DNA from: Dehalococcoidia bacterium
GTDB lineage: Bacteria; Chloroflexota; Dehalococcoidia; Lucifugimonadales; Australimonadaceae
NCBI GenBank assembly: GCA_965220225.1
Contig: OZ244813.1
Span: 1,955,385-2,019,384 of the forward strand
Reading direction: 5' to 3'
Length of the DNA: 64,000 bases
In this document: positions 1 through 64,000 of the stretch, piece after piece
Layout: every line of letters begins with the position of its first letter
How positions within the stretch are numbered: position 1 is the stretch's first letter
The notes under the pieces: model-generated
What the model saw: the letters and a program-made list of their open reading frames with translations, nothing else
The model's database searches: none
Told to the model about the DNA's origin: nothing
Translations under genes and position numbers: made by a program

Positions 1-23
1 GTAGTGGCTCACTGAGCCACTAC
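1..23. repeat. Perfect hairpin, 10-bp stem and 3-nt loop (GTAGTGGCTC-ACT-GAGCCACTAC), at window edge
   Basis: Arms are exact reverse complements, read directly. Context is truncated by the window start and function is unknown. Confidence 0.5.
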
Positions 24-185
24 CGACAACCGCATCCAATCTGCGGGCTTGTCCAGAGGTATCCACCTCAGACATGCCCGCTGGCCGACCCTGTACTTGG
101 GGTGTGCGGCGTCATCCTCGCGGGAAGCGCCTGCCAGAACGACCGGGCCCGACGTTCCTCCCTGAATCGATCCGATCCCTTCCCT

Positions 186-219
186 CTTAACAGGACCTCC
201 ATCTTAACAGGACCTCCAT
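186..219. repeat. Perfect tandem duplication, 2 x 17 bp (CTTAACAGGACCTCCAT)
   Basis: Copies at 186-202 and 203-219 are identical and lie downstream of the transposase remnant. Confidence 0.9.
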
Positions 220-379
220 CGCTCTCTGCCACTGGGGCATTGCAAGCCCCAAAAGCCAGCGGCAGATACGCGCCCAAGGCTGGCATACAGCGCAATGACG
301 AAACCGCGACGTACAGGCTCTGTGGGATAGCCGTTCGCCGTCGGAAGCTCACCTTACGGATGTGGCGAGGGCAGGGTCA

Positions 380-640
380 ATGACACAGGCGTGCGCGTAA
401 CGGTACAAAGCTGTCCTCAGCGGGAGCTAGCAGACCATACTGCATCGTCTTGGTGGTGACGACCTGCTCTCCAAGCCCGTTGCGTGCGTCCATCGTGCGA
501 GGTTGTGGGCGATGACCTAGACGGCGAGCCATGCGGCGTTGGCGGCGAAGCGCCCGGATGGGAGGTGGTTGAGCCCGACCGCCGTACTTGAGGTGGCGGA
601 TGGCGTTCTCGATCTCGGCGTGACGGCGGTGTGATACGGT
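380..640 (-). pseudogene. IS1380-family transposase, C-terminal remnant only, with in-frame stop and frameshifts
   Basis: Minus-strand translation gives HAEIENAIRHLKYG, VGLNHLPSGRFAANAAWLAV-stop-VIAHNLARWTHATGL and GEQVVTTKT spread over different frames. These are blocks I recall as the conserved C-terminus of IS1380-type DDE transposases. The N-terminal ~350 aa is absent. Confidence 0.6.
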
Positions 641-653
641 ATCCTCGCTGCCC

Positions 654-3173
654 GTGTGGAGAGATGTACCCTTGCGCGTCCTTGCACCGTTTGCCCTACC
701 ACTAATCGTGCTCGCGCTTGTTGCATGCGAGTCTGCCCAGCCAACCGTTGTGGTTGTGGGAGCCGCGCGTCCCACGCCGACACCTACATCAAATCTCACA
801 CCTATTGTGCCAAGCGTCACCACAGCGCCACCTGGCATGTCAACAACTACGACGCCGATAACCGCGACTCCGACCACCGTACCGATGGTGGCTATACCGC
901 CAACTGCGACACCGATGACCGCGATACAGCCGACCACCACGCCAACGACCGTGACCACTGCACCTATGACGGCCACACCGCCAACTGCAACACCGGCGGC
1001 TGACACGCCGATCACTGCCACGCCAACAACAGCACAAGGGTTTGTTACTACACTCATGGCGATGCCATGGGCAGCCGCGCCGACACAGTGGGAGCAACTC
1101 GCAATCGAGGACCTCCGAGCAATAGCGGCTATCGATACAACCTCAGCCGCACTGATGCTCACGTTTCCATGGATAGCGGATGGTCTCACTGAGGCTGAGT
1201 CGGGTGCCATCTCTCGAGTGCAAGGTATCGCGGGTGAAGACGCGGAGTTGGCGTGGGCCGTGCTGAATCTGGGTTGGGTGTCGGACGATATGTCGTGGAT
1301 GGAGACACATGCTCTCAACAGTATCCGCGACCTCGCGAGAAGCGATCTTGCTTTGGCGCGGCAAGTCATCCGCCAACCTTTCGTTGCTCCGCCATTCCGG
1401 CAGAGGGACGAGTATGCACTAAAAGCCTTTTCCGATTTGTCGGAGGAGCCACCGGGCGTCACAAAGGGTGCCGAGTTGCTGCTCCAACTCGGCACCTATG
1501 AGTGGTTCAACGACGGACTGGACGATCGTGAGGCAGTACTCCTGTTTGCCATCGCCATCAGCCCCAAGGTTTTCCAGCAAGCCCTTCTCCAGGCTCACTA
1601 CGTGGAGTCAGCGGTCGTGCAGCTTCCCTTGGGTCGTCAGGTGGACATTACCGTAGTCAGACACACTCCGTTCCCCGAGGGTGATCGATCTCTCACGGCA
1701 CTGGAAGAGGGTATGCGGGCGATAGAAGATTTCATGGGAGTGCCATTCCCCGTAGGTGAGGTCATACTGATTGTCGCTGAGCCGGAGATATGGGAGATAG
1801 GAAGCGGAAGGTTTTTTGGCAGCTTGATTGGCGGCGCCCCAGAGCCTGCTTATCTGACGGCTTTCATCCTCTCGAGCTCCTCAGAGTCGGGCCCCGCCAG
1901 TGGTGCCCTCTATCACGAGATAAGCCATCACTACCCGCTGAGCGGACACCCGTGGCTATCGGAGGGTGCGGCCCAGTTCTTGGAGGCCTACACTCTGGAT
2001 CGGCTCGGCATGGAGAGCATCGACCGGCGGATAGCCCACCTCAATGAGGGTGGGTGTGGCAGGGAGAATATCGCAGCGCATATCCGCGAGTACGGAGGCG
2101 AACAGTGCACCTACTATCTGGGGGAACGTTTCTTCCATGCGGTATACCAGGTCTTAGGGCAGGATGCCGTAGCGGCGGCTCTGCGTGAACTCTATTTCCG
2201 CTCGATGCACTTCGAGTTTCTCGATGAGGACGCTATATACCACGCGTTTCGGGCCAATACTCCACCCGGAAGAATGGAGGATTTCAACGCTGTCTACCGG
2301 CGGCATCATGGAGGGTTTGCTATTGACTCGTCACCCGAGGTCAGTCTGGACCGTTCGGCTCTGTTCGCGCTCTACAATGCAGTTGGGGGCGAGCAATGGA
2401 AGGAGGATGGGAACTGGACGAGCTCCGCTCCCCTAGGCGCATGGTATGGTGTAAGCACTGAGGTCGGAGGGCGCGTTCGCTTACTCGACCTCAGTGCGAA
2501 TCAGTTGAATGGCCAGCTTCCGTCTACCCTTGGCAATCTCTCCGACCTCAGAGAGCTATGGTTTGACGATAACGAACTGACAGGGCCTATCCCGACTGAG
2601 TTGGGAACTCTCTCCGAACTCGTGGTTCTGAGTCTTGGTCGCAACCGACTGAGTGGACAGATACCGTCCGAGCTAGGGGACCTCCCGAAAGTAGGGGCGA
2701 TTTATCTTTTTGAGAATCAGTTGACGGGGGAGATTCCACCAAACTTGGGAAACGCTGCCAGTCTTCAGCAATTGGACTTGGTCTCCAATCGCCTTATTGG
2801 TACGATACCTGCACAGATTGGCCGTCTTTCCAACCTCAGATCGCTAGCGCTCAGTCAAAATCAGTTGAGTGGACAGATACCGCCAGAACTCGGAGGTCTC
2901 TTGAACCTCACTAGGTTGGACCTCCGGTCGAACCAACTCAGCGGAGCCATTCCGCACGAATTAGGGAATCTCACGGAGTTGGAAACGCTGAATCTCAGTG
3001 ACAACCAACTGAGCGGAGAGATACCCGCCGTGCTGGCGGGCCTCTCTAACCTCGGAGGACTCTATCTTGCAGGGAACCGATTCACAGGGTGCATACCTGA
3101 AGGGTTGCGCGACGTCCCGGATAACGACTTCGCCCAGCTCAGCCTACCTTTCTGTGGCATTGCTCCTTCGTAA
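654..3173 (+). CDS. Secreted lipoprotein: Thr/Pro-rich linker, HExxH metallopeptidase-like central region, C-terminal plant-type LRR domain (~10 repeats)
   Basis: Signal plus lipobox LIVLALVAC. TP-rich tract at aa 40-130. YHEISHH followed by SEGAAQF (HExxH...E). C-terminus has an LRRNT-like cap (WYGVSTEVGGRVRLLDLS) and 24-aa repeats LxxLxLxxNxLSGxIPxxLGxL. Confidence 0.85.
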   Translation: MWRDVPLRVLAPFALPLIVLALVACESAQPTVVVVGAARPTPTPTSNLTPIVPSVTTAPPGMSTTTTPITATPTTVPMVAIPPTATPMTAIQPTTTPTTVTTAPMTATPPTATPAADTPITATPTTAQGFVTTLMAMPWAAAPTQWEQLAIEDLRAIAAIDTTSAALMLTFPWIADGLTEAESGAISRVQGIAGEDAELAWAVLNLGWVSDDMSWMETHALNSIRDLARSDLALARQVIRQPFVAPPFRQRDEYALKAFSDLSEEPPGVTKGAELLLQLGTYEWFNDGLDDREAVLLFAIAISPKVFQQALLQAHYVESAVVQLPLGRQVDITVVRHTPFPEGDRSLTALEEGMRAIEDFMGVPFPVGEVILIVAEPEIWEIGSGRFFGSLIGGAPEPAYLTAFILSSSSESGPASGALYHEISHHYPLSGHPWLSEGAAQFLEAYTLDRLGMESIDRRIAHLNEGGCGRENIAAHIREYGGEQCTYYLGERFFHAVYQVLGQDAVAAALRELYFRSMHFEFLDEDAIYHAFRANTPPGRMEDFNAVYRRHHGGFAIDSSPEVSLDRSALFALYNAVGGEQWKEDGNWTSSAPLGAWYGVSTEVGGRVRLLDLSANQLNGQLPSTLGNLSDLRELWFDDNELTGPIPTELGTLSELVVLSLGRNRLSGQIPSELGDLPKVGAIYLFENQLTGEIPPNLGNAASLQQLDLVSNRLIGTIPAQIGRLSNLRSLALSQNQLSGQIPPELGGLLNLTRLDLRSNQLSGAIPHELGNLTELETLNLSDNQLSGEIPAVLAGLSNLGGLYLAGNRFTGCIPEGLRDVPDNDFAQLSLPFCGIAPS

Positions 3174-3230
3174 CCCGCCTGTGGAATTAGCGGAGTTGGG
3201 CTCTGCTGGGCATCCTCATCGGGTTCGCCT

Positions 3231-3515
3231 TTGGAGAAGTGCCTTGGAGCCTTCATCGGGTACTACTGCATCCTCCCCTCGGGTGAGGAGCCCGCCGCCG
3301 GCTTCCGGTGCCTGAGCCTCCCCTGGGAGCACAGCGACGAGGGCGGCGAGCTGACCATCGCAGCGGGCGAGGACGGCAGGACCATCCACATCTGGATAGA
3401 CCGGGACGCCAGGATCCCCTTCGGCAACTCCCTGCTCTTCGTCGATCTCACCGGCGTGGAGGGGGCGAAGGAGATTACCGACGACTATGCGCAGGGCCGC
3501 GTCACCGACGACTAG
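3231..3515 (+). CDS. Hypothetical small acidic protein
   Basis: 94-aa ORF with protein-like composition. No recognisable motif and no clear RBS. Confidence 0.3.
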   Translation: MEKCLGAFIGYYCILPSGEEPAAGFRCLSLPWEHSDEGGELTIAAGEDGRTIHIWIDRDARIPFGNSLLFVDLTGVEGAKEITDDYAQGRVTDD

Positions 3516-3968
3516 CCGGAGACAACGCTGGGCCGCCGTGTGACGGCGGTTGAAGCCGAGGCATGGAATAGCGATGTAGAAGGAGCGACAGGCGGCCCGA
3601 CGGCTGCCGGTCGTTCCCTACCGAGGACCTAACCCCGGAGCCTCCATGCGCACGGGGCACGGCAGGAGGTGTATCCTGTTTAGTATGAAGGGAGTGGGGC
3701 CATGAAGGGCCACCTGGTCATAGAATACCGAGGCCATCGACCGGGGCTGAACGGGCAGTACGCTGGTGAACATCAACATCGACGATGCAGAGCTGACAAG
3801 GCATCAGGCGAATACGATTCCCCTGCACGGGGACGCCAGAGCAACCATCGAGGCCCTCCTGCCCTTACTCGTGGAAGCAGGGGCCGGAGAGCGGTCGTCG
3901 CCCGTCGAGACGGTGGAGCGCCGCCCGCAGAGCCTCCCTACCGGGTGCACGAATGCGCCTTCGGAGCT

Positions 3969-4859
3969 ATGAATTCCGTACAACCAGAGAGGCAGAACAT
4001 GTGGAAGCAACACTTGATGGCGGTTCTGGTTGTCCTAGCTTCGTTATTCTCACTTCTGGCTTGCTCGGACGACGACGCTTCTGCGACCGTGTCTCCCACA
4101 GCATCTTCCAGTCCCACGGGTTACCCTCCGAGCGACCCCTCAGCAGCAACGCCTATTTCAACACCTCGGGCAACTCCCACTCGTCCGCCTAGTGCAACCC
4201 CGACGGCGACCGCCGCAGCTACCGCAACGCCCACCGCTACTTCGATCGCAGTAGGACAGGACTCGAGCCGCGCCCAGGCTATAGCGCCGCTCAAGGTGGA
4301 TGACCTCCAGGCATTCCTGTCCCAGCTATCTCCTGTAGAACAGGCTTGCCTCAATGACAATGACATAGGCCACCGTGAGCTTATGCAGATGACAGGGCTC
4401 TCTCCCGGCGGTTCTCCTCAGACCACCGCGACCATCATCAACTGCCTGCAAGACGAAACCATCCTGAGGCTGTTCCTGACGTCGCTTGTCGGACTGACTG
4501 AGCCGTTCAGCCCGGTGACCTCCATGTGCATCGAGGAGGGGCTCGTGCTCCTAGACCTTCGTCAGCTGTTGGCGCCTGCCGAAACGAGAGACGCCCCAGT
4601 CAATTCCCTGGCACTGGGGATGGTTGCGCTGAACGTCTCCGTTGTCTGTATGGACGACGACGAGTGGGACATCTATGCTTCAAGGCTTGGTATGCAGCCC
4701 AGGGACAGGGAGGGTGCGGCCTGCCTCTTCGAGGAGTTGGGCGGGCCAGCGAAGGTGGTAGAGGCCATGCAGGAAGCCAGCCTGGGCGAGGTGCCGGAAG
4801 AACTGGCCGAGGCGTTCGAAACATGCATCACGTTACCGCCGCTACGCCCACTTCATTGA
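3969..4859 (+). CDS. Hypothetical lipoprotein with Ser/Thr/Pro-rich linker
   Basis: Internal ATG at 3969 (or 3999) precedes MWKQHLMAVLVVLASLFSLLACSDD (signal plus lipobox). The upstream part of the 385-aa ORF is Arg/Gly-rich and unlikely to be coding. Confidence 0.7.
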   Translation: MNSVQPERQNMWKQHLMAVLVVLASLFSLLACSDDDASATVSPTASSSPTGYPPSDPSAATPISTPRATPTRPPSATPTATAAATATPTATSIAVGQDSSRAQAIAPLKVDDLQAFLSQLSPVEQACLNDNDIGHRELMQMTGLSPGGSPQTTATIINCLQDETILRLFLTSLVGLTEPFSPVTSMCIEEGLVLLDLRQLLAPAETRDAPVNSLALGMVALNVSVVCMDDDEWDIYASRLGMQPRDREGAACLFEELGGPAKVVEAMQEASLGEVPEELAEAFETCITLPPLRPLH

Positions 4860-5087
4860 CGTGGGCCACGCCGGTTCTTCCGTGTAGCCATCTGGAAGCA
4901 GACCACAACGAGGACGACGAGCAAGACCGGTATGACGATGTAAGAGATGATGCCGATAAGTGTGGTTACAACTTCGGACATTCCTAACCTCTGGCAGCCG
5001 CGTGGCTGATCTGCGCTGGAACGTGAACGCCGCTTGCTTCATGTTGCAGACGGTACAGGCGTGGGAGTCGCCAGACCCGTCAAGGTG

Positions 5088-6227
5088 TCACAGGCCAATG
5101 GCATAGAGCCGCCCGTCGCCGCAGGCTGCGTACATCACGTGCGCGTCCACCACCAGACGCCGCACAGGGGCGTAGCAAACGGGGCCGTAGTCGTCCAGCG
5201 TATCTCCTGATGCCGCGTCAAACGCGAAGACGATGCCGTCGGACGACCCTGCGTAGACCACGCCGTCTGAGACGACCGGAGGGGACGACAAATGTGCTCT
5301 GGGGTACCACCAGACCGCAAAGCCCGTCTGCGGGTCCAGCGCAGTAAGGCTTATGGGATAGCGGTCATTGCCTTTGGCATACATCGTCCCACCTGCTACT
5401 ACCACATCCGGCTCCAGACCATGCTTGGTGAACTCCCACAGCCCTTCGCCCGAGGACGGGTCGATGGCTTCGACCAGCACGTCTCCTTCGGAACCCAGCA
5501 CTTCGCCCACCGCATACAACGTGCCGTCCGCCAACGTTATGGTCGTGGGGGTTCCGGTCGTGCCGGACAGCCAACGCTCCCTTCCGGTGGCCGCGTCCAG
5601 AGCGACGACGGCGGCAGCACCTTCCAGCGCGTACACGGTGCCGCCGTCCACGATGGGCGTGTCCCATACCAACGGAAAGCCGTAAGTGCTTTGCCAGATG
5701 ACGTTGCCTGTTTCCACATCGAAGGCGGTGATGGGAGCGGAGTAGCCAGCGGCCACCACGGTCCCGCCAGACACCACCGGTTGAAAGGACACGGTTCCGT
5801 CTGTTGGCACTCGCCACTGCACGGAGCCGTCCGCGCTGTCGATGGCGACCAGGAACGTGCTGCCTTTGAGAGACGACCCCACGTAGACGATGCCGTCGTG
5901 CTCCGTTAGCGGGCTGTGGGTGGCGGGTGATTCTCCGTACTGCCAGAGCTGTTCACCCGTGACCGTGTCAATGGCGTGCACGTAGTGGCCCGCTGACGCG
6001 TACAGCATTCTGCCGCTTACCACCGGCGCATACGGCTCTACGCCCGTGTCGTACTGCCAGATCACTGCAGGGTGCAGCCCATCGGATGCCGTGGGCGTCG
6101 GCATGGGCGTCGCCGTTGCTGTTGGCATAGGCGGCATGGGCGTAGGGCTGGGTGTTGGCGTCGGCTCTGAGCAGGCGGCCAGCGCGAACGCTAGGAACGC
6201 CAGGAGCAGGACACGGGCTATGCGCAT
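5088..6227 (-). CDS. PQQ-like / BamB-like beta-propeller repeat lipoprotein
   Basis: Start at MRIARVLLLAFLAFALAACSEPTPTP (lipobox). Repeated Y(A/V)xxxxGxhxAhDxxTGxxxW units are typical of PQQ-type propeller blades. Confidence 0.8.
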   Translation of the reverse strand: MRIARVLLLAFLAFALAACSEPTPTPSPTPMPPMPTATATPMPTPTASDGLHPAVIWQYDTGVEPYAPVVSGRMLYASAGHYVHAIDTVTGEQLWQYGESPATHSPLTEHDGIVYVGSSLKGSTFLVAIDSADGSVQWRVPTDGTVSFQPVVSGGTVVAAGYSAPITAFDVETGNVIWQSTYGFPLVWDTPIVDGGTVYALEGAAAVVALDAATGRERWLSGTTGTPTTITLADGTLYAVGEVLGSEGDVLVEAIDPSSGEGLWEFTKHGLEPDVVVAGGTMYAKGNDRYPISLTALDPQTGFAVWWYPRAHLSSPPVVSDGVVYAGSSDGIVFAFDAASGDTLDDYGPVCYAPVRRLVVDAHVMYAACGDGRLYAIGL

Positions 6228-6343
6228 CTGGTGCCTCCGGCAACAGCGTACCATGCCGCCGCCGTGCACCCTGCCTTGCGGATGCGGCCCTGCTGGTGTT
6301 AGCGTTCCGCCCTTCATCCGACGTTTCATCCGGGGAGGAAGAC

Positions 6344-6610
6344 GTGTACGGCAGCATCGGCGATGTCGAGTACAGCCAGGAGACGTTGGGGCTTGGCAGC
6401 AGGCTTGCCTTGGAGGATGTCAGGCTGTGTCTGCGGGAGTGCACCACTTTGGACGCTCTCAGGGAATGGCTGTTGACACGGAGGAGCGAGACGAAGATGT
6501 CATGGCTGAGCACCGTCCCCCATGCGCTTGTCCCATCGGTGCTGGAAGTGCGTGACCTCTACCTGGGGCAGTTGCTGGATGCGCTCTCCGCACCGCAGGA
6601 GCAGTGGTAG
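6344..6610 (+). CDS. Hypothetical small protein (GTG start)
   Basis: GGAGGA lies 5 nt upstream of the GTG at 6344. The 88-aa product VYGSIGDVEYSQETLG... has ordinary composition. Divergent from the propeller gene. Confidence 0.35.
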   Translation: MYGSIGDVEYSQETLGLGSRLALEDVRLCLRECTTLDALREWLLTRRSETKMSWLSTVPHALVPSVLEVRDLYLGQLLDALSAPQEQW

Positions 6611-6980
6611 GCGGCTCCGTTGGGATGGGCAGGGCATACCGCACCCGCACGTCGTAAATCATCGTCGTCATCAGCAGGGAGGGGGATGCGAGCAACCGTA
6701 GAATCATCTGCTGTCCCCCTAGTTGCTCCCATCGTTCAACTTGTCCTGCAGGTCGATTCCATGGATGACAGTGTTCCCTATCCCTCATCCAGACAACGTG
6801 GCCGACACGTTCACCAAGTGCCTCCTGTGGGCGGGATTCAGTCCCCTCCGTGCCCAACGAATCGGCACGATAGCATATGGTGTTTGATGGAGCGTCTCTG
6901 CTTGACCGTGTGACCGTTAGGCTGGTACACCACCATCCGTTCTGTCTGGCGCAAGGCCAGTCGATAGAGAGGAGAACGCC

Positions 6981-7190
6981 ATGGAAGTGCAGGTGAACAA
7001 CGGAAAGTTCGTCGTCCTGACAGGGACGGAGAAGGGAGTCGGTGGTTCCGGCCCTGAGCGGGTCTACATCGAGTGGCGCGTGCTCACTGACGACGTGGCC
7101 GCCAGCCTGACACCTGCACAGGCGATGGGACTGGTGTCGGCCATCGTGCAGACGGCTGCGAAGACTACCCGACTGCAGGATGCAGGATGA
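6981..7190 (+). CDS. Hypothetical small protein
   Basis: GAGAGGAG RBS upstream of the ATG. 69 aa with no known motif. Confidence 0.5.
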   Translation: MEVQVNNGKFVVLTGTEKGVGGSGPERVYIEWRVLTDDVAASLTPAQAMGLVSAIVQTAAKTTRLQDAG

Positions 7191-7205
7191 CAGGCTCTGC
7201 CGCCT

Positions 7206-7490
7206 TCACGTCCGGTCGGTGATGCCCTCGCGTTCGCCGTTGCACCAGCGGAGCACCTCCGCCTCTATCTCGGCGGCAACGTCCTTCGGCGTCCGTGGCT
7301 TGGCCAAGCACCACCATGCGAACGGGGCAAGCGGCGGCCAGTTGATGGCTAACTCCCGAAGGCCAGGGTCGGCCTGACGGGACATCAGGCCATAGGTGCA
7401 GGCCATCGACACCATGGTCAGCATGTCACGGAGGTCGCTCACCATCTGGTCGTAGGTCCACAGCACCGTCCGGCCTCCAACGGCCAGCAT
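7206..7490 (-). CDS. Hypothetical protein
   Basis: 94-aa ORF convergent with 6981-7190. Composition is plausible and there is no motif. Confidence 0.35.
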   Translation of the reverse strand: MLAVGGRTVLWTYDQMVSDLRDMLTMVSMACTYGLMSRQADPGLRELAINWPPLAPFAWWCLAKPRTPKDVAAEIEAEVLRWCNGEREGITDRT

Positions 7491-7738
7491 GGGGCTGCGC
7501 CAGCCGCGCCAACCTCGTCGCCCACCCCAGCAAGAGATACGCTACCCACTCAGGAGCGGGTTCAACAGCGGGTAGCCACAGCCAGTCTATAGGGGCGTTC
7601 ATCCACGTACCATCTTTGGGGTTTACCCATTCACGGTTAGCGATAGCCACCAAGAGGTTGAGTGGCCAACCACTAAGGGGCTGCGGCCGCAGCCCCTTAA
7701 ATAGTAAAGGCCTCACACATGGCCGAAGCGACTGCCTC

Positions 7739-8101
7739 CTAGGTCGGGCAGGGTACCAAGCCGGTCTCTCGTCGGAGTGTGTCAGCAAGCACTCGATACT
7801 CATCCGCCTCGTCCAGTCGACCCTCGGCCTCCAAGTCACGAGCGCGGCTTTTGGCGAAGGGTACCGCCAAGGCCTTGCACCGCTCACAGATGGTACCAAC
7901 CCAAGAGCCACGCAGCCGGTCTTCCATGTAGCCATACACGTCTCTCCGGTCATGGTCACAGGTGTCTCCTCCGCAGAAAGCCCTCTCCTTGTCAGCATTG
8001 GGGTCGATCAGGTGCAGTTCTACCACTGTGCATGTCTTCATCTCATGCCTCCTTATCGTCGCTAGTGTCACCATCACGGTGCTATCGTCGTGAGCGTTCA
8101 T
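7739..8101 (-). CDS. Hypothetical Cys-containing protein
   Basis: 120-aa ORF containing CGGDTCDHD and CERC motifs. No family recognised. Confidence 0.5.
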   Translation of the reverse strand: MNAHDDSTVMVTLATIRRHEMKTCTVVELHLIDPNADKERAFCGGDTCDHDRRDVYGYMEDRLRGSWVGTICERCKALAVPFAKSRARDLEAEGRLDEADEYRVLADTLRRETGLVPCPT

Positions 8102-8221
8102 CTGTTCGCTCCTTCTTCCTTAAATGGCAAAGCACCACGCACATGCCTTCAGGCGGGGGAGGCCACCGCGTCTGCCGCGATGGCCTCCCCTGTACTGTCC
8201 CGGCCTGTCCGCCTTCGACCG

Positions 8222-8704
8222 TTAGAGCAACCTCGGCATCTCTGCCTGCTGTTGGCCTGCCGTATCAGCCCCGTTCGATGCCTGTGCTGACCCTTGCCCC
8301 CGCCGAGTCTGACGCCTGGCCGGTGGAGCAGGTCTCGCGTGGGCCGGATACCTGGGCTCGTCTTCCCACCGGGCTCTCGCCCTCTCGGTCACTGCCGGGA
8401 CCTCCTGCGCCAGCCCCGACAGGTCATGGTCGTCGAACGACTCGATGTGCGGGTCTGACTTCGGTTGCTGCACGCCGATCGTGGCCCTGCCTCCCTTGAT
8501 GGACACGACCACCTTCAGCTCCTCCGGTGGAGCAGCCTGCTCTCCGCCGGCGTCGGAACCCTGCGGTCCCTGTGCGGCCTCTCCGTCGGAGTTCTCCTCT
8601 CCGGTGACTGCGGCAGTCGTGTCCTCCGCCACATCGGCGAAGGGGCTGTCGTCGGCGCTCGGGGCATCCGAGCTGGCTGTTGCGGATGCAATCTCGTCAG
8701 GCAT
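8222..8704 (-). CDS. Hypothetical protein with acidic disordered N-terminus
   Basis: 160-aa ORF. N-terminal 60 aa are Asp/Glu/Ser/Ala-rich, followed by a folded-looking core (KVVVSIKGGRATIGVQ). Confidence 0.55.
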   Translation of the reverse strand: MPDEIASATASSDAPSADDSPFADVAEDTTAAVTGEENSDGEAAQGPQGSDAGGEQAAPPEELKVVVSIKGGRATIGVQQPKSDPHIESFDDHDLSGLAQEVPAVTERARARWEDEPRYPAHARPAPPARRQTRRGQGSAQASNGADTAGQQQAEMPRLL

Positions 8705-8753
8705 GTTCTCTCCTTCCTTGTTCTTCTCCGGCTGCGTTCACGTGCGCCGGTGA

Positions 8754-9140
8754 CTATGCCGCCCTCCTCGACGACTCTCTCCTGATCTCGCCGAGGGTCT
8801 GCGGCTCCCAGTAGAGGTCGCGCTCCACGGCGGGGACGTTGCCGAACACGGTCGCCTCCGCCAGCTCGGTGAGGTCGAAGTAGCCCAGCTCTGTCTCGAA
8901 CCCCTCGACGAGGCCGAAGCAGAGCCCGGTCTCGGTCTCCCACTCGGTGATGTACCAGCGCCAGCCGGTGTAGGGACTGAAGAGCTTCACCCTGGCGACG
9001 ACGGCATCGGGGTCGTCCGCGCCGTCAGTGGCGTCCAGGGGCGGGATCGTGGCGGCGAGCTCCTTCGTCATGAGCTTGTGCCTGCGGTAGCGATTGTGGT
9101 TGTCCTGCCAGATCGTTGTGGTTCCCTTGTCGTCAGACAT
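8754..9140 (-). CDS. DUF2958-family protein (common on ICEs and plasmids)
   Basis: VKLFSPYTGWRWYITEWETETGLCFGLVEGFETELGYFDLTELAE...VERDLYWEPQTLGEI matches the DUF2958 core as I recall it. Confidence 0.8.
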   Translation of the reverse strand: MSDDKGTTTIWQDNHNRYRRHKLMTKELAATIPPLDATDGADDPDAVVARVKLFSPYTGWRWYITEWETETGLCFGLVEGFETELGYFDLTELAEATVFGNVPAVERDLYWEPQTLGEIRRESSRRAA

Positions 9141-9183
9141 GACTTCTCCTTCTTCTTGCTTCTCTGGGATGGGTTCTGTGGGC

Positions 9184-9999
9184 CTACCCTTCGGACATTG
9201 CCTCGGTATCAGACCCCGGGATTCGATCCACCGCCTCCGGGGTGGCGTAGGCCGGGGTCACCGTGCCGAGGTCCATGTCCAGGTAGAGGCCCATGAAGGG
9301 GCAGGAGCCCGCCGCCATGCGGCGGACCACCTGTAGCACCAGTGATGCCATCATCTGGTTGATGGTGGGGTCCTGGTCGGTGAGGTCGAGGGCGGCAGCG
9401 CAGTCCACGTCCGGCGGCGTGGTCGACACGGCCGTCAACAGGTCGGGGCGCTGCAGCGTGGGCGCTGGCAGCAGCCGGCAGGTCTCGTCAACGAAGGCGG
9501 GCTCGTCCCAATCCTCCAGGTCGGCCACGTTGCCTATCAGCACCTGCCCCCAGTTGGTGTCGTTGCCCGCGTCGATGAGCCACCGGCCCCGGCCGTTCGG
9601 CAGGCTCTCGGCCATCGCCCTTCGTGCGGCCGCGTTGTCAGCACAGCCGATGATCAGGCAGTCGCCGTAGGTGGGCAGGCCGGGGTAGCGGTGCCCGTAG
9701 GCGTGGGAGCCGGACTCCCGGAACGGGTAGACTGAGTAGCCGATCGGACGCCGGTAGGCCCGAGCGAGCCGGTCCGCCAGAGCCTTGCTCTTGAACTGTC
9801 CCACGTCACCGGGGTGAAAATTCTGGCGCAGCAGGTTGTGGGGCTCGACCCGGTCGTGGTCGACCAGGACGATGGTGGCCTCCCGCCCCTGGAAGAGGCG
9901 GCAGAGGCCCTCGGCGACGAAGCCGCCGGTCCCGCCGCAGCCGACCACGGTGATCCACGGTCGTTCGAGCAGGAATGCGTTGTCCAGGTAGTAGGGCAT
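9184..9999 (-). CDS. ThiF/E1-like adenylyltransferase, PRTRC-type
   Basis: Rossmann motif VVGCGGTGGFVAEGL, LVDHDRVEPHNLLRQ, and GCADN. Gene order follows a JAB protein, as in PRTRC cassettes. Confidence 0.85.
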   Translation of the reverse strand: MPYYLDNAFLLERPWITVVGCGGTGGFVAEGLCRLFQGREATIVLVDHDRVEPHNLLRQNFHPGDVGQFKSKALADRLARAYRRPIGYSVYPFRESGSHAYGHRYPGLPTYGDCLIIGCADNAAARRAMAESLPNGRGRWLIDAGNDTNWGQVLIGNVADLEDWDEPAFVDETCRLLPAPTLQRPDLLTAVSTTPPDVDCAAALDLTDQDPTINQMMASLVLQVVRRMAAGSCPFMGLYLDMDLGTVTPAYATPEAVDRIPGSDTEAMSEG

Positions 10000-10005
10000 G
10001 CTCGG

Positions 10006-10677
10006 TTACCTCCCTGTTGTTCGAATGATGTCCAGCAGAGATTCCGGCTCCTCGCCGCTCAACCGGACGTCCGGGACCGGGCCGTCGAAGACCTGCGACC
10101 ACTCCACCGGAGCGAAGTGGCCGTAGACGCCGACCCGGAGACGGAGCTCGGGTCGGGCGGAGTGAAGGCGTCCCGCGACGCCGTAGATGCGGAAGCCCTG
10201 CTCGTCCCGGTCGTCGGTGGCCGAGAAGAAGGCGGAGAGGCTTCCGTGCGAGTGGAACTCGGCTACCACCCCGCTGGGGGGCTGGTAGATGAGGGACACC
10301 CGCGATCCGGCCTGCGGAGGGACCACGGGCCGGTAGGCGTGACCGTCCCAGCGGACGGCGAAGAACCGCTCCGTGTCCGGTGCGTCCTGGAACCAGCGCA
10401 GGCCCGCCTCGAGGATGCGGGACGGGATGCGGCCGTGGGGCAGCATCACCTTCTCGCTCACGGGTGCGAGCCCGCGAACGACGCAGGGGGCGATGAGCAC
10501 CCGCGCTGTCAGGTGGGCGCTCGCGGACTGGACGTACACGCCGCCCAAGCCCAGCACGTAGTCGTAGCCGATCCCCTGGACTCCGGCGAGCCCGGCGGGG
10601 TGGTTGACGAGGTGGCCCACCGGACTCGGCGGGGCGTCAGCGGTAGCCGCGTCTCCCTTCGGAGACCGCCATGACAT
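10006..10677 (-). CDS. JAB/MPN-domain metalloprotease, PRTRC protein A-like
   Basis: JAMM motif EFHSHGSLSAFFSATDDRDE. ATG at 10677 overlaps the upstream gene end by 41 nt; a later start is possible. Confidence 0.8.
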   Translation of the reverse strand: MSWRSPKGDAATADAPPSPVGHLVNHPAGLAGVQGIGYDYVLGLGGVYVQSASAHLTARVLIAPCVVRGLAPVSEKVMLPHGRIPSRILEAGLRWFQDAPDTERFFAVRWDGHAYRPVVPPQAGSRVSLIYQPPSGVVAEFHSHGSLSAFFSATDDRDEQGFRIYGVAGRLHSARPELRLRVGVYGHFAPVEWSQVFDGPVPDVRLSGEEPESLLDIIRTTGR

Positions 10678-11341
10678 GGGCCACCGTACACTGGGGAACC
10701 AGGTCCTCCATCGGGTACTCGGTTGTTCCATCGAGCTCCTCCCATAGGGTTTGCAGGTTGTCGGGGTGCTTCTTCGAGCGCTCATGGCTGTCGCCGGTGA
10801 GCGAGAAGAAGGACTGGAAGAACGATTCCGGTATCAGCCCGACCTCGTCGGGGTACCGGTGGCTGCCCGGACACGTCCTTCCGTCGCGGAAAACGTTGAA
10901 GGCCGGCATCCGGTAGAGCTGCTGCTCGGGATCGGACGGCCGCTCCGTTGCGGCGTAGACCCAGGGGGCGCGGCCCGGCGAGCAGACGAAGAGCAGTCCC
11001 GGCATCGGGATCTTCAGCCGGGCGGGAGGCTTGAACGCCTCCCGTTGCAGGGCGACCGGCCACACCTGCGGCGGCCGCCAGAGGCCGACCACCTGCCCGG
11101 TCTCGCCCTGGTTCCACCAGAGGGCGTCCGCCGGCAGCAGCCCGGAAGAGAACCCCAGGTGCTGGGTGAGCGCGCTCGCGATCCCGTCCGCCGAGACGGT
11201 CCTGACCCAGGCCGAGCCGGTCTCGAAGCAGCGCAGAAGCAGTGTCTCCTCGTAGACCTCCAGCTGCATCTTCAGGTCGTCTCTGGGCGCATCGTTCACG
11301 CCCGGCAGGGACCACCCGGTGACATCGGTGTCAACACTCAT
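10637..11341 (-). CDS. PRTRC protein B-like (position and size); possible E2-like component
   Basis: Start at MSVDTDVTGW (ATG 11341). Conserved-looking PMPGLLFVCSPG and RMPAFNVF. Assignment rests mainly on position between the F-position gene and the JAB gene. Confidence 0.55.
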   Translation of the reverse strand: MSVDTDVTGWSLPGVNDAPRDDLKMQLEVYEETLLLRCFETGSAWVRTVSADGIASALTQHLGFSSGLLPADALWWNQGETGQVVGLWRPPQVWPVALQREAFKPPARLKIPMPGLLFVCSPGRAPWVYAATERPSDPEQQLYRMPAFNVFRDGRTCPGSHRYPDEVGLIPESFFQSFFSLTGDSHERSKKHPDNLQTLWEELDGTTEYPMEDLVPQCTVAHVMAVSEGRRGYR

Positions 11342-12171
11342 GTTCCTTTGCCTCCTTTTCCTTCTTGAGGGAGCCGTCCCAGGACGAACTCCAGCATCGC
11401 GGTGAAGCGGGCGGGGAGGTCCTGCTCCAGCCAGTCGGTCAACCTGCCCACCGCGTCCATGAGGGCCTCGGCCTGCCACCACACCCCGGTGGCCTCTGCG
11501 ATCAGGTCGTCGTCCCAGGGGTCGGAGAAGCCGTTGTACTCCCCGTCGTCATAGCTGGCGTCGAGGAAGAAGTTGCCGGTCTCGGCCCAGATCCAGTTGC
11601 CTGCCTGCGCCGCCCCCTCGAACGGCGTTCCCTGCAACGCCGCGGTGAGGACGTCGAGGGGTATGCCGTCGCTGGGGATGCGTTCGAGGGTCTGTCGCGG
11701 GATGTGCTCGGCTGCGGCCTCCAGCCACGCCACCCGTATCCCGTCCGGCACCACGTAGCAGGCCTCGGGAGGTCTGGCCAGCAGCGCCAGGGACGAGAGC
11801 CCCTCGCGGTAGCGGTCCCACATCTCGTGGACGGCGTCGTAGCCGAAGCCGAACAGGTCGAAGGGGATGCCTCTGCGCAGCCAGGTGAAGGGAGGATCGT
11901 CCCCCTCGTCCCAGTAGAGGTCGAGGTATGCCCCGTAGAGGGGGAAGTGCCGCTCCTGGAAGAGCCGGGCGAAGCGCTCCACCCTCTCACGGACGTCGGG
12001 GGCCGCCAGCAACGCCTCTCCCTCATCGGGGAAGAGACGGTGCACCAGCCCCGCGAACCAGGCGTAGTCGTCGGCGTAGCCGATCAGCGTCACCAGCTCC
12101 CGCAGCGACGGCGGACGCCGCAGGAGCAGTGTCGCGAGCCCGCTCAGCCGAGCTGGGGCAGCAGCTTCCAT
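11338..12171 (-). CDS. Hypothetical protein in the PRTRC protein F position
   Basis: 277-aa ORF, translationally coupled (4-nt overlap) to the next gene. No motif recognised. Confidence 0.5.
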   Translation of the reverse strand: MEAAAPARLSGLATLLLRRPPSLRELVTLIGYADDYAWFAGLVHRLFPDEGEALLAAPDVRERVERFARLFQERHFPLYGAYLDLYWDEGDDPPFTWLRRGIPFDLFGFGYDAVHEMWDRYREGLSSLALLARPPEACYVVPDGIRVAWLEAAAEHIPRQTLERIPSDGIPLDVLTAALQGTPFEGAAQAGNWIWAETGNFFLDASYDDGEYNGFSDPWDDDLIAEATGVWWQAEALMDAVGRLTDWLEQDLPARFTAMLEFVLGRLPQEGKGGKGT

Positions 12172-12374
12172 CGCAGGGCTGAGGCGAGGCGTCCCGTGGT
12201 GGATGCGTAGTCCTGCGCCTGCGCGCAGGCCAGCTCCACCTCGGACTGTCGTGCGGCCGCGGCGTCCAGATCGAGGGAGCCGTCGGGCCGTGTGAGCTCC
12301 GCCGTGAGCTCGATGATCTTCAGGTCCGCAGGCGGCACCGCCGCCAGCAGACCCGCAAGCGTCCGGTTGTCCAT
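12144..12374 (-). CDS. Small hypothetical protein inside the PRTRC-like cassette
   Basis: ATG at 12374 (MDNRTLAGLL...) lies 2 nt after the stop of the Ubl gene. 76 aa. Confidence 0.45.
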   Translation of the reverse strand: MDNRTLAGLLAAVPPADLKIIELTAELTRPDGSLDLDAAAARQSEVELACAQAQDYASTTGRLASALRWKLLPQLG

Positions 12375-12375
12375 C

Positions 12376-12588
12376 TCACGCCTCCGCCGGGTGAACGGCA
12401 GAAGCGCCCTTGGTGCCGACCCGCCGCTGGAACTCGTAGACCGTGTCATCGCCGCGCTTGGTCTCCTTCACGGAGGCGTTGGCGATCTCCCCGTAGAAGT
12501 CGGCCAATGTCGCTTTCACCTGCTCGACGGTCATCTGGGGGTCCGGGTCCGGGAACTCGCGGTCGTCGTAGACGAATATGCGTGCCAT
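12376..12588 (-). CDS. Small ubiquitin-like (beta-grasp) protein, PRTRC protein C-like
   Basis: 70 aa: MARIFVYDDREFPDPDPQMTVEQVKATLADFYGEIANASVKETKRGDDTVYEFQRRVGTKG plus a 9-aa tail. Size, pattern and neighbourhood fit PRTRC protein C. Confidence 0.7.
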   Translation of the reverse strand: MARIFVYDDREFPDPDPQMTVEQVKATLADFYGEIANASVKETKRGDDTVYEFQRRVGTKGASAVHPAEA

Positions 12589-12670
12589 GGTTCATCTCCT
12601 TCTGCGTCTGTGCTGTGTGCTCTTGCCAACCGCGGGGAGGCCGCCGGGTTAGCGGCGGCCCTCCCGTGTT

Positions 12671-14968
12671 TCATGCGGCCTTGCGCCCCGCGCCGACCGG
12701 CTCTACATCGCGCTCCCGCTCCATGCCGAGCGCCCACTCGAACATGGAGAGGCTCGCGGGCTGGGGTTTGCGGCTCCGGCTCTTCGGCCTCGCCGGCCCC
12801 TCGGCCATGAACTCCGCCCAGGAGAACAGCGTCTGCCCTGACTCCGGGGACCCGTCGATGTGGCCGTTGTCGAGCACCGGCTCGATGCCGGAGGCCGTGC
12901 CGTCTACCGCAACCGTCTCCGGCTCGGTCTCCACGGCCTGCCAGCCGTCGTCGACCAGGTACTCTTCGGCCTCGGTCTCGGCGTCCCGCGCTGCCGCGAA
13001 GACCGCCTCCACCGTCTCCGCCTCATCCTCGTCGCCGTTCACGATCTTCCGCGCCAGCGCGAGCATGAGGTCGTCTCCGTCGTCGCCGTAGGCGGCCAGG
13101 CCGTCCTCCGGCAGTTCGCCCTCCACCGCCAGCGAAGACTGGAGTTTCTTCGCCACCAGCTTCAGGGCATCGGCCTGCAGGCTGTTCCTGTAGGCCATGA
13201 ACACCACCCGCACCGGCCGCGTCTGGCCGATGCGCCACGAGCGGCGGGACGCCTGCCGCATCGTGTAGACCGAGTAGTCCGTCTCGTACCAGCAGATGGT
13301 CGGGAAATCGATCAGGTCGAGCCCGGTCTGCACCAGCCTGGGATGGCAGATGAGGACGTCGAGTCCCTTCTCCACCTGCTCGGCGACCCACGCCTCGCGC
13401 CGGTCGGGCGCGACGGCATCGGCCTTCATCACCGCCACCCGGAACCCGTGCCGGGTGAGCATGCTCTCCATCCGGCCGGTGATGTCCCGCGTGCCGGTGT
13501 GCGTCGCGTACACCAGCACCCGGCGTCCCTCCAGGCGCTCCGCGGCCACGAGGTCGACGAGCGCCTGCTCCTTCGGGTAGGTCCGCTCCTCGGAGAGCGG
13601 AGGCACCCCCACGATGGGGAAGCCCGTCGCGGGGTCGAAGACGGTCTCGCCCCGTGTGCAGCCGTCCGGGTAGGCGAGCAGTGTCTGCAGGTACGTGGCC
13701 AGCAGCCGCTTGGAGCCGGTGGCCAGTGCCGCACCCAGCGCACTCTTCAGCGCCCCGTAGAGCATGTCGTAGGCCGAGCGCTGCGATAGGCCCGTGTGGT
13801 CCTGTTCGGAGTCCATGCGGGAGAGCAGGACCCGCTCCTCGTAGGGAGGCAGCCCGGACGCCACGTCCGAGAGCCGCAGGAAGATGGAGTTCCCGATGAG
13901 GTGGAAGAGTGCCGAGGGAGCGAGGCCGGGACGCTCACGCACCACCCTGCGGTAGCGGCGCCTCCGGCTGTTGCGCCCGTCCTCGACGGAGGAGTCGTCG
14001 TTCTTGTACACCGTCTCCTCGGTGAAGCCGTAGCGCTGGATCCACCGTCCCTCCTCGTTGTGCCGGAACTCGGTGCGGATCTCCGGGGAGAACCGGTAGA
14101 GGAGGTGGAAGAGGGTGCTGGCATAGCCGCCCATGAGCGTGCCCGAGAGGGTGAGCGAGCGGCCGCACGACTCCGCGAGCACGCCGGCGGCGATGCCCTG
14201 GGCGGAGCCGCGCGCCTTGAACTCATGCACCTCGTCGCCGATGAAGAGGTCGAAGAACCCCCGCATCCGGTGCTTGACGTAGTCTGCCAGGGGATAGCGG
14301 CGGGGGCCGGTGTTGTCGGCCTGCCACAACGGGGAGTTGCAGACGTCGCAGACGTGCCGCTTGCGGTTGAGGTCCGCCGTGGACAGAGGCACGCCCTCCC
14401 TGTCGAGCACCTGCGCGGCGCAGACGGGGCAGCAGGGGATGCGGAAGGGAGCGCCCGTCTCCTCGTCCCGCACGAGCCTGCCACCCGCCACGGCCCACCG
14501 CTCATTGACGGCGGGCTGCCAACGGTAGGCGAGCTTGGCCCGCTCGCGGGACATGACCGCGAAGAGGGGAGCGGCGCCGGGGAAGAGGCGGAGGCGCTCG
14601 AGGTCGGTGATGGAGGTGACGATGGCGGCGCGGGCGCCGGGGATGGTCTCCTCCACCTCGCGCTTCCACTTCCGCACGAGGTGCGGCGGGCAGAGCACCA
14701 GGACGCGCCTGAAGCCCGCCGCGTGGGCGGCGCTCGTTGCGATGAACGTCTTTCCGGTTCCCATCTCGCCGACGACGGTCGTGCCCTGGTGGGCCTGCAG
14801 CGAGAGGGCCGCGCCGCGTATGGCGTCGGCCTGTGCGCCGAGCGGCCTGCGCAGGAGCGCGGGGAGTGGAACGGCCTGCTCGGACGGCCGGTAGAGGGGC
14901 GGGTACGACTCCACCACCCGCTGGGCGATGGAGTCCCTGAACGTGTCGATGAAGGTCCCGAGGTTCAT
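12671..14968 (-). CDS. SNF2/DEAD-like superfamily-2 helicase with inserted zinc ribbon
   Basis: Walker A VVGEMGTGKTF and DEAH-like GDEVHEFK. C-terminal helicase motifs (YATHTGTRD, QASRRSWRIGQ). CCPVC...CDVC insertion. Start at MNLGTFIDTF (ATG 14968). Confidence 0.85.
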   Translation of the reverse strand: MNLGTFIDTFRDSIAQRVVESYPPLYRPSEQAVPLPALLRRPLGAQADAIRGAALSLQAHQGTTVVGEMGTGKTFIATSAAHAAGFRRVLVLCPPHLVRKWKREVEETIPGARAAIVTSITDLERLRLFPGAAPLFAVMSRERAKLAYRWQPAVNERWAVAGGRLVRDEETGAPFRIPCCPVCAAQVLDREGVPLSTADLNRKRHVCDVCNSPLWQADNTGPRRYPLADYVKHRMRGFFDLFIGDEVHEFKARGSAQGIAAGVLAESCGRSLTLSGTLMGGYASTLFHLLYRFSPEIRTEFRHNEEGRWIQRYGFTEETVYKNDDSSVEDGRNSRRRRYRRVVRERPGLAPSALFHLIGNSIFLRLSDVASGLPPYEERVLLSRMDSEQDHTGLSQRSAYDMLYGALKSALGAALATGSKRLLATYLQTLLAYPDGCTRGETVFDPATGFPIVGVPPLSEERTYPKEQALVDLVAAERLEGRRVLVYATHTGTRDITGRMESMLTRHGFRVAVMKADAVAPDRREAWVAEQVEKGLDVLICHPRLVQTGLDLIDFPTICWYETDYSVYTMRQASRRSWRIGQTRPVRVVFMAYRNSLQADALKLVAKKLQSSLAVEGELPEDGLAAYGDDGDDLMLALARKIVNGDEDEAETVEAVFAAARDAETEAEEYLVDDGWQAVETEPETVAVDGTASGIEPVLDNGHIDGSPESGQTLFSWAEFMAEGPARPKSRSRKPQPASLSMFEWALGMERERDVEPVGAGRKAA

Positions 14969-15297
14969 GGTCTGCTCCTTTCGTGGGGAGAGCCACGACC
15001 TCGGGGCCCGCGTCCCTGCTCCAACCTCCTCGCGGGGGCTTGAAGACAGGGCACACCCCTCCCGCCCGTACGGGAGGGGGTTAGGGAGTGCCGGGCGCAG
15101 GCGCCCTTTGGAGTTACCGTGGAGACACTCCCCGTTGTTCGCGTGCGCTGTCCCAGGCACGCACCGGTCGAGATGGGCGGGGCTCGCCCGACCGGTGGTG
15201 GGAGAGTCCCGTCAGGCGGCTCCGCAGGAGCCGTCCAAGAAGAAGACGGCCCGCTCCCGGTGGGAAGCGGACCCCCATTGTTGAGGCCTGTCTGCCG

Positions 15298-15675
15298 CTA
15301 CTCGCCGAGCTCTCGCCGGGCATCCTCGAGGGTGTTCCTGGCCTCGCTGACGAGGTTGCGGGCGTGGGAGAGGCGGTCGATGTACCGGTTCAGCCGCCGG
15401 GAACGGACCCGCGACTGTGCCGCGGTCAGCGACACCGGCCTGGCAAGCGATTCGTGGGCTTCCTTGATGAGCGTCTCGATGTATCGCTCGGCCGGCATTT
15501 CGGGCGTCCTGTGTACCTGGACGACCATTGGCTCGGTGTCGTCGCAGTCGGGGCAGAAGCCCGAGCTGACGGCGATGGTGCCGTACTCGTTCACGTGGGC
15601 GAGGGCCGGCTGCCGGTGTTCGCACACCGGGCAGACGCGGTCGGAGTCGATGCTCTCTTCGGGTTGGAATGTCAT
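15298..15675 (-). CDS. Small zinc-ribbon protein
   Basis: CPVCEH...CPDCDD (Cys4), then a helical C-terminus. 125 aa. Confidence 0.6.
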   Translation of the reverse strand: MTFQPEESIDSDRVCPVCEHRQPALAHVNEYGTIAVSSGFCPDCDDTEPMVVQVHRTPEMPAERYIETLIKEAHESLARPVSLTAAQSRVRSRRLNRYIDRLSHARNLVSEARNTLEDARRELGE

Positions 15676-15735
15676 GTCCGTACTCCTTGTGGTGAGTCCC
15701 GAGACCTCCGTTCCAGGAGACCTCTGGCCGGTCGA

Positions 15736-16071
15736 CTACGCCTTCTCCAGGTCGTTCATCCGCTGCAGGGCCATGACGACCTCGTCCAGCCTGCCGCGCA
15801 GGCGCATGCGCTCCGCCGGGTTCGGCGGCTCTCGTTTCAACTGCGCCTCCAGGGCGAAGCGCTCGCCGGTGAGCCAGGCGCAGAGGCCGCTCCACCGGAC
15901 CGCGCCGGGCAGGACGAACCTCATGTCCATCGCCACGGCCTCGTCGCACTCGGGACAGTGCGTCCCGTAGACGTACGCGCCGCTGCCGTCCTGGTAGACG
16001 TACAGCGTCGTCTCGACCTCGTGCTCGCACTGCGGGCACTCGACGGTCGCGGGGTATTCGTTGGGTCTCAT
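15736..16071 (-). CDS. Small zinc-ribbon protein
   Basis: Start MRPNEYPATVECPQCEH...CPECDE (Cys4). 111 aa. Confidence 0.6.
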   Translation of the reverse strand: MRPNEYPATVECPQCEHEVETTLYVYQDGSGAYVYGTHCPECDEAVAMDMRFVLPGAVRWSGLCAWLTGERFALEAQLKREPPNPAERMRLRGRLDEVVMALQRMNDLEKA

Positions 16072-16073
16072 GC

Positions 16074-16367
16074 TCACGATGCCCTCCTTTGATCTTCCTC
16101 TCGCGGTGCGCCGCACCGGACGCACTGGCGGACGTCCACGCCCGCGACGCGGAACGCGTGGCCGCCCCGGCAGCCCAGCGGCTGGACCGCAGCGACCCTG
16201 CCGTCGATGCCGCACCACGCGGAGCGGTCGCCGGCCTCGTAGCTGTAGAAGCCGCAGCCCCGCGCGCAGCGGAGGTCGAGGCCGGTTAGCTCGTCGTCCT
16301 CGACGACCTCCTCCAGCGTGAAGTTCCTCCCGCCACAGGCGGGACAGGTGATTCCCTTCAGGGTCAT
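16074..16367 (-). CDS. Small zinc-ribbon protein
   Basis: CPACGG...CARGC...CVRCG. 97 aa. Confidence 0.6.
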   Translation of the reverse strand: MTLKGITCPACGGRNFTLEEVVEDDELTGLDLRCARGCGFYSYEAGDRSAWCGIDGRVAAVQPLGCRGGHAFRVAGVDVRQCVRCGAPREEDQRRAS

Positions 16368-16395
16368 GGGGCCTCCTCCTTGGTCGTGTACGGGG

Positions 16396-16614
16396 CTACG
16401 CCGCCGCGGGGAGCGACTGGGCCGCCCGTGCCTCCAGCCTGGCGGCGCGGTAGCAGCCGCTCTCCGTGTGGTACGAGCGGACGGGGGTGGTAGCGATGCG
16501 CCCGTCGACGACGTCGACCGAGGCGGTCTGCGCGTACGGCTGGCCGGGCAGGATCGGCTCCTCGCACCGGGCGCACGTCAGGGGAAAGAGCGTGAGTGTG
16601 GGGTTGGGAGTCAT
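16396..16614 (-). CDS. Small Cys-containing protein
   Basis: 72 aa with CARCEE and a distal C. AGGAGAGGAG RBS precedes the ATG. Confidence 0.5.
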   Translation of the reverse strand: MTPNPTLTLFPLTCARCEEPILPGQPYAQTASVDVVDGRIATTPVRSYHTESGCYRAARLEARAAQSLPAAA

Positions 16615-16632
16615 CTCCTCTCCTTTCCTTTG

Positions 16633-16662
16633 AGGGGGATTCGGTTAAGGGGGATTCGGTCT
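16633..16662. repeat. Tandem 2 x 15 bp repeat (AGGGGGATTCGGTTA / AGGGGGATTCGGTCT) just upstream of gene 16396-16614
   Basis: Read directly; 13 of 15 positions identical. Lies between the methyltransferase stop and the next gene's RBS. Confidence 0.8.
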
Positions 16663-16734
16663 GGTGACAGCAGGCGGGGCCTGCCTCCGGTGGGAGGACA
16701 GGCCCCGTGGGTTCGTCTCCGTTCGGGGAGCAGG

Positions 16735-17778
16735 CTATGCGGCGATGTCGGTGATCTCGCCGTCGTCGAGGCCGAGGGCGACCACGGTGGTGCGCAGCTG
16801 CTCCCGCCATGTCTCGGTCTCCTCGGTCTCTTCGACCAGCACCATCTCCTTGGTGGTGCGGCCCTTGACGAGGATGCGGCGGCCCTCCGCCTCAAGGCAG
16901 AGGTTGTCGAGGAAGCCCGCCGCGACCAGCATCGCCATGTGCCCGCGGCGCAGCGGCATCAGCGGGCGGGTGCGGGTGTCGCCCCTCGGCCAGAGCGCGT
17001 CGTTGATCGCGGCGCTGGCCCACAGCCCGGAGCGCCGTGCCTCCGATGCGGCCGCTATCGGGTCGACGGTACGCGTGGTGAAGAGCACGTCCCCGTCAGG
17101 CAGGGGCGGGATCGTGAATTCCGTGTAGGCGCGGGAGGAGAGTTCGTCCAGCGAACCCGCCGCCCACTCCCGCACGCGCATCTCGGCGTGCACGTCGGTG
17201 TGCGGCTCCGTCTGGTGGCGGCCGATCAGCACCACCTGGTCGAACGCCTCCCGCTCCGGGTCGGGGAATGCCCAGCACCGGAGTTGCCGGTAGTGGGAGG
17301 AGAGGTAGCGGGCCGAGACCTCCAGCCGCTGGCGGGGCACGACGAAGACGAGCACTCCGTTGTCCGCCAGGTAGCGGGAGGCGTGCATCAGGAAGGCGTG
17401 CTCCGAGCGCTTCTCTTCGTTGTCATAGTCGTAAGGGGGATTGACATACAGCAGGCCGAACGCCCGGTTGGCGATGGAGGTCTGGAAGAGGTCGCTGGCC
17501 AGCACCCGGTGCAGGCGCTCCCCGGCCTCGGCGGCGCGGACGCGGTGGAGCTCCACGCCGTAGGTCTCGATGGGCATCGTGTTCGGCTGCGTGAGCCGTT
17601 CGGCGAGCTGCGCAACCGCCTCGCCCGCGCCGCAGCACGGGTCGAGGATGCGGAGCGTCTCCCCGCCGCGGCGGCGGGAGGCGTAGGTCATGGGAGCGTG
17701 GATCAGTCCCGCGATCAGGTCGACGACGCGGGGCGGCGTCGGGTAGAAGCCGCCCTTGGCCTGTCCTGCAAGTCTCAT
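16735..17778 (-). CDS. N6-adenine DNA methyltransferase (orphan, no cognate nuclease seen)
   Basis: SAM motif ILDPCCGAGEA and catalytic motif YVNPPYDYD. Confidence 0.8.
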   Translation of the reverse strand: MRLAGQAKGGFYPTPPRVVDLIAGLIHAPMTYASRRRGGETLRILDPCCGAGEAVAQLAERLTQPNTMPIETYGVELHRVRAAEAGERLHRVLASDLFQTSIANRAFGLLYVNPPYDYDNEEKRSEHAFLMHASRYLADNGVLVFVVPRQRLEVSARYLSSHYRQLRCWAFPDPEREAFDQVVLIGRHQTEPHTDVHAEMRVREWAAGSLDELSSRAYTEFTIPPLPDGDVLFTTRTVDPIAAASEARRSGLWASAAINDALWPRGDTRTRPLMPLRRGHMAMLVAAGFLDNLCLEAEGRRILVKGRTTKEMVLVEETEETETWREQLRTTVVALGLDDGEITDIAA

Positions 17779-18464
17779 GCTGCAACTCCTAGGTTGTGAT
17801 GGTTCGTGCCTTCGCCGGTGGCCTCGTCATCGGACGAAAACTCCGGTAGGGAGAGGATGCCGAGCGCGACCGCGCGGGAGAGGTCCTCCCGCAGCGACTC
17901 GGCGTCGGGCTTGCAGACGTGGGCGATGATGCCCACCGACTGCAGCGGGGTGATCTCCCCGTTCGAGACCCCCCGCCGCCAGAGCCACTCCGCCCAGGTG
18001 TGATGCAGGGGGAGCGGACTGCGCCGGTCGAGGAAGCGGTGGTGGAGCGCCGCCACGTTGTCGCCCTCGTGCGCGAGCAGGAGGAAGTTGTCCTGCCCTG
18101 AGGCGAACTCGGCCCACTTCGTGTAGACCAGCGCGTGCCAGCCGCCGCTCGCGGGCAGGCGGGCGATCTTGGTCGTCCACGTGCCCACGGTCTCCCGGGG
18201 GACGACGCAGCGCTGGTAGCCGCCGGAGAGCGCCATCCCGTCCGCGCCCTTGATGATGTGCGCGGGGTCGGGCGGCTGCTTCAGCAGCGAGGCCCAGATG
18301 GCCTTGAGCGCCGTCTGGGCGCCGACGATCGAGAGGAACCAGAGGCCGTCCGTATCGGGGTCCCTGGCGAAGGCGTCCGCAGTGGCGGAGAAGCCCCCGG
18401 CGGTGATGGTGTACAGCTCCGGCTCCGGGGCGGCGCCTGAAGCAGCTGGGTGCGTGTTCTGCAT
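17775..18464 (-). CDS. Hypothetical protein
   Basis: 229-aa ORF coupled by a 4-nt overlap to the methyltransferase gene. No motif recognised. Confidence 0.6.
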   Translation of the reverse strand: MQNTHPAASGAAPEPELYTITAGGFSATADAFARDPDTDGLWFLSIVGAQTALKAIWASLLKQPPDPAHIIKGADGMALSGGYQRCVVPRETVGTWTTKIARLPASGGWHALVYTKWAEFASGQDNFLLLAHEGDNVAALHHRFLDRRSPLPLHHTWAEWLWRRGVSNGEITPLQSVGIIAHVCKPDAESLREDLSRAVALGILSLPEFSSDDEATGEGTNHHNLGVAA

Positions 18465-18509
18465 GAGATGTCCTTTCGCGGAGAGATGTTCAGATCCGGT
18501 GGGTCGGGG

Positions 18510-19040
18510 TCAGGACTTGGAGGGGAGGATGCCCCGGTCCTTGAAGCTGACGAAGCAGTGGTCGCCGATGACGATGTGGTCGAGGAGCGCAAGGTCGAGC
18601 GTCCGCGCCGCCTGCTCCAGGTGCTTGGTGACAGCGATGTCCGCCGCGCTCGGGTCGGGGTCGCCGGAGGGATGGTTGTGGGCCATGATGAAGCTGGGGA
18701 CAGCGGCGACGACGGCAGGGCGCAGCACCTCGGCGGCCCTGACCATGACGGAACTGATGTTGCCCTGGTAGATGACGCGCTGGCCGACCAGGTGGTTCGC
18801 CGAGTCGAGCAGGAGAACGCGGATCTGCTCCTGGGCAAGCGCGCTCATCTCCTCCCCGAGCAGCCTATGCACGTCGTAGGACGTGGAGAGGACGGGGGGA
18901 GACTCCGGCCGCTCGGGCTGTGTCTCGATGCCGTAGCGCATGGCGATCTCACTGAGGACGAGCGTGTTGGAGCGCAGGGCGTCCAGCAGCGCCTTGGCTG
19001 CCTTGCCTGTAGGAATGATGGCGGGGTTGGCGGTGGTCAT
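18510..19040 (-). CDS. radC: RadC-like JAB-domain protein
   Basis: HNHPSGDPDPSAADIAVT JAMM motif. Size and N-terminal HhH-like region are typical of RadC. Confidence 0.85.
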   Translation of the reverse strand: MTTANPAIIPTGKAAKALLDALRSNTLVLSEIAMRYGIETQPERPESPPVLSTSYDVHRLLGEEMSALAQEQIRVLLLDSANHLVGQRVIYQGNISSVMVRAAEVLRPAVVAAVPSFIMAHNHPSGDPDPSAADIAVTKHLEQAARTLDLALLDHIVIGDHCFVSFKDRGILPSKS

Positions 19041-19080
19041 GGAGGGACTCCTTCAAGTGGGGTGAGTGGAGAGACGAAAG

Positions 19081-19112
19081 CGGGGCCGCCCCCGGCGATG
19101 GGGGCGGCCCCG
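19081..19112 (-). terminator. GC-rich hairpin (13-bp perfect stem, 6-nt loop) downstream of ssb
   Basis: CGGGGCCGCCCCC-GGCGAT-GGGGGCGGCCCCG. On the minus strand it is followed by CTTTCGTCTC, a weak U-tract. Confidence 0.45.
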
Positions 19113-19135
19113 TGGTGCGTTTCGTGGGGCTGGGA

Positions 19136-19549
19136 CTAGAAGGGGTCGACGCCCGCGGCGACGGCATGCCGCGCTGCGGCTTCCTCTTCATCGACGTGGC
19201 CGTTCTCATCCCCTGTGCGCTCGCCGTTGCGGGAGTCGAGGAAGACGACCTCCGAGGCCTGCACCTCGGTGCGGTAGCGCCGCTGTCCGTCCTCGGTCTC
19301 GTAGCTGCTGTGGGCCAGCGAGCCGCTCAGGTAGATGCGGTCGCCCTTGGCGACGTAGGTGTTGACCGCCTCGGCCTGCTTCGAGAAGCAGACGACCGAG
19401 TGCCAGTCGGTCTCCGTCTCGCCGTTCTGGCGGCGGCGGTCCGTCGCCACGCGGAACTTGGTGACGGCGGTGCCGCTGGGGGCGTACCGCATCTCCGGGT
19501 CCGTGCCGACGCGTCCGAGCAGTTCGATCCTGTTGATGGTCCTTGCCAT
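19136..19549 (-). CDS. ssb: Single-stranded DNA-binding protein
   Basis: OB-fold N-terminus MARTINRIELLGRVGTDPEMRY...DWHSVVCF and an acidic C-terminal tail ending DPF. Confidence 0.9.
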   Translation of the reverse strand: MARTINRIELLGRVGTDPEMRYAPSGTAVTKFRVATDRRRQNGETETDWHSVVCFSKQAEAVNTYVAKGDRIYLSGSLAHSSYETEDGQRRYRTEVQASEVVFLDSRNGERTGDENGHVDEEEAAARHAVAAGVDPF

Positions 19550-19686
19550 GGTGTGCCTCCTTGCACATGAAGCGTGGCGCGGCTGGGCCGCGCCCGGTTT
19601 GGTGAACAGCGGGGCCCGTCCCGCGATGGGACGGCCTCGTGCGCGCTCCTTGGGGGAGCGGCGGAGTCATGCGGAGCGGTGCTCCG

Positions 19687-19920
19687 TCAGTCCCTGCACG
19701 TGCAGTGTGGGCAGGCGGTCTGCAGCCGCCGGAAGAGCGCGTGCGCCCGCTCGACGGCGCGGCGTCCGTCCGCGCTCTCCTCCGGTGCGGGGAAGAGCCG
19801 CGCGATCTCCTCGATCTCCTCCTGGAGCTCCGGCTCGCCGGCCTCCTCCATGAGGAACCACAGGTCGGCGAGCCCTTCCTCCACCCGATCCATGAGCATC
19901 TGGTTGGTTGCCGTTGTCAT
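19687..19920 (-). CDS. Hypothetical small acidic protein
   Basis: 77-aa ORF between the Rad52-like gene and ssb on the same strand. Confidence 0.5.
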   Translation of the reverse strand: MTTATNQMLMDRVEEGLADLWFLMEEAGEPELQEEIEEIARLFPAPEESADGRRAVERAHALFRRLQTACPHCTCRD

Positions 19921-19962
19921 CGGTCTTCTCCTTCCGTGGGAGTGACAGGCAGCGCCCGCCGT

Positions 19963-20754
19963 TCAGGCGGCCGCCGGCAGGTCGGTCTCGTCCGCGGACG
20001 GGACTTCCTCGGGCTGGCTGACGGCGGGTTGTGCTTCTTTCGCCTGCTGAACCTTCCTCGCCGCGCCCTCGACGAGCCTCGTGAGCTCGGCGACGGGCAG
20101 GGAGTCCAAGTCCTTGCCCGTCTTGCTCCGCACGGCGGCGCGCATCTGCGCCTGGTCGTAGCCCTGGGCCACGCCGAGGTCGACGAGCGTCCGGCGCAGC
20201 GACGGCGCAAGCGCCTCCGCCTCTCCGTCGCCGTACAGGGAGTTGCCGAACCGCCCGCCGAAGCTCCGCAGCGCGCGCTTCAGCGCGTCGGTAACGGCGC
20301 CCTTGTACGCGGTCTCATGCCCCTCGGCCGTGTCGTCGGCCACCGTGTGGAAGCCGACGTCGGTGCGCGGCGACGCACCGGGCACGGTCACGCGCACCGC
20401 CGCCGCGTACGAGCAGGAGCGGTGCACCTGCCCGGTGTCAGAGTCCACGCGCTCGGTCACCCACTGCGTGACCTCGCCGACCATCTCGTACCCCCAGCCG
20501 CCGTATCCGAAGATCTGGTTGGCCTCATCGATGGCCGTGTGGCCCTCGATGTACGGGTACGTGCCGCCCTTCCGCCCCTTGCGGAAGGAGACCAGCCCCG
20601 GGTCGAGGGGCTTCTCCAGCTCCCCCATGACCTTCGGTGGGAGGCTGTCCCAGAGCAGGTCGTGGGGGCTGGCCGGGACCTCGTCCCGGTGGACGCCGTT
20701 GTTCGATCCGTCGTGTGTCGTTCCGTTCTGTGTCATCACTGCCTCCTGGGGCAT
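19963..20754 (-). CDS. Rad52/Rad22-type single-strand annealing protein
   Basis: VSFRKGRKGGTYPYIEGHTAIDEANQIFGYGGWGYE resembles the Rad52 N-terminal annealing core, as recalled from memory. Confidence 0.7.
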   Translation of the reverse strand: MPQEAVMTQNGTTHDGSNNGVHRDEVPASPHDLLWDSLPPKVMGELEKPLDPGLVSFRKGRKGGTYPYIEGHTAIDEANQIFGYGGWGYEMVGEVTQWVTERVDSDTGQVHRSCSYAAAVRVTVPGASPRTDVGFHTVADDTAEGHETAYKGAVTDALKRALRSFGGRFGNSLYGDGEAEALAPSLRRTLVDLGVAQGYDQAQMRAAVRSKTGKDLDSLPVAELTRLVEGAARKVQQAKEAQPAVSQPEEVPSADETDLPAAA

Positions 20755-20876
20755 CGTGTGTTTGGTGTCTTGTCGACGGGACGCGGGCTCCCCGTGGGGA
20801 GACCCGTGGGCGGGGTGAGCCGTCGCGCGTCGGGCATACGGCCTCCTTCGGTGTGGGATGCGGGGATGAGGAGCAC

Positions 20877-20924
20877 GCGGAGCGGAACCACCATCGCCTC
20901 TCAGTGCAGGTGGTTCCGCTCCGC
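20877..20924. repeat. Perfect 16-bp inverted repeat (GCGGAGCGGAACCACC / GGTGGTTCCGCTCCGC) with a 16-nt loop; G9 run at 20937-20945
   Basis: Read directly. Lies in the 190-bp gap between the primase stop and the Rad52-like start. Confidence 0.9.
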
Positions 20925-20945
20925 GTGTACGGGGATGGGGGGGGG

Positions 20946-21992
20946 CTACGCGACGGCCCGCGCTGCCTGCGTGAGCAGGCGCCGGAATGCCGCGTAGCCG
21001 TGGGGGCGCGTGGCGAGATCCGCTACGTCGGCGGTCCCGCGCGGCAGGGCGATGACCGCCGCCCTGCGCCCCAGCAGCTCGGTGAAACGCTCGGCCGCCG
21101 AGCGGCCTGCGTCGTCAGCGTCGAACGCGAGGAAGACGCGGGAGCAGCCCGGCAAGGCTGCAGCGATCCGCTCGGCACCCTGCGTGCCGAGCGCGGCGCA
21201 GGCCGGCACGCCCCAGTGGGCGAGCGTCAGCCAGTCGAACAGGCCCTCGGCCAGCACCACCCACGGTGGCGCAGGCCCGAGCCGCCCGGCGCCGAGCACC
21301 GGCTTGGGGCCGGGCAGCGCCTGGAACCGGGGCGAACGCTCCGGCTCCACAGCGCGTCCGGCGAGCCACCGGGCGCGCCCGCCGGCCGTGAGGTCGGGGA
21401 CGACGACCATGCCCGCGAACCGTTCGCCGTGCTCGACGAACAGCCCCGACCGCCTGAGGCGCTCAGGTGAGAACCCCGCCTCAGCGAGGTGGGCGCGCAG
21501 CCCGCCGCCCGGCGCGTAGCCGAGGCCGAGGCGGGCCGCCGTTCCGGGCAGGATGCCCCGCGAGCGCAGGTACGCCTGCGCTTCTGGGCTCTGCCGCAGC
21601 CGGCCGGCGTAGAACCGGGTGGCTGCGGTCAGCAGGGGAGGGTCAGGCGGTAGGAGGACGGCCGTGCGCCGGGGCGGGGTGACCGGCCCCGGACGCACGA
21701 CGGCGGCGCTGGTGTCGCTGCCAGCGCCGCCGTTCAGACGCCTGATCGCCTCAGGGAGGCTGAGGCCCTCCAGACGCCGCACGTAATCTAGCACGTCGCC
21801 GCCCTCGCCGCAGCCGAAGCAGAACCACCGCTCCGAGTCGGCGTACACCGTGAAACTGCCCTCCGATTCTTCGTGGAACGGGCAGACCCCCTGGCGGACG
21901 CGGCCGTGCCCACTCAGCTGCACACCGGATGCCTCAACGACGTCGCCCAAGGGGTGACGCCGCTTCAGCGCCGGCAGGTCGACCGTCGTCAT
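20946..21992 (-). CDS. DNA primase, CHC2 zinc finger plus Toprim domain
   Basis: CPFHEESEGSFTVYADSERWFCFGCGEGGD (CHC2). Toprim-like VLAEGLFD...FLAFDADDAG. Start at MTTVDLPALK (ATG 21992). Confidence 0.85.
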   Translation of the reverse strand: MTTVDLPALKRRHPLGDVVEASGVQLSGHGRVRQGVCPFHEESEGSFTVYADSERWFCFGCGEGGDVLDYVRRLEGLSLPEAIRRLNGGAGSDTSAAVVRPGPVTPPRRTAVLLPPDPPLLTAATRFYAGRLRQSPEAQAYLRSRGILPGTAARLGLGYAPGGGLRAHLAEAGFSPERLRRSGLFVEHGERFAGMVVVPDLTAGGRARWLAGRAVEPERSPRFQALPGPKPVLGAGRLGPAPPWVVLAEGLFDWLTLAHWGVPACAALGTQGAERIAAALPGCSRVFLAFDADDAGRSAAERFTELLGRRAAVIALPRGTADVADLATRPHGYAAFRRLLTQAARAVA

Positions 21993-22456
21993 GACGCCCC
22001 TCCAGCCAGCGGGCGGAGCCCGCGCAGGCTCCGCCGCGAGACCCGCTGCCCCGACTGCCAGCGCATGCCGAGCACGGCCAGAACCTCGAGCATGCCGTCC
22101 TCGCCGTCCGTGGGGGCGAGGACGGCGGCCCGTCCCGTGCCCGGGCTGTAGACGGCTGCGCCGCGTTCCGCGAAGCGCCGCCGCGCGAGGGAGATCCATT
22201 CGCCGTATGCCCACCGCGCCTCGGCCTCCGAGGCGTCTGCCGGATCGAGGTCCGCGAACGCGGCCATCGCCCCGTCGAGGTCGCCCGCCTGACGCTGCCG
22301 CCGCGCGTCGTGCACGGCCCGCGCCACGCTCCGGTCACGCTTCCCGCCGATGCTGGCAAGCAGCGCGTCGATCACCCGGCCCGCCAGCTCCTCCAGCCTC
22401 CGCTCCGGCCGTTCCGTCACCATCCGGTCGTTGAACCTCACCGTTGCCGTCGTCAT
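21989..22456 (-). CDS. Hypothetical protein
   Basis: Start MTTATVRFND (ATG 22456). 4-nt overlap with the primase start. Confidence 0.55.
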   Translation of the reverse strand: MTTATVRFNDRMVTERPERRLEELAGRVIDALLASIGGKRDRSVARAVHDARRQRQAGDLDGAMAAFADLDPADASEAEARWAYGEWISLARRRFAERGAAVYSPGTGRAAVLAPTDGEDGMLEVLAVLGMRWQSGQRVSRRSLRGLRPLAGGAS

Positions 22457-22692
22457 CGGGTCCTCCTTCTCGTTGTGGTCTTGTTCCTGTTGCCGGGTCC
22501 AGCGAGCCGCAGGAGCAGCAGCGCCGCCCATGCGAGGCCCGCCACGTTCAGCAGCACGACTTCGCCGCTGCCGGTCAGCGGCAGCGGCCCCATCACCACC
22601 AGCAGGACTACCGCCGCGATCGCGAACGGCCTCCTGCGCCGGCTCATGAATCCCACGGCCACCCTGATCAGAGTCCAGACGCTCATGCGCAC
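22453..22692 (-). CDS. Small membrane protein (two predicted TM helices)
   Basis: 79 aa with two hydrophobic stretches flanked by Arg-rich segments. Confidence 0.5.
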   Translation of the reverse strand: MRMSVWTLIRVAVGFMSRRRRPFAIAAVVLLVVMGPLPLTGSGEVVLLNVAGLAWAALLLLRLAGPGNRNKTTTRRRTR

Positions 22693-22767
22693 CTCCTTGG
22701 CGTTAAGCGCGAGAAGGGGCTGCGGGTCGTCCCGCAGCCCCTTCTCTTCGCTGATGTTGTTCGCTGC

Positions 22768-22956
22768 CTAGCAGCCGTCCTCGTTCTCGCTCCTGTGACA
22801 GTCGCGGCAGACCGAGAACCCGCGCGGGTACCGCACGGCCTCGTCGTCCGGCACCCCGCAGTACGCGCATTCCGGTGTGTACCGCACCGGTGCTTCCGCT
22901 CTCCTGCGTCGCCCGATGAGTCCCGTGACCTGTCGAATCAGTCCTCCGACGTGCAT
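22768..22956 (-). CDS. Small Cys-rich (zinc-binding?) protein
   Basis: Internal ATG at 22956: MHVGGLIRQV...CAYCG...CRDCH. 62 aa. Confidence 0.45.
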   Translation of the reverse strand: MHVGGLIRQVTGLIGRRRRAEAPVRYTPECAYCGVPDDEAVRYPRGFSVCRDCHRSENEDGC

Positions 22957-23558
22957 CGCGCACCTCCTCGTGGTGTCGCCCTCCGCCGGCATCCGTGGCG
23001 TCGGGCATGCTCGAATCGATGGTTGGCAAACGGACAGACTTCGCCCCCGGTGTGGATGCCTGACGCGGGAGACGGAGCGTTGGAGAAGTGCCCGGCCCAC
23101 GCGGTTCGAACGAGAGAGCGGCCGTGGCGGGAGACGTGCGGAACCTTCACCCTGCCGTGGGAGACGACGGCCGCACGGGCATGACGAGGCCAGCCTGGGG
23201 CGCATCCGCCGCAGACCGGCTCGAGACGTGGTCAGAGCGTTCGATGCACTCCAACCGCCAGATCCTGACCGGGGACGAAGGAATCATCGACTCCGCCATC
23301 CGGTCCGCGCTGCCTGCGAGGGAGTTCACACCCCGCGGCGGCAGCAGTTCCCTCGTGGGCGACCATCGGGAGACTCAGTCGATCCTTCTGGTCATGCCCG
23401 GGCTCAGGGATCACGCCCCCGGGTTTCTATGGTCGGAAACCCTGGTGAAAAGCCGAACATCGCGCCCATTGTGACGGAGACGGAACGTCAAGAAAGCTAC
23501 TTAAAGGACCCATCGGGCAAAGTGTTCACAACTTCTGCACACAGACCCGGGGGCGCGC

Positions 23559-24404
23559 TCACTCCCACCAGACCCCCAGCGTGCAGATGCGCCTGAGCAA
23601 CCGCACCCGCTCCCCCCTTGCCCGCGCCCGCCGGGCGTCGTGGAGCGCGGCCCTGCGCCAGTTGGTCTGACCGAGGCGGTCGAGGCCCCGCAGCGGGTAC
23701 GTCTCCGGCGGCAGCGTCATCCCGTGCTCTTCGAGCAGGGCCAGCTCCACCGTCAGCAAACGCTCGCGCTCCACCAGCCACGACAGTCCCTTGCCGGCCT
23801 GCGGGTGCGTGTCCTGCAGCTCCCGCCACTCGGCGATGAGCGGCCATGCGTCGCCGAACACGTCCGCGTCGTCCTCGGCCGGCTCGCGGGTCACGAGATC
23901 GGGGAACTCGCGCCTGAGCGTTCGCGTCCCCGCCCCGGGTGTGCCCCCCTGCGCCGCCGCAGCGCCCTGGGCTGACCCGTCGGTCCGCGCCCGCGCCACC
24001 TCCGCCTCCAGCCGCCTGAGCGCCCGGGCGGTCTCCTCCCGCAGCGCACTGACCACACACTGGACTGCCCGGACGGCCGCCTGCATCTCTTCCCCATGCG
24101 CCTCGACCACGCCCTCCAGGGATTCCAGACGCTGCTCCAGGCTGTCGTTGCGCTCCCGCTCCCGGTCGGCGGCCGAGCCGATGCCCTCCTGCAGCGCCTG
24201 CTCCAGCGCGCTCCTCACCCGCCGCGACAGCAGGCCCTCGTCGAGGCTGGCACTCAGTGTTCGGTGGTCGAGGCCCAGCACGTCCGCGGCGCCCTTGCGC
24301 CCGTGCTTCCGCTCCAACTCCTGCAACAGCGCCATGAGCCGGGTGAGCTGCAGCTTCTCCACGTTTTCGCTCTTCGCGTCGAACGCCGGCTTCCTCGGTT
24401 CCAT
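23559..24404 (-). CDS. Coiled-coil protein with N-terminal HTH-like segment
   Basis: 281 aa. GAADVLGLDHRTLSASL is HTH-like and is followed by long heptad-like Glu/Arg/Leu-rich stretches. It is the first gene of the minus-strand arm. Confidence 0.6.
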   Translation of the reverse strand: MEPRKPAFDAKSENVEKLQLTRLMALLQELERKHGRKGAADVLGLDHRTLSASLDEGLLSRRVRSALEQALQEGIGSAADRERERNDSLEQRLESLEGVVEAHGEEMQAAVRAVQCVVSALREETARALRRLEAEVARARTDGSAQGAAAAQGGTPGAGTRTLRREFPDLVTREPAEDDADVFGDAWPLIAEWRELQDTHPQAGKGLSWLVERERLLTVELALLEEHGMTLPPETYPLRGLDRLGQTNWRRAALHDARRARARGERVRLLRRICTLGVWWE

Positions 24405-24617
24405 CCCGCATGCCTCCTTTCAGGGTTCCCGTCCCGGTGGGTCCGGCCTCAGCCGTGCACCGGCCATGCCCGCCCAGGGGCAGCGTCTTGTGCACCCCTG
24501 CGGAGTCCTTGGCCGGTTTCACCGCATTCCAGGGCTCCTCCGTTGTCGACCCCTTGCTCCGTTCTTGCACCGGCAGCCGGAACGTGCCCTTGCGACGAAG
24601 TGTTCACTGGCGACCGT

Positions 24618-24818
24618 CCTGTAGGGGGCGCTCTGCCCGCGATTCACCTCTGCGGTCACCCTGCTTCCCCGCCCTCGACAGACGTCCTTCTCCTGTACAC
24701 CCCAAGGACAGCACTCGGAGAGCCGTTTCGGGAAGCGCCTGCAGGGCGCTCTCCTGTAGGGCCTCTTCCCACAGGGCTGCTTCCCATAGAGCCCCGCAGG
24801 GTTGGGATTTCCTATAGG
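24618..24818. promoter_or_regulatory. Divergent control region with repeated CCTGYAGGG(G)GCGCTCT units and an imperfect palindrome
   Basis: CCTGTAGGGGGCGCTCT at 24618, CCTGCAGGGCGCTCT at 24738, CCTGTAGG at 24753, CCTATAGG at 24811. Inverted repeat GGAAGCGCC-TGCAG-GGCGCTCTCC at 24731-24756. Confidence 0.35.
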
Positions 24819-24886
24819 CAGTTATGCGGAGACCCCTGGTTGTCCACACTCTCCTGTGGCCTCGCGATAGTGAATCGCCCCAAGCC

Positions 24887-25504
24887 ATGGGAGGTACCGT
24901 GCGACTGCAATCTTCCATCAGGGTCACGACCGGTAGGGCAGGACGGCTGCTGCCGCTGGCGATGGCGCTGCTGCTTGCGGCGCTGACCGCCGCAACCGCG
25001 AGCAACGCGGCCCTCGCCCAGGACGATGGGCTCAGCCTCGTCAACCACGACCGCGACTTCGTCGAGCGCAAGAAGGATGGGCGCTTCATAGCAAGGCCGG
25101 TCTTCGACAGGCAGGTCGTCGTCATCCACTACGGCATCCGCCACCCCGAAACCGGCGATTGGATCAGTCCCATGTACCGCGTGCAGTCAGACGGCAAGCG
25201 GCTGGACGACGGCTGGGAGTACTCGTGGGGATACCCCGTGGTGCGCGAGCAGCCGGAACTGGAACCAGACCGGGCGTTCCTGCTCGTGATGGCCGTCTCT
25301 GACGGCGGGGATACGCGGATGTTCCACGCCGTCATCCCCATCTACCGCTCATCCAGCCTGTGGGACCGCGTGCTCGACGCGCTGGACCCCGGCAGGTGGG
25401 GCCGCGCGTTCGCGCGATGGGTGGTCGAGGGCATCTACCGCGCGCTGTGCGGCGTCATCGAGCGGGCATCCGGCGCGGATGCCTGCACCGGGGCGAGCTT
25501 CTGA
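24887..25504 (+). CDS. Secreted hypothetical protein, first gene of the T4SS operon
   Basis: Start MGGTVRLQSS... with signal peptide LLPLAMALLLAALTAATASNAALAQ. Confidence 0.6.
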   Translation: MGGTVRLQSSIRVTTGRAGRLLPLAMALLLAALTAATASNAALAQDDGLSLVNHDRDFVERKKDGRFIARPVFDRQVVVIHYGIRHPETGDWISPMYRVQSDGKRLDDGWEYSWGYPVVREQPELEPDRAFLLVMAVSDGGDTRMFHAVIPIYRSSSLWDRVLDALDPGRWGRAFARWVVEGIYRALCGVIERASGADACTGASF

Positions 25505-26583
25505 TGAACGACCTCCTCACCGGCACCCCCGCTGAACTCACCTACGCACACGACATCGTCGTCCAGGCGTGGACGGCGGTTTGGGCCGTCGCTTCCGGTG
25601 CGCTCGTGGTCATAATCGGCTGGATCGGCCTGAACCTGATCGTGGGCGAGCACCTCGGCAGGCCGCAGGCGGGCTGGCGCGAGCTGGTACCCCGGCTCGT
25701 GCTCGGACTCGTCGCAGCCGCCTCGTCCCTCTGGTGGTGCGCTCTCGTGATCGACACCGCGGACGCGATCTCGGGCTTCATCGCATCGGCGCTCGGCTTC
25801 ACCGCATCTGACCTCCTCAGGGCATCGGCCGACACGCTGCTCGCGGCGCTCGAAGCGGGGAGCGTGGGTCTCGCCCTGCTGGTCGCCATGCTCTACCTCG
25901 TCTACGCCTTCTTCGTTCTCTACGTCGTCGTCCAGATGGTGCTTCGCATAGCGCTGATCGACCTGCTGCTGGCGCTCGCCCCCATCGCCCTGGGGCTCTG
26001 GATACTGCCCCACACGGCAGGGTGGGGGAGGCAGTGGCTGCGCCTGTTCATGACGGCGGTCTTCCAGCAGGCGATCCAGATCGTCGCGCTGTCGATGGGC
26101 TTCACCATGCTCAACGAGTTCGCGGGCATCGGCGCGTTCGAGCCCGCCCAGGACCTCATCTGGAAGCTCATCCTGTCCGCGGCGTTCATCTACCTCGCCA
26201 CGCGGGTGCCCTCCCTGCTCGGCAACTCGGGCACGTTCGACGCCTGGCTCCACACCCTCTACTTCGGCCTCTCGCTTCCCGGCACCGCGATGCGGGCGGC
26301 CCGCTCGGTGGGTCCGATGCTCGCGGGCGCGGTAGGAGGGCCGGGAGGCATGGCCGCTGGAGCGGCAGCCGTTGGGGGTATGGCGGGAGTCGCGAGCGGC
26401 ATCGGCAGCGCCGCGGCGGGAGCGGGAACATCCTCGGCCGCGGGAGCGGGGGCCGCGAGTGCGGCATCGGCTGCGGGCGCGGGGGCGGCGGGGGCAGGGG
26501 CGGGTGCTTCACGCTCCGCCGCCGATGCCGCGACCCCGTCCGGCCCGGGAGCGGGCGGGACTCCCAGGAGCAACGACGAGTAG
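25504..26583 (+). CDS. TrbL/VirB6-like polytopic membrane protein with Gly/Ala-rich tail
   Basis: ATG at 25504 overlaps the upstream TGA (TGATG). About 6 TM helices, then a C-terminal AGAGA low-complexity tail. Confidence 0.6.
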   Translation: MNDLLTGTPAELTYAHDIVVQAWTAVWAVASGALVVIIGWIGLNLIVGEHLGRPQAGWRELVPRLVLGLVAAASSLWWCALVIDTADAISGFIASALGFTASDLLRASADTLLAALEAGSVGLALLVAMLYLVYAFFVLYVVVQMVLRIALIDLLLALAPIALGLWILPHTAGWGRQWLRLFMTAVFQQAIQIVALSMGFTMLNEFAGIGAFEPAQDLIWKLILSAAFIYLATRVPSLLGNSGTFDAWLHTLYFGLSLPGTAMRAARSVGPMLAGAVGGPGGMAAGAAAVGGMAGVASGIGSAAAGAGTSSAAGAGAASAASAAGAGAAGAGAGASRSAADAATPSGPGAGGTPRSNDE

Positions 26584-26742
26584 TCCCTAGACACCCTCCG
26601 GTGCAGACCGTCATCTGCGCCGACCCGACATGCCCGGAAGGAGGCTGACCGATGTGCCAGTAGGACGGCCCGGAAGCGGAGCGAACCGGATCAACCTGAC
26701 CGGGCGAAGGAACGCCCGGCACACGAGAGGAGAGCGAACGGA

Positions 26743-27033
26743 ATGGAACAACTCACGCAAACGATCTCGAACCTGGTGGGGATCCTGCTGGGGCTGGTGG
26801 GCGCGGTCGGCGTCGGATTCTTCGTCTACGGCGCCTATCTCTACCTCACCGCCAGCGGCGCGCCTCATCAGATGGAGAAGGGGAAGACGGCCATGATGAC
26901 CGCCGTCGCGGGCATCGTGCTCGCCATGGTCGCCTACGGCGTCGTCGACCTCGTCATGAACGCAGTCGTCAACCCCGCCGTCACACCCACCGTTCCCGAT
27001 CCTGCAACTCCAACGCCCATTCCCGGCGGATAA
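26743..27033 (+). CDS. TrbC/VirB2-like pilin
   Basis: 96 aa with two hydrophobic helices separated by TASGAPHQMEKGKT, then a TP-rich tail. Size and position are typical. Confidence 0.65.
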   Translation: MEQLTQTISNLVGILLGLVGAVGVGFFVYGAYLYLTASGAPHQMEKGKTAMMTAVAGIVLAMVAYGVVDLVMNAVVNPAVTPTVPDPATPTPIPGG

Positions 27034-27058
27034 GCCGGAGCAACACAGGAGGATCGAC

Positions 27059-28810
27059 ATGCAAGCACACGAAGTACCCACCCATGTGCAGGCCGAGGAC
27101 AAGGTCCTGCTCTGGTTCACCTTCCCGCAGATCGTGGCGATCACGGCGGTGGGGGCGCTCGCCTATGGCATCTACCACTACCTGCCCTTCGGACCGCCGG
27201 AGTTCCGCATCGGCCTCGCGGTCATCTTCGCGCTGACCGGCCTCGCGGCGGTGGTGGGGAGGGTCGGAGGACGTCGGCTCCCCGCCGTGGCCGCCGACCT
27301 GCTGCGCTATCGGCTGGCCGGCCGGTGCTATGCCGGCGTCCCGGCCGAGATCGTGCGCAGCGAGCCGCCTGCGCCGCTCGACGACAGCCCCGGCCTGCTG
27401 CAGCACATAACCGAGAAGACACAGCGGCGGCTCCGCCGGATGCGCAGGGGGATGAAGGCCCGGCGGGTCCGCAGGAGCCGCGAGCGGCGGAACGGCCGCC
27501 GGGGGCCGGGGCCGCAGCGCTGGCTCCCCAGCCGCCGCAAACCCAAGGACCGGGGGAACGGCAGCGCGGGCCATACGGCCATGCGGCGCGTCTGCCTGCT
27601 CGGAGCCATAGTCCTGCTCGCGGTGACCGCGGTGGCCGCGTCCGGCCCGCCGACGCCGACACCCGAGCCGACGCCTGGACCGGGCACACCCTACCCGCAG
27701 ACCAGCCCCGACCGCTGGCGCAACGAGATCCACTACGACCATGTGGAACCCGTTCCGGGCAGACGGCTCTACGTCGAGCGGCTCTCCGTCTTCGAGGACA
27801 AGGCGACCGTCACACTGCGGGCCGCAGCCGACATCGAGCTGCAGGTGCAGGCGTTCGGCGGCCCCGAGGGCAGGGAACTCCACTTCTACGGCAGTGCGGT
27901 GGTCGATGCGGGGGAGACCATCTACTACACCCTTCCGCTCTCCGGCGACGCGCCGTCCTTCACCTTCGCCTGGGTCGACGAGCGCGGCCAGGCCGGGGGC
28001 GTCAGCATCGACAGCGAGCAGATCCCGCACCCGTTGCCGGTCGCAGAGGGCGAGTTGTGCGACATCAGCGTGACTGAAGTCCGCTGGAGCCCCGGCGCGC
28101 TCACCGGGAGGGTGGAAGCCGGCGAGTGCATACAGTCCGTCGAGCACCCCATCGACCTCGTCGTGGTCAACGGCGAGGAACACATCGCGGGTCCCATGGT
28201 CATGAAGACCCGCGTGACGGGCGTCTACGGCACCGCTACGGTCTCCTCCGGTGAGGAGAGCACGACCGTCCGGCTCGATCCGCCCGGCAGCGCGCTTTTC
28301 CGGCTGCCCGTCCCGGCGGGGAAGCGCCTGCACGAGTTGGGCATCGAGGCCGCCCTCGAAGCCGGCCTGCGGGGGAACGCGCCGCCGCTGGTGACGCTCA
28401 CCCTGATCCCGGAGCGGGAGGAGACCCGCCTGGTGCCGGTCCAGGTGCTGCGGCCCGGCACCAGCAAGACCGTGCGCGAGACGGTCACCGTCCAGAACAA
28501 GGACGGCACCACGTCCTCCCACGAGATCTCCGCGAGGCTCACCGTCCCCGCCGAGATCATCACCGTCGTGCCCTCCGTGCTGATCACGTATGAGGAGTAC
28601 ATCGCGGCGACGGTGAACCCCCGGGGGAGCGCCTACGGCACCAAGGAAGAGACCGTCGAACTGTCGTTCGCCGTCGGCGCGGACGCCCCCTACGCGCCAT
28701 TCGTTCCGCCCCCACGGGAGGAGGAGCCCCCGCCTCCCGTCCAGACGCCGGTCACCGAGGACGAGGGGAGGGGGCTGTTCGGCATCCTTGGATGGGAGTG
28801 GCCGTGGTGA
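27059..28810 (+). CDS. PrgI/VirB3-like N-terminal membrane domain joined to a large extracytoplasmic region
   Basis: N-terminus VPTHVQAEDKVLLWFTFPQIVAITAVGALAY... is a PrgI-like pattern. It is followed by an Arg-rich linker, a third hydrophobic segment (MRRVCLLGAIVLLAVTAVAASG) and ~380 aa of beta-rich sequence. Confidence 0.55.
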   Translation: MQAHEVPTHVQAEDKVLLWFTFPQIVAITAVGALAYGIYHYLPFGPPEFRIGLAVIFALTGLAAVVGRVGGRRLPAVAADLLRYRLAGRCYAGVPAEIVRSEPPAPLDDSPGLLQHITEKTQRRLRRMRRGMKARRVRRSRERRNGRRGPGPQRWLPSRRKPKDRGNGSAGHTAMRRVCLLGAIVLLAVTAVAASGPPTPTPEPTPGPGTPYPQTSPDRWRNEIHYDHVEPVPGRRLYVERLSVFEDKATVTLRAAADIELQVQAFGGPEGRELHFYGSAVVDAGETIYYTLPLSGDAPSFTFAWVDERGQAGGVSIDSEQIPHPLPVAEGELCDISVTEVRWSPGALTGRVEAGECIQSVEHPIDLVVVNGEEHIAGPMVMKTRVTGVYGTATVSSGEESTTVRLDPPGSALFRLPVPAGKRLHELGIEAALEAGLRGNAPPLVTLTLIPEREETRLVPVQVLRPGTSKTVRETVTVQNKDGTTSSHEISARLTVPAEIITVVPSVLITYEEYIAATVNPRGSAYGTKEETVELSFAVGADAPYAPFVPPPREEEPPPPVQTPVTEDEGRGLFGILGWEWPW

Positions 28811-29115
28811 GGCGGAGTGCTGCGGCACTCATCGTCCCCGGCGCGGCGGCGGTCTCCGCCGCCGCGCACCACGAGGAGGAGACGATGCTCGCGGCCTTCG
28901 ACGGCGCGCTGACCGCCATGGCCTACGCGGCGGCGGGACTCACGCTCTTCGCCATCGTCTGGGCTGGCTTCGTGCTCATGGCCGAGGGGAGCGACTCGCG
29001 CGGCGCGGGCCGCGCGCGCAACGCAGTCGCCGGGGCAGTCCTCGGACTGGTGGTCGTCCTCTCGGCGAAGGCCATAGCCCTCGTCCTGCGCAGCGGCATC
29101 GTCCCCATCCCCTAG
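28792..29115 (+). CDS. Second VirB2/TrbC-like small membrane protein
   Basis: 107 aa with a long signal-like N-terminus. Two hydrophobic helices flank MAEGSDSRGAGRARN. The start is uncertain. Confidence 0.5.
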   Translation: MGVAVVRRSAAALIVPGAAAVSAAAHHEEETMLAAFDGALTAMAYAAAGLTLFAIVWAGFVLMAEGSDSRGAGRARNAVAGAVLGLVVVLSAKAIALVLRSGIVPIP

Positions 29116-29141
29116 CAACACCACACGAAAGGAGCAATACC

Positions 29142-31364
29142 TTGCGCAACCTCGCCGAACGAACGAGGCGCCTCATCCCCCGCGCCCTGCGCCGGGCAGA
29201 CCCCGGTCCCGAGCAGCCGAAGGAGCCAAAACCCCCGCTGCCTCTGCCGCTCTGCTTCATGCTCTCCCACCTCGACGACGACGGCCCCGTCCGCCTCGAC
29301 GGCCTCAAGCTCGGGGTATTCGAGGTCATGGGGCTCGAGCTCGACGAGCCGAAGCTCGGCGCGTTCGCGGGCGCGCTCAACGCGCTCGACTTTCCCCTCC
29401 AGCTGCTGGTCCGCCAGCACCCGCCCGACCTCAGCCGCATGCGGGAGCGCCTGCACGAGGCGGAGCCGCCCGACCTGCCCCCGCAGACGCGCGCCGCGGC
29501 GGAGTCTCTGCGCGGCCTGCTCGGAGCGCTGGAACGCCGCGACGGCATCCTCGACCGGCGCTTCTACGCCGTCTGCCCGTTCGACCGCACCGGCGACCTG
29601 CGGGTCCTGCTGGGCAAGGCGGGTCTCGCGGCCCATCCCCTCAGCGCCCGCGCCCTGCGGCTCCTCCTGCTGGCATCCACCCTCGGCGGCTCCCCCGCCG
29701 ACCGGGACGAGGACGACCCCGTGGAGGTCACGGTCAACCGGCGCGAGGTCCGCGTCGGCGACCACCTCGTCCGCTCGCTCCACCTCGGGCGCTGGCCCCG
29801 CTCACTCGTTCCCGGTTTCCTCCAGGGGCTGATGGCCGCCGGGGCACCCATGGACCTCGCCATCCACCTGGGCCCCATCCCCGCCGAGCAAGCCGCGCGC
29901 ACGCTGGAGTGGCAGAAGGTGCGCTTCGAGTCCGCCCTCTCCCTCTCGCTGCGCAGGGGGCGCACGATGTCTCCCGAGGCCGAGATTGCCCTTGAGGACG
30001 TCACCCGGCTCCGCGACGACGTCCAGCGCGGGCGCGAGCGCCTCTTCCACGCATCCCTCTCCATCACGCTCCACGCGAGGGACGAGGAGACGCTCAAGGA
30101 GCTCACCCAGCGCGCCAGGGCCCACTTCGGCGCGACGCTCGGCAAGCTCGATACCCTCTCCTTCCGCCAGCGCGAGGGACTGCTCTCCACGCTCCCCATC
30201 GCGCTGAACAGCGTGGCCGCATGGCGCACGCTCGACACCTCGTCCATCGCCCGTCTCTTCCCCTTCTCGCCGCCCGACCTCGACACCCGCAGCGGCACGC
30301 TGTACGGCATCGACCTGCGCGCCTGCTCTTCCGTCGTCTACGACCCGTGGGATGGCACGCACCTCAATGCCAACACGGCGGTGCTGGCGCGCTCCGGCTC
30401 GGGCAAATCGTTCTCCACCAAGCTTGGCGTACTCCGGGGGCTGACGCGCGGGATCACCGCCTACGTCATCGACCCCGAGGGCGAGTACGCCGACATGGCG
30501 CGCGCCGCGGGCGGGCGCGTCCTGTCCCCCGGCGTCCCCGGGCAGGGCATGAACCCGTTCGTCATCGACAAGGGCGACGCCGAGGAGCTCCTGCTGCGCA
30601 TCGGCAGCCTGCGGCGGCTGATCGAGGTGATGGTCGGCGAGCGGCTCAGCGCCGAGCGCCGGGCCGCCCTCGACCACGCGCTCGCGGGCTACTACGCGGA
30701 GACGCGCGAGCGCACCGGCTTCAAGGACTTCTACGCCTACCTGCAGGTTGGAGAGTCGGAGGACCTGGCCCGGCTGCTCCGACCCTTTGCCACCGGCAGC
30801 CTCCGTCACCTCCTCTCCGACGAAGGCGACGACCTGCTCACCAACGAGGCGCTCGTCACCGTCTTCGACCTGCGCCTCCTCGAACCCGAGCTGCGCCCCG
30901 CAGCCGCCATGGTCTGCACCGAGACCGTCTGGGCGGCCGCCGCGCAGAACCCCAAGCCCCGCCTGCTCGTCGTTGACGAGGTCTGGTCGATCATGCAGCA
31001 CCCCGAGGGCGCGGCGTTCATGGTGTCGATGGCGAAACGCGCCAGGAAGCACCGGCTCGGCCTCCAGTTCATAACCCAGGACGTGCAGGACCTCCTCTCC
31101 GAGGACACCTCGCGCGCCATCACCGGCCACTCCGGCAGGGCGCTCCTGCAGAACGCCGCGTTCAAGCTCCTCCTCCAGCAGGACGCGGCAGCGATATCCA
31201 CCGTCGGCGACGCCTTCGACCTGCCGCCGGACCTCCAGCGCTGGCTCCTCTCGTGCCCGAGGGGCGACGGGCTCCTGCTCGCGCGCGGCGGGCGTTTCCC
31301 GGTCCGCATCGAGGCCACTCCGGAGGAGACCGAGGTCATCGAGTGGCGGCCCGGAAAGCATTAG
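29142..31364 (+). CDS. virB4: VirB4/TraC-type conjugative transfer ATPase
   Basis: Walker A ARSGSGKSFSTK and Walker B LLVVDEVWSIM. TTG at 29142 follows AAAGGAG. The upstream part of the 858-aa ORF overlaps the pilin gene in another frame. Confidence 0.85.
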   Translation: MRNLAERTRRLIPRALRRADPGPEQPKEPKPPLPLPLCFMLSHLDDDGPVRLDGLKLGVFEVMGLELDEPKLGAFAGALNALDFPLQLLVRQHPPDLSRMRERLHEAEPPDLPPQTRAAAESLRGLLGALERRDGILDRRFYAVCPFDRTGDLRVLLGKAGLAAHPLSARALRLLLLASTLGGSPADRDEDDPVEVTVNRREVRVGDHLVRSLHLGRWPRSLVPGFLQGLMAAGAPMDLAIHLGPIPAEQAARTLEWQKVRFESALSLSLRRGRTMSPEAEIALEDVTRLRDDVQRGRERLFHASLSITLHARDEETLKELTQRARAHFGATLGKLDTLSFRQREGLLSTLPIALNSVAAWRTLDTSSIARLFPFSPPDLDTRSGTLYGIDLRACSSVVYDPWDGTHLNANTAVLARSGSGKSFSTKLGVLRGLTRGITAYVIDPEGEYADMARAAGGRVLSPGVPGQGMNPFVIDKGDAEELLLRIGSLRRLIEVMVGERLSAERRAALDHALAGYYAETRERTGFKDFYAYLQVGESEDLARLLRPFATGSLRHLLSDEGDDLLTNEALVTVFDLRLLEPELRPAAAMVCTETVWAAAAQNPKPRLLVVDEVWSIMQHPEGAAFMVSMAKRARKHRLGLQFITQDVQDLLSEDTSRAITGHSGRALLQNAAFKLLLQQDAAAISTVGDAFDLPPDLQRWLLSCPRGDGLLLARGGRFPVRIEATPEETEVIEWRPGKH

Positions 31365-31399
31365 GCCGCCCTGAGTCAAGCAAGGAACAGGAGGTATCT

Positions 31400-33982
31400 A
31401 TGCAGACGCGACCGACTGACAAGAAGCCCGGACGCAGCGAACTCCAGCACCCCACGGTGCTGCTGGCAGTGACTCCGCCGCGCACCGGCGAGCGCACGCT
31501 GCTCGGCGTCGAGAACCTCCTCGCCTCGATTGCCGTACCTGAGCCGTTCTCGCTCGAGCTCGCGGGAGACGCCGACGGCGTCGGCCTCTTGGCCCGCTGC
31601 CACGACGGCCAGGTGATCCGCAGCCAACTCGCGGCCCACTACCCCCAGGCGCGCATCCACGAGGTCGCGCCGGAGGACGACCCGCTTCGCCTCGACGAGG
31701 GCGAGCAGGCGTGGACGGTGACGCTGCGCTCCGGCGGGCCCGAGTACGTGCCCCTGCGCACCTTCCGCGACGCCGACCTGACCGACCCTGGCTCCGACCC
31801 GCTCATCGCGCTGCTGGGCGCGCTGTCGGACCTCAACCACGGGGAGCGCATCACCGCGCGACTGCTGCTGCGCTCGCTCGGCCCCGGCTGGGCGGAGCAC
31901 CACCAGCGGCTCGCCCACGAGCGCCCCAACACCGGGGCAGCACAGCCCGCGTACAACCCCCAGGCCGCGGCCCCCGCCGGGAGCGGCCTCGGCATGGCCG
32001 TCCTCGGCATCGGCGCGTTCGCAGCCCTCAAGGGGTACGAGTGGGTGCAGGCGGGGGAGACGTGGAAGGCCGTTCTGCTCGGGCTCGGCATCATGGCCGG
32101 ACTGATCGCGGCCGGGTGGGTGAAGGCGCGCTTCTTCAAGCGCCCGCCCGTCCACGACCCGGCCCTGATCAAGGAGAAGGTCTCCCGCATCGCCTTCGAT
32201 GCGGAGGTCCAGGTTACCGTCATCCTGCCTCAGCACGGCTCCCCGGAGCGGGTCTCGGAGCTGTTGAACGCCGTGGCCGCAGCCTACCGCCACTACGACC
32301 ACCCCGCCGGGGCCAGCTTCGTCATGGGCAAGGCCGCCCCCGCCGCTCCCGCCGTGGCCCTCGCCCCTGCCGTCCCGGGACTGTTCGGCAGACGCAGCAT
32401 CCTCGGCGTGCGCGAGGTCGCGGCCCTCTGGCACCCGCCCGGCGCCGGCGACGAGACGCCCCTGGTGGAGCGCTCCGGCGCACGGGCGCTCAATCCCTCA
32501 GCCAGAGGCGTGAGCGGTGGCGCGCTCGTGGGCGAGACCACCGCCGGTAGGCACACGCCTATCCGCTTCCCCGGCGACCTGCTTAGACGGCACCATCTTT
32601 ACGTCGCCCGCACACGCATGGGCAAGTCCACCCTCATGCACCACCTCGTCGTCCACAAGATGCGCGAGAAGGCCGAGGGCAGAGACCCCGACGCCATCGT
32701 CGTCATAGACCCCCACGCCGACCTTGCGGGCGGGCTGCTCGAACACGTGCCGGAGTCCCTCACAGGCCGGGTGCGCCTCATCGACCTGGCGGACGACAGG
32801 GGTGCACCGGGCATAAACCTCCTGGACACCCGCATCTTCACCGACCGTGACCGGACAGCCGACTCTGTGGTGCGCGTGGCCCGCGGGCTCTGGGAGCAGT
32901 GGGGTCCCCGCATGCAATCGATACTCGAACAGACCGTCAAGACGCTCCATGAGGCCAACGACCACCCGGCGACAGACGAGGGAAGCCAGTACACGATCCT
33001 CCACGCGCTGAAGCTGCTCTCTGACGAGCCGTTCCGCAACAGCATCCTCAGGAAGGTCGAGGACCCCTACCTGCTGGAGTGGTGGGCGCGGGACTTCGGC
33101 GGCTGGCACCCCCAGTACCGCGCCGAGGCGCTGGCTCCGGTCCAGACACGCCTCTCCTACTACGCCTCGTCCAAGCGGGCGCGCGCCATCCTCGGCCAGT
33201 CGCGCTCCACCATCGACCTGCGCGAGACCATCTTCGGCGGCGGGATCCTGATCGTCTCCACCGCCCAGGGGCACGTCGGCCGCGATGTGGCCGCACTGGT
33301 GGGCGCGTCCCTGCTGAACCTCGTCGATTCGGTGATACGACAGCAGGGCGACCTGCCGTTGGAGAGACGCCGCGGAGCCCTGGTCGTCATCGACGAGATG
33401 CAGTCCATCCCCGGCGTCGACTACGAGTCGATGCTCTCGGAGCTCGGCAAGTTCGGCGCATCGTTCGTCCTCGCCACCCAGAGCCTCGCCAAGCTGGACG
33501 ACCTCTCGCGGACGATGCGGGACACCCTCCTTGCCAATGTGGGCTGCCTCGCCGTCTTCCAGGTGGCTGGGAGCGACGCGCGCCAGCTGGTCTGGGAACT
33601 GGGCAGGGACCGGGTGACCGAGGATGACATAACGTCGCTGCCCGTCCACCACTGCTACGTCAGGCCCACGGTGGGGAAGGAGCGGATGCCCGCCTTCTCG
33701 ATGATGGTCCGCAGGCCCGAGCCGGGAGACCCTGCCGTCGCCGCCCTCATCCGCGCCGAGTCCGCGGCGTACACCCTGACGGCCGACGATCTCTCGGACG
33801 CCGATGCCAGTGCGCACCGGAAGGTGCAGGACTTCAGGAAGAGGGCCGACGACCTGGAGCACGGCGGTCACGGACAGGCCGCGCCGCCGCGGAGCCCCGG
33901 AGGAGGGAAGCAGCCCGGCAACCAGGACCGTCCTGCCGGTCGTGACGCTCGCAGGCATGCGGCAGAGGAGGCGGAGGAATGA
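31400..33982 (+). CDS. Type IV coupling protein-like ATPase (VirD4/TraG/TcpA class)
   Basis: ATG at 31400 follows GGAGG. TM segment LGMAVLGIGAFAAL...GLGIMAGLIAAGW. P-loop ARTRMGKST and Walker B LVVIDEMQS. Confidence 0.75.
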   Translation: MQTRPTDKKPGRSELQHPTVLLAVTPPRTGERTLLGVENLLASIAVPEPFSLELAGDADGVGLLARCHDGQVIRSQLAAHYPQARIHEVAPEDDPLRLDEGEQAWTVTLRSGGPEYVPLRTFRDADLTDPGSDPLIALLGALSDLNHGERITARLLLRSLGPGWAEHHQRLAHERPNTGAAQPAYNPQAAAPAGSGLGMAVLGIGAFAALKGYEWVQAGETWKAVLLGLGIMAGLIAAGWVKARFFKRPPVHDPALIKEKVSRIAFDAEVQVTVILPQHGSPERVSELLNAVAAAYRHYDHPAGASFVMGKAAPAAPAVALAPAVPGLFGRRSILGVREVAALWHPPGAGDETPLVERSGARALNPSARGVSGGALVGETTAGRHTPIRFPGDLLRRHHLYVARTRMGKSTLMHHLVVHKMREKAEGRDPDAIVVIDPHADLAGGLLEHVPESLTGRVRLIDLADDRGAPGINLLDTRIFTDRDRTADSVVRVARGLWEQWGPRMQSILEQTVKTLHEANDHPATDEGSQYTILHALKLLSDEPFRNSILRKVEDPYLLEWWARDFGGWHPQYRAEALAPVQTRLSYYASSKRARAILGQSRSTIDLRETIFGGGILIVSTAQGHVGRDVAALVGASLLNLVDSVIRQQGDLPLERRRGALVVIDEMQSIPGVDYESMLSELGKFGASFVLATQSLAKLDDLSRTMRDTLLANVGCLAVFQVAGSDARQLVWELGRDRVTEDDITSLPVHHCYVRPTVGKERMPAFSMMVRRPEPGDPAVAALIRAESAAYTLTADDLSDADASAHRKVQDFRKRADDLEHGGHGQAAPPRSPGGGKQPGNQDRPAGRDARRHAAEEAEE

Positions 33983-35631
33983 GACACGGAGGATGCGAGG
34001 CCGACCTGCTGCGCACGCTGGCTGCGATGCCCTTCCTCGACCGCCAGGAGATGGTGGCCGTCACCGGCTGGTCCAGGGGCGCTGTCTACGAGGCCATGGA
34101 AAGGCTGGAGAGCGGCGGTCTCGCCGCCTGGGTGCCCCACGCCACTGAGCTCGTTCCCTCCACCCGGAGATTCCACCTCACTGCCGACGGGCTCGGCCGC
34201 CTCGTGAATGCGGCGGGTATCGGCCCGGACGAACTTGTCCACCGCCACCCCGTCTTCGGCACATGGCGGCGCATCCTCATGGAGCGGCTCGATGCCCTCG
34301 CCGCCATCTACCGGCTGACCGCGGCCATCGCCCACATCGCCTATCCCCTGCGCTTCCACTGGTACCGCGCCAGGCCCCTGGACGCCTCCATAGACCTTCC
34401 CGACGGGCGCATCGTTGGCATCGTTCGCCGAGGTCTTACCGCCGACAGGACCGGCTTCTCCCGGCGGATGCGGAAACTGGGCAACGGCCCGCTCCCGGGG
34501 GCCGTCCTCGTGCTCATGCCGGATGAGATCGGTCTGCGGCACGCCCGCAGGATGCTGACGGGCGTTCCCGTTCCGTTCTTCCTCGCCCTGGAGCGGGAGG
34601 CGGTCACAGCCGCCCCCGCTGACCCGGTGTGGGTCCCGCCAGCCGTCCACGCCGCCATCGACCTGCGCACAGCCGTCGACCGGGCTGAGGCGCGCAGCGA
34701 GCTTCCCCCGGAACCCGCCCTGGCCCGCGCCTCCGCGCCCGCCGACCCCGCCGTGGCGGGTCCGACCTGGAACATCCTCGACCACATGCTCCCCACCTAC
34801 CTCAAGCCCGGCGAGAAGCGCGCCGCCGACCTGGTCTCGGACTGGCCCTGGATCGTCCTCAAGGACCTGGCGGCGCTGCTGGGCGTATCGGCCCAGAGGG
34901 CCTCCGAACTGGTCAACCCCCTGGAAGGCTTTGGCCTCGTCACCCGGCCCGTTGCCAGGAGCGGACGTCTCGCCCTCACTGACCGGGGGCTCGCGATGCT
35001 GGCCCGCAGGGACCGCACCTCGGTGGGTATGACGAAGAAACGGTGGAGCGTGTCGGCGCGCGTGAGGGAGGCGAGCTTCGACTGGCGCAGCGTGTCGGGC
35101 GGCAGGAGCCGCCAGTTGCTCAGGCACATCGAACACACGGCCGCCGTCCACGCCTTCGTGGCGGCCCTGGCCAAACAGGCGGCCCTCACCGGCTGGGAGG
35201 TAGTCCAGCTCGACCCGCCCCGGAGGGCCTCCCGGTACTTCCGGCACGGCGACAGCCGCCGCTCCATCCACCCCGACGCCTTCGGCGTGCTGCGCAAGGA
35301 CGGCGTCACCTGGCCCTTCTTCCTGGAGTGGGAGCGCCGCGCGGTGCGGCCGGTGACGATGTCCGAGCGCCTCGCACCGTACCTGCGTTACTACGCATCG
35401 CACAGGCCCATCGACGACCACGGCGTCCGCCCCGACGTCCTGATCGTCTTCGACGACGAGACCGCAGCCGCCCACTTCCTACGCGTGGCGCGGGAGGAGA
35501 TGCAGGCGAGGCGGGTGACCGTCCCTCTGTGGGTGTCCCATGCCGCCGCCATAGACGAGATGGGGCCGCTGGGACGCGCTTGGCGCGGCCCCGGCCACAG
35601 GGAGTCCCCGCTCGAGCTCCCGCCACAGTGA
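33979..35631 (+). CDS. Replication-relaxation (Replic_Relax) family protein, probable relaxase
   Basis: Repeated wHTH-like units and a C-terminal block HTAAVHAFVAALA...HPDAFGVL...WPFFLEWERR typical of Replic_Relax. Coupled to the coupling-protein gene. Confidence 0.7.
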   Translation: MRHGGCEADLLRTLAAMPFLDRQEMVAVTGWSRGAVYEAMERLESGGLAAWVPHATELVPSTRRFHLTADGLGRLVNAAGIGPDELVHRHPVFGTWRRILMERLDALAAIYRLTAAIAHIAYPLRFHWYRARPLDASIDLPDGRIVGIVRRGLTADRTGFSRRMRKLGNGPLPGAVLVLMPDEIGLRHARRMLTGVPVPFFLALEREAVTAAPADPVWVPPAVHAAIDLRTAVDRAEARSELPPEPALARASAPADPAVAGPTWNILDHMLPTYLKPGEKRAADLVSDWPWIVLKDLAALLGVSAQRASELVNPLEGFGLVTRPVARSGRLALTDRGLAMLARRDRTSVGMTKKRWSVSARVREASFDWRSVSGGRSRQLLRHIEHTAAVHAFVAALAKQAALTGWEVVQLDPPRRASRYFRHGDSRRSIHPDAFGVLRKDGVTWPFFLEWERRAVRPVTMSERLAPYLRYYASHRPIDDHGVRPDVLIVFDDETAAAHFLRVAREEMQARRVTVPLWVSHAAAIDEMGPLGRAWRGPGHRESPLELPPQ

Positions 35632-35699
35632 ATGATGGCCGCAAGCGGGAGCGGCGCAGCTACCGCGCTCCCCCCCCACCGATAAGGAGAACGAAAGCA

Positions 35700-35981
35700 A
35701 TGCGTTCACATGGCATGAACCAAGCGAGAGACACCCGGAGGCGTCGAGGACGGAACGTGATCCGGCTGAACAGGACGGCCCTCTGGGAGCGGCTGACGCT
35801 GCTCAACCGCTCTCAGAACTGGCTCGCCCGGGAGATCGGGGTCAGTCCCAGCTACGTCTCAATGCTGGTCAACGGCGGGCGGACGCCCTCGGGGCGCATC
35901 TGCAAGCGGATGCTCAAGGCCCTCGGCCTGAATGACTTTCACCAGATCTTCAGATTGGAGGCGACAGATGACGAACCGTAA
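35700..35981 (+). CDS. XRE-family helix-turn-helix regulator
   Basis: SQNWLAREIGVSPSYVSMLVNGGRTPS is a classical HTH_3 motif. ATG at 35700 follows AAGGAGA. Confidence 0.7.
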   Translation: MRSHGMNQARDTRRRRGRNVIRLNRTALWERLTLLNRSQNWLAREIGVSPSYVSMLVNGGRTPSGRICKRMLKALGLNDFHQIFRLEATDDEP

Positions 35982-36303
35982 CGTTGAACCCCGTTTCCAG
36001 ATCTACTCCGGAATCACAATCGACGGACGCCCTCTGCCATACCAGAGCGGCGTGCTGCCGGAGGACTTCGCACTGCGCATCGAACGGCTGAAGGAGGCCA
36101 GCGGCCTCACCTGGAACGGCTTTGCCTTGGCCATCGGCGTCGACCGCCAGCAGGTCCGGCGGTGGCGCAAGGAGGGCGTCGAGCCCTCAGGAGGACCGAT
36201 GCTCTCCCTCTTCCGCTTCGCGGCCCAGATGCCCGGCGGTCTGGAAAACCTCATGGGCGAGGACTTCCAAGTGAAGCGCTGGGAGGAAGAAGAGGAGGGC
36301 TAA
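35968..36303 (+). CDS. Putative HTH protein
   Basis: LTWNGFALAIGVDRQQVRRWRKEGVEPSG is HTH-like. 111 aa with an acidic C-terminus. Confidence 0.5.
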   Translation: MTNRNVEPRFQIYSGITIDGRPLPYQSGVLPEDFALRIERLKEASGLTWNGFALAIGVDRQQVRRWRKEGVEPSGGPMLSLFRFAAQMPGGLENLMGEDFQVKRWEEEEEG

Positions 36304-36415
36304 CCCCAGTCCACGGATGCTGCCGGGCGCCGCCCAGTCCGTCCGCGCCGGCGGCCCCATTCCCAGACCAACGAGAGACCGGCGGCCATGCGAGACCCCG
36401 CCGCGACCGTGCAAC

Positions 36416-36637
36416 ATGAAAGCTGACGCCGCAGAGAACGAAGACAACAGACATAACAGCGCGGACGGGGACGAGACCCTGGCCGAGTTGATGGCGGGCT
36501 ACACCCCCAAGCAGCGGGAGACTCTTCTGAAGGGGCTCCGCATCCTTGCGGACGTGGCGGTCCGTGCCCACATCCAGCGGCAAGCGCCGGTATCCCGCGA
36601 TGCGTCCGACCACGACGGTGAGGAGGAGGAGGCATGA
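36416..36637 (+). CDS. Hypothetical small acidic protein
   Basis: Internal ATG at 36416 (MKADAAENED...). No motif. Confidence 0.4.
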   Translation: MKADAAENEDNRHNSADGDETLAELMAGYTPKQRETLLKGLRILADVAVRAHIQRQAPVSRDASDHDGEEEEA

Positions 36638-36719
36638 TGGTTACCTGTCCCACACCGCGCGATGGCGATGAGTTGCCGAGCTGTACCGTCAGGCGGTACA
36701 CTTTGCGGTATGGTAATAA

Positions 36720-37028
36720 GTGATGGAGACCGGCGTGCGGCGTTTCGCCGATGAGCACGGTGACGAGGTCAGGCTCACCGACGAGCGGCTCCGGCACATC
36801 CTGCGAAGGCACCCCGAGATGGCCTTCCAGTTGCACCGGTTCGCCGAGACCCTGGCCAGCCCCGACGCGGTGATCCCATCGAGGACCGGCGCGGGGGTCC
36901 ATCTCTACTACCGTCTCTACCCGGACCAACAGGGCAGGAACCGCTACCTCTGCCTGGTGGTGAAGAGAGGAACGGACGACTCCTTCGTCCTCACCGGCTA
37001 CCTGAGTCGAGGCATCAGAGGAGGGTGA
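36720..37028 (+). CDS. Putative toxin, DUF4258 / BECR-fold RNase-like
   Basis: LTDERLRHILRRHPEM... followed by a beta-rich core ending VLTGY. Partnered with a DUF2283-like gene, which is a known toxin-antitoxin pairing. Confidence 0.45.
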   Translation: MMETGVRRFADEHGDEVRLTDERLRHILRRHPEMAFQLHRFAETLASPDAVIPSRTGAGVHLYYRLYPDQQGRNRYLCLVVKRGTDDSFVLTGYLSRGIRGG

Positions 37029-37447
37029 TCATGACGAACAGAAAGGTGTTCATCTCGTTCGACCATGAGGGAGACATGCTTGAGGTGCTGTGGGGGCATC
37101 GCGAGGGGTACTTCACTCCCACTGACGACGAGCGCATCCTCAAGCGCCTCGACGACGACGGCGAGGTGATGGGGTTCCTCATCCACGAGATGAGCACACT
37201 CAGGGAGTCCAACTCCGTCGAGTTCGAGCTGGTGTCCGAGGTGCCCACTGATGATGTCGCCAACGTCACTGTCCGAGAAGCGGCTAACCGGCTGGGCGTG
37301 TCAGAACGCAGGATCCGCAAACTGGTTCGGGAGGGCAGGGTGCGCGGAGCGACCAAAAGCGGAGCCGATTGGCTGATTCCAACACCGGTCGAGTTGATTC
37401 CGGGAAAGCGGGGTCCCGTGGGGGTTGCGGGGCGGATCGACTCGTAA
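37025..37447 (+). CDS. DUF2283-like domain fused to a MerR/excisionase-type HTH (putative antitoxin)
   Basis: ISFDHEGDMLEVLWG...DDDGEVMGFLI matches the DUF2283 pattern. C-terminal VTVREAANRLGVSERRIRKLVREGRV is an HTH. Start overlaps the upstream stop (GTGA). Confidence 0.6.
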   Translation: MIMTNRKVFISFDHEGDMLEVLWGHREGYFTPTDDERILKRLDDDGEVMGFLIHEMSTLRESNSVEFELVSEVPTDDVANVTVREAANRLGVSERRIRKLVREGRVRGATKSGADWLIPTPVELIPGKRGPVGVAGRIDS

Positions 37448-37576
37448 AGGGGAACCAAGGGCTACTGTACTGCGAACTCTTCGGTTGGAGGTGGAACTGT
37501 AATCCAAGGAGTATGAGGCTTCGGCCTGCCCCAACTACTACGTCCGCCTAAACACCCATCGCGGCTTGGCCGGAGG

Positions 37577-37800
37577 TTGGACTGCGCATCAAGCCTGCCC
37601 AGGTTGCCGCGAACTGGTCCAACGCCGTCTACAGGTTTTCGACGATCTTCTTCCGGCAGCGCCTTCGGCTCCGGGAGTGACGCGGCGTCCTCGACTCTCT
37701 CGTCGCGCAACCAGGTGATGTCCAGGTTGACCTTGTCGCGCTTGATGAGGTCGCCGTAGGAGAACGAGTGGAAGTGCCCGTCTCCTGCCGCTCGTAGCGG
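37577..37800 (-). pseudogene. hsdM: 3'-terminal remnant of a type I restriction-modification methylase gene (hsdM) with stop and frameshift
   Basis: Minus strand reads FHSFSYGDLIKRDKVNLDITWLRDERVEDAASLPEPKALPEE, then after a frameshift IVENL-TAG-TALDQFAA. This is the conserved HsdM C-terminus; the ~450 aa N-terminal part is missing. Confidence 0.65.
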
Positions 37801-37828
37801 TTGGGGGGGTTGTAGCACGCCACGAATA

Positions 37829-38714
37829 GTTGTGGATAGCGGGCAGGCGTCATTCAGTTACAATCGACAGCCCGGATCACTACGACCACCTAAGTTGTGG
37901 ATAGCGGGCAGGCGTCATTCAGTTACACTTTCGCGGTTGGCGAGGTGCCGGACCGTGGGGTTGTGGACAGCGGGTAGGCGTCATTCAGTTACACTATACG
38001 ACGCCTCCCCCGGAGACGGAGCAAGTTGTGGACAGCGGGTAGGCGTCATTCAGTTACACTCAGACGAGCCATCGAGACCGCCAGGAGCAAGTTGTGGACA
38101 GCGGGTAGGCGTCATTCAGTTACACTGCAGGCCTTTCGTACGATGGCCGCTCTTCCGTTGTGGACAGCGGGTAGGCGTCATTCAGTTACACTGTCGTGCA
38201 CAGGTTGGCTCTTCCAGTGCGGTTGTGGACAGCGGGTAGGCGTCATTCAGTTACACTACTGCGGTGAGGCCTGATATTCGGGTCTAGTTGTGGACAGCGG
38301 GTAGGCGTCATTCAGTTACACTAGGGCCGCACATGCACTGATAGCGAGACTGTTGTGGACAGCGGGTAGGCGTCATTCAGTTACACTTAGGCCGATCTGC
38401 GATCGGCTGAAACGGACGTTGTGGACAGCGGGTAGGCGTCATTCAGTTACACTTCGCCCCCGGCGGTCTCGATGGCTCGTCTGGTTGTGGACAGCGGGTA
38501 GGCGTCATTCAGTTACACTAGGGCCGTACATGTACTGACAGTGAGACGGTTGTGGACAGCGGGTAGGCGTCATTCAGTTACACTGACTATGCGGTCTATT
38601 CGTCCACCACCCTGTTGTGGACAGCGGGTAGGCGTCATTCAGTTACACTTACTCCTTCTTCTTCTCGCCCTCTTTGCGGTTGTGGACAGCGGGTAGGCGT
38701 CATTCAGTTACACT
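37829..38714. CRISPR. CRISPR array: 14 x 36-bp repeats and 13 spacers of 29-30 bp; no cas genes in the window
   Basis: Consensus GTTGTGGACAGCGGGTAGGCGTCATTCAGTTACACT. Repeat starts: 37829, 37894, 37960, 38025, 38091, 38157, 38222, 38287, 38352, 38418, 38484, 38549, 38614, 38679. The first two repeats carry 3 and 2 substitutions; the other 12 are identical. Confidence 0.97.
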
Positions 38715-38748
38715 AGCTGCGCAGCGCTCCCAGCGGGCCTGCCGAACG

Positions 38749-38776
38749 AGCCCCGGGTTCCCGGGGCTGTTCTTTT
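38749..38776 (+). terminator. Intrinsic terminator-like hairpin plus T-tract 35 bp after the last repeat
   Basis: AGCCCCGG-GTTC-CCGGGGCT (8-bp perfect stem) followed by GTTCTTTT on the plus strand. Confidence 0.55.
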
Positions 38777-39244
38777 GAAGGGGCGGAGGGGCCTCGAGAC
38801 ACCATTAGATTCTCTCCCCTGAGAAGTAGCAGCTATCTCGCGCTTGAGGCTAGCGCGCCAGCGCCGCGAACCAAGTGTCGACCATCGCTGGCAGAGGCCA
38901 TCGCGAGTTTGCTGCAATTGGCAGTGCTCGGCGCGATAGGAGATGTGGCAGCTGACACGCGGGATACAATCCAATCGGCTGGAGAGTTGAAGAACGGCAT
39001 CAAGACTGTTGCGGTCGCCGTAGTAATTCCCATGGTCGATCGTCGCCGCCAGAGGACAAGAGGTTTGCGTCGCTCAGTTGCGGATTGCGACCCGGTGGCT
39101 GTGCCATCCGCTGGGCTTCGAACGAACATGGCCAAGCTTCTTCCACAGGGCGAGCTGAGGACCAGTCGCGTACCGCTTGACCTACGAAAGCCTGTTCTTG
39201 CATGATGCAGGGTATGACCCAATACGACCTCAGGCAGGACAATC

Positions 39245-39436
39245 ATGCCTAGGAACAGAAAGGCCATCACCTTCTCGCTACCCCCTGAGATGGAGGAGAA
39301 GGTCAGACAGTTCATTCAGGAGGAGGATCGCACGATGAGCGAGTTCTTGCGCGAGGCGATTCGCCTCTACATGGAAGAGCAGGAATGGCTGCGGCAGCAG
39401 CGCCAGCGGCGGTCTGAGGCCCGCCGGAACCGCTAG
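39245..39436 (+). CDS. Ribbon-helix-helix (CopG/RHH) protein, possible regulator or directionality factor
   Basis: KAITFSLPPEMEEKVRQFIQEEDRTMSEFLREAIRLYMEE is a typical RHH pattern. Lies 23 bp upstream of the recombinase gene. Confidence 0.7.
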   Translation: MPRNRKAITFSLPPEMEEKVRQFIQEEDRTMSEFLREAIRLYMEEQEWLRQQRQRRSEARRNR

Positions 39437-39459
39437 CGATTGGAAAGGAGGACGCACTG

Positions 39460-41199
39460 GTGGATCAGCACACCGACTACATGCCGGCGGCCCTGTACGC
39501 CAGGGTCTCCAGCGACAGGCAGGACGTGGACCTGTCTGTGTCCGCTCAGCTGAGGGCACTGAGGGACTACGCCGAGAAGAATGGGTACCTCGTCGCCCGC
39601 GAGTACGTGGACGAGGCCGAGAGCGGCCGCATCGCCGACCGGCCGGAATTCCGCAAGATGATCGACGAGGCTGCCAAGCCCGACGCGCCCTTCCGGGAGA
39701 TACTGGTCTGGAAGTTCTCCCGCTTCACGCGCAAGCGCGAGCACGCGGTCGCCTTCAAGTCGATGCTGCGCAAGAAGGGCATCAGGGTCGTCTCTATCAC
39801 CGAGCACGCCGACGATACGCCGACAGGCAAGCTGATGGAGGCGATCATCGAGAGCGTGGACGAGTTCTACTCGGAGAACCTTGCGCAGGAGGTCATGCGG
39901 GGGATGCGCGAGTCCGCCTCGCGCGGCTTCTGGATGCCCTCGATGGCGCCCTACGGCTACCGGAAGGTGCACGTGCAGGACGGAGCGAAGAAGCGCCCCA
40001 CCCTGGAAACCGTCGAGGGCCCGGCCAGCGTGGTCAAGCGGATATTCGACATGGCGGAGGCCGGGACTGGGATGATACAGATCGTCCGGGCCCTCAACGG
40101 CGAGGGGATCGCCAGCCCCGCAGGCAAGCTCTGGTCGAAGACGGCGATCCACAACATGCTGAAGAATGAGGCGTATACGGGGACACTGGTCTGGGGCACG
40201 AATGCCAAGGACAAGGCAGGCCCGGTGCGTGTGGAGCATGCGTTCCCCGGCATCGTCTCCAAGGCCCAGTTCGGCCGCGTGAATCGGCTGATGCGCTCCC
40301 GTGCGCCCGCAGTGACCCATCCCCGCCGGGTCGGGAGCACCTACCTGCTCAGTGGACTGGTCAAGTGCAAGGCGTGCAACAGGGCGTTCAGCGGGCATGA
40401 TGCCAAGAGCGGCCGGTTCTCCTACTACGTGTGCCAGTCCATCATGAAGCATGGCAAGGATGCGTGCGATTCACCGCGGATCAACGCGAGATGGTTCGAG
40501 GAGATGATCGTCGGCAAGATCCGCTCCAACATCCTGACCGATAGCAACATCCGGGCACTGGTGAAGGTCGTGGACGAGCAGATGGATGGCGTGGCGAGTG
40601 AGCAGCGCAAGCGGCTCGAGACCATCGATGATGAGCTCGAGGACGTGAAGCGGAAGCTGCGCCGAATCTGGCAGTTCATAGAGAACACGGGGATAGACAT
40701 GGCCGACGCCTCGGAACGCATCCAGGAGCACCGCGAGCGGCAGCGGCGGCTTGAGGCTTCGGCGGCTGAGGCGAGGGCGATCCTCGCCCAGCGCAGGGAA
40801 GCCCTGGACGACGTGGAGACGATAGCGGCCTACGCGCAGGACATGAGCGAGTTTCTGAAGGACAGCGAGTTGACGGAGCGCAGGGCCTTCATAGAGACCT
40901 TCGTCAAGGAGATTGTCGTCATGCCCGGGAAGGCCGTCGTCCGGTACACCGTGCCCATGCCGGACGATAGCCCCATCCCGGGGGGCAAGGCCGAGGATAT
41001 GGCCTTGAACGGCTCGGTTCTGTCTACCGTCACATCAGGTCCACCACCCTTGGGTCTTGATCGCGAACCGTTCGCCGAAAAGCGCAGTCTCCCAGTGGAG
41101 GCGCTCAGGGAGCCCGTCCAGGGACAACAGCGGCTGCGTGAAGGGACTGACAAGTCCTCCTCATTGCCGGGAGGCAACACGCCGTCAGCGCAACTATAG
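39460..41199 (+). CDS. Large serine recombinase (integrase)
   Basis: Resolvase catalytic domain ALYARVSSDRQD...SVSAQ. Recombinase domain. Zinc ribbon CKACNRAFSG...YYVCQS...CDS. C-terminal coiled coil. Confidence 0.9.
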   Translation: MDQHTDYMPAALYARVSSDRQDVDLSVSAQLRALRDYAEKNGYLVAREYVDEAESGRIADRPEFRKMIDEAAKPDAPFREILVWKFSRFTRKREHAVAFKSMLRKKGIRVVSITEHADDTPTGKLMEAIIESVDEFYSENLAQEVMRGMRESASRGFWMPSMAPYGYRKVHVQDGAKKRPTLETVEGPASVVKRIFDMAEAGTGMIQIVRALNGEGIASPAGKLWSKTAIHNMLKNEAYTGTLVWGTNAKDKAGPVRVEHAFPGIVSKAQFGRVNRLMRSRAPAVTHPRRVGSTYLLSGLVKCKACNRAFSGHDAKSGRFSYYVCQSIMKHGKDACDSPRINARWFEEMIVGKIRSNILTDSNIRALVKVVDEQMDGVASEQRKRLETIDDELEDVKRKLRRIWQFIENTGIDMADASERIQEHRERQRRLEASAAEARAILAQRREALDDVETIAAYAQDMSEFLKDSELTERRAFIETFVKEIVVMPGKAVVRYTVPMPDDSPIPGGKAEDMALNGSVLSTVTSGPPPLGLDREPFAEKRSLPVEALREPVQGQQRLREGTDKSSSLPGGNTPSAQL

Positions 41200-41259
41200 C
41201 CGGATTGAGCAGATTCTTCGTTCGCACTAAGTTAACAACAGCATGTATATTTATCGGCT

Positions 41260-42348
41260 ATGAGCGGGACTTCCACCGAGGGCACCTCTTGTCGTTCCGG
41301 CACGAGCGCGCGCTCGGAAGGCCAGGGACAGTGGTCCATCTACGCCCGGCTCGCTCTGGCGGCCGCAGCACTGACCACGGCAGTCATCGCGCTCCCGGGT
41401 TGCGGGAAGGACGACAGCACCCTCACTGTCTACTCCGGGCGAACACAGAGCCTCGTGCACCCCTTGCTCGAATCGTTCACCGAGGAGACAGGCACGCCCA
41501 TAGAGGTCAGGTATGCGGGTAGCTCAGCGATCGCGTCCACGATCCTCGAGGAAGGAGACAACACGCCGGCAGATGTGGTGTTCCTTCAGGACCCGGGTTC
41601 ATTGGGCGTCCTCGCGCAAGCGGGTTTCCTGGAGCAACTGCCGGAGGAACTTCTCAACAAGGTGGACAGCAGGTTCCGCTCACCGCAGGGGGAATGGGTA
41701 GGCACATCCGGCCGTGCACGTACGATCGTCTACAACACCTCCGTCATCGATCCTGAGACGGACCTGCCGGACTCGATACTGGACTTCGTTGACGATGAAT
41801 GGAAGGGGCGTGTCGGCTGGGCGCCGCTCAATGGTTCATTCCAGGCATTTGTGACGGGGCTTCGGGTACAGTGGGGAGAGGCCGTGACTCGAAAATGGCT
41901 TGAAGACATGAGAGACAACGACGCCCAAGCCTACCTCAACAACACCTCGACCGTGGCAGCAGTAGCGCGCGGTGAGGTGGATGTAGGGTTCGTGAACCAC
42001 TACTACCTTGAGCGCTTCCTCGAGGAGGAGGGACCTGGTTTCCGCGCTCGCAACTACTTCCTTGGGGAAGGAGACCCCGGCGCCCTCGTGCTGGTGGCCG
42101 GAGCAGCCATCCTGAAGCAGACGAACAATAGCGAGGCTGCGGAGCGCTTCATCGAATACCTCTTGTCAGAGGAAGCCCAGCGGTACTTCGCCGAGGAAAC
42201 CAAGGAGTACCCATTGGCCGCAGGGGTCCAACCCGAGGGAGACGTCCCCTCACTGGAGTCGCTGGACCCCCCGGACGTGGACCTGGGCAACCTTAGCGAC
42301 CTCCGGGGCACGCAAGCGCTGCTGCGCGATGTTGGCCTTCTCCAGTGA
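41260..42348 (+). CDS. ABC-type periplasmic solute-binding lipoprotein, Fe(III)/FbpA-AfuA-like; no permease or ATPase adjacent
   Basis: Lipobox IALPGCGKDD. LTVYSGRTQSLVHPLLESFTEETGTPIEVRYAGS and VVFLQDPG are typical of iron(III)-type SBPs. Confidence 0.7.
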   Translation: MSGTSTEGTSCRSGTSARSEGQGQWSIYARLALAAAALTTAVIALPGCGKDDSTLTVYSGRTQSLVHPLLESFTEETGTPIEVRYAGSSAIASTILEEGDNTPADVVFLQDPGSLGVLAQAGFLEQLPEELLNKVDSRFRSPQGEWVGTSGRARTIVYNTSVIDPETDLPDSILDFVDDEWKGRVGWAPLNGSFQAFVTGLRVQWGEAVTRKWLEDMRDNDAQAYLNNTSTVAAVARGEVDVGFVNHYYLERFLEEEGPGFRARNYFLGEGDPGALVLVAGAAILKQTNNSEAAERFIEYLLSEEAQRYFAEETKEYPLAAGVQPEGDVPSLESLDPPDVDLGNLSDLRGTQALLRDVGLLQ

Positions 42349-42402
42349 GAGACTCCGAACACCGAAGAGAGCGCTGCTGCTACACAGCGTGGTGAGGGGA
42401 CC

Positions 42403-43785
42403 ATGACAACCGGGAAGACGGGAATAGCGCCGCGGCGGATCGCCATCGTGGGCGGGGGCGTCTCGGGGCTCGGCGCTGCCTGGGCGCTCCATCATCACCC
42501 GGACCGCTTCGATTTCCGGCTGTTCGAGGCCCAGGAACAGATCGGCGGCAACGCGGTTACAGTCGATATGCCGCAAGACGACGGCAGTTCGATCCCTTTC
42601 GACATCTCCGTCACCGCCTGCATCCCCTCGGTGTACCACCACATCCTGCTGCTGATGCAGAAGTTCGGCATCGATCTGGTCGATACCAGGTTCAGCTACA
42701 GCGTGATGTACGGTGGCCACGTATACGCCCACGACCTCGATTCCGACATCAGGGAGCAGTTGCAGCCCGAGATCGCGAAGTTCCAGAAGCTCTTGAGACG
42801 GCTGCGCTGGTTCGGTGGGCTCACTCGTTCCCAGTCAAAGTTCCTGAACGCACTCAACCCGTTCAACTACATCAGTATGGGCACGCTGCTGAACCTGGGG
42901 GGATTCTCCGGAGACTTCCGATACAAGGTACTGAAGCCCATGTTCGTCAATTTCCTCATGGCGACGAACGTGTTCGATATGCCCGCAGCGCTCTTCTCGA
43001 GGTATCTCGAGTTCTTCGATATCGAGAAGGCTACTCCCATGCAGACGTGGGACCAGGGGACGAGGCGCGTCTACGAGAACCTGTCAGCCAACTTCCGCGA
43101 CAAGATCTACCTGAACAGACCTGTTCGCAAAGTGTACCGGCGAACGGATAGCGTCGTTGTCGAGGACCAGGATAGTGTGCAAGAGACGTTCGACGACGTG
43201 ATATTCGCATGTAACGCGAACCAGACGCTGATGATCCTGGACGAACCCACGTTTCTCGAACGCTACATCCTCTCGTCGATACGTTACGAGAGTGAACTGC
43301 ACAACCACACGGTCGTTCACTCTGACTCGTCTGTTCTTCCAGACAACGAAGTGAAGGCCTTGACCACACGGAGCAACCACATAGAACAGTACGGCGCACG
43401 GCCGGACAACTATGAGATCACGTACATCATGCACAACCAGCAGCCATGGGCCAGCCGGTCCGACAAACCCTGCCTGGTGACCTACAACCCGATCAGCCCC
43501 ATCGATGAAAGAAAGATCGTCAAGAAGTGGTGGTTCCAGCACATCGTCCATGACGTGCGTCACGTCGTACTGCTCGTTAACCTGTTCCGCTGCATCCAGG
43601 GCAAGAGGCGAACGTGGCACTGTGGAGCTCATACCCTGGTCAACAGCCAGGAGACCTGCTTCGTCTCCGGGCTCGCCACTGCGAGACAGATTGGCGCCGA
43701 ATACCCCTTCGACGATCCTGCGGCGAAGCGGTCGTTCAACTACTACGGGAGCATCATGTACGGCTGGCGCTTCAGGAAGGCGTAG
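42403..43785 (+). CDS. FAD/NAD(P)-binding oxidoreductase (amine-oxidase-like fold)
   Basis: N-terminal dinucleotide motif IAIVGGGVSGLGAAWAL...FEAQEQIGGN. Confidence 0.75.
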   Translation: MTTGKTGIAPRRIAIVGGGVSGLGAAWALHHHPDRFDFRLFEAQEQIGGNAVTVDMPQDDGSSIPFDISVTACIPSVYHHILLLMQKFGIDLVDTRFSYSVMYGGHVYAHDLDSDIREQLQPEIAKFQKLLRRLRWFGGLTRSQSKFLNALNPFNYISMGTLLNLGGFSGDFRYKVLKPMFVNFLMATNVFDMPAALFSRYLEFFDIEKATPMQTWDQGTRRVYENLSANFRDKIYLNRPVRKVYRRTDSVVVEDQDSVQETFDDVIFACNANQTLMILDEPTFLERYILSSIRYESELHNHTVVHSDSSVLPDNEVKALTTRSNHIEQYGARPDNYEITYIMHNQQPWASRSDKPCLVTYNPISPIDERKIVKKWWFQHIVHDVRHVVLLVNLFRCIQGKRRTWHCGAHTLVNSQETCFVSGLATARQIGAEYPFDDPAAKRSFNYYGSIMYGWRFRKA

Positions 43786-43844
43786 CGCTGAATGCTCCTG
43801 AGGGTGCTTGCCCGGCGTCTTTTCCGGGTGGTACCGTGCGTCAC

Positions 43845-44597
43845 ATGATGATGGCACTCGCTCCATCTATCCGAACGGCAGTGGGTCGCAGATTGTCGAT
43901 CAGCGTGCTGGCGTTGGGGTTCCTCTTCCTGGCAGCCGCGTGTGAATCGGAACCCACGCCGACCCCTGAGTTGTCGGTGGATGAGGTGCTTTCCGGTGCG
44001 GCGGAAGAATTGGCTGCACTGTCGACGGCGAAATTCCAGATGACTGACGAGATGGAATCAGGAGCGAAGTTCTTCGAGATGACTCTGAAGAGCGTGGAAG
44101 GAGAAGTCAAAACCCCCGACAGCTTCAGGATGCTGGTGGAGTTGGTGAACCCCGGTCTTGGATTCGTGGAGGTCGGAATGCTGGCGGTCGGGGACCAGGC
44201 GTACATGCAGTTCTCCGCGGACGCTCCGTGGCTCCCCCTGCCGCTGGACCAGGTACCCTTCAACTTCGGAGGGATAGGCGTTACCTTGAGCGAGATACTG
44301 CCCAGAATCAAGAACGCAGAGATCACAGGCCGGGAGTCTGTAGAAGGCGGGCGGGCGGTTCGTATAGACGGGGATATCGTCTCTGAGGATATGTCCGGTC
44401 TCATCACGGATGTGGCCTCCGGCCATGCGATCACGTTGTCCGTGTGGATCGACGAGGTCTCGCATGCCCTGCGTCAGCTCAGGATAGACGGCAGGCTCTA
44501 CGATGAAGATGCGCCGGAGACGACGCGGCTGGTGATCATCAGGGACATCAACTCCCCTGTCGATATCCAACTTCCAGAGACAGCCTCAGGGTCGTGA
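43845..44597 (+). CDS. LppX/LprAFG-family (LprG-like) lipid-binding lipoprotein
   Basis: Start MMMALAP... with lipobox FLAAAC. The body resembles the LppX_LprAFG fold pattern. 4-nt overlap with the downstream MFS gene, as in lprG-p55. Confidence 0.6.
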   Translation: MMMALAPSIRTAVGRRLSISVLALGFLFLAAACESEPTPTPELSVDEVLSGAAEELAALSTAKFQMTDEMESGAKFFEMTLKSVEGEVKTPDSFRMLVELVNPGLGFVEVGMLAVGDQAYMQFSADAPWLPLPLDQVPFNFGGIGVTLSEILPRIKNAEITGRESVEGGRAVRIDGDIVSEDMSGLITDVASGHAITLSVWIDEVSHALRQLRIDGRLYDEDAPETTRLVIIRDINSPVDIQLPETASGS

Positions 44598-46090
44598 GCA
44601 CTGCCAGGTCCGGCCTCCAATCCCTGAGATCTTCCCAGACTGTGGTGCTGGGGATCATCTGCCTGGGGGTATTCTCGACTGCCCTGGACCAGACCGTGGT
44701 GGTCGCCGCCCTGCCTGCGGTGATGGTGGACCTGGAGATCCCTCTTACCGACCTGGACAGGGCGTCCTGGATCGTAACCGGATACTTGATCAGCTACACC
44801 GTAGCGATGCCACTGGCAGGGCGTCTGTCCGACGTCTACGGCCGCGTCCGGATGTTCCACGCGGCATTGATCGTCTTCTCCATCGGGTCGGCGTTCGTGG
44901 CACTTGCGCCGAACTTCGAGTGGGTAGTATCCGCCAGAGTGGTCCAGGCCTTCGGAGGCGGCGCCACGGTCCCCATAGGCCTCGCCATGGCTGTGGCCGC
45001 TGTTTCGCCGGAGAAAAGAGGATTGGCGATAGGGCTCGTGGCGGCCTCGGCTGAAGCCGGGTCCGTGCTGGGTCCTCTCTACGGAGGGGCCATCATCGAG
45101 TTGCTGGGCTGGCGTTGGATATTCTGGCTGGACATCCCCCAGAGCCTCTTCCTGATAGCGCTTCTGGCCATCCTGCCGAACCGTGCCAACCCTGCGGCAA
45201 AGATGGACTACTTCGGGGCGCTCGTGCTCGGAGCAGCCCTCACCGTCCTCAGTATCGGCCTGTCGCAGAGAGCGATCTTCTCCGGAGAATCCCTCCTCCC
45301 GTATGTCCTGATAGCCCTTGGGGTCGGGCTGGTCCTCCTGTTGGTCCTGTTCGAGCGACGCACGACCCAGCCCCTGCTGGCATCGTTCCTGTATACCTCC
45401 AGGGCGTTCCTGTCCTCCAACATCACGCAGTTCCTCGTGGGAGTTGCGTTGATCATCTCACTGGTAGCCGTGCCCCTCATGGCCGGCACCGTCATGGAGA
45501 AGAGGGCGTGGGAGAGCGCCCTTCACCTGGTCCGTCTTACGGCCGCCATTCCGGTTGGAGCCGTTGTTGGAGGCTACATCCTGCGTTGGACGGGAGTGAG
45601 GACGGTGTGTATCACCGGCCTCGCGTTCATAGGAACGGGTCTGCTGTTCATGAGTGGTTGGGAGACGGAGGTGGAGGAGCTCAGGCTGACCGTGCCTCTG
45701 GTCATGGCGGGTCTGGGGTTCGGGCTGGTCATTCCTCCCATAGGCGTCAGCGCTTTGAGCGCAGCACCCAGTCACTACTGGGGAGCGGCGGCATCGTTGA
45801 TCACCGCATCGCGCATGGTGGGGATGGCGTTGGGGCTGGCGACCTTGTCCGCCTGGGGCATCGAGCGCTTCTACAGTCTGACCGCTGACGTGACGATCGG
45901 GTCGACGTTCGAGGAGACCGAGGCCCCCTTGATCGAAGCGGGAGTGACCGTGTTCCAGAACCTCTTCATGATCTCAGGGTTCCTTGCCCTGTTGGCCATC
46001 CTCCCGGCCCTGCTCATGCGAGTGGAAGATGTCGAAGAGGAGGCTTCCCCTGAGGGCAGCCGCTGGCCTACATCCCTGCCTGAAACATGA
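44594..46090 (+). CDS. MFS transporter, DHA2-like (14 TM)
   Basis: ALDQTVVVAALP, GRLSDVYGR motif and ~14 hydrophobic segments. Confidence 0.85.
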   Translation: MSTARSGLQSLRSSQTVVLGIICLGVFSTALDQTVVVAALPAVMVDLEIPLTDLDRASWIVTGYLISYTVAMPLAGRLSDVYGRVRMFHAALIVFSIGSAFVALAPNFEWVVSARVVQAFGGGATVPIGLAMAVAAVSPEKRGLAIGLVAASAEAGSVLGPLYGGAIIELLGWRWIFWLDIPQSLFLIALLAILPNRANPAAKMDYFGALVLGAALTVLSIGLSQRAIFSGESLLPYVLIALGVGLVLLLVLFERRTTQPLLASFLYTSRAFLSSNITQFLVGVALIISLVAVPLMAGTVMEKRAWESALHLVRLTAAIPVGAVVGGYILRWTGVRTVCITGLAFIGTGLLFMSGWETEVEELRLTVPLVMAGLGFGLVIPPIGVSALSAAPSHYWGAAASLITASRMVGMALGLATLSAWGIERFYSLTADVTIGSTFEETEAPLIEAGVTVFQNLFMISGFLALLAILPALLMRVEDVEEEASPEGSRWPTSLPET

Positions 46091-46208
46091 CGTGTTCAGG
46101 TGCAGACACGAGGGTGGGATCGGCGAGCGAATCCCGTATCCTAGATAGCATCCGGATCGTTCCAGGGAGTTGCCCACCCCGAGCCGTCCGGGCAGGGAGC
46201 GCCATTCG

Positions 46209-47285
46209 ATGACAACCCGGCGTGCAGAGCCTGACAACGTCCAGTTGCCTTCCCCGTTTCCCGAGGGTTGGTACTTCATTGCAAGCCGCAAGGCCATACA
46301 GAAGGCCAGGCTCATCCAGAAGACCTGGATGGGCGAGAACATCGTCGTCTGGTGCGATGACGAGGGGCGCATCTGCGCCTCCGGGGCTTACTGTCCGCAC
46401 CTTGGCTCCGATCTGGGGCCCGCTGCCGGAGGGCGCGTACGTGAGGGTCGGCTCGTCTGTCCCTTCCACGGCTTCGAGTACGATGCAACCGGCCAGTGCG
46501 TCGCCACTCCCTATGCTCCCCCGCCCCGGGCCGCGCGGTTACGCGTCTTTGAGACGCAGGAGATAGCCGGACTGATCTTCGGTTGGTGGGGGATCGATGG
46601 GCGGGAGTCGCAATGGCGCCTGCCCACCGACCTGTCAGACCAGACCGGCTGGAGCGCCCTCTCGGTCCGTACCCTCCGCTTCCCCGGGCATCCCCAGGAT
46701 ACGACGGAGAACTCGGTGGACCTGGCCCACCTGCTCTTCGTCCACGGGTACGGCAACGTAGACCGCGTCGGAGAGGTGTCGGTAGACGGGGCCTACTTCC
46801 GGAGCGACTTCGATTTCAGGCGCAACTACAGGATAGCCAGGATCCTGCCCTTCAATCTGGACGTCTCCACCAACACCCACATCTTCGGACTCGGCTACTC
46901 GTTCGTGGTGATCCGTGAGAAGTCCATCGGCATGGATATGCGTCTGTGGGTGCTGTCGACGCCTGTCGACGGCACGCTCATCGACCTGTCGCTGGTCTCT
47001 CAGGTGCGGGAGATCCGCAACCCGAAACGCCGGGTAGCCGGCCTGGGGTTCCTCCCCGTAGGACTGCGCGCGCCGCTCATGAACCGGTTCATCGCCGCGC
47101 AGCAGGAGCAGGACGTTCTCCGGGACGTGGTCATCTGGAGCCGCAAGCGGTACCGCTCTCTCCCGCGCCTGAGCCGTGCCGACGGGGAGATCATGACCTT
47201 TCGCGCGTACTGTGCCCAGTTCTACCTCGGCCCACAAGACCCCACGGCCCCACTCCCTCATCCGTTGGAGCGGACTGTACAATAG
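46209..47285 (+). CDS. Rieske [2Fe-2S] non-haem iron oxygenase
   Basis: CPHLGSDLG...CPFHGFEY Rieske motif. ATG at 46209. Confidence 0.8.
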   Translation: MTTRRAEPDNVQLPSPFPEGWYFIASRKAIQKARLIQKTWMGENIVVWCDDEGRICASGAYCPHLGSDLGPAAGGRVREGRLVCPFHGFEYDATGQCVATPYAPPPRAARLRVFETQEIAGLIFGWWGIDGRESQWRLPTDLSDQTGWSALSVRTLRFPGHPQDTTENSVDLAHLLFVHGYGNVDRVGEVSVDGAYFRSDFDFRRNYRIARILPFNLDVSTNTHIFGLGYSFVVIREKSIGMDMRLWVLSTPVDGTLIDLSLVSQVREIRNPKRRVAGLGFLPVGLRAPLMNRFIAAQQEQDVLRDVVIWSRKRYRSLPRLSRADGEIMTFRAYCAQFYLGPQDPTAPLPHPLERTVQ

Positions 47286-47384
47286 CGCGCCGGTACACCA
47301 GGCCTGCTCCAATGGAAGGATCGTACCATCGGATGCGGAGGCGACAGCGCTTCGTTCAGTAGAGATCAAGGGGGAAGGTGAGGC

Positions 47385-49868
47385 ATGAGCAACCTACTCG
47401 GCAGGATGAGTTGGCTGGTCACGGTCCGCCCCTGGCTGACGCTTCTCGTCCTCCTCATCGTCACCGTCGTGATGGTTATGGGGACGCAGCAACGTCTGCC
47501 GCCTACGGAGGGCGCAAGCGTTGCCTTCCTTCCTCCCGGTCATCCCATCGCTGAAGCAACACAAGAGATAGATGACCGGTTCGGGGACTCCGGCGAAGTG
47601 ATAGTTGTAACACTCGTCTTTCGTGGGGAGGCGCTTACGCCGGGGGGCCTCTCCCAGATGGATAGCCTGTTGGATGAGATCGTCCAGGACCCGGGCGTCG
47701 GCGACCTGTTGGCGCCTGGCGATCCGGTCGTTGCGCCATCGTCGCTGATCGGCGCCGTGCTTCAGTTGGACAGTTTCGAGTCGGTCACGCAGGAACAGAT
47801 CGACTCCGCACGCAACGTCCCCGGGATCGGGGAGGCGCTTGCTGAGATGACTGGCACCGACACCGACGGCACGCTCGTTGCGATCGCTATCGTGCGTCTG
47901 CGCGACACGGGCGACGAGCGCGTTGGCGATGCCGAACGGAGGATCAGCGAGCTGGCTGCAGGGGACGAGGGTGCGTCGCGTGTGAGCAGCCTGTCGTCGG
48001 CGGTCATCGAGGATGCGTACAAGAAGGCCACAGAGGAGGGGATGGGGCCGCTGATCGGGCTGGCGCTGTTGCTGATCGCCGCTCTGCTCCTGCTCTTCAC
48101 CCGCGCGCTGTCGGATATGTTGCTGACTCTGCTGGGGCTTATCGTCGCGATCATGTGGGTTGTCGGCGCTGAGGGCTGGCTTGGGCCGAATGGACTCGGC
48201 GTGATAGGCCCTCCCAGCTCACTCACCGCGATGGTGCCCGTCATCATCATCAGCCTCACGGTGGACTACGCGATCCAGGCGATCTCTCACTACCGGGAGC
48301 AGCGGCTCGCGGGCGAGCCCGTTGTCCGAGCGGTGCAGATCGGTCTGCGGAACGTCACGGTCCCACTGACGTTGGCCGCAGTCACGACGATCGTCAGCTT
48401 GTTGGCAACCCTGTTCTCGCCGATAGGTGTGATAGGAGACTTCGGCGTCGTCGCGGGTATGGGTGTGGGGTTGAGCCTGATAGTGATGCTGACGCTGGTC
48501 CCGGCGGCCCGGACGATCCTGGACCGGCGTCGCGAGGCACGCGGCACGTTGCGGCAGCCTCGCCCGCTTTCGAATGCGCTGCCCGGCGTCCCGCGGCTGG
48601 CGGAGGTGCTCGGAAGACGGGTGACGCGCCAACCGGCACCCTACATCATCGTCGTGCTCGCGGTGACGATCGCGCTGGGGTTCGCGGCTACCGACCTCAA
48701 ATCGGAGTTCAGCATCCGCGATGTCCTTCCCCGAGGCGGGACCATCGTGGCTGACATGGAAACACTTGACGCGACCGTCGGCGGTTCGACGGAGATGGCC
48801 AGCGTGCTGGTGAAGGCCGAGGCTACGGAGACCCGCACACTCCTGAACCTGCAGGACCTCAGGACCGCTTTCCAGGACGAGCAACGGCGCCCGCGCGCAG
48901 CGGCAGGGCCACTCCTGGCGTCGTACGAGTCGCTCCTGGAAGACTGGACTACCGACAGCGGGCAGCCCGGCGACAACTACGACCGGGAGCTTGCGGCTCT
49001 CTTCAACGAGGCTTCCTCGGGAGTGCAGCTCGATCCGGCCCTGATGCAGGAGCTCCTGGACAAGCTGGGAGAGAGGGAACCCGGGGTCACCCACGGCCTG
49101 GTCAACGATCCGAACGGCATCGACACCATCCTGTTGCAGTTCCCGACCTACTCGAACGATCCGGGAGCAACCAAGACACTTCAGGGCGATCTCGAAGCGC
49201 TCTGGGCTGGAGACGATACCGCTCTCACGGTGCTTTCGGAGACCGTCGTCTCGATCGGGGTTACGGATGCCATCACCGACCGGCAGACAGAGGCGATCAG
49301 CACTACTATCGCGGCGGCGCTGACCGTCCTCGCTGTCTTCTTCTGGCTGACGGCACGCCAACCGGCGCTGGCAGTCATCGCGGTCGGGCCCATCGTGCTC
49401 GTCCTCGTCTCGGTGCTGGGCACCATGGCGCTGCTGGGCATCCCGTACTCACTCGTCACGTCGATCATCACGGCGCTCTCGATAGGGATAGGCGTGGACT
49501 ACACCATCCACGTGATCCATCGCTACCGAGATGAGTTCACTCGCACCCGCAATCCGGAGAGTGCGGCGGTCCGGACGCTCGCGACAACGGGTTCGGCGCT
49601 CTTGGGTTCCGCGATGACGACTGCGCTGGGATTCGGAGTGCTGATCGCTTCGCCCTTGCTTGCTTCTCAGCAGTTCGGCATCACGGCGACCATCACCATC
49701 GTTTACTCTCTGATCGTCTCCGTGCTCTTGGTACTGCCGGCGATGGTGGTCTGGGGCGCGTACCAGAACATGCGACTGCGCTCCATGGTGGAGCGCCAGT
49801 GGGCCGAGCTCGACGTGGCGATAGAGGGCATACATCAGCGCAATGAACCAGGGCAAAGCTCGTCGTAA
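47385..49868 (+). CDS. MMPL/RND-superfamily transporter
   Basis: 827 aa. Two 6-TM bundles, each preceded by a large soluble loop. DYAIQ and GVDYTIH motifs typical of the MMPL/SSD class. Confidence 0.85.
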   Translation: MSNLLGRMSWLVTVRPWLTLLVLLIVTVVMVMGTQQRLPPTEGASVAFLPPGHPIAEATQEIDDRFGDSGEVIVVTLVFRGEALTPGGLSQMDSLLDEIVQDPGVGDLLAPGDPVVAPSSLIGAVLQLDSFESVTQEQIDSARNVPGIGEALAEMTGTDTDGTLVAIAIVRLRDTGDERVGDAERRISELAAGDEGASRVSSLSSAVIEDAYKKATEEGMGPLIGLALLLIAALLLLFTRALSDMLLTLLGLIVAIMWVVGAEGWLGPNGLGVIGPPSSLTAMVPVIIISLTVDYAIQAISHYREQRLAGEPVVRAVQIGLRNVTVPLTLAAVTTIVSLLATLFSPIGVIGDFGVVAGMGVGLSLIVMLTLVPAARTILDRRREARGTLRQPRPLSNALPGVPRLAEVLGRRVTRQPAPYIIVVLAVTIALGFAATDLKSEFSIRDVLPRGGTIVADMETLDATVGGSTEMASVLVKAEATETRTLLNLQDLRTAFQDEQRRPRAAAGPLLASYESLLEDWTTDSGQPGDNYDRELAALFNEASSGVQLDPALMQELLDKLGEREPGVTHGLVNDPNGIDTILLQFPTYSNDPGATKTLQGDLEALWAGDDTALTVLSETVVSIGVTDAITDRQTEAISTTIAAALTVLAVFFWLTARQPALAVIAVGPIVLVLVSVLGTMALLGIPYSLVTSIITALSIGIGVDYTIHVIHRYRDEFTRTRNPESAAVRTLATTGSALLGSAMTTALGFGVLIASPLLASQQFGITATITIVYSLIVSVLLVLPAMVVWGAYQNMRLRSMVERQWAELDVAIEGIHQRNEPGQSSS

Positions 49869-49876
49869 GGAGGCTC

Positions 49877-50914
49877 ATGCAACTTCGCAAGCTACCCAGC
49901 GGACTGAAGGCCGCATACCGCGGGTCGGACGTCCAACGTCGCGTGGAACGATTCGATGGATGGACGGACAGGGCGTCCGCAGAGGACACCGCCCCGTCGG
50001 GCTACGACCACGTCGAAACCGTCAGGGAATACTACGACCTCTGCAATGAGTTCATGGTGTTCGGCTGGAGCGAGTCCCTCCACTTCGCGCCGCTGTCGCC
50101 CGAGGAGAGCCTCGAGGACTCCCAGACCCGACACCAGCGGCTGATGATCGACAAGCTGGAGTTGCAAGAGGGCATGACGGTGATCGATGTCGGTTGCGGG
50201 ATAGGCGGCCCGATGCGCCGTGTCGCCCGGGAGGCCGGTGTCAGGGTCGTCGGTGTGAATACCAGCAAGGTCCAGTTGGGGAAGGCGAGGTCGTTGAACG
50301 CCGAGGCGGGGCTCGACCACCTGGTCGACTACCTCGAGTGCAGTTTCATGGACATGGGCGCTATCGCGAACGACACGTTCGACCGGGGGTACGCGATCGA
50401 ATCGACGTGCCATGCGCCGGACAAGGCGGGCGCGTTCGCTGAGATATACCGCGTGCTGAAACCCGGAGCCCTCTTCTGGGGTCAGGAGATGTGCATGACG
50501 GACAGGTTCGACCCCGGCGACAGCCGGCACCGGGCCATCAAGAGGGACCTGATGCACGGCATCGCGCTCAAGGACATCGCGACTACGGACGAGGTGGACC
50601 AGGCCCTCGAAGCGGCAGGATTTCAGGTCATGGAGGGCAGGGACCGTGCCGTTGCGGAGAGCGGTCCGACCACGCCGTGGTATCACCCCATGGAGACGCG
50701 GGGCAAGACGCGGAACAGCCCCCTGCGCAGGATTCCGTTGGGCCGGAAGGCGTACATCGGGGTATCCAGGCTGGCCGAGGTGTTGGGCGTATTCCCGAAA
50801 GGGTCCGCGGACGTCGTCAGGCTGATGGACCGCACCGCCAGGGCCTACGTCGCAGGCGGCAGGGCCGGGGTCTTCACGCCGTTGTACTGCTTCCTGGCCC
50901 GCAAGCCCCTGTAG
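49877..50914 (+). CDS. SAM-dependent C-methyltransferase, sterol 24-C-methyltransferase (ERG6/SMT)-like
   Basis: YYDLCNEFMVFGWSESLHFA, VIDVGCGIGGP, YAIESTCHAPDK, EIYRVLKPG and MTDRFDPGDSRHRAI line up with the ERG6/SMT signature blocks recalled from memory. Confidence 0.75.
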   Translation: MQLRKLPSGLKAAYRGSDVQRRVERFDGWTDRASAEDTAPSGYDHVETVREYYDLCNEFMVFGWSESLHFAPLSPEESLEDSQTRHQRLMIDKLELQEGMTVIDVGCGIGGPMRRVAREAGVRVVGVNTSKVQLGKARSLNAEAGLDHLVDYLECSFMDMGAIANDTFDRGYAIESTCHAPDKAGAFAEIYRVLKPGALFWGQEMCMTDRFDPGDSRHRAIKRDLMHGIALKDIATTDEVDQALEAAGFQVMEGRDRAVAESGPTTPWYHPMETRGKTRNSPLRRIPLGRKAYIGVSRLAEVLGVFPKGSADVVRLMDRTARAYVAGGRAGVFTPLYCFLARKPL

Positions 50915-50941
50915 GCCTTCTTTCCGCTCTCCTGAGCGCCG

Positions 50942-52975
50942 TCAGGCTACCAGGGGTATCTCGCGCCGCAGCTCGGCGATGCGGAACTTCAGCTTCTTGT
51001 TCGGCTTCATCGACGGGACCGGGTTGAACTTGAGCTTGTAGTCCCCGGGGGACACTTCGATGTTGAAGTAGTGCGCGACCATCAGCACGTTGATCGCCAG
51101 CTGCAGTTCCATCCAACGGGTGCCGAGGCAGGTGTGCGTGCCCAGCCCGTAGGGGGCGTACCCGGGACTGAGGTGCTCGTTGCGCGGCGCCTTGTAGCGG
51201 TCGATGTCGAAGGTGAAGGGGTCGGGGAAGACCTCCTTCATGTAGTGCGTCGCCGTGGTCGCGATGAAGACCTGTGACCCCACCGGCAGTTCGTAGTCCT
51301 CCACCACGCACGTGTTCATCACGTTCCGGATGGACATCGGAACGATGGGGTATATCCGCACGGTCTCCATCAGGAAGCGGTGCGTGACGTCTATCGCCTG
51401 CAGGGTGAAGTCCGCGCCGTCCGGGTCGCCGTTCTCGAAGAGGGCGTCGGCTTCACGCTGCAGATCCCGGTAGAGTTCGGGCTGCGACGCCATGGCGTAG
51501 AGTGCGAAACTGAACGCGTCGCCAAGGTACACGCTGGCGATCAGCGCCGCCGAAAGCTGGAAGCGCAGGGTCGTCTCCGGCACGAACTGCGGATCGCTTG
51601 CGTGCAGGCTGAGCCAGTCGTCCGCGAGGTCTCTTGGAGAACCGGCCCGTTGCGCGGGCGTATGGACGCTCTGGACCCGCTCCAGGAGGGTATCCACGGC
51701 CTTTGCCCGGCGTTTCATGCCCGGAGTGCGGAGCATGAACTTGGGCAGGGCCTTCATGATGTGGGTGAGGAGCGCTCGCTCCTTGTACTTCGCCAGGTCG
51801 TCGAAAATGTCCTGGGAATCGACGCTGACGAAGAGCGGCGAGAGTTGCGCGTTGATCATCTGCCGGCTCATGCTCGTCGCGGGGTACGAGTCTCCGACCT
51901 TCCAGCCCGACATGTGTTTCCGGGCATGGCGGTAGAGGATATTCAGCTGTCCTTCCAGCCTCCCGCGGGAGTACGCCGGTGACATGGCCTTCCGGAGCCG
52001 GAAATGATCTGCCCCATCCATGGAAGGCATCACGCCGTTCGCCCCATAGACCTTCTCGAAGTCGGAGAAGTAGTCCTTGGCTCTCAGGTACATGCGCCCG
52101 TGCCGGTGCACCCAGTGGTTCGTGGCTGTCCCGGCGAGGAAGATCATCGGTTTCTTGAACGGCGGATGTATCTTGAACACCGGGCCGTACTCCTTTGCGA
52201 GGTCCGCAAAGAGCGCCGCGATGTTGCCGCTGCGAAGATGGGGGCTGAACAGCATCTTGCGCAGCGAGACGTTCGGGATCTTCTTCGTGAAGGCGGAGCG
52301 CCGAAGTAGCGGACCGGCGATGTTCTGGGAGACCGCCTCGGCTATGGAGCGGCCTATCAGGTCCATCCTGCAGATCGCCTGGATGCGCTGCTCTATCTCG
52401 TCGTCGAGTTGGAACATGAACCGGAAGACGTCGCACGTATCGATGAGCGCGATGATGATGACGTCTCTCGGGTCGGGTATCTCGTTGTTGAAGATGACCT
52501 TGGTGATGCGCGTTCTGACGAACTGGGCCGCGGTGCCATCCGTGGACGTGTTGGACAACTCGGCCTGCAGAACGTTGCGGGACAACGTCCAGAATTCGCC
52601 GTCATGGTGTTCCAGGATGTTCAGGTCAACGAGGCGGTCCAACGTCAGGTCGACGACGGATTCTGCACGCGGGGCGAGCCGTTCTATCCAGTACTGGGTG
52701 TTGTGCTGGGCCGGTTCGCTTGCGATCTCCTTCAGGATGGGGTCCAGGGCAGGGTCGCCCGTTTCCGTCCGGTCAACGATGAACAGACTCTCGACGTCTG
52801 TGTCGATGCGGCCCATGAGCGAGAGTTCCGCGAGTACGGCGCCGGCGACGGTGCAGTTCAGGTCCCAGCCGGGAACCTGATGAAAGTAACCGCTCTCCTC
52901 GTTGAGGAGCATCAGGATGAGCTCTTCCGGCAGGCTTAGCGCCTGGGTTGTCACACCTTCGGTGGAAAGAGTCAT
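50942..52975 (-). CDS. Fusion protein: N-terminal GPP34/GOLPH3-family domain plus C-terminal cytochrome P450
   Basis: N-terminus LPEELILMLLNEESGYF...AGAVLAELSLMGRI (GPP34 pattern). C-terminus ETVR (ExxR) and haem loop YGLGTHTCLG. ATG at 52975 follows GGAGACCGAGG; an alternative GTG lies at 53002. Confidence 0.8.
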   Translation of the reverse strand: MTLSTEGVTTQALSLPEELILMLLNEESGYFHQVPGWDLNCTVAGAVLAELSLMGRIDTDVESLFIVDRTETGDPALDPILKEIASEPAQHNTQYWIERLAPRAESVVDLTLDRLVDLNILEHHDGEFWTLSRNVLQAELSNTSTDGTAAQFVRTRITKVIFNNEIPDPRDVIIIALIDTCDVFRFMFQLDDEIEQRIQAICRMDLIGRSIAEAVSQNIAGPLLRRSAFTKKIPNVSLRKMLFSPHLRSGNIAALFADLAKEYGPVFKIHPPFKKPMIFLAGTATNHWVHRHGRMYLRAKDYFSDFEKVYGANGVMPSMDGADHFRLRKAMSPAYSRGRLEGQLNILYRHARKHMSGWKVGDSYPATSMSRQMINAQLSPLFVSVDSQDIFDDLAKYKERALLTHIMKALPKFMLRTPGMKRRAKAVDTLLERVQSVHTPAQRAGSPRDLADDWLSLHASDPQFVPETTLRFQLSAALIASVYLGDAFSFALYAMASQPELYRDLQREADALFENGDPDGADFTLQAIDVTHRFLMETVRIYPIVPMSIRNVMNTCVVEDYELPVGSQVFIATTATHYMKEVFPDPFTFDIDRYKAPRNEHLSPGYAPYGLGTHTCLGTRWMELQLAINVLMVAHYFNIEVSPGDYKLKFNPVPSMKPNKKLKFRIAELRREIPLVA

Positions 52976-53163
52976 CAGCCTCGGTCTCCGAGCATGCCTC
53001 ACACCTTCGGGTCACTTATGCCCGTAACCAAGTTAGTATGACTCCCGAAATTGGGGGGTGTCAACGCAGAAAAGACGCCAGCTTCTGTCGCCACCCGGGA
53101 GCGCGTATCAGTGCGGGACGGGTCGGTTGGCTGCGTGGCCCGGCATACGGAGCCAGCGGCTCC

Positions 53164-54405
53164 TTACGCGTACGTGGCGAGCACTCGCTCGATGTCTGCG
53201 TGAGCGACGCTGGGGCCTGCCTCCTGGGGAACATACTTCTTCGGGGCGCCGTTCACGAACCCTCTGCTTGGCTCCACGGGCAGCCCGACCGGCTCGCCGA
53301 ACCTGTCGTGAAACACGTTCATGGGGTCGCCGCCATCCTCGACGATGGCCATCTGTTCCCTCAGCATCTTGCGGAACATGATGATGCCCTTGTCTGACTC
53401 ACCGAGTTTCTCGAGGTCGCGGCGTGCCACCGGCCCCTGGCTGACCCAGGCCATATAGTCCTGGTTGAAGGTGACATCGGTGATGAATCGCCCGTCTTCG
53501 CCTACCAATGGGTTGTAGTAGTACGGTACCGGGTCCTGCTGCGGCACTACCACGCCCTCGGCTGCGCGGAAGATGTAGATGGATACGTGCAGCGTGTTCT
53601 CGTCATCGACGGGCACACGGAACTGCATCGTGATCTTCTGAGGAGAACCGACCTGCAGGATGTTGGGAAACAGGATAGGGTGTCCCACTTTCCAGAGATC
53701 GTGGTCTTCGCCGAGTCCGCGCAGCACGCGTCGCTTGATGATGCCGTGTTCGAACTGTTCGAACCGGATCCGCTCATGCGGCGCGGACTCGCCGCGCACG
53801 TCCACGGTCTTGCCTGCGGCAAGCTGCTGGTAACGGGTCCAGTAGGAGTGCAACCACTCGGTATGCACGGGATCGAGGGAGTTCTCCTGGCACTGGAGCC
53901 AGTTGCAGGGAAGCTCGGTGAGCGCGATGTCGCACGCGACATTGTCGGCTGCCAGCGGCTCCCAGAGAGGCAGGACCGGCGCCGGGGACGGCCCCAGGTA
54001 GGCGAACACCAGCCCGCGGAGTTCCTGCACGGGGTAGCCGGCAACCTTCACTTTCTCCTTGAAGCGCCCGTCCGGGTGGACGGTCTCCTCGAAGGGCTGC
54101 TCGATGCACTGGCCGGTCTCGTCCATCATCCAGCCGTGGTACATGCAGCGCAGGCCGTGCTCCTCGGGGATGCCGTAGGAGAGGTCGACGCGGCGGTGCG
54201 GGCAGAAGCGTTCGATGAGGCCGAGGGTGCCGGACCTGTCCCTGTAGAGGACGAGGTCCTCACCGAGGACGCGGACGGCTTTCGTGGGGCGGTCGACGAG
54301 TTCGCCCGCGGCGGCGATGGGGTGCCAGTAGCGGCGCATGAGATCGCCCATCGGGGTCCCGGCCCCTACTCGGGTCAACTTCTCGTTCTGTTCGGTGCTC
54401 AGCAT
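53164..54405 (-). CDS. Rieske oxygenase, alpha-subunit-like (KshA/ring-hydroxylating class)
   Basis: CPHRRVDLSYG...CMYHGWMMD. Mononuclear iron region DPVHTEWLH. Start MLSTEQNEKL (ATG 54405). Confidence 0.85.
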   Translation of the reverse strand: MLSTEQNEKLTRVGAGTPMGDLMRRYWHPIAAAGELVDRPTKAVRVLGEDLVLYRDRSGTLGLIERFCPHRRVDLSYGIPEEHGLRCMYHGWMMDETGQCIEQPFEETVHPDGRFKEKVKVAGYPVQELRGLVFAYLGPSPAPVLPLWEPLAADNVACDIALTELPCNWLQCQENSLDPVHTEWLHSYWTRYQQLAAGKTVDVRGESAPHERIRFEQFEHGIIKRRVLRGLGEDHDLWKVGHPILFPNILQVGSPQKITMQFRVPVDDENTLHVSIYIFRAAEGVVVPQQDPVPYYYNPLVGEDGRFITDVTFNQDYMAWVSQGPVARRDLEKLGESDKGIIMFRKMLREQMAIVEDGGDPMNVFHDRFGEPVGLPVEPSRGFVNGAPKKYVPQEAGPSVAHADIERVLATYA

Positions 54406-54562
54406 CGCCGTCTCTCCTGATGCGGATCCGCGTTGCCAATCCCTGGGACTCGTCCACGGCAACTATACCACCCGGATATACGGTGGACGCACGCTCCCGG
54501 CTGCGGTTGGGCGAGCGGTGCAATAAACTCCTCCAACGAGATCTTCCACAAGGAGACGTTCG

Positions 54563-55849
54563 ATGCTTTCCCAGGAAGACAACGACCTGCTTACGCGGAC
54601 GGGGCCCGGGACACCCGCAGGGAACCTGCTTCGGCGGTATTGGCAGCCGGTGGCGTTGTCGGAGGAGTTGACCGAGGATGGGCCGCCCCTGGTGGTGCGA
54701 GTCATGGGCGAAGACCTCGCGCTCTTCCGCGACGAGTTCGGGCGCCTTGGCCTGCTCGGTCTTCGATGCCCTCACCGAGGGACCGACCTGAGCTACGGGC
54801 GGATCGAGGACGGCGGTCTCCGCTGCGTCTACCACGGGTGGCTGTTCGACATCCACGGCAACTGCCTCGATCAGCCAGGCGAACCCGAGTGGAGCCGGTT
54901 CGCGGACAAGGTACGGCACCGCTCATATCCGTGCATCCAGCGAGGCGGGCTGGTCTTCGCCTACATGGGGCCGGGAGAACCTCCCGAACTGCCGGACTAC
55001 GAATGCCTGGGCCTTCCCGAGGAGAACGTTCTCGTCACCAAGTTCTACCACGAGTGCAACTACCTGCACGGGCACGAGGGGAACATCGACCCACAGCACC
55101 TTGCCACGCTTCACTACGTGCTCCCCGATGAGGTGGCCGACGCTGGCGTGCGATGGGACGCGAAGGGTATCGACGTGGCGCCCCGGATCGAGGTGGAGGA
55201 GACGGACTACGGTATCCGCATCTACTCGGGACGCGACCTCGACGATGACCACGACTACGTGCGCATCACCAACTACGTTTACCCGGCCGCTGTCGCGTTC
55301 CCTGCCTTGCGTCCGCCGGACATAACCGGCGCGCCTATCGGAACGGCGGTCGGTGCAGGCTTCTACGGCGTCAACTGGCAGGTGCCGATAGACGACACCC
55401 ACCACTGGAAGTACATGCTGCTTGTATCGCCGAACGGTCCGCTTGCGAAGGAGCGCATCGGGCCGGTTATCCTCGCCGACATGGGCCCGGGCTATGCCCA
55501 CGTACGCGACCGCTCCAACCGTTACCTCCAGGACCGTGCCGAGATGAAGCGGACGACGTTTCTCGGTATGGGCGCCAGTTTCGCATTGCAGGACAAGTTC
55601 GCTGTCGAAGCACAGGGCGACATCCAGGACAGGACAGTCGAGCACCTGGGCTACGCCGACAAGCCCGTAGCTCTCTCGCGGCGCCTGCTGCTCCGGGCCA
55701 TCCGGGAAGTGGAGGAGGGCGGCGAGGCGCCCCACGTCGTGCGGGACCCTGCGCAGAACCGGATGGAACACCTGCGCGTCTATGAGGCGGTCATCCCCAA
55801 GACCGAGGAGTGGAACTCCATCTGGCAACGCGACGCTGCGGCAGGCTGA
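54563..55849 (+). CDS. Rieske oxygenase, alpha-subunit-like; paralogue of 53164-54405
   Basis: CPHRGTDLSYG...CVYHGWLFD. The N-terminus MLSQEDNDLLTRTGPGTPAGNLLRRYWQPVA parallels the divergent neighbour. Confidence 0.85.
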   Translation: MLSQEDNDLLTRTGPGTPAGNLLRRYWQPVALSEELTEDGPPLVVRVMGEDLALFRDEFGRLGLLGLRCPHRGTDLSYGRIEDGGLRCVYHGWLFDIHGNCLDQPGEPEWSRFADKVRHRSYPCIQRGGLVFAYMGPGEPPELPDYECLGLPEENVLVTKFYHECNYLHGHEGNIDPQHLATLHYVLPDEVADAGVRWDAKGIDVAPRIEVEETDYGIRIYSGRDLDDDHDYVRITNYVYPAAVAFPALRPPDITGAPIGTAVGAGFYGVNWQVPIDDTHHWKYMLLVSPNGPLAKERIGPVILADMGPGYAHVRDRSNRYLQDRAEMKRTTFLGMGASFALQDKFAVEAQGDIQDRTVEHLGYADKPVALSRRLLLRAIREVEEGGEAPHVVRDPAQNRMEHLRVYEAVIPKTEEWNSIWQRDAAAG

Positions 55850-55905
55850 CCGGACTGCTAGAATCCGCCGCGCCAGCAGGCGAGATTCGACCGGGAGTGG
55901 AGTGT

Positions 55906-56658
55906 ATGGCGATAGCGTCGCCGGAACAGTTCGAGAGCCAGATGGCGCGTCTCATCTGGGAGGTTCGTTGGAAGGAGCACAACTCCTTCGATATCTGGCT
56001 GCAGAACCACATGTGCCGTGAGGGGGCCGCCGTCTTCGCGCTGGAGCACACAGTCTTTGCCGACGAGTTTCCCCGCTGGTTCGGCAGCATCATCGGCAAT
56101 TGCCCTGCGCTCGACGTCCGTCAATACATGATCGAGAACATGTACGTCGAGGAAGTGACCGACCCAACGATCGAAACCGGTCACTATGAGAGCATGGTGG
56201 ACTTCTCGGTAGCACTTGGCTTCCAGCGGGACTACGTCTATGCCTACAAGGGACGCCCGTACACGAAGATGGCGCTGGCGTACTGGGAGCGTGCAAGCCG
56301 GGCATGGCCGTGGCTGGAGGCATTCGCGACGGTCGCCGGGCTGGAAGCGGCGCGTGGCCCGGCGGTAGCAAGGCTTGGCAACATCGCATCGCTGAACCGC
56401 AAGGTGTGGGAACCCCTTGGACTGCCGGACGAGGCACTCTCCCATTGGTCGGCGGGGGAGAAAGCGGACTTCCCTGAAGGCGGACACGGAGACATGACGC
56501 TCAAGATACTGGCGAAGTACGCAGACGACGCCCCCAAGCAAGCGATGGTGCTGGACCTGCTCCGCGAGACGATGCAGATACGCTGGTTCCACTTCGACCA
56601 GATTGGCCGTGACGCGCTCATCGCGTCCGGCGTCGACCCTGCCAGCGTGAGGCGGTAA
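55906..56658 (+). CDS. Haem-oxygenase-like / TenA-PqqC-like iron-containing redox protein
   Basis: All-helical, with HxxxE-type patterns (ALEHTVFADEF, ENMYVEEV). The assignment is tentative. Confidence 0.5.
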   Translation: MAIASPEQFESQMARLIWEVRWKEHNSFDIWLQNHMCREGAAVFALEHTVFADEFPRWFGSIIGNCPALDVRQYMIENMYVEEVTDPTIETGHYESMVDFSVALGFQRDYVYAYKGRPYTKMALAYWERASRAWPWLEAFATVAGLEAARGPAVARLGNIASLNRKVWEPLGLPDEALSHWSAGEKADFPEGGHGDMTLKILAKYADDAPKQAMVLDLLRETMQIRWFHFDQIGRDALIASGVDPASVRR

Positions 56659-56663
56659 CCGCA

Positions 56664-57401
56664 GTGGCGGGAGACCGTCCGCGCGGCGCCATCGTCACGG
56701 GGGGTGCAGCCGGTATAGGGCTGGGCATCGTCCAGCGCCTCCTCGATGACGGGATGAACGTCCTCGCAGCCGACCGCAACCCCGAGGCATGCGATGCTGC
56801 GCGCCGCCTGCTCGAGGGGCGCCCGGTGCACGTGATGACGGCGGATGTGTCCGTTGAGGAACAGGTCCGCGAGGTCATGGACGAGGCGCTCGTGCACTTC
56901 GGACGCATCGATCTCCTCTGCAACAACGCCGGCGTGCGGCACATCGCTCCGCTCGCTGACATTCCTCTCGCCGATTGGCGTGAGTCCTTCAGGGTGAACG
57001 TCGATGCTGTGCTGATGACCGCCCGCGCGGCGCTGCCCGCGATGCGGGAACAGGGAGGCGGCGCCATCGTCAACATCGGTTCCATCAGTGGCGTCGCTCC
57101 CTACGCAGAGGGTGGTGCATACGCGGCCTCCAAGGCGGCGCTCACGATGCTGACCAAGGTGCTGTCGATGGAGTTCGGCCCGCTGGGTATCCGTGTGAAC
57201 TGCATCGCGCCCGGGTCGATCGAGCGGGAAGGCAGCGGCACGCTCTCTTCCTCTCACATCCCCATCGGGCGGGCTGGTGCGCCTCATGACGTGGCGTCGC
57301 TCGTCTCGTATCTCGCCTCGGACGAGGCGTCATATCTCAACGGCGCGGTCATCGTACTGGATGGCGGCGCGACGGCAGGCCGGACGAGGCCCGAACGCTG
57401 A
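56664..57401 (+). CDS. Short-chain dehydrogenase/reductase (SDR)
   Basis: VTGGAAGIGLGI and the catalytic YAASKAAL. GTG start. Confidence 0.9.
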   Translation: MAGDRPRGAIVTGGAAGIGLGIVQRLLDDGMNVLAADRNPEACDAARRLLEGRPVHVMTADVSVEEQVREVMDEALVHFGRIDLLCNNAGVRHIAPLADIPLADWRESFRVNVDAVLMTARAALPAMREQGGGAIVNIGSISGVAPYAEGGAYAASKAALTMLTKVLSMEFGPLGIRVNCIAPGSIEREGSGTLSSSHIPIGRAGAPHDVASLVSYLASDEASYLNGAVIVLDGGATAGRTRPER

Positions 57402-57402
57402 G

Positions 57403-58056
57403 ATGTTGAACGTCGACGGCAAGCAGATACCCGAAACACTCGATGAGTTGGTCGATCCGTCATGGACGTGCCTGCTCATCCACGACGTACAGAACGACTA
57501 CTGCGCGCCAGGAGGGAAGCTCTTCTCGAAGTTCGAGGAGTCACTCGCAGTCTCCACGAGGAGAACCGTGGAGCGCATAGCGATGCTGGCACAGGCCGCC
57601 CGCAGCGCGGGCGTGCGCGTCATCTACACGAGGGCAAGCCATCTTCCGGACGCCTCGGACGAGTCGCCCGTACACCTGAGGCACCTGCTCGCCAATCAGC
57701 AGCGGGGGGCCGAACCGAACGTCGTACTGGGAAGCTGGGGGCACGCGGTTGTGGACGAGCTTGCACCTCAACCGGGCGACCTCGAGATCGACAAGTACGC
57801 TTTCAGCGCGTTTCAGGGTACGCCGCTGGACAAGCTCCTGCGGTCGTTCTCCGCACGAACGCTCGTGCTGACCGGCGTCGCCAGCCACTCCGGGATACTC
57901 ACGACCGCCCGGTTCGCGCTCACGCTCGACTACTTCACCGCGATCCCCCGGGAGTGCGTAGCGGGCATGAACCGTGCGCAGCACGAGGCAGCCATGACCC
58001 TGCTGGCGCCTGACCTCGTATCGGTCGACGACGTCCTCGCCGTGTGGAGCGGATAG
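57403..58056 (+). CDS. Isochorismatase-family hydrolase
   Basis: LLIHDVQNDYC and KYAFSAFQGTPLDKLLR...LVLTGVAS. Confidence 0.75.
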   Translation: MLNVDGKQIPETLDELVDPSWTCLLIHDVQNDYCAPGGKLFSKFEESLAVSTRRTVERIAMLAQAARSAGVRVIYTRASHLPDASDESPVHLRHLLANQQRGAEPNVVLGSWGHAVVDELAPQPGDLEIDKYAFSAFQGTPLDKLLRSFSARTLVLTGVASHSGILTTARFALTLDYFTAIPRECVAGMNRAQHEAAMTLLAPDLVSVDDVLAVWSG

Positions 58057-60131
58057 CCGTTCTCGTGGCGTGCGTCGTTGGCATAGACGTTGGGGGCACG
58101 TTCACCGACTGCGTGGTCGTGGACGATGCGGGACGCGTCTGGATGGACAAGGCCTTCACGACACCGTCCAACTTGACCGAGGGCATCGTTGCGGCGCTTG
58201 CAAACGTCTGCGACCGCCTCGGTATGGATGTCGATGCCGTCCTTTCGGATGCGAGCGTGTTTGCGCTGGGCACGACGAGTCTCATCAACCGGGTCGTATC
58301 GAGGCGTGGGGCCAGGGTGGGGTTCATCACCACGCAGGGCCACGAGGACGCGGTGCGGATAGGCCGGGTGCTCTCGCGCTCGGAGGGGCTGCCCGAGCAG
58401 TTGCACTACGACGTGGCAGCCTGGAACAAGCCCGAGCCCTTGTTCGTGGAGGGCGGTGTGCGCGGCATCGCCGAGCGCGTTGACGCCGCGGGCGCTGTCG
58501 TCGCTCCGCTCGACGAGCCGGGACTGCTGCAGGCGATCGCTGAGCTACGCGATAAGGGTGTGGACTCCATCGCAGTGATGTTCCTCTGGTCATTCCTCAA
58601 CCCCCTGCACGAGCTGCAGGCGCGGGAGCTCATCGAGCGCGCGGCGCCCGGTCTGCCGGTGAACATATCGAGTGACATCGCGCCGACTCTCGGCGAGTTC
58701 GAGCGCGCGAACACGACGCTGATGAATGCCTATCTCGCCCCGGGCGCCGAGAGGGACTTCGCCGAGATCGATGGACGGCTGCGTGAGCGCGGCCTGCGCC
58801 AGCCGCTGCTGCTTATGCAGTCCAACGGGGGACTGGCTGCCAGCGAGGAATTGCGGCGCAGACCGGTTACGGGCCTGGCGGCGGGCCCGGTCGGGGGCGT
58901 CGTGGGTGTGCAGCGTCTCGCCGCAGCCCTCGGCGTGCAGAACGCTATCTGCACGGACATGGGCGGCACGAGCTTCGACGTCGGCCTCATCGTGGACGGC
59001 CAGCCCCGCTTCTCCGGCGAGAGCGTTGTCGAGCGTCACCGGCTCCGCGTTCCTACCGTTGAAGTGACGTCGATAGGGGCGGGGGGCGGCAGCATCGCCT
59101 CAGTGGATGAGTTCGGAGAGTTGCACGTTGGCCCCCAGAGTGCGGGTTCCACGCCCGGCCCCGTCTGCTACGGCGCAGGAGGCGCAGAACCGACCGTCAC
59201 GGATGCGAACGTCGTCCTTGGCCGGATCGGCCCTGAGTCATTCTGGAGCGGAAGGCGTACGCTGGACAGGGAAGCGGCCTTGGCCGCGATCGCGGAGCAT
59301 GTTGCGCGCCCACTGGGCATGGACCCGGTGCGCGCCGCGCTTGGCATCGTCGAAATCGTCGATGCCCGCATGGCCGACCTGCTGCGCACCATGACCATCT
59401 CGACGGGATACGACCCTCGAGAGTTCACTCTCTTCGCGTACGGAGGGGCCGGCCCTGTCCATGTAGGGGCGTACGCACGCCAGCTGGGAGTCTCGAAGGT
59501 CTACGTGCCGCTCTATGCACCGGTGCAGTCGGCGTTCGGCATCGCTACCGGAGAGTTCCGGCGGCATCAGACCCGGGCAGTGCCGATGCGAGAGCCGTAC
59601 CAGACCGAGGACATACGGGAGACCTGTGCCGCGATGGAGGCAGCGATGCGTACGGACTGGGAAGCCGCCGCCCTCGATCCGGACGCTGTGGGTTTCCAGC
59701 GCTTCGTTGACATGAGGTTCCGCCACCAGGTCCACGAGATACGAGTACCGCTTTCGGCGGAGGACACAGCCGAGCGCCTCGTCGAACGGTTCTTCGCAAG
59801 CTATGAGCAGGCGTTCGGCAGAGGAAGCGCGGTCGCGGGGTCGCCGACAGAGATCGTGACCTTCCATCTCGTCTCGACCCTGCCCGCCGCTGTTCACAGC
59901 CTGACACACAGTGCAGACACTGCGACCGGTGCGCCTGCGGCCGCGTCGACCCGCAACGTCTACTTCGACGAGCAGCCCACCGTGACCCCCGTGTTCGCGC
60001 TGGCCGACCTGGGACCCGGGGCGAGGATGGAGGGCCCGCTCATAGTCGAATCGCCGAACACAACCGTCGTCGTGCACGCAGGGCAAACAGTTGAGGTCGA
60101 CGGATACTCCAACCTCGGTATAACAGTGTAG
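58044..60131 (+). CDS. Hydantoinase/oxoprolinase A-type subunit
   Basis: IGIDVGGTFTDCVVVD N-terminus. Length 695 aa. Confidence 0.85.
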   Translation: MERIAVLVACVVGIDVGGTFTDCVVVDDAGRVWMDKAFTTPSNLTEGIVAALANVCDRLGMDVDAVLSDASVFALGTTSLINRVVSRRGARVGFITTQGHEDAVRIGRVLSRSEGLPEQLHYDVAAWNKPEPLFVEGGVRGIAERVDAAGAVVAPLDEPGLLQAIAELRDKGVDSIAVMFLWSFLNPLHELQARELIERAAPGLPVNISSDIAPTLGEFERANTTLMNAYLAPGAERDFAEIDGRLRERGLRQPLLLMQSNGGLAASEELRRRPVTGLAAGPVGGVVGVQRLAAALGVQNAICTDMGGTSFDVGLIVDGQPRFSGESVVERHRLRVPTVEVTSIGAGGGSIASVDEFGELHVGPQSAGSTPGPVCYGAGGAEPTVTDANVVLGRIGPESFWSGRRTLDREAALAAIAEHVARPLGMDPVRAALGIVEIVDARMADLLRTMTISTGYDPREFTLFAYGGAGPVHVGAYARQLGVSKVYVPLYAPVQSAFGIATGEFRRHQTRAVPMREPYQTEDIRETCAAMEAAMRTDWEAAALDPDAVGFQRFVDMRFRHQVHEIRVPLSAEDTAERLVERFFASYEQAFGRGSAVAGSPTEIVTFHLVSTLPAAVHSLTHSADTATGAPAAASTRNVYFDEQPTVTPVFALADLGPGARMEGPLIVESPNTTVVVHAGQTVEVDGYSNLGITV

Positions 60132-60141
60132 GAGGAGCGGC

Positions 60142-62199
60142 ATGACTTCACTCGACCCGGTTACGTTCGAGATCCTCCGGCACCGCCTGGTCACCATCGT
60201 GAACGAGGGGGCCATTTCGCTCCGGAACGTGTCCGGATCGCCGACCGTCGCACTGTCGAACGACTGTAACGTTGCCCTGCTGAACGACAGGGGCGAGGCC
60301 GTCGTTGTCGGTCCCACCATAGTGACGCACGCTCTCGCCTGCAGCTACGCCTGCAACTACGTGGACGAGCACTGTGCGGCGAACCCCGGCATCAATCCCG
60401 GCGATATGTTCTTCACCAACGACCCCTACGTTGCCACGCCGCACCAGACGTGCACGGTCGTGGTCGCACCCATGTTCGCAGGTGAGACGCGGCTCGGATG
60501 GACGGGCGCGGGCATCCACGTGGCCGACGCCGGTGGCTCGACGCCGGGGCAGGTCTCGCTGGGTGCGCAGTCGGTCTGGGACGAGGGTCTGCCCATGCCT
60601 CCGGTGCGGATGGTGGAGGGTGGTGTCCTCCGCAGCGATATCGAAGCCGACTGGCTGCGCCGCTCGCGGACGGCTGCCCAGAATGCCATAGACCTGCGGG
60701 CCAAGATTGCGGCGAACACGGTGATGCAGCAGCGTGTCATGGAATTGGCCGACCGGTACGGACCGGACACGGTGGCTGCCACGATGGAGCGCATCATCGA
60801 TTCGGTCGAGGCGCGGCTGCGCGGCATCCTCCGTGACATCCCCGATGGCTCATGGTCGGAGGAGACCTACCTGGACTATTTCGACCGCGGGCAGGTCGAG
60901 ATATACGCATGCCGGTTGACGCTCACTAAGCAGGGCGACTCGCTCGTGTTCGACTTCTCCGGCTCCTCGCGGCAGGCGCCGGGGGTGATCAATGTCACGC
61001 GCCCCGCTCTGGAGGGGTATGTGGTGCGGGCGGTCATGGCCACGTTCGGCTACGCGGTACCACTCTGCCCGGCTGGCGTGGCGCGTGTCTGCGACGTGCG
61101 GGCGGAACGTGGCTCGTTCGTCGACTGCGACTGGCCGGCAGGGGTCTGCAAGGGGACGACGTCAGGTACGTACGCGGTCTTCCATGCAGTTACCAGTTGC
61201 ATCAGTCGGATGCTTGCCGACGGCGGGATGCCGGACCGCGCCATCACGACGTGGCGCTCGCACATGCCGCTGTTCGATTTCGCCGCGTTCGACGCCCAGG
61301 GCAACCGGTTCGCAGGCGTGTTCACGGACTGCGGACTCGGGCAGGGCAGCGGCGCTCGGGGCGCCCAGGACGGTATCGACACTGGCTCGGGAAGCGAACC
61401 CGAGGTCACGGTGCCGAACGTCGAGACGAACGAATTGCGCTACCCGTGGCTCTACCTGTTCAGGAGGCAGGGCCGCGATTCGGCTGGCGCCGGTATGCGA
61501 CGGGGCGGCGTTGGCATCGAGGTCGGACTCACACCGCACGGCGTCGACGAGATAGGTTCGCTCGTCTTTCACAGCCATGGACTGGACTGCCCGAGCAGCC
61601 CGCCCTTCGACGGCGGGTACCCGGGCAGCGCCAACGTTCTGCGGGTGTTCAGACAGGCAGGCGCCGCTACCCCGGATCTTGCCTTGGCAGCCGATGCCGA
61701 GACCCCGCCGTCCTTCGGGCGCACGGCATTGCGGGACGGAGACGTGCTGTATTGCAGCGGGGCGGGAGGCAGCGGATGGGGCGACCCCTTGGAGAGACCG
61801 GCATCAGCAGTCGCTGCGGAGGTGGAGTCGGGCTTGTTGTCGGCCGCCGCCGCGGCGCAGCTCTATGGCGTGGTGCTCGACTCCGGTGAGAGCGTGGACG
61901 AGGCCTCTACCAACGAGCGCCGCGCCGGGATGCGGCGGCAGCGCTTGGAGGCAGCCGATGCCGATCCTGAAGTGACGCGGGCCATAGGCGCTCTGCCTCA
62001 GACCTGTCCCCGCTGCAGCGAGAGCCTTGCAAGAGGCGTCAAGGTCATCGAGGTGGACTGGACTGATCTGGGTGCGCCCTATGCCCCGTTCACCGGCACA
62101 GGGTTCCGCCTGCTTGCGGGCGTCTGCCGGGCATGCGGCGCCTTCGTTGCGTCGCGCAACTACTTGCCTCCGGAGCTTGCCGTACCGGCGCCGGGCTAG
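60142..62199 (+). CDS. Hydantoinase B/oxoprolinase-type subunit with C-terminal CxxC...CxxC tail
   Basis: LDPVTFEILRHRL start typical of Hydantoinase_B. Tail CPRCSE...CRACGAF. Confidence 0.85.
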   Translation: MTSLDPVTFEILRHRLVTIVNEGAISLRNVSGSPTVALSNDCNVALLNDRGEAVVVGPTIVTHALACSYACNYVDEHCAANPGINPGDMFFTNDPYVATPHQTCTVVVAPMFAGETRLGWTGAGIHVADAGGSTPGQVSLGAQSVWDEGLPMPPVRMVEGGVLRSDIEADWLRRSRTAAQNAIDLRAKIAANTVMQQRVMELADRYGPDTVAATMERIIDSVEARLRGILRDIPDGSWSEETYLDYFDRGQVEIYACRLTLTKQGDSLVFDFSGSSRQAPGVINVTRPALEGYVVRAVMATFGYAVPLCPAGVARVCDVRAERGSFVDCDWPAGVCKGTTSGTYAVFHAVTSCISRMLADGGMPDRAITTWRSHMPLFDFAAFDAQGNRFAGVFTDCGLGQGSGARGAQDGIDTGSGSEPEVTVPNVETNELRYPWLYLFRRQGRDSAGAGMRRGGVGIEVGLTPHGVDEIGSLVFHSHGLDCPSSPPFDGGYPGSANVLRVFRQAGAATPDLALAADAETPPSFGRTALRDGDVLYCSGAGGSGWGDPLERPASAVAAEVESGLLSAAAAAQLYGVVLDSGESVDEASTNERRAGMRRQRLEAADADPEVTRAIGALPQTCPRCSESLARGVKVIEVDWTDLGAPYAPFTGTGFRLLAGVCRACGAFVASRNYLPPELAVPAPG

Positions 62200-63239
62200 A
62201 CGTGGACGATCTTCATGTTGGCGACGTCCGGCGTTGTGACGCCGAGGTCGTTCCAGCTGTCCCCGCCGTCGTCGCTCGTGAAGAGGCGGCCTGAGCGGGT
62301 GGCCAGGAAGACGCGCCCCGGCGTCTGGGGGTCGACGGCTATCGCTTCCGGGAACCCTCGCGCCGCCTCTTCGCCAGCGTTCAACTCGTGCCAGGTCTGA
62401 CCGGCGTCGCGCGAACGGATGAGGTTCGCTTCGGCGCCTGACTCGCGGGCACGCCACTGGCCGGGATTGCCGTTCGCCACCGCCGAGTACATGACAGACG
62501 GATCGGCCGGGTCGTAGGCGAAGGCGACCGAGTACTCGTTCTGGAACTCCAGTGCGATGGGCAGCCAGTTGTCCCCGCCGTCGAGGCTCCGGTAGAGGCT
62601 GCGCCCGGACGCCTTGCCGGACCGCATCCCCTCGCCCCCGCTCGATATGTAGATGTGGCTGGTGTCGCGGGGGTCGGTGATGATGGCGTGTACGTCCTCG
62701 TCGAGTCCGTTGTCGAGGAGTCGCCACGTTGTACCGCCGTCCGTGGTCTTGAGCATGTACCCCACCTGCAGGGCGGCGTAGATGGTGTTGGGGTCGTGGG
62801 AGTCGACAGTGATGTCGCGCACGTGAGGCTCGACGATGGGGACGGGGTAGCCTATGCTGGCGACCGTCGGGAAGTTGCGGAGAGACTCGATCTCCGTCCA
62901 CGTCGCTCCGCCGTCGGCGCTCTTCCACATGCTGATGGGCTCGCAACCCGCGTAGACCGTCTGGGGGTCATGCGGGTCGACGGTGACGCAGCGCACCTTC
63001 CCGGGCGCGACCCTGCCGTAAGAAGGCTTCGACCAGTGCGCGCCCGCGTCCTCGCTGCACCAGACGCCATCGCCGCGGGTGCCGGCAAGCACACGCCTGG
63101 GGTTATCCGGCGACGGTTCGACCTCCGTCACCTCCCAGCCCTTGAGGTCGTGGCTGGCGATGGCCCACCCCCCGCCATCCTCTGCAACCGTTAGTACTCC
63201 GTTGCGTGTTCCCAGGTAGAGGACTGTTCCCATGATCAT
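62196..63239 (-). CDS. BNR/Asp-box repeat beta-propeller protein
   Basis: Repeated SxDxGxTW-type boxes (DAGAHW, DGGATW, DGGTTW, DGGDNW, DAGQTW, DGGDSW). Confidence 0.75.
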   Translation of the reverse strand: MIMGTVLYLGTRNGVLTVAEDGGGWAIASHDLKGWEVTEVEPSPDNPRRVLAGTRGDGVWCSEDAGAHWSKPSYGRVAPGKVRCVTVDPHDPQTVYAGCEPISMWKSADGGATWTEIESLRNFPTVASIGYPVPIVEPHVRDITVDSHDPNTIYAALQVGYMLKTTDGGTTWRLLDNGLDEDVHAIITDPRDTSHIYISSGGEGMRSGKASGRSLYRSLDGGDNWLPIALEFQNEYSVAFAYDPADPSVMYSAVANGNPGQWRARESGAEANLIRSRDAGQTWHELNAGEEAARGFPEAIAVDPQTPGRVFLATRSGRLFTSDDGGDSWNDLGVTTPDVANMKIVHV

Positions 63240-63469
63240 TCCTCCTCATTCGTTCGGTGCGAGCGTACCGGAAAAGCCTGAGCTGCGCTATACGCCCCCG
63301 TCCGTGCGACTCGACGCAGGCAAGTTGCCTGCCCTATAGCGGGAATGTACACTCGCGCTGCTCCCAGCAGGCCACGCTGTGTGGCTCGGTGCAGATTCGT
63401 CCGTGCGGTAACCGTGAAGCCGTCAGCAGTAGGCGCGTAAGGCCTGCAACGAGCGGAAGGAGGATGCGT

Positions 63470-64000
63470 ATGGCCGAGATACTAGGGCTGGGAACGACTG
63501 ACTACCCCCGACTGCGTTCGCCCGATCCCCAGATGACTGGCCCGTTCAAGGGGAACCTCAACGGCTCACACCTGCCGGAGGAGAGGAAAGACCCCAGGAA
63601 CTGGCCGGCAGAGATGCAGGCCGAATGGGGCGACGACGAGGGACTTGCGTGTGGCCAGGGGGCGCGGGCCAACCAGATCGAGCAGTTCACGAAACTGCGC
63701 GCGGAACTGGACGCGTTCAATCCGGACTTCATCCTGGTGTGGTCGAAGGACAGCAGGGAGAGCCTGCGCAACTTCTGCGTGCCGCAGTTCTGGATCCAGG
63801 CGCAGGACGTTACGCACGCCAAGATATTCCAGGGCCCCGGCGGCCGTGATGCCGGGGAGACCTTCTTCGGCCAGGACTTCGACCGCGAGGTTGACGTTCC
63901 CGGCCATCCGGAGGGAGCCCGGTACCTGATGAGAGGGCTCCAGCAGGCGGGGTTCGACCCCGCGTACTCGACCGAGATCATGCACCCCACGGGACTCGCG
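63470..64000 (+). CDS. Partial CDS running off the window end; possibly LigB-type extradiol dioxygenase-like
   Basis: Hand translation from the ATG at 63470 (GGAAGGAGG upstream) is open to the window end: MAEILGLGTTDYPRLRSP.... It is not in the ORF track because no stop is reached. The family call is weak. Confidence 0.45.
   Translation, partial: MAEILGLGTTDYPRLRSPDPQMTGPFKGNLNGSHLPEERKDPRNWPAEMQAEWGDDEGLACGQGARANQIEQFTKLRAELDAFNPDFILVWSKDSRESLRNFCVPQFWIQAQDVTHAKIFQGPGGRDAGETFFGQDFDREVDVPGHPEGARYLMRGLQQAGFDPAYSTEIMHPTGLA

What the first reader, a model, noticed from the sequence alone, without database searches (positions are those of the whole stretch)
49877..50914. ERG6/SMT-like sterol C-24 methyltransferase homologue in a bacterial lipid-export cluster
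The 345-aa protein carries blocks I recall as diagnostic of eukaryotic sterol 24-C-methyltransferases. These are YYDLCNEFMVFGWSESLHFA (ERG6: YYNVVTDFYEYGWGSSFHF), VIDVGCGIGGP, YAIESTCHAPDK (YAIEATCHAP), EIYRVLKPG and MTDRFDPGDSRHRAI (MTDKYDENNPEHRKI). Bacterial SMT homologues are rare and have been linked to sterol side-chain alkylation biomarkers. Here the gene is translationally adjacent to an MMPL/RND transporter. It is surrounded by Rieske oxygenases, a P450, an SDR and an FAD oxidoreductase.
Basis: partly seen in the sequence, partly recalled or inferred. Interest (0 to 1): 0.7.

Follow-up and report, generated by a model that had tools for sequence, protein, structure and literature searches.

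The report
Divergent sterol methyltransferase in sponge symbionts
The gene is a real member of the sterol side-chain methyltransferase family, but it belongs to a distinct, apparently untested branch found in sponge-associated bacteria, where it travels with a GPP34–P450 fusion, an oxygenase, a flavoenzyme and lipid transporters that in some symbionts sit inside sterol-synthesis gene clusters.

Summary
The ORF at 49877-50914 (+, 345 aa) is real. It belongs to the SMT family: Pfam Sterol_MT_C scores 54 bits, and it aligns end to end at 30-44% identity with plant SMT1-like and fungal ERG6 proteins. It is not an ERG6-type orthologue. It falls in a separate clade (300/300 NJ bootstraps) that keeps all catalytic and SAM-binding residues but has a remodelled sterol pocket. 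The pocket changes are fixed across 235 members: Y81M, F89L, A221W, Y223Q and D/N249I.

The clade is common in Dehalococcoidia/SAR202-type MAGs, many from sponge samples. Of 96 loci with adequate flanks, 80 have a GPP34-P450 fusion within 10 kb, 70 an MMPL with a sterol-sensing domain, 67 a KshA-like Rieske oxygenase and 45 an amine-oxidase flavoprotein.

In Nitrospira-type symbiont contigs (L103, L165) the divergent SMT and its partners lie beside complete sterol-synthesis clusters that carry their own canonical SMTs. In L169 two of the partners do so without a divergent SMT. Three Dehalococcoidia/Chloroflexota MAGs with the module were published as lacking such a cluster.

Best reading: a sterol-tailoring and trafficking module. 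Substrate and methylation position are untested.

The parts
49877..50914 (+). Divergent-clade SMT-family SAM-dependent C-methyltransferase (345 aa). Region I is aa 53-70 (nt 50033-50086). The SAM motif DxGxGxxGP is at nt 50186-50212. Region IV, KPGALFWGQE, is aa 195-204 (nt 50459-50488). Sterol_MT_C is aa 286-344 (nt 50732-50908).
47385..49868 (+). MMPL/RND (HAE3-like) transporter with Patched and sterol-sensing-domain matches and about 10-12 TM segments. It lies directly upstream of the SMT and appears translationally coupled to it.
   Evidence: present in 70/96 divergent-clade loci
50942..53002 (-). GPP34 (GOLPH3-like) :: cytochrome P450 fusion ('GPP34_L'), convergent with the SMT. It has no N-terminal signal peptide or TM segment. 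Read by eye from the translation, the Cys-ligand motif is PYGLGTHTCLG and the ExxR motif is ETVR.
   Evidence: 80/96 loci; literature
46170..47285 (+). Rieske non-haem-iron oxygenase with a KshA_C-type catalytic domain. The CxH...CxxH and D..H...H motifs are intact.
   Evidence: 67/96 loci
42403..43785 (+). FAD amine-oxidase-family flavoprotein. The nearest solved relatives are LkcE and the P. acnes fatty-acid isomerase. It is the most conserved module protein (78-92% identity across loci, 86% in L169).
43845..44597 (+). LppX/LprAFG-family lipoprotein (lipid carrier). The likely true start is near 43845, which gives a signal peptide ending ...FLAAAC. Its stop overlaps the MFS start by 4 nt.
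   Evidence: found with the MFS in 26/80 genome loci
44594..46090 (+). MFS transporter with 12 TM-like segments, paired with the lipoprotein. The layout matches the mycobacterial LprG-P55 pair.

Best explanation
The gene encodes an active SAM-dependent olefin C-methyltransferase of the sterol methyltransferase (SMT) family. It belongs to a distinct clade found, wherever the source can be identified, in sponge-associated bacteria.

Shown:
- The catalytic and cofactor residues are retained: H69 (ERG6 H90), E175 (E195), D104xGxGxxGP112 and G197.
- Five pocket positions are remodelled and fixed across the clade: M60 (Y81), L68 (F89), W201 (A221), Q203 (Y223) and I229 (D/N249).
- The gene is co-inherited with a GPP34-P450 fusion, a KshA-type Rieske oxygenase, an amine-oxidase flavoprotein and lipid transporters.

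Inferred: it transfers a methyl group to a double bond in the isoprenoid side chain of a sterol, or of a closely related triterpenoid. This would be a step different from, or additional to, the canonical first C-24 methylation. The reason is that sterol clusters containing this clade also carry their own canonical SMTs with 25/25 conserved residues.

Inferred roles of the partners:
- The P450 and the Rieske enzyme oxidise or desaturate the same lipid.
- The flavoprotein reduces, isomerises or desaturates a double bond.
- The SSD-bearing MMPL, and where present the LprG-like lipoprotein plus MFS, move the product or substrate across the envelope.

In Nitrospira-type symbionts the module is embedded in a de novo sterol cluster. 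In the window's Dehalococcoidia lineage it stands alone. There the sterol is probably acquired from the host or from co-symbionts, or made by unlinked genes that I could not check.
For: Family membership:
- Sterol_MT_C scores 54 bits.
- The protein aligns full-length at 30-44% identity with SMT-family representatives, and only 260 representative clusters reach E<=1e-30.
- Named relatives include rice cycloartenol C24-MT1-like, fungal ERG6 and a sponge-symbiont 'sterol methyltransferase'.

Distinct clade:
- NJ bootstrap support is 300/300. The window is a median 34% identical to canonical SMTs, and canonical SMTs are a median 37% identical to each other.
- The signature is fixed in 229-235 of 235 members, and the catalytic and SAM residues are invariant. 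This argues for a working enzyme with an altered pocket.

Linkage:
- GPP34-P450 is within 10 kb in 80/96 loci, MMPL in 70/96, the KshA-like Rieske protein in 67/96 and the FADox in 45/96.
- Partner identity ranges from 43 to 94% and the arrangements vary.
- The SMT-GPP34-P450 adjacency holds at 40% SMT identity in a diderm-type context, L084.

Sterol link:
- L103: 3beta-HSD-type SDR, Rieske/VanA_C, ERG24, P450, SE::OSC, canonical SMT, divergent SMT, GPP34-P450.
- L165: the same sterol genes plus FADox (78-83% identical to the window's), an MMPL/SSD, a KshA-like Rieske protein, a divergent SMT (73%), an FA hydroxylase and GPP34-P450.
- L169: FADox (86%) and GPP34-P450 inside a sterol cluster that has three canonical SMTs.
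- The MMPL carries Patched and sterol-sensing-domain matches.
- The Rieske protein's nearest solved relative is KshA.

Against: - No biochemical data exist for this clade. I found no sign that Brown et al. assayed a member.
- Three of the residues that differ from the set conserved in all functional SMTs lie in sterol-binding Region I, and deviations there were associated with inactivity on desmosterol and 24-methylenecholesterol.
- No cyclase motif occurs in the window or within 10 kb in the 80 genome loci.
- Published MAG tables score bin16, bin127 and jk18xAbins.55, all of which carry the module, as lacking the ERG24-CYP51-LSS cluster.
- Adjacency of the divergent SMT to a sterol cluster was seen in only two loci, both of one Nitrospira-type lineage. 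L169 adds only the partner genes.
- The Rieske proteins and the MMPL are far below the NCBIfam equivalog cut-offs for SdmA, BstA and HpnN.
- About 10 of 80 genome loci hold the SMT alone in unrelated contexts.
- Many of the counted loci come from related genomes and are not independent.
Confidence: 0.55

Rival explanations
1. It is an ordinary ERG6/SMT1-type enzyme that performs the first C-24 methylation of a delta-24 sterol. On this view the clade-specific substitutions are neutral lineage drift.
For: It is a full-length homologue of SMTs with Sterol_MT_C and intact H90, E195 and SAM motifs. Its distance to canonical SMTs (median 34% identity) is similar to the distances among canonical SMTs (37%). 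Bacterial SMTs from sponge metagenomes do methylate desmosterol.
Against: Five pocket residues, including Y81, F89 and Y223, are replaced and then fixed in 229-235 of 235 sequences. That pattern fits selection for a different pocket, not drift. F89 and T78 are among the residues conserved in all functional SMTs. In L103 and L165 the divergent gene coexists with canonical paralogues that keep 25/25 residues in the same cluster, which argues for a non-redundant role.
Confidence: 0.15
2. It methylates a non-sterol lipid, such as an unsaturated fatty acyl chain (giving mid-chain methyl branches), squalene or another acyclic isoprenoid, or a hopanoid-type lipid. The flavoprotein would reduce the resulting exomethylene, and the MMPL and LprG-like/MFS pair would export the product to the envelope.
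For: The strongest Pfam hit for the N-terminal domain is CMAS. Module-bearing Dehalococcoidia MAGs are scored as lacking a sterol cluster. MMPL and LprG-like/MFS are classic envelope-lipid exporters. The flavoprotein's solved relatives act on polyketide or fatty-acid substrates: LkcE and the P. acnes fatty-acid isomerase. BfaB and BfaA give a precedent for olefin methylenation followed by flavin-dependent reduction. From my own knowledge, SMT-family enzymes that methylate squalene or botryococcene, or the sterol C-4 position, are known (Botryococcus TMTs, C. elegans STRM-1).
Against: All NCBIfam cyclopropane/mycolic/CFA equivalog models are far below their cut-offs, for example 60 bits against 650. 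The SMT-specific C-terminal domain is present. The module sits inside sterol clusters in L103 and L165, and in part in L169. The Rieske protein is KshA-type and the MMPL has a sterol-sensing-domain match. Homology of the flavoprotein to BfaA is not shown.
Confidence: 0.2
3. The SMT is incidental. GPP34-P450 is a host-directed effector that binds host PI4P and modulates phagocytosis, as proposed in the literature, and the neighbourhood only reflects a shared 'symbiosis island'.
For: GPP34_L is reported to be exclusive to sponge symbionts across many phyla and to be expressed in situ. The window region lies beside a conjugative element and a recombinase. Module proteins are 70-90% identical across phyla, which suggests horizontal spread.
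Against: The linkage survives many rearrangements and persists down to 40% SMT identity. GPP34-P450 has no detectable signal peptide. The co-inherited genes are all lipid-modifying or lipid-transport functions, and in three loci they are interleaved with sterol-synthesis genes.
Confidence: 0.07
4. The protein is a catalytically dead or regulatory SMT paralogue.
For: Four of the 25 residues conserved in functional SMTs are changed. Such deviations were associated with inactivity in vitro.
Against: The SAM-binding and proposed catalytic residues are invariant in 233-235 of 235 members. The changed residues are themselves fixed. Identity of 75-98% across many species indicates strong purifying selection.
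Confidence: 0.03

Closest known systems
Bacterial SMTs from sponge-symbiont and environmental metagenomes (Brown et al. 2023, PMC10070321; Brown & Welander 2025 preprint)
   Same: Same protein family and domain architecture (methyltransferase domain plus Sterol_MT_C). Same habitat and even the same metagenome datasets (A. aerophoba, P. ficiformis, S. foetidus). In L103 and L165 the divergent gene shares a cluster with such canonical SMTs.
   Different: The tested functional enzymes keep all 25 conserved residues (GWGxxFHF and so on). This clade has M81, L89, W221, Q223 and I249, keeps 21-23 of 25, and forms a separate clade with 300/300 support. None of the contigs listed as tested matches my divergent-clade loci. 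It is usually linked to GPP34-P450 and MMPL rather than to an OSC.
Eukaryotic ERG6 / SMT1 sterol 24-C-methyltransferases
   Same: 30-41% identity over the full length. Regions II and III, H90, E195 and G217 are conserved.
   Different: The aromatic residues of Regions I and IV that bind the sterol side chain and steer product outcome (Y81, F89, Y223) are replaced. The gene is bacterial, operonic and paired with transporters.
GPP34_L (GPP34::P450 fusion) of sponge symbionts (PMC11706023)
   Same: The window's 50942-53002 gene has exactly this architecture, and the lineage (sponge Dehalococcoidia) is one where GPP34_L is reported to be frequent.
   Different: That paper interprets GPP34 as a PI4P-binding modulator of host phagocytosis. 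It does not mention methyltransferases, MMPL, sterols or lipids. Here GPP34_L is tightly linked to an SMT-family gene and, in three loci, to sterol-synthesis genes.
Clusters of steroid genes (ERG24-CYP51-LSS) in sponge symbionts (Kelly et al. 2022, PMC9531527)
   Same: L103, L165 and L169 contain this cluster with the described flanks: an SDR labelled 'DFR', a hypothetical Rieske protein, and an SMT on the opposite strand.
   Different: The extra genes (divergent SMT, GPP34-P450, amine-oxidase flavoprotein, KshA-like Rieske protein, MMPL) were not described as part of the cluster. The window's own lineage carries these extras without the core cluster.
BfaB/BfaA 10-methyl fatty-acid system and the LprG-P55 lipid export pair of mycobacteria
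   Same: Same logic: SAM-dependent methylenation of an olefin plus a flavoprotein, and a lipoprotein carrier followed by an MFS pump with overlapping genes.
   Different: The methyltransferase here is SMT-type, not CFA-type. Homology of the flavoprotein to BfaA is not established. The resemblance to LprG-P55 rests on Pfam families and gene order only.

Membership tests
Sterol methyltransferase (SMT/ERG6) family | C-terminal Sterol_MT_C domain (PF08498) | tested here: met
   54.3 bits against a cut-off of 21.7, aa 286-344
Sterol methyltransferase (SMT/ERG6) family | Full-length homology to characterised or named SMTs | tested here: met
   30-44% identity end to end. Rice SMT1-like 41% (3.6e-72); fungal ERG6 cluster 35%.
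Sterol methyltransferase (SMT/ERG6) family | SAM-binding Region II, DxGxGxxGP | tested here: met
   D104-P112 (DVGCGIGGP)
Sterol methyltransferase (SMT/ERG6) family | Sterol-binding Region I motif GWGxxFHF, with Y81 | tested here: not met
   The window has GWSESLHF (G86S, F89L) with Y81M and T78N. L89 occurs in 235/235 clade members and M81 in 232/235.
Sterol methyltransferase (SMT/ERG6) family | Region III E195 and Region IV G217 | tested here: met
   E175 and G197 are present. The rest of Region IV reads KPGALFWGQE (W221, Q223).
Sterol methyltransferase (SMT/ERG6) family | [quoted passage not shown] | tested here: not met
   21/25 kept. The changes are T78N, G86S, F89L and L341M.
Sterol methyltransferase (SMT/ERG6) family | Methylation of a sterol side chain in vitro | not testable with these tools
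   Needs an enzyme assay. I found no published assay of this clade.
Sterol methyltransferase (SMT/ERG6) family | Sterol source in the same genome (OSC and squalene epoxidase) | tested here: inconclusive
   None in the window or within 10 kb in the 80 genome loci. Contig-length matching against the top 120 OSC relatives gave no overlap. Related MAGs are scored without the cluster. The clade is adjacent to SE::OSC in L103 and L165.
Cyclopropane / mycolic-acid / CFA synthases | NCBIfam equivalog score above cut-off | tested here: not met
   Best scores are 52-60 bits against cut-offs of 390-650
SdmA C-4 sterol demethylase (tested on the window's Rieske proteins) | NCBIfam NF052579 equivalog score | tested here: not met
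   32-70 bits against a cut-off of 600, and only the Rieske domain aligns
BstA / HpnN sterol or hopanoid RND transporters (tested on the MMPL) | NCBIfam equivalog score | tested here: not met
   BstA 32 bits against 1400; HpnN 70-98 bits against 752-1100. The HAE3 subfamily model gives 192 against 352. Pfam MMPL, Patched and Sterol-sensing are above their cut-offs.
GPP34_L (GPP34::P450 fusion) | GPP34 domain N-terminal to a P450 domain in one polypeptide | tested here: met
   PF05719 at aa 24-225 (6e-32) and PF00067 at aa 257-671 (1e-36)

The most novel reading that the evidence does not exclude
This clade is the enzyme for an unconventional sterol side-chain alkylation in sponge holobionts. 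It would methylate a position or substrate that canonical SMTs do not, for example a second or terminal (C-26/C-27-type) methylation of an already alkylated or delta-25 side chain. The sponge-symbiosis hallmark GPP34-P450 would be its partner sterol oxidase rather than a phagocytosis effector. Symbionts that lack sterol synthesis, such as the window's Dehalococcoidia, would then remodel host or co-symbiont sterols and export them. This would make bacteria direct contributors to the unusual sterols used as 'sponge' biomarkers.
Probability: 0.15. Interest if true: 0.85.

Novelty: new variant of a known kind. Interest (0 to 1): 0.62.

Why it matters
Side-chain-alkylated steranes, such as 24-isopropylcholestane and (from my own knowledge) 26-methylstigmastane, are used as the oldest chemical evidence for animals. 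Whether bacteria in sponges can make or remodel such sterols is actively debated.

This finding defines a large, conserved and apparently unassayed SMT clade in sponge symbionts with a re-engineered sterol pocket, so it is an obvious candidate for non-canonical alkylation.

It also ties GPP34-P450, published as a symbiosis-specific putative host-manipulation factor, to a lipid and sterol tailoring and transport module. That gives a concrete, testable biochemical alternative for one of the most widespread 'symbiosis genes' of sponge microbiomes.

Finally, the module occurs in genomes reported to lack sterol synthesis. This raises the testable idea that symbionts scavenge and modify sterols.

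Tried and rejected
1. **SdmA/SdmB, BstA/BstB and HpnN roles for the neighbours.** I asked whether the window's Rieske plus SDR genes are SdmA/SdmB and whether the MMPL plus SBP are BstA/BstB or HpnN. All are far below the NCBIfam equivalog cut-offs. The LigXa Rieskes, SDR, CADD-like protein, isochorismatase and hydantoinases are conserved only in the closest relatives, 3-11 of 80 loci. The SBP is found in 0 of 80.

2. **CYP51 identity for the P450.** CYP51 structures match only distantly (about 1e-16). The best matches are CYP725- and CYP102-type.

3. **Cyclase motif search.** I searched for DCTAE and DxDDTA in the window and the 80 genome loci and found none.

4. **OSC in the window's own chromosome.** I compared contig lengths of OSC homologues with those of SMT-bearing chromosomes and found no overlap. 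This is inconclusive, because only the top 120 of 1595 OSC hits are listed and these are Nitrospira-centred.

5. **SMT copies without the module.** I asked whether they sit next to sterol clusters. They do not. Their contexts are unrelated: SBP, NHL, TauE, luciferase-like, CoA-transferase and GcvT-type genes.

6. **BfaA homology for the flavoprotein.** The paper describes BfaA only as an FAD-linked oxidoreductase, so I kept it as a mechanistic precedent only.

7. **Solved SMT structure.** PDB sequence search found no real SMT structure, only generic methyltransferases (RebM, MitM) at about 1e-21. I did not run structure prediction, because the tools return no coordinates for pocket analysis.

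8. **Rooting.** I had no non-SMT outgroup sequences. The tree is therefore unrooted or midpoint-rooted, and I cannot say whether the clade is sister to canonical SMTs or nested within them.
Full report
**Observation**

The ORF at 49877-50914 (+) is present with an ATG start and encodes 345 aa. Its codon-position GC (0.62/0.47/0.86) is that of a real gene.

Pfam finds a class I methyltransferase core, with CMAS as the best hit at 7.7e-20. It also finds the SMT-specific C-terminal domain Sterol_MT_C at 54.3 bits against a cut-off of 21.7. No NCBIfam model reaches its cut-off, and the cyclopropane and mycolic synthase models are about ten-fold below theirs. The PDB holds no close relative, only generic methyltransferases at about 1e-21.

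The MMPL gene ends in TAA at 49866-49868. A GGAGG follows, and the SMT ATG is at 49877.

**Where the window comes from**

The closest relatives of the protein are annotated only as 'class I SAM-dependent methyltransferase' from Chloroflexi/Chloroflexota MAGs. A scan of species-representative genomes found 342 stretches. The best 80 are almost all Dehalococcoidia/SAR202-type MAGs, many from sponge projects. So this homologue is not rare.

The window also carries a leucine-rich-repeat protein and a 70%-GC conjugative element next to a large serine recombinase, just upstream of the module.

**Family placement**

An exhaustive HMMER search of 1.84 billion cluster representatives gave only 260 clusters at E<=1e-30. 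The query aligns end to end with them at 30-44% identity. Named examples are a rice cycloartenol C-24-methyltransferase-1-like protein (41%), a fungal ERG6 cluster (35%) and a sponge-symbiont Acidimicrobiia 'sterol methyltransferase' (44%).

It reproduces all 25 positions that Brown & Welander (2025 preprint) list as conserved in every functional SMT, so it is adequate as an anchor.

The window protein keeps 21 of the 25. The changes are T78N, G86S and F89L (all in sterol-binding Region I) and L341M. It also has Y81M. Its Region IV reads KPGALFWGQE (W221, Q223) where canonical SMTs have KPGGxFxxYE, and it has I at position 249.

In a distance tree the window protein, the SAR202 set and three deeper lineages (P0122, P0124, P0125) form one clade, recovered in 300 of 300 bootstraps. 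The clade is about as far from canonical SMTs (median 34% identity) as those are from each other (37%).

Across 235 unique clade members:

| Residue (ERG6 numbering) | Members |
|---|---|
| H90 | 233/235 |
| D125, G127, G129 | 235/235 |
| P133 | 233/235 |
| E195 | 234/235 |
| G217 | 235/235 |
| M81 | 232/235 |
| L89 | 235/235 |
| W221 | 235/235 |
| Q223 | 233/235 |
| I249 | 229/235 |

. This is the pattern of an active enzyme with a deliberately different substrate pocket. It does not look like drift or decay.

**Conserved neighbourhood**

I compared the window's neighbours with 164 loci from genomes and metagenomes. Among the 96 divergent-clade loci with at least 4 kb on both sides:

| Neighbour within 10 kb | Loci |
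|---|---|
| GPP34-P450 fusion | 80/96 |
| MMPL | 70/96 |
| KshA-like Rieske oxygenase | 67/96 |
| Amine-oxidase flavoprotein | 45/96 |

An LppX/LprAFG lipoprotein plus MFS pair occurs in about a third of the genome loci. Partner identities range from 43 to 94% and the order and orientation vary, so the linkage has survived many rearrangements.

The deepest member, P0125, is 40% identical and has a TonB-dependent receptor nearby. It too is followed directly by a GPP34-P450 gene.

The LigXa-type Rieskes, SDR, CADD-like protein, isochorismatase and hydantoinases occur only in the closest relatives, so they are not part of the unit. About ten loci hold the methyltransferase alone in unrelated contexts.

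**Link to sterols**

Neither the window nor the 80 genome loci contain a triterpene cyclase motif. Three symbiont contigs do show a link.

- **L103** is from an A. aerophoba metagenome, and its OSC is closest to Nitrospira MAG proteins. Its gene order is: 3beta-HSD-type SDR, Rieske/VanA_C, ERG4/ERG24, P450, a squalene-epoxidase::oxidosqualene-cyclase fusion, a canonical SMT, then the divergent SMT (72% identical to the window's) and GPP34-P450.
- **L165** is a 2.63-Mb contig. It has the same sterol genes followed by the flavoprotein (78-83% identical to the window's), an MMPL/SSD, a KshA-like Rieske protein, a divergent SMT (73%), a fatty-acid-hydroxylase-family protein and GPP34-P450.
- **L169** interleaves the flavoprotein (86%), GPP34-P450 (47%) and a KshA_C-type Rieske protein with the sterol genes and three canonical SMTs.

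Every canonical paralogue in these clusters keeps 25/25 conserved residues. The divergent ones keep 21-23. This coexistence argues that the divergent enzyme does something the canonical ones do not.

The other OSC contexts I examined lack the module (L166, and the Acidimicrobiia-type L167, L168 and L170).

**Does the window's lineage make sterols?**

I could not scan the window's own genome. Contig-length matching of OSC homologues gave nothing, but it covers only the top 120 of 1595 hits.

Kelly et al. 2022 report ERG24-CYP51-LSS clusters in ten symbiont phyla, including some Dehalococcoidia (order Bin125). Their MAG table, however, scores three MAGs as lacking the cluster:

- A. aerophoba Bin16 (order UBA2963, 90% complete)
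- A. aerophoba Bin127 (95.5% complete)
- Ircinia MAG jk18xAbins.55

My loci L023 (bin16, full module, MMPL 94% identical to the window's), L072 (bin127) and L073 (jk18xAbins.55) come from those bins. I inferred the mapping from bin names to assemblies from the names themselves. The MAGs are incomplete, and 'cluster absent' is not the same as 'no cyclase'. With those caveats, the window's lineage probably carries the module without de novo sterol synthesis.

**Mechanism proposed**

Shown:
- An SMT-family fold with an intact SAM site and the proposed catalytic His and Glu.
- A remodelled, fixed pocket.
- Operonic coupling to an SSD-bearing MMPL.
- Conserved linkage to two oxygenases and a flavoprotein.
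- Embedding in sterol clusters in some symbionts.

Inferred:
- The enzyme adds a methyl group from SAM to a side-chain double bond of a sterol or sterol-like triterpenoid, at a step distinct from canonical C-24 methylation.
- The P450 and the Rieske enzyme hydroxylate or desaturate the same molecule.
- The flavoprotein handles a double bond, by reduction, isomerisation or desaturation.
- The MMPL, and where present the LprG-like lipoprotein plus MFS, move the lipid across the envelope.

GPP34-P450 has no signal peptide or N-terminal TM segment. The GPP34 domain may therefore dock the P450 on a membrane surface. That is speculation.

In Dehalococcoidia the substrate would be an acquired sterol.

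**Comparison with the literature**

Bacterial SMTs are known and have been assayed (Brown et al. 2023). None of the contigs they list matches my divergent-clade loci. The additional 2025 set was chosen for Gly at position 249, whereas this clade has Ile.

GPP34-P450 ('GPP34_L') was described in 2025 as exclusive to sponge symbionts and proposed to modulate phagocytosis. That paper does not mention methyltransferases, MMPL, sterols or lipids.

So the kind of gene is known. The clade, its pocket signature and its module appear to be undescribed in the literature I could search.

**Verdict**

I file the finding as a new variant of a known kind and rate it moderately to highly interesting. It offers a specific, testable candidate for non-canonical sterol alkylation in sponge holobionts and a biochemical context for a prominent 'symbiosis gene'. 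Substrate, regiochemistry and the sterol source in this genome remain untested.

Noticed in passing
window 8000-41200: A block of about 70% GC sits within a 60-65% GC genome. It encodes a helicase, a DUF6094/N6-type DNA methylase, a DnaG-like primase, TrbL/VirB6, a VirB4/TraG-type ATPase and a TrwB-like coupling protein. A large serine recombinase lies at 39460-41199. This looks like an integrative conjugative element inserted just upstream of the module. No tRNA gene is present in the window.
   Followed up: partly
window 654-3173: An 839-aa leucine-rich-repeat protein. It is a eukaryote-like repeat protein of the type enriched in sponge symbionts, which fits a sponge-associated origin for the window.
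   Followed up: no
window 53164-62199: Two LigXa_C-type Rieske oxygenases, a CADD-like protein, an SDR, an isochorismatase-family protein and hydantoinase A/B. This block is conserved only in the closest relatives (3-11 of 80 loci), so it is a separate, lineage-specific block and not part of the SMT module.
   Followed up: partly
window 50942-53002 (-): The P450 domain of the GPP34-P450 fusion has the Cys-ligand motif (PYGLGTHTCLG) and ExxR. A simple pattern search found no canonical I-helix acid-alcohol pair ([AG]Gx[DE]T). This might indicate unusual oxygen activation. I did not examine its conservation.
   Followed up: no
L103:4336-7998, L150:484-3936, L165:10001-13390, L169:10001-13390: In sponge-symbiont contigs, squalene epoxidase and oxidosqualene cyclase are fused into one polypeptide of about 1130 aa. 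There are 1595 homologues at E<=1e-30, with named hits from Nitrospira, Acidimicrobiia, Alphaproteobacteria and Rhodospirillales MAGs.
   Followed up: partly
L165:13405-14785 and L165:18668-19701: The flavoprotein and the KshA-like Rieske genes each align to the window proteins in two overlapping pieces (the flavoprotein is called as two ORFs). These may be frameshifts. They could be real pseudogenisation or indel errors in a long-read assembly.
   Followed up: no
L012 and L014 (both on CBDEGP010000002.1); L049 (CBDEFI010000002.1): One Dehalococcoidia contig carries two module-less copies of the divergent methyltransferase about 110 kb apart. A MAG labelled Acidimicrobiales carries a 78%-identical copy with MMPL and GPP34-P450. 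The latter suggests horizontal transfer or mis-binning.
   Followed up: no
window 42403-43785 vs L169:20634-21992: The amine-oxidase flavoprotein is the most conserved protein of the module. It is 86% identical between the Dehalococcoidia-type window and L169, a contig that carries a Nitrospira-type OSC, which is higher than the SMT or the P450 between such lineages. This implies very strong constraint or recent transfer.
   Followed up: partly
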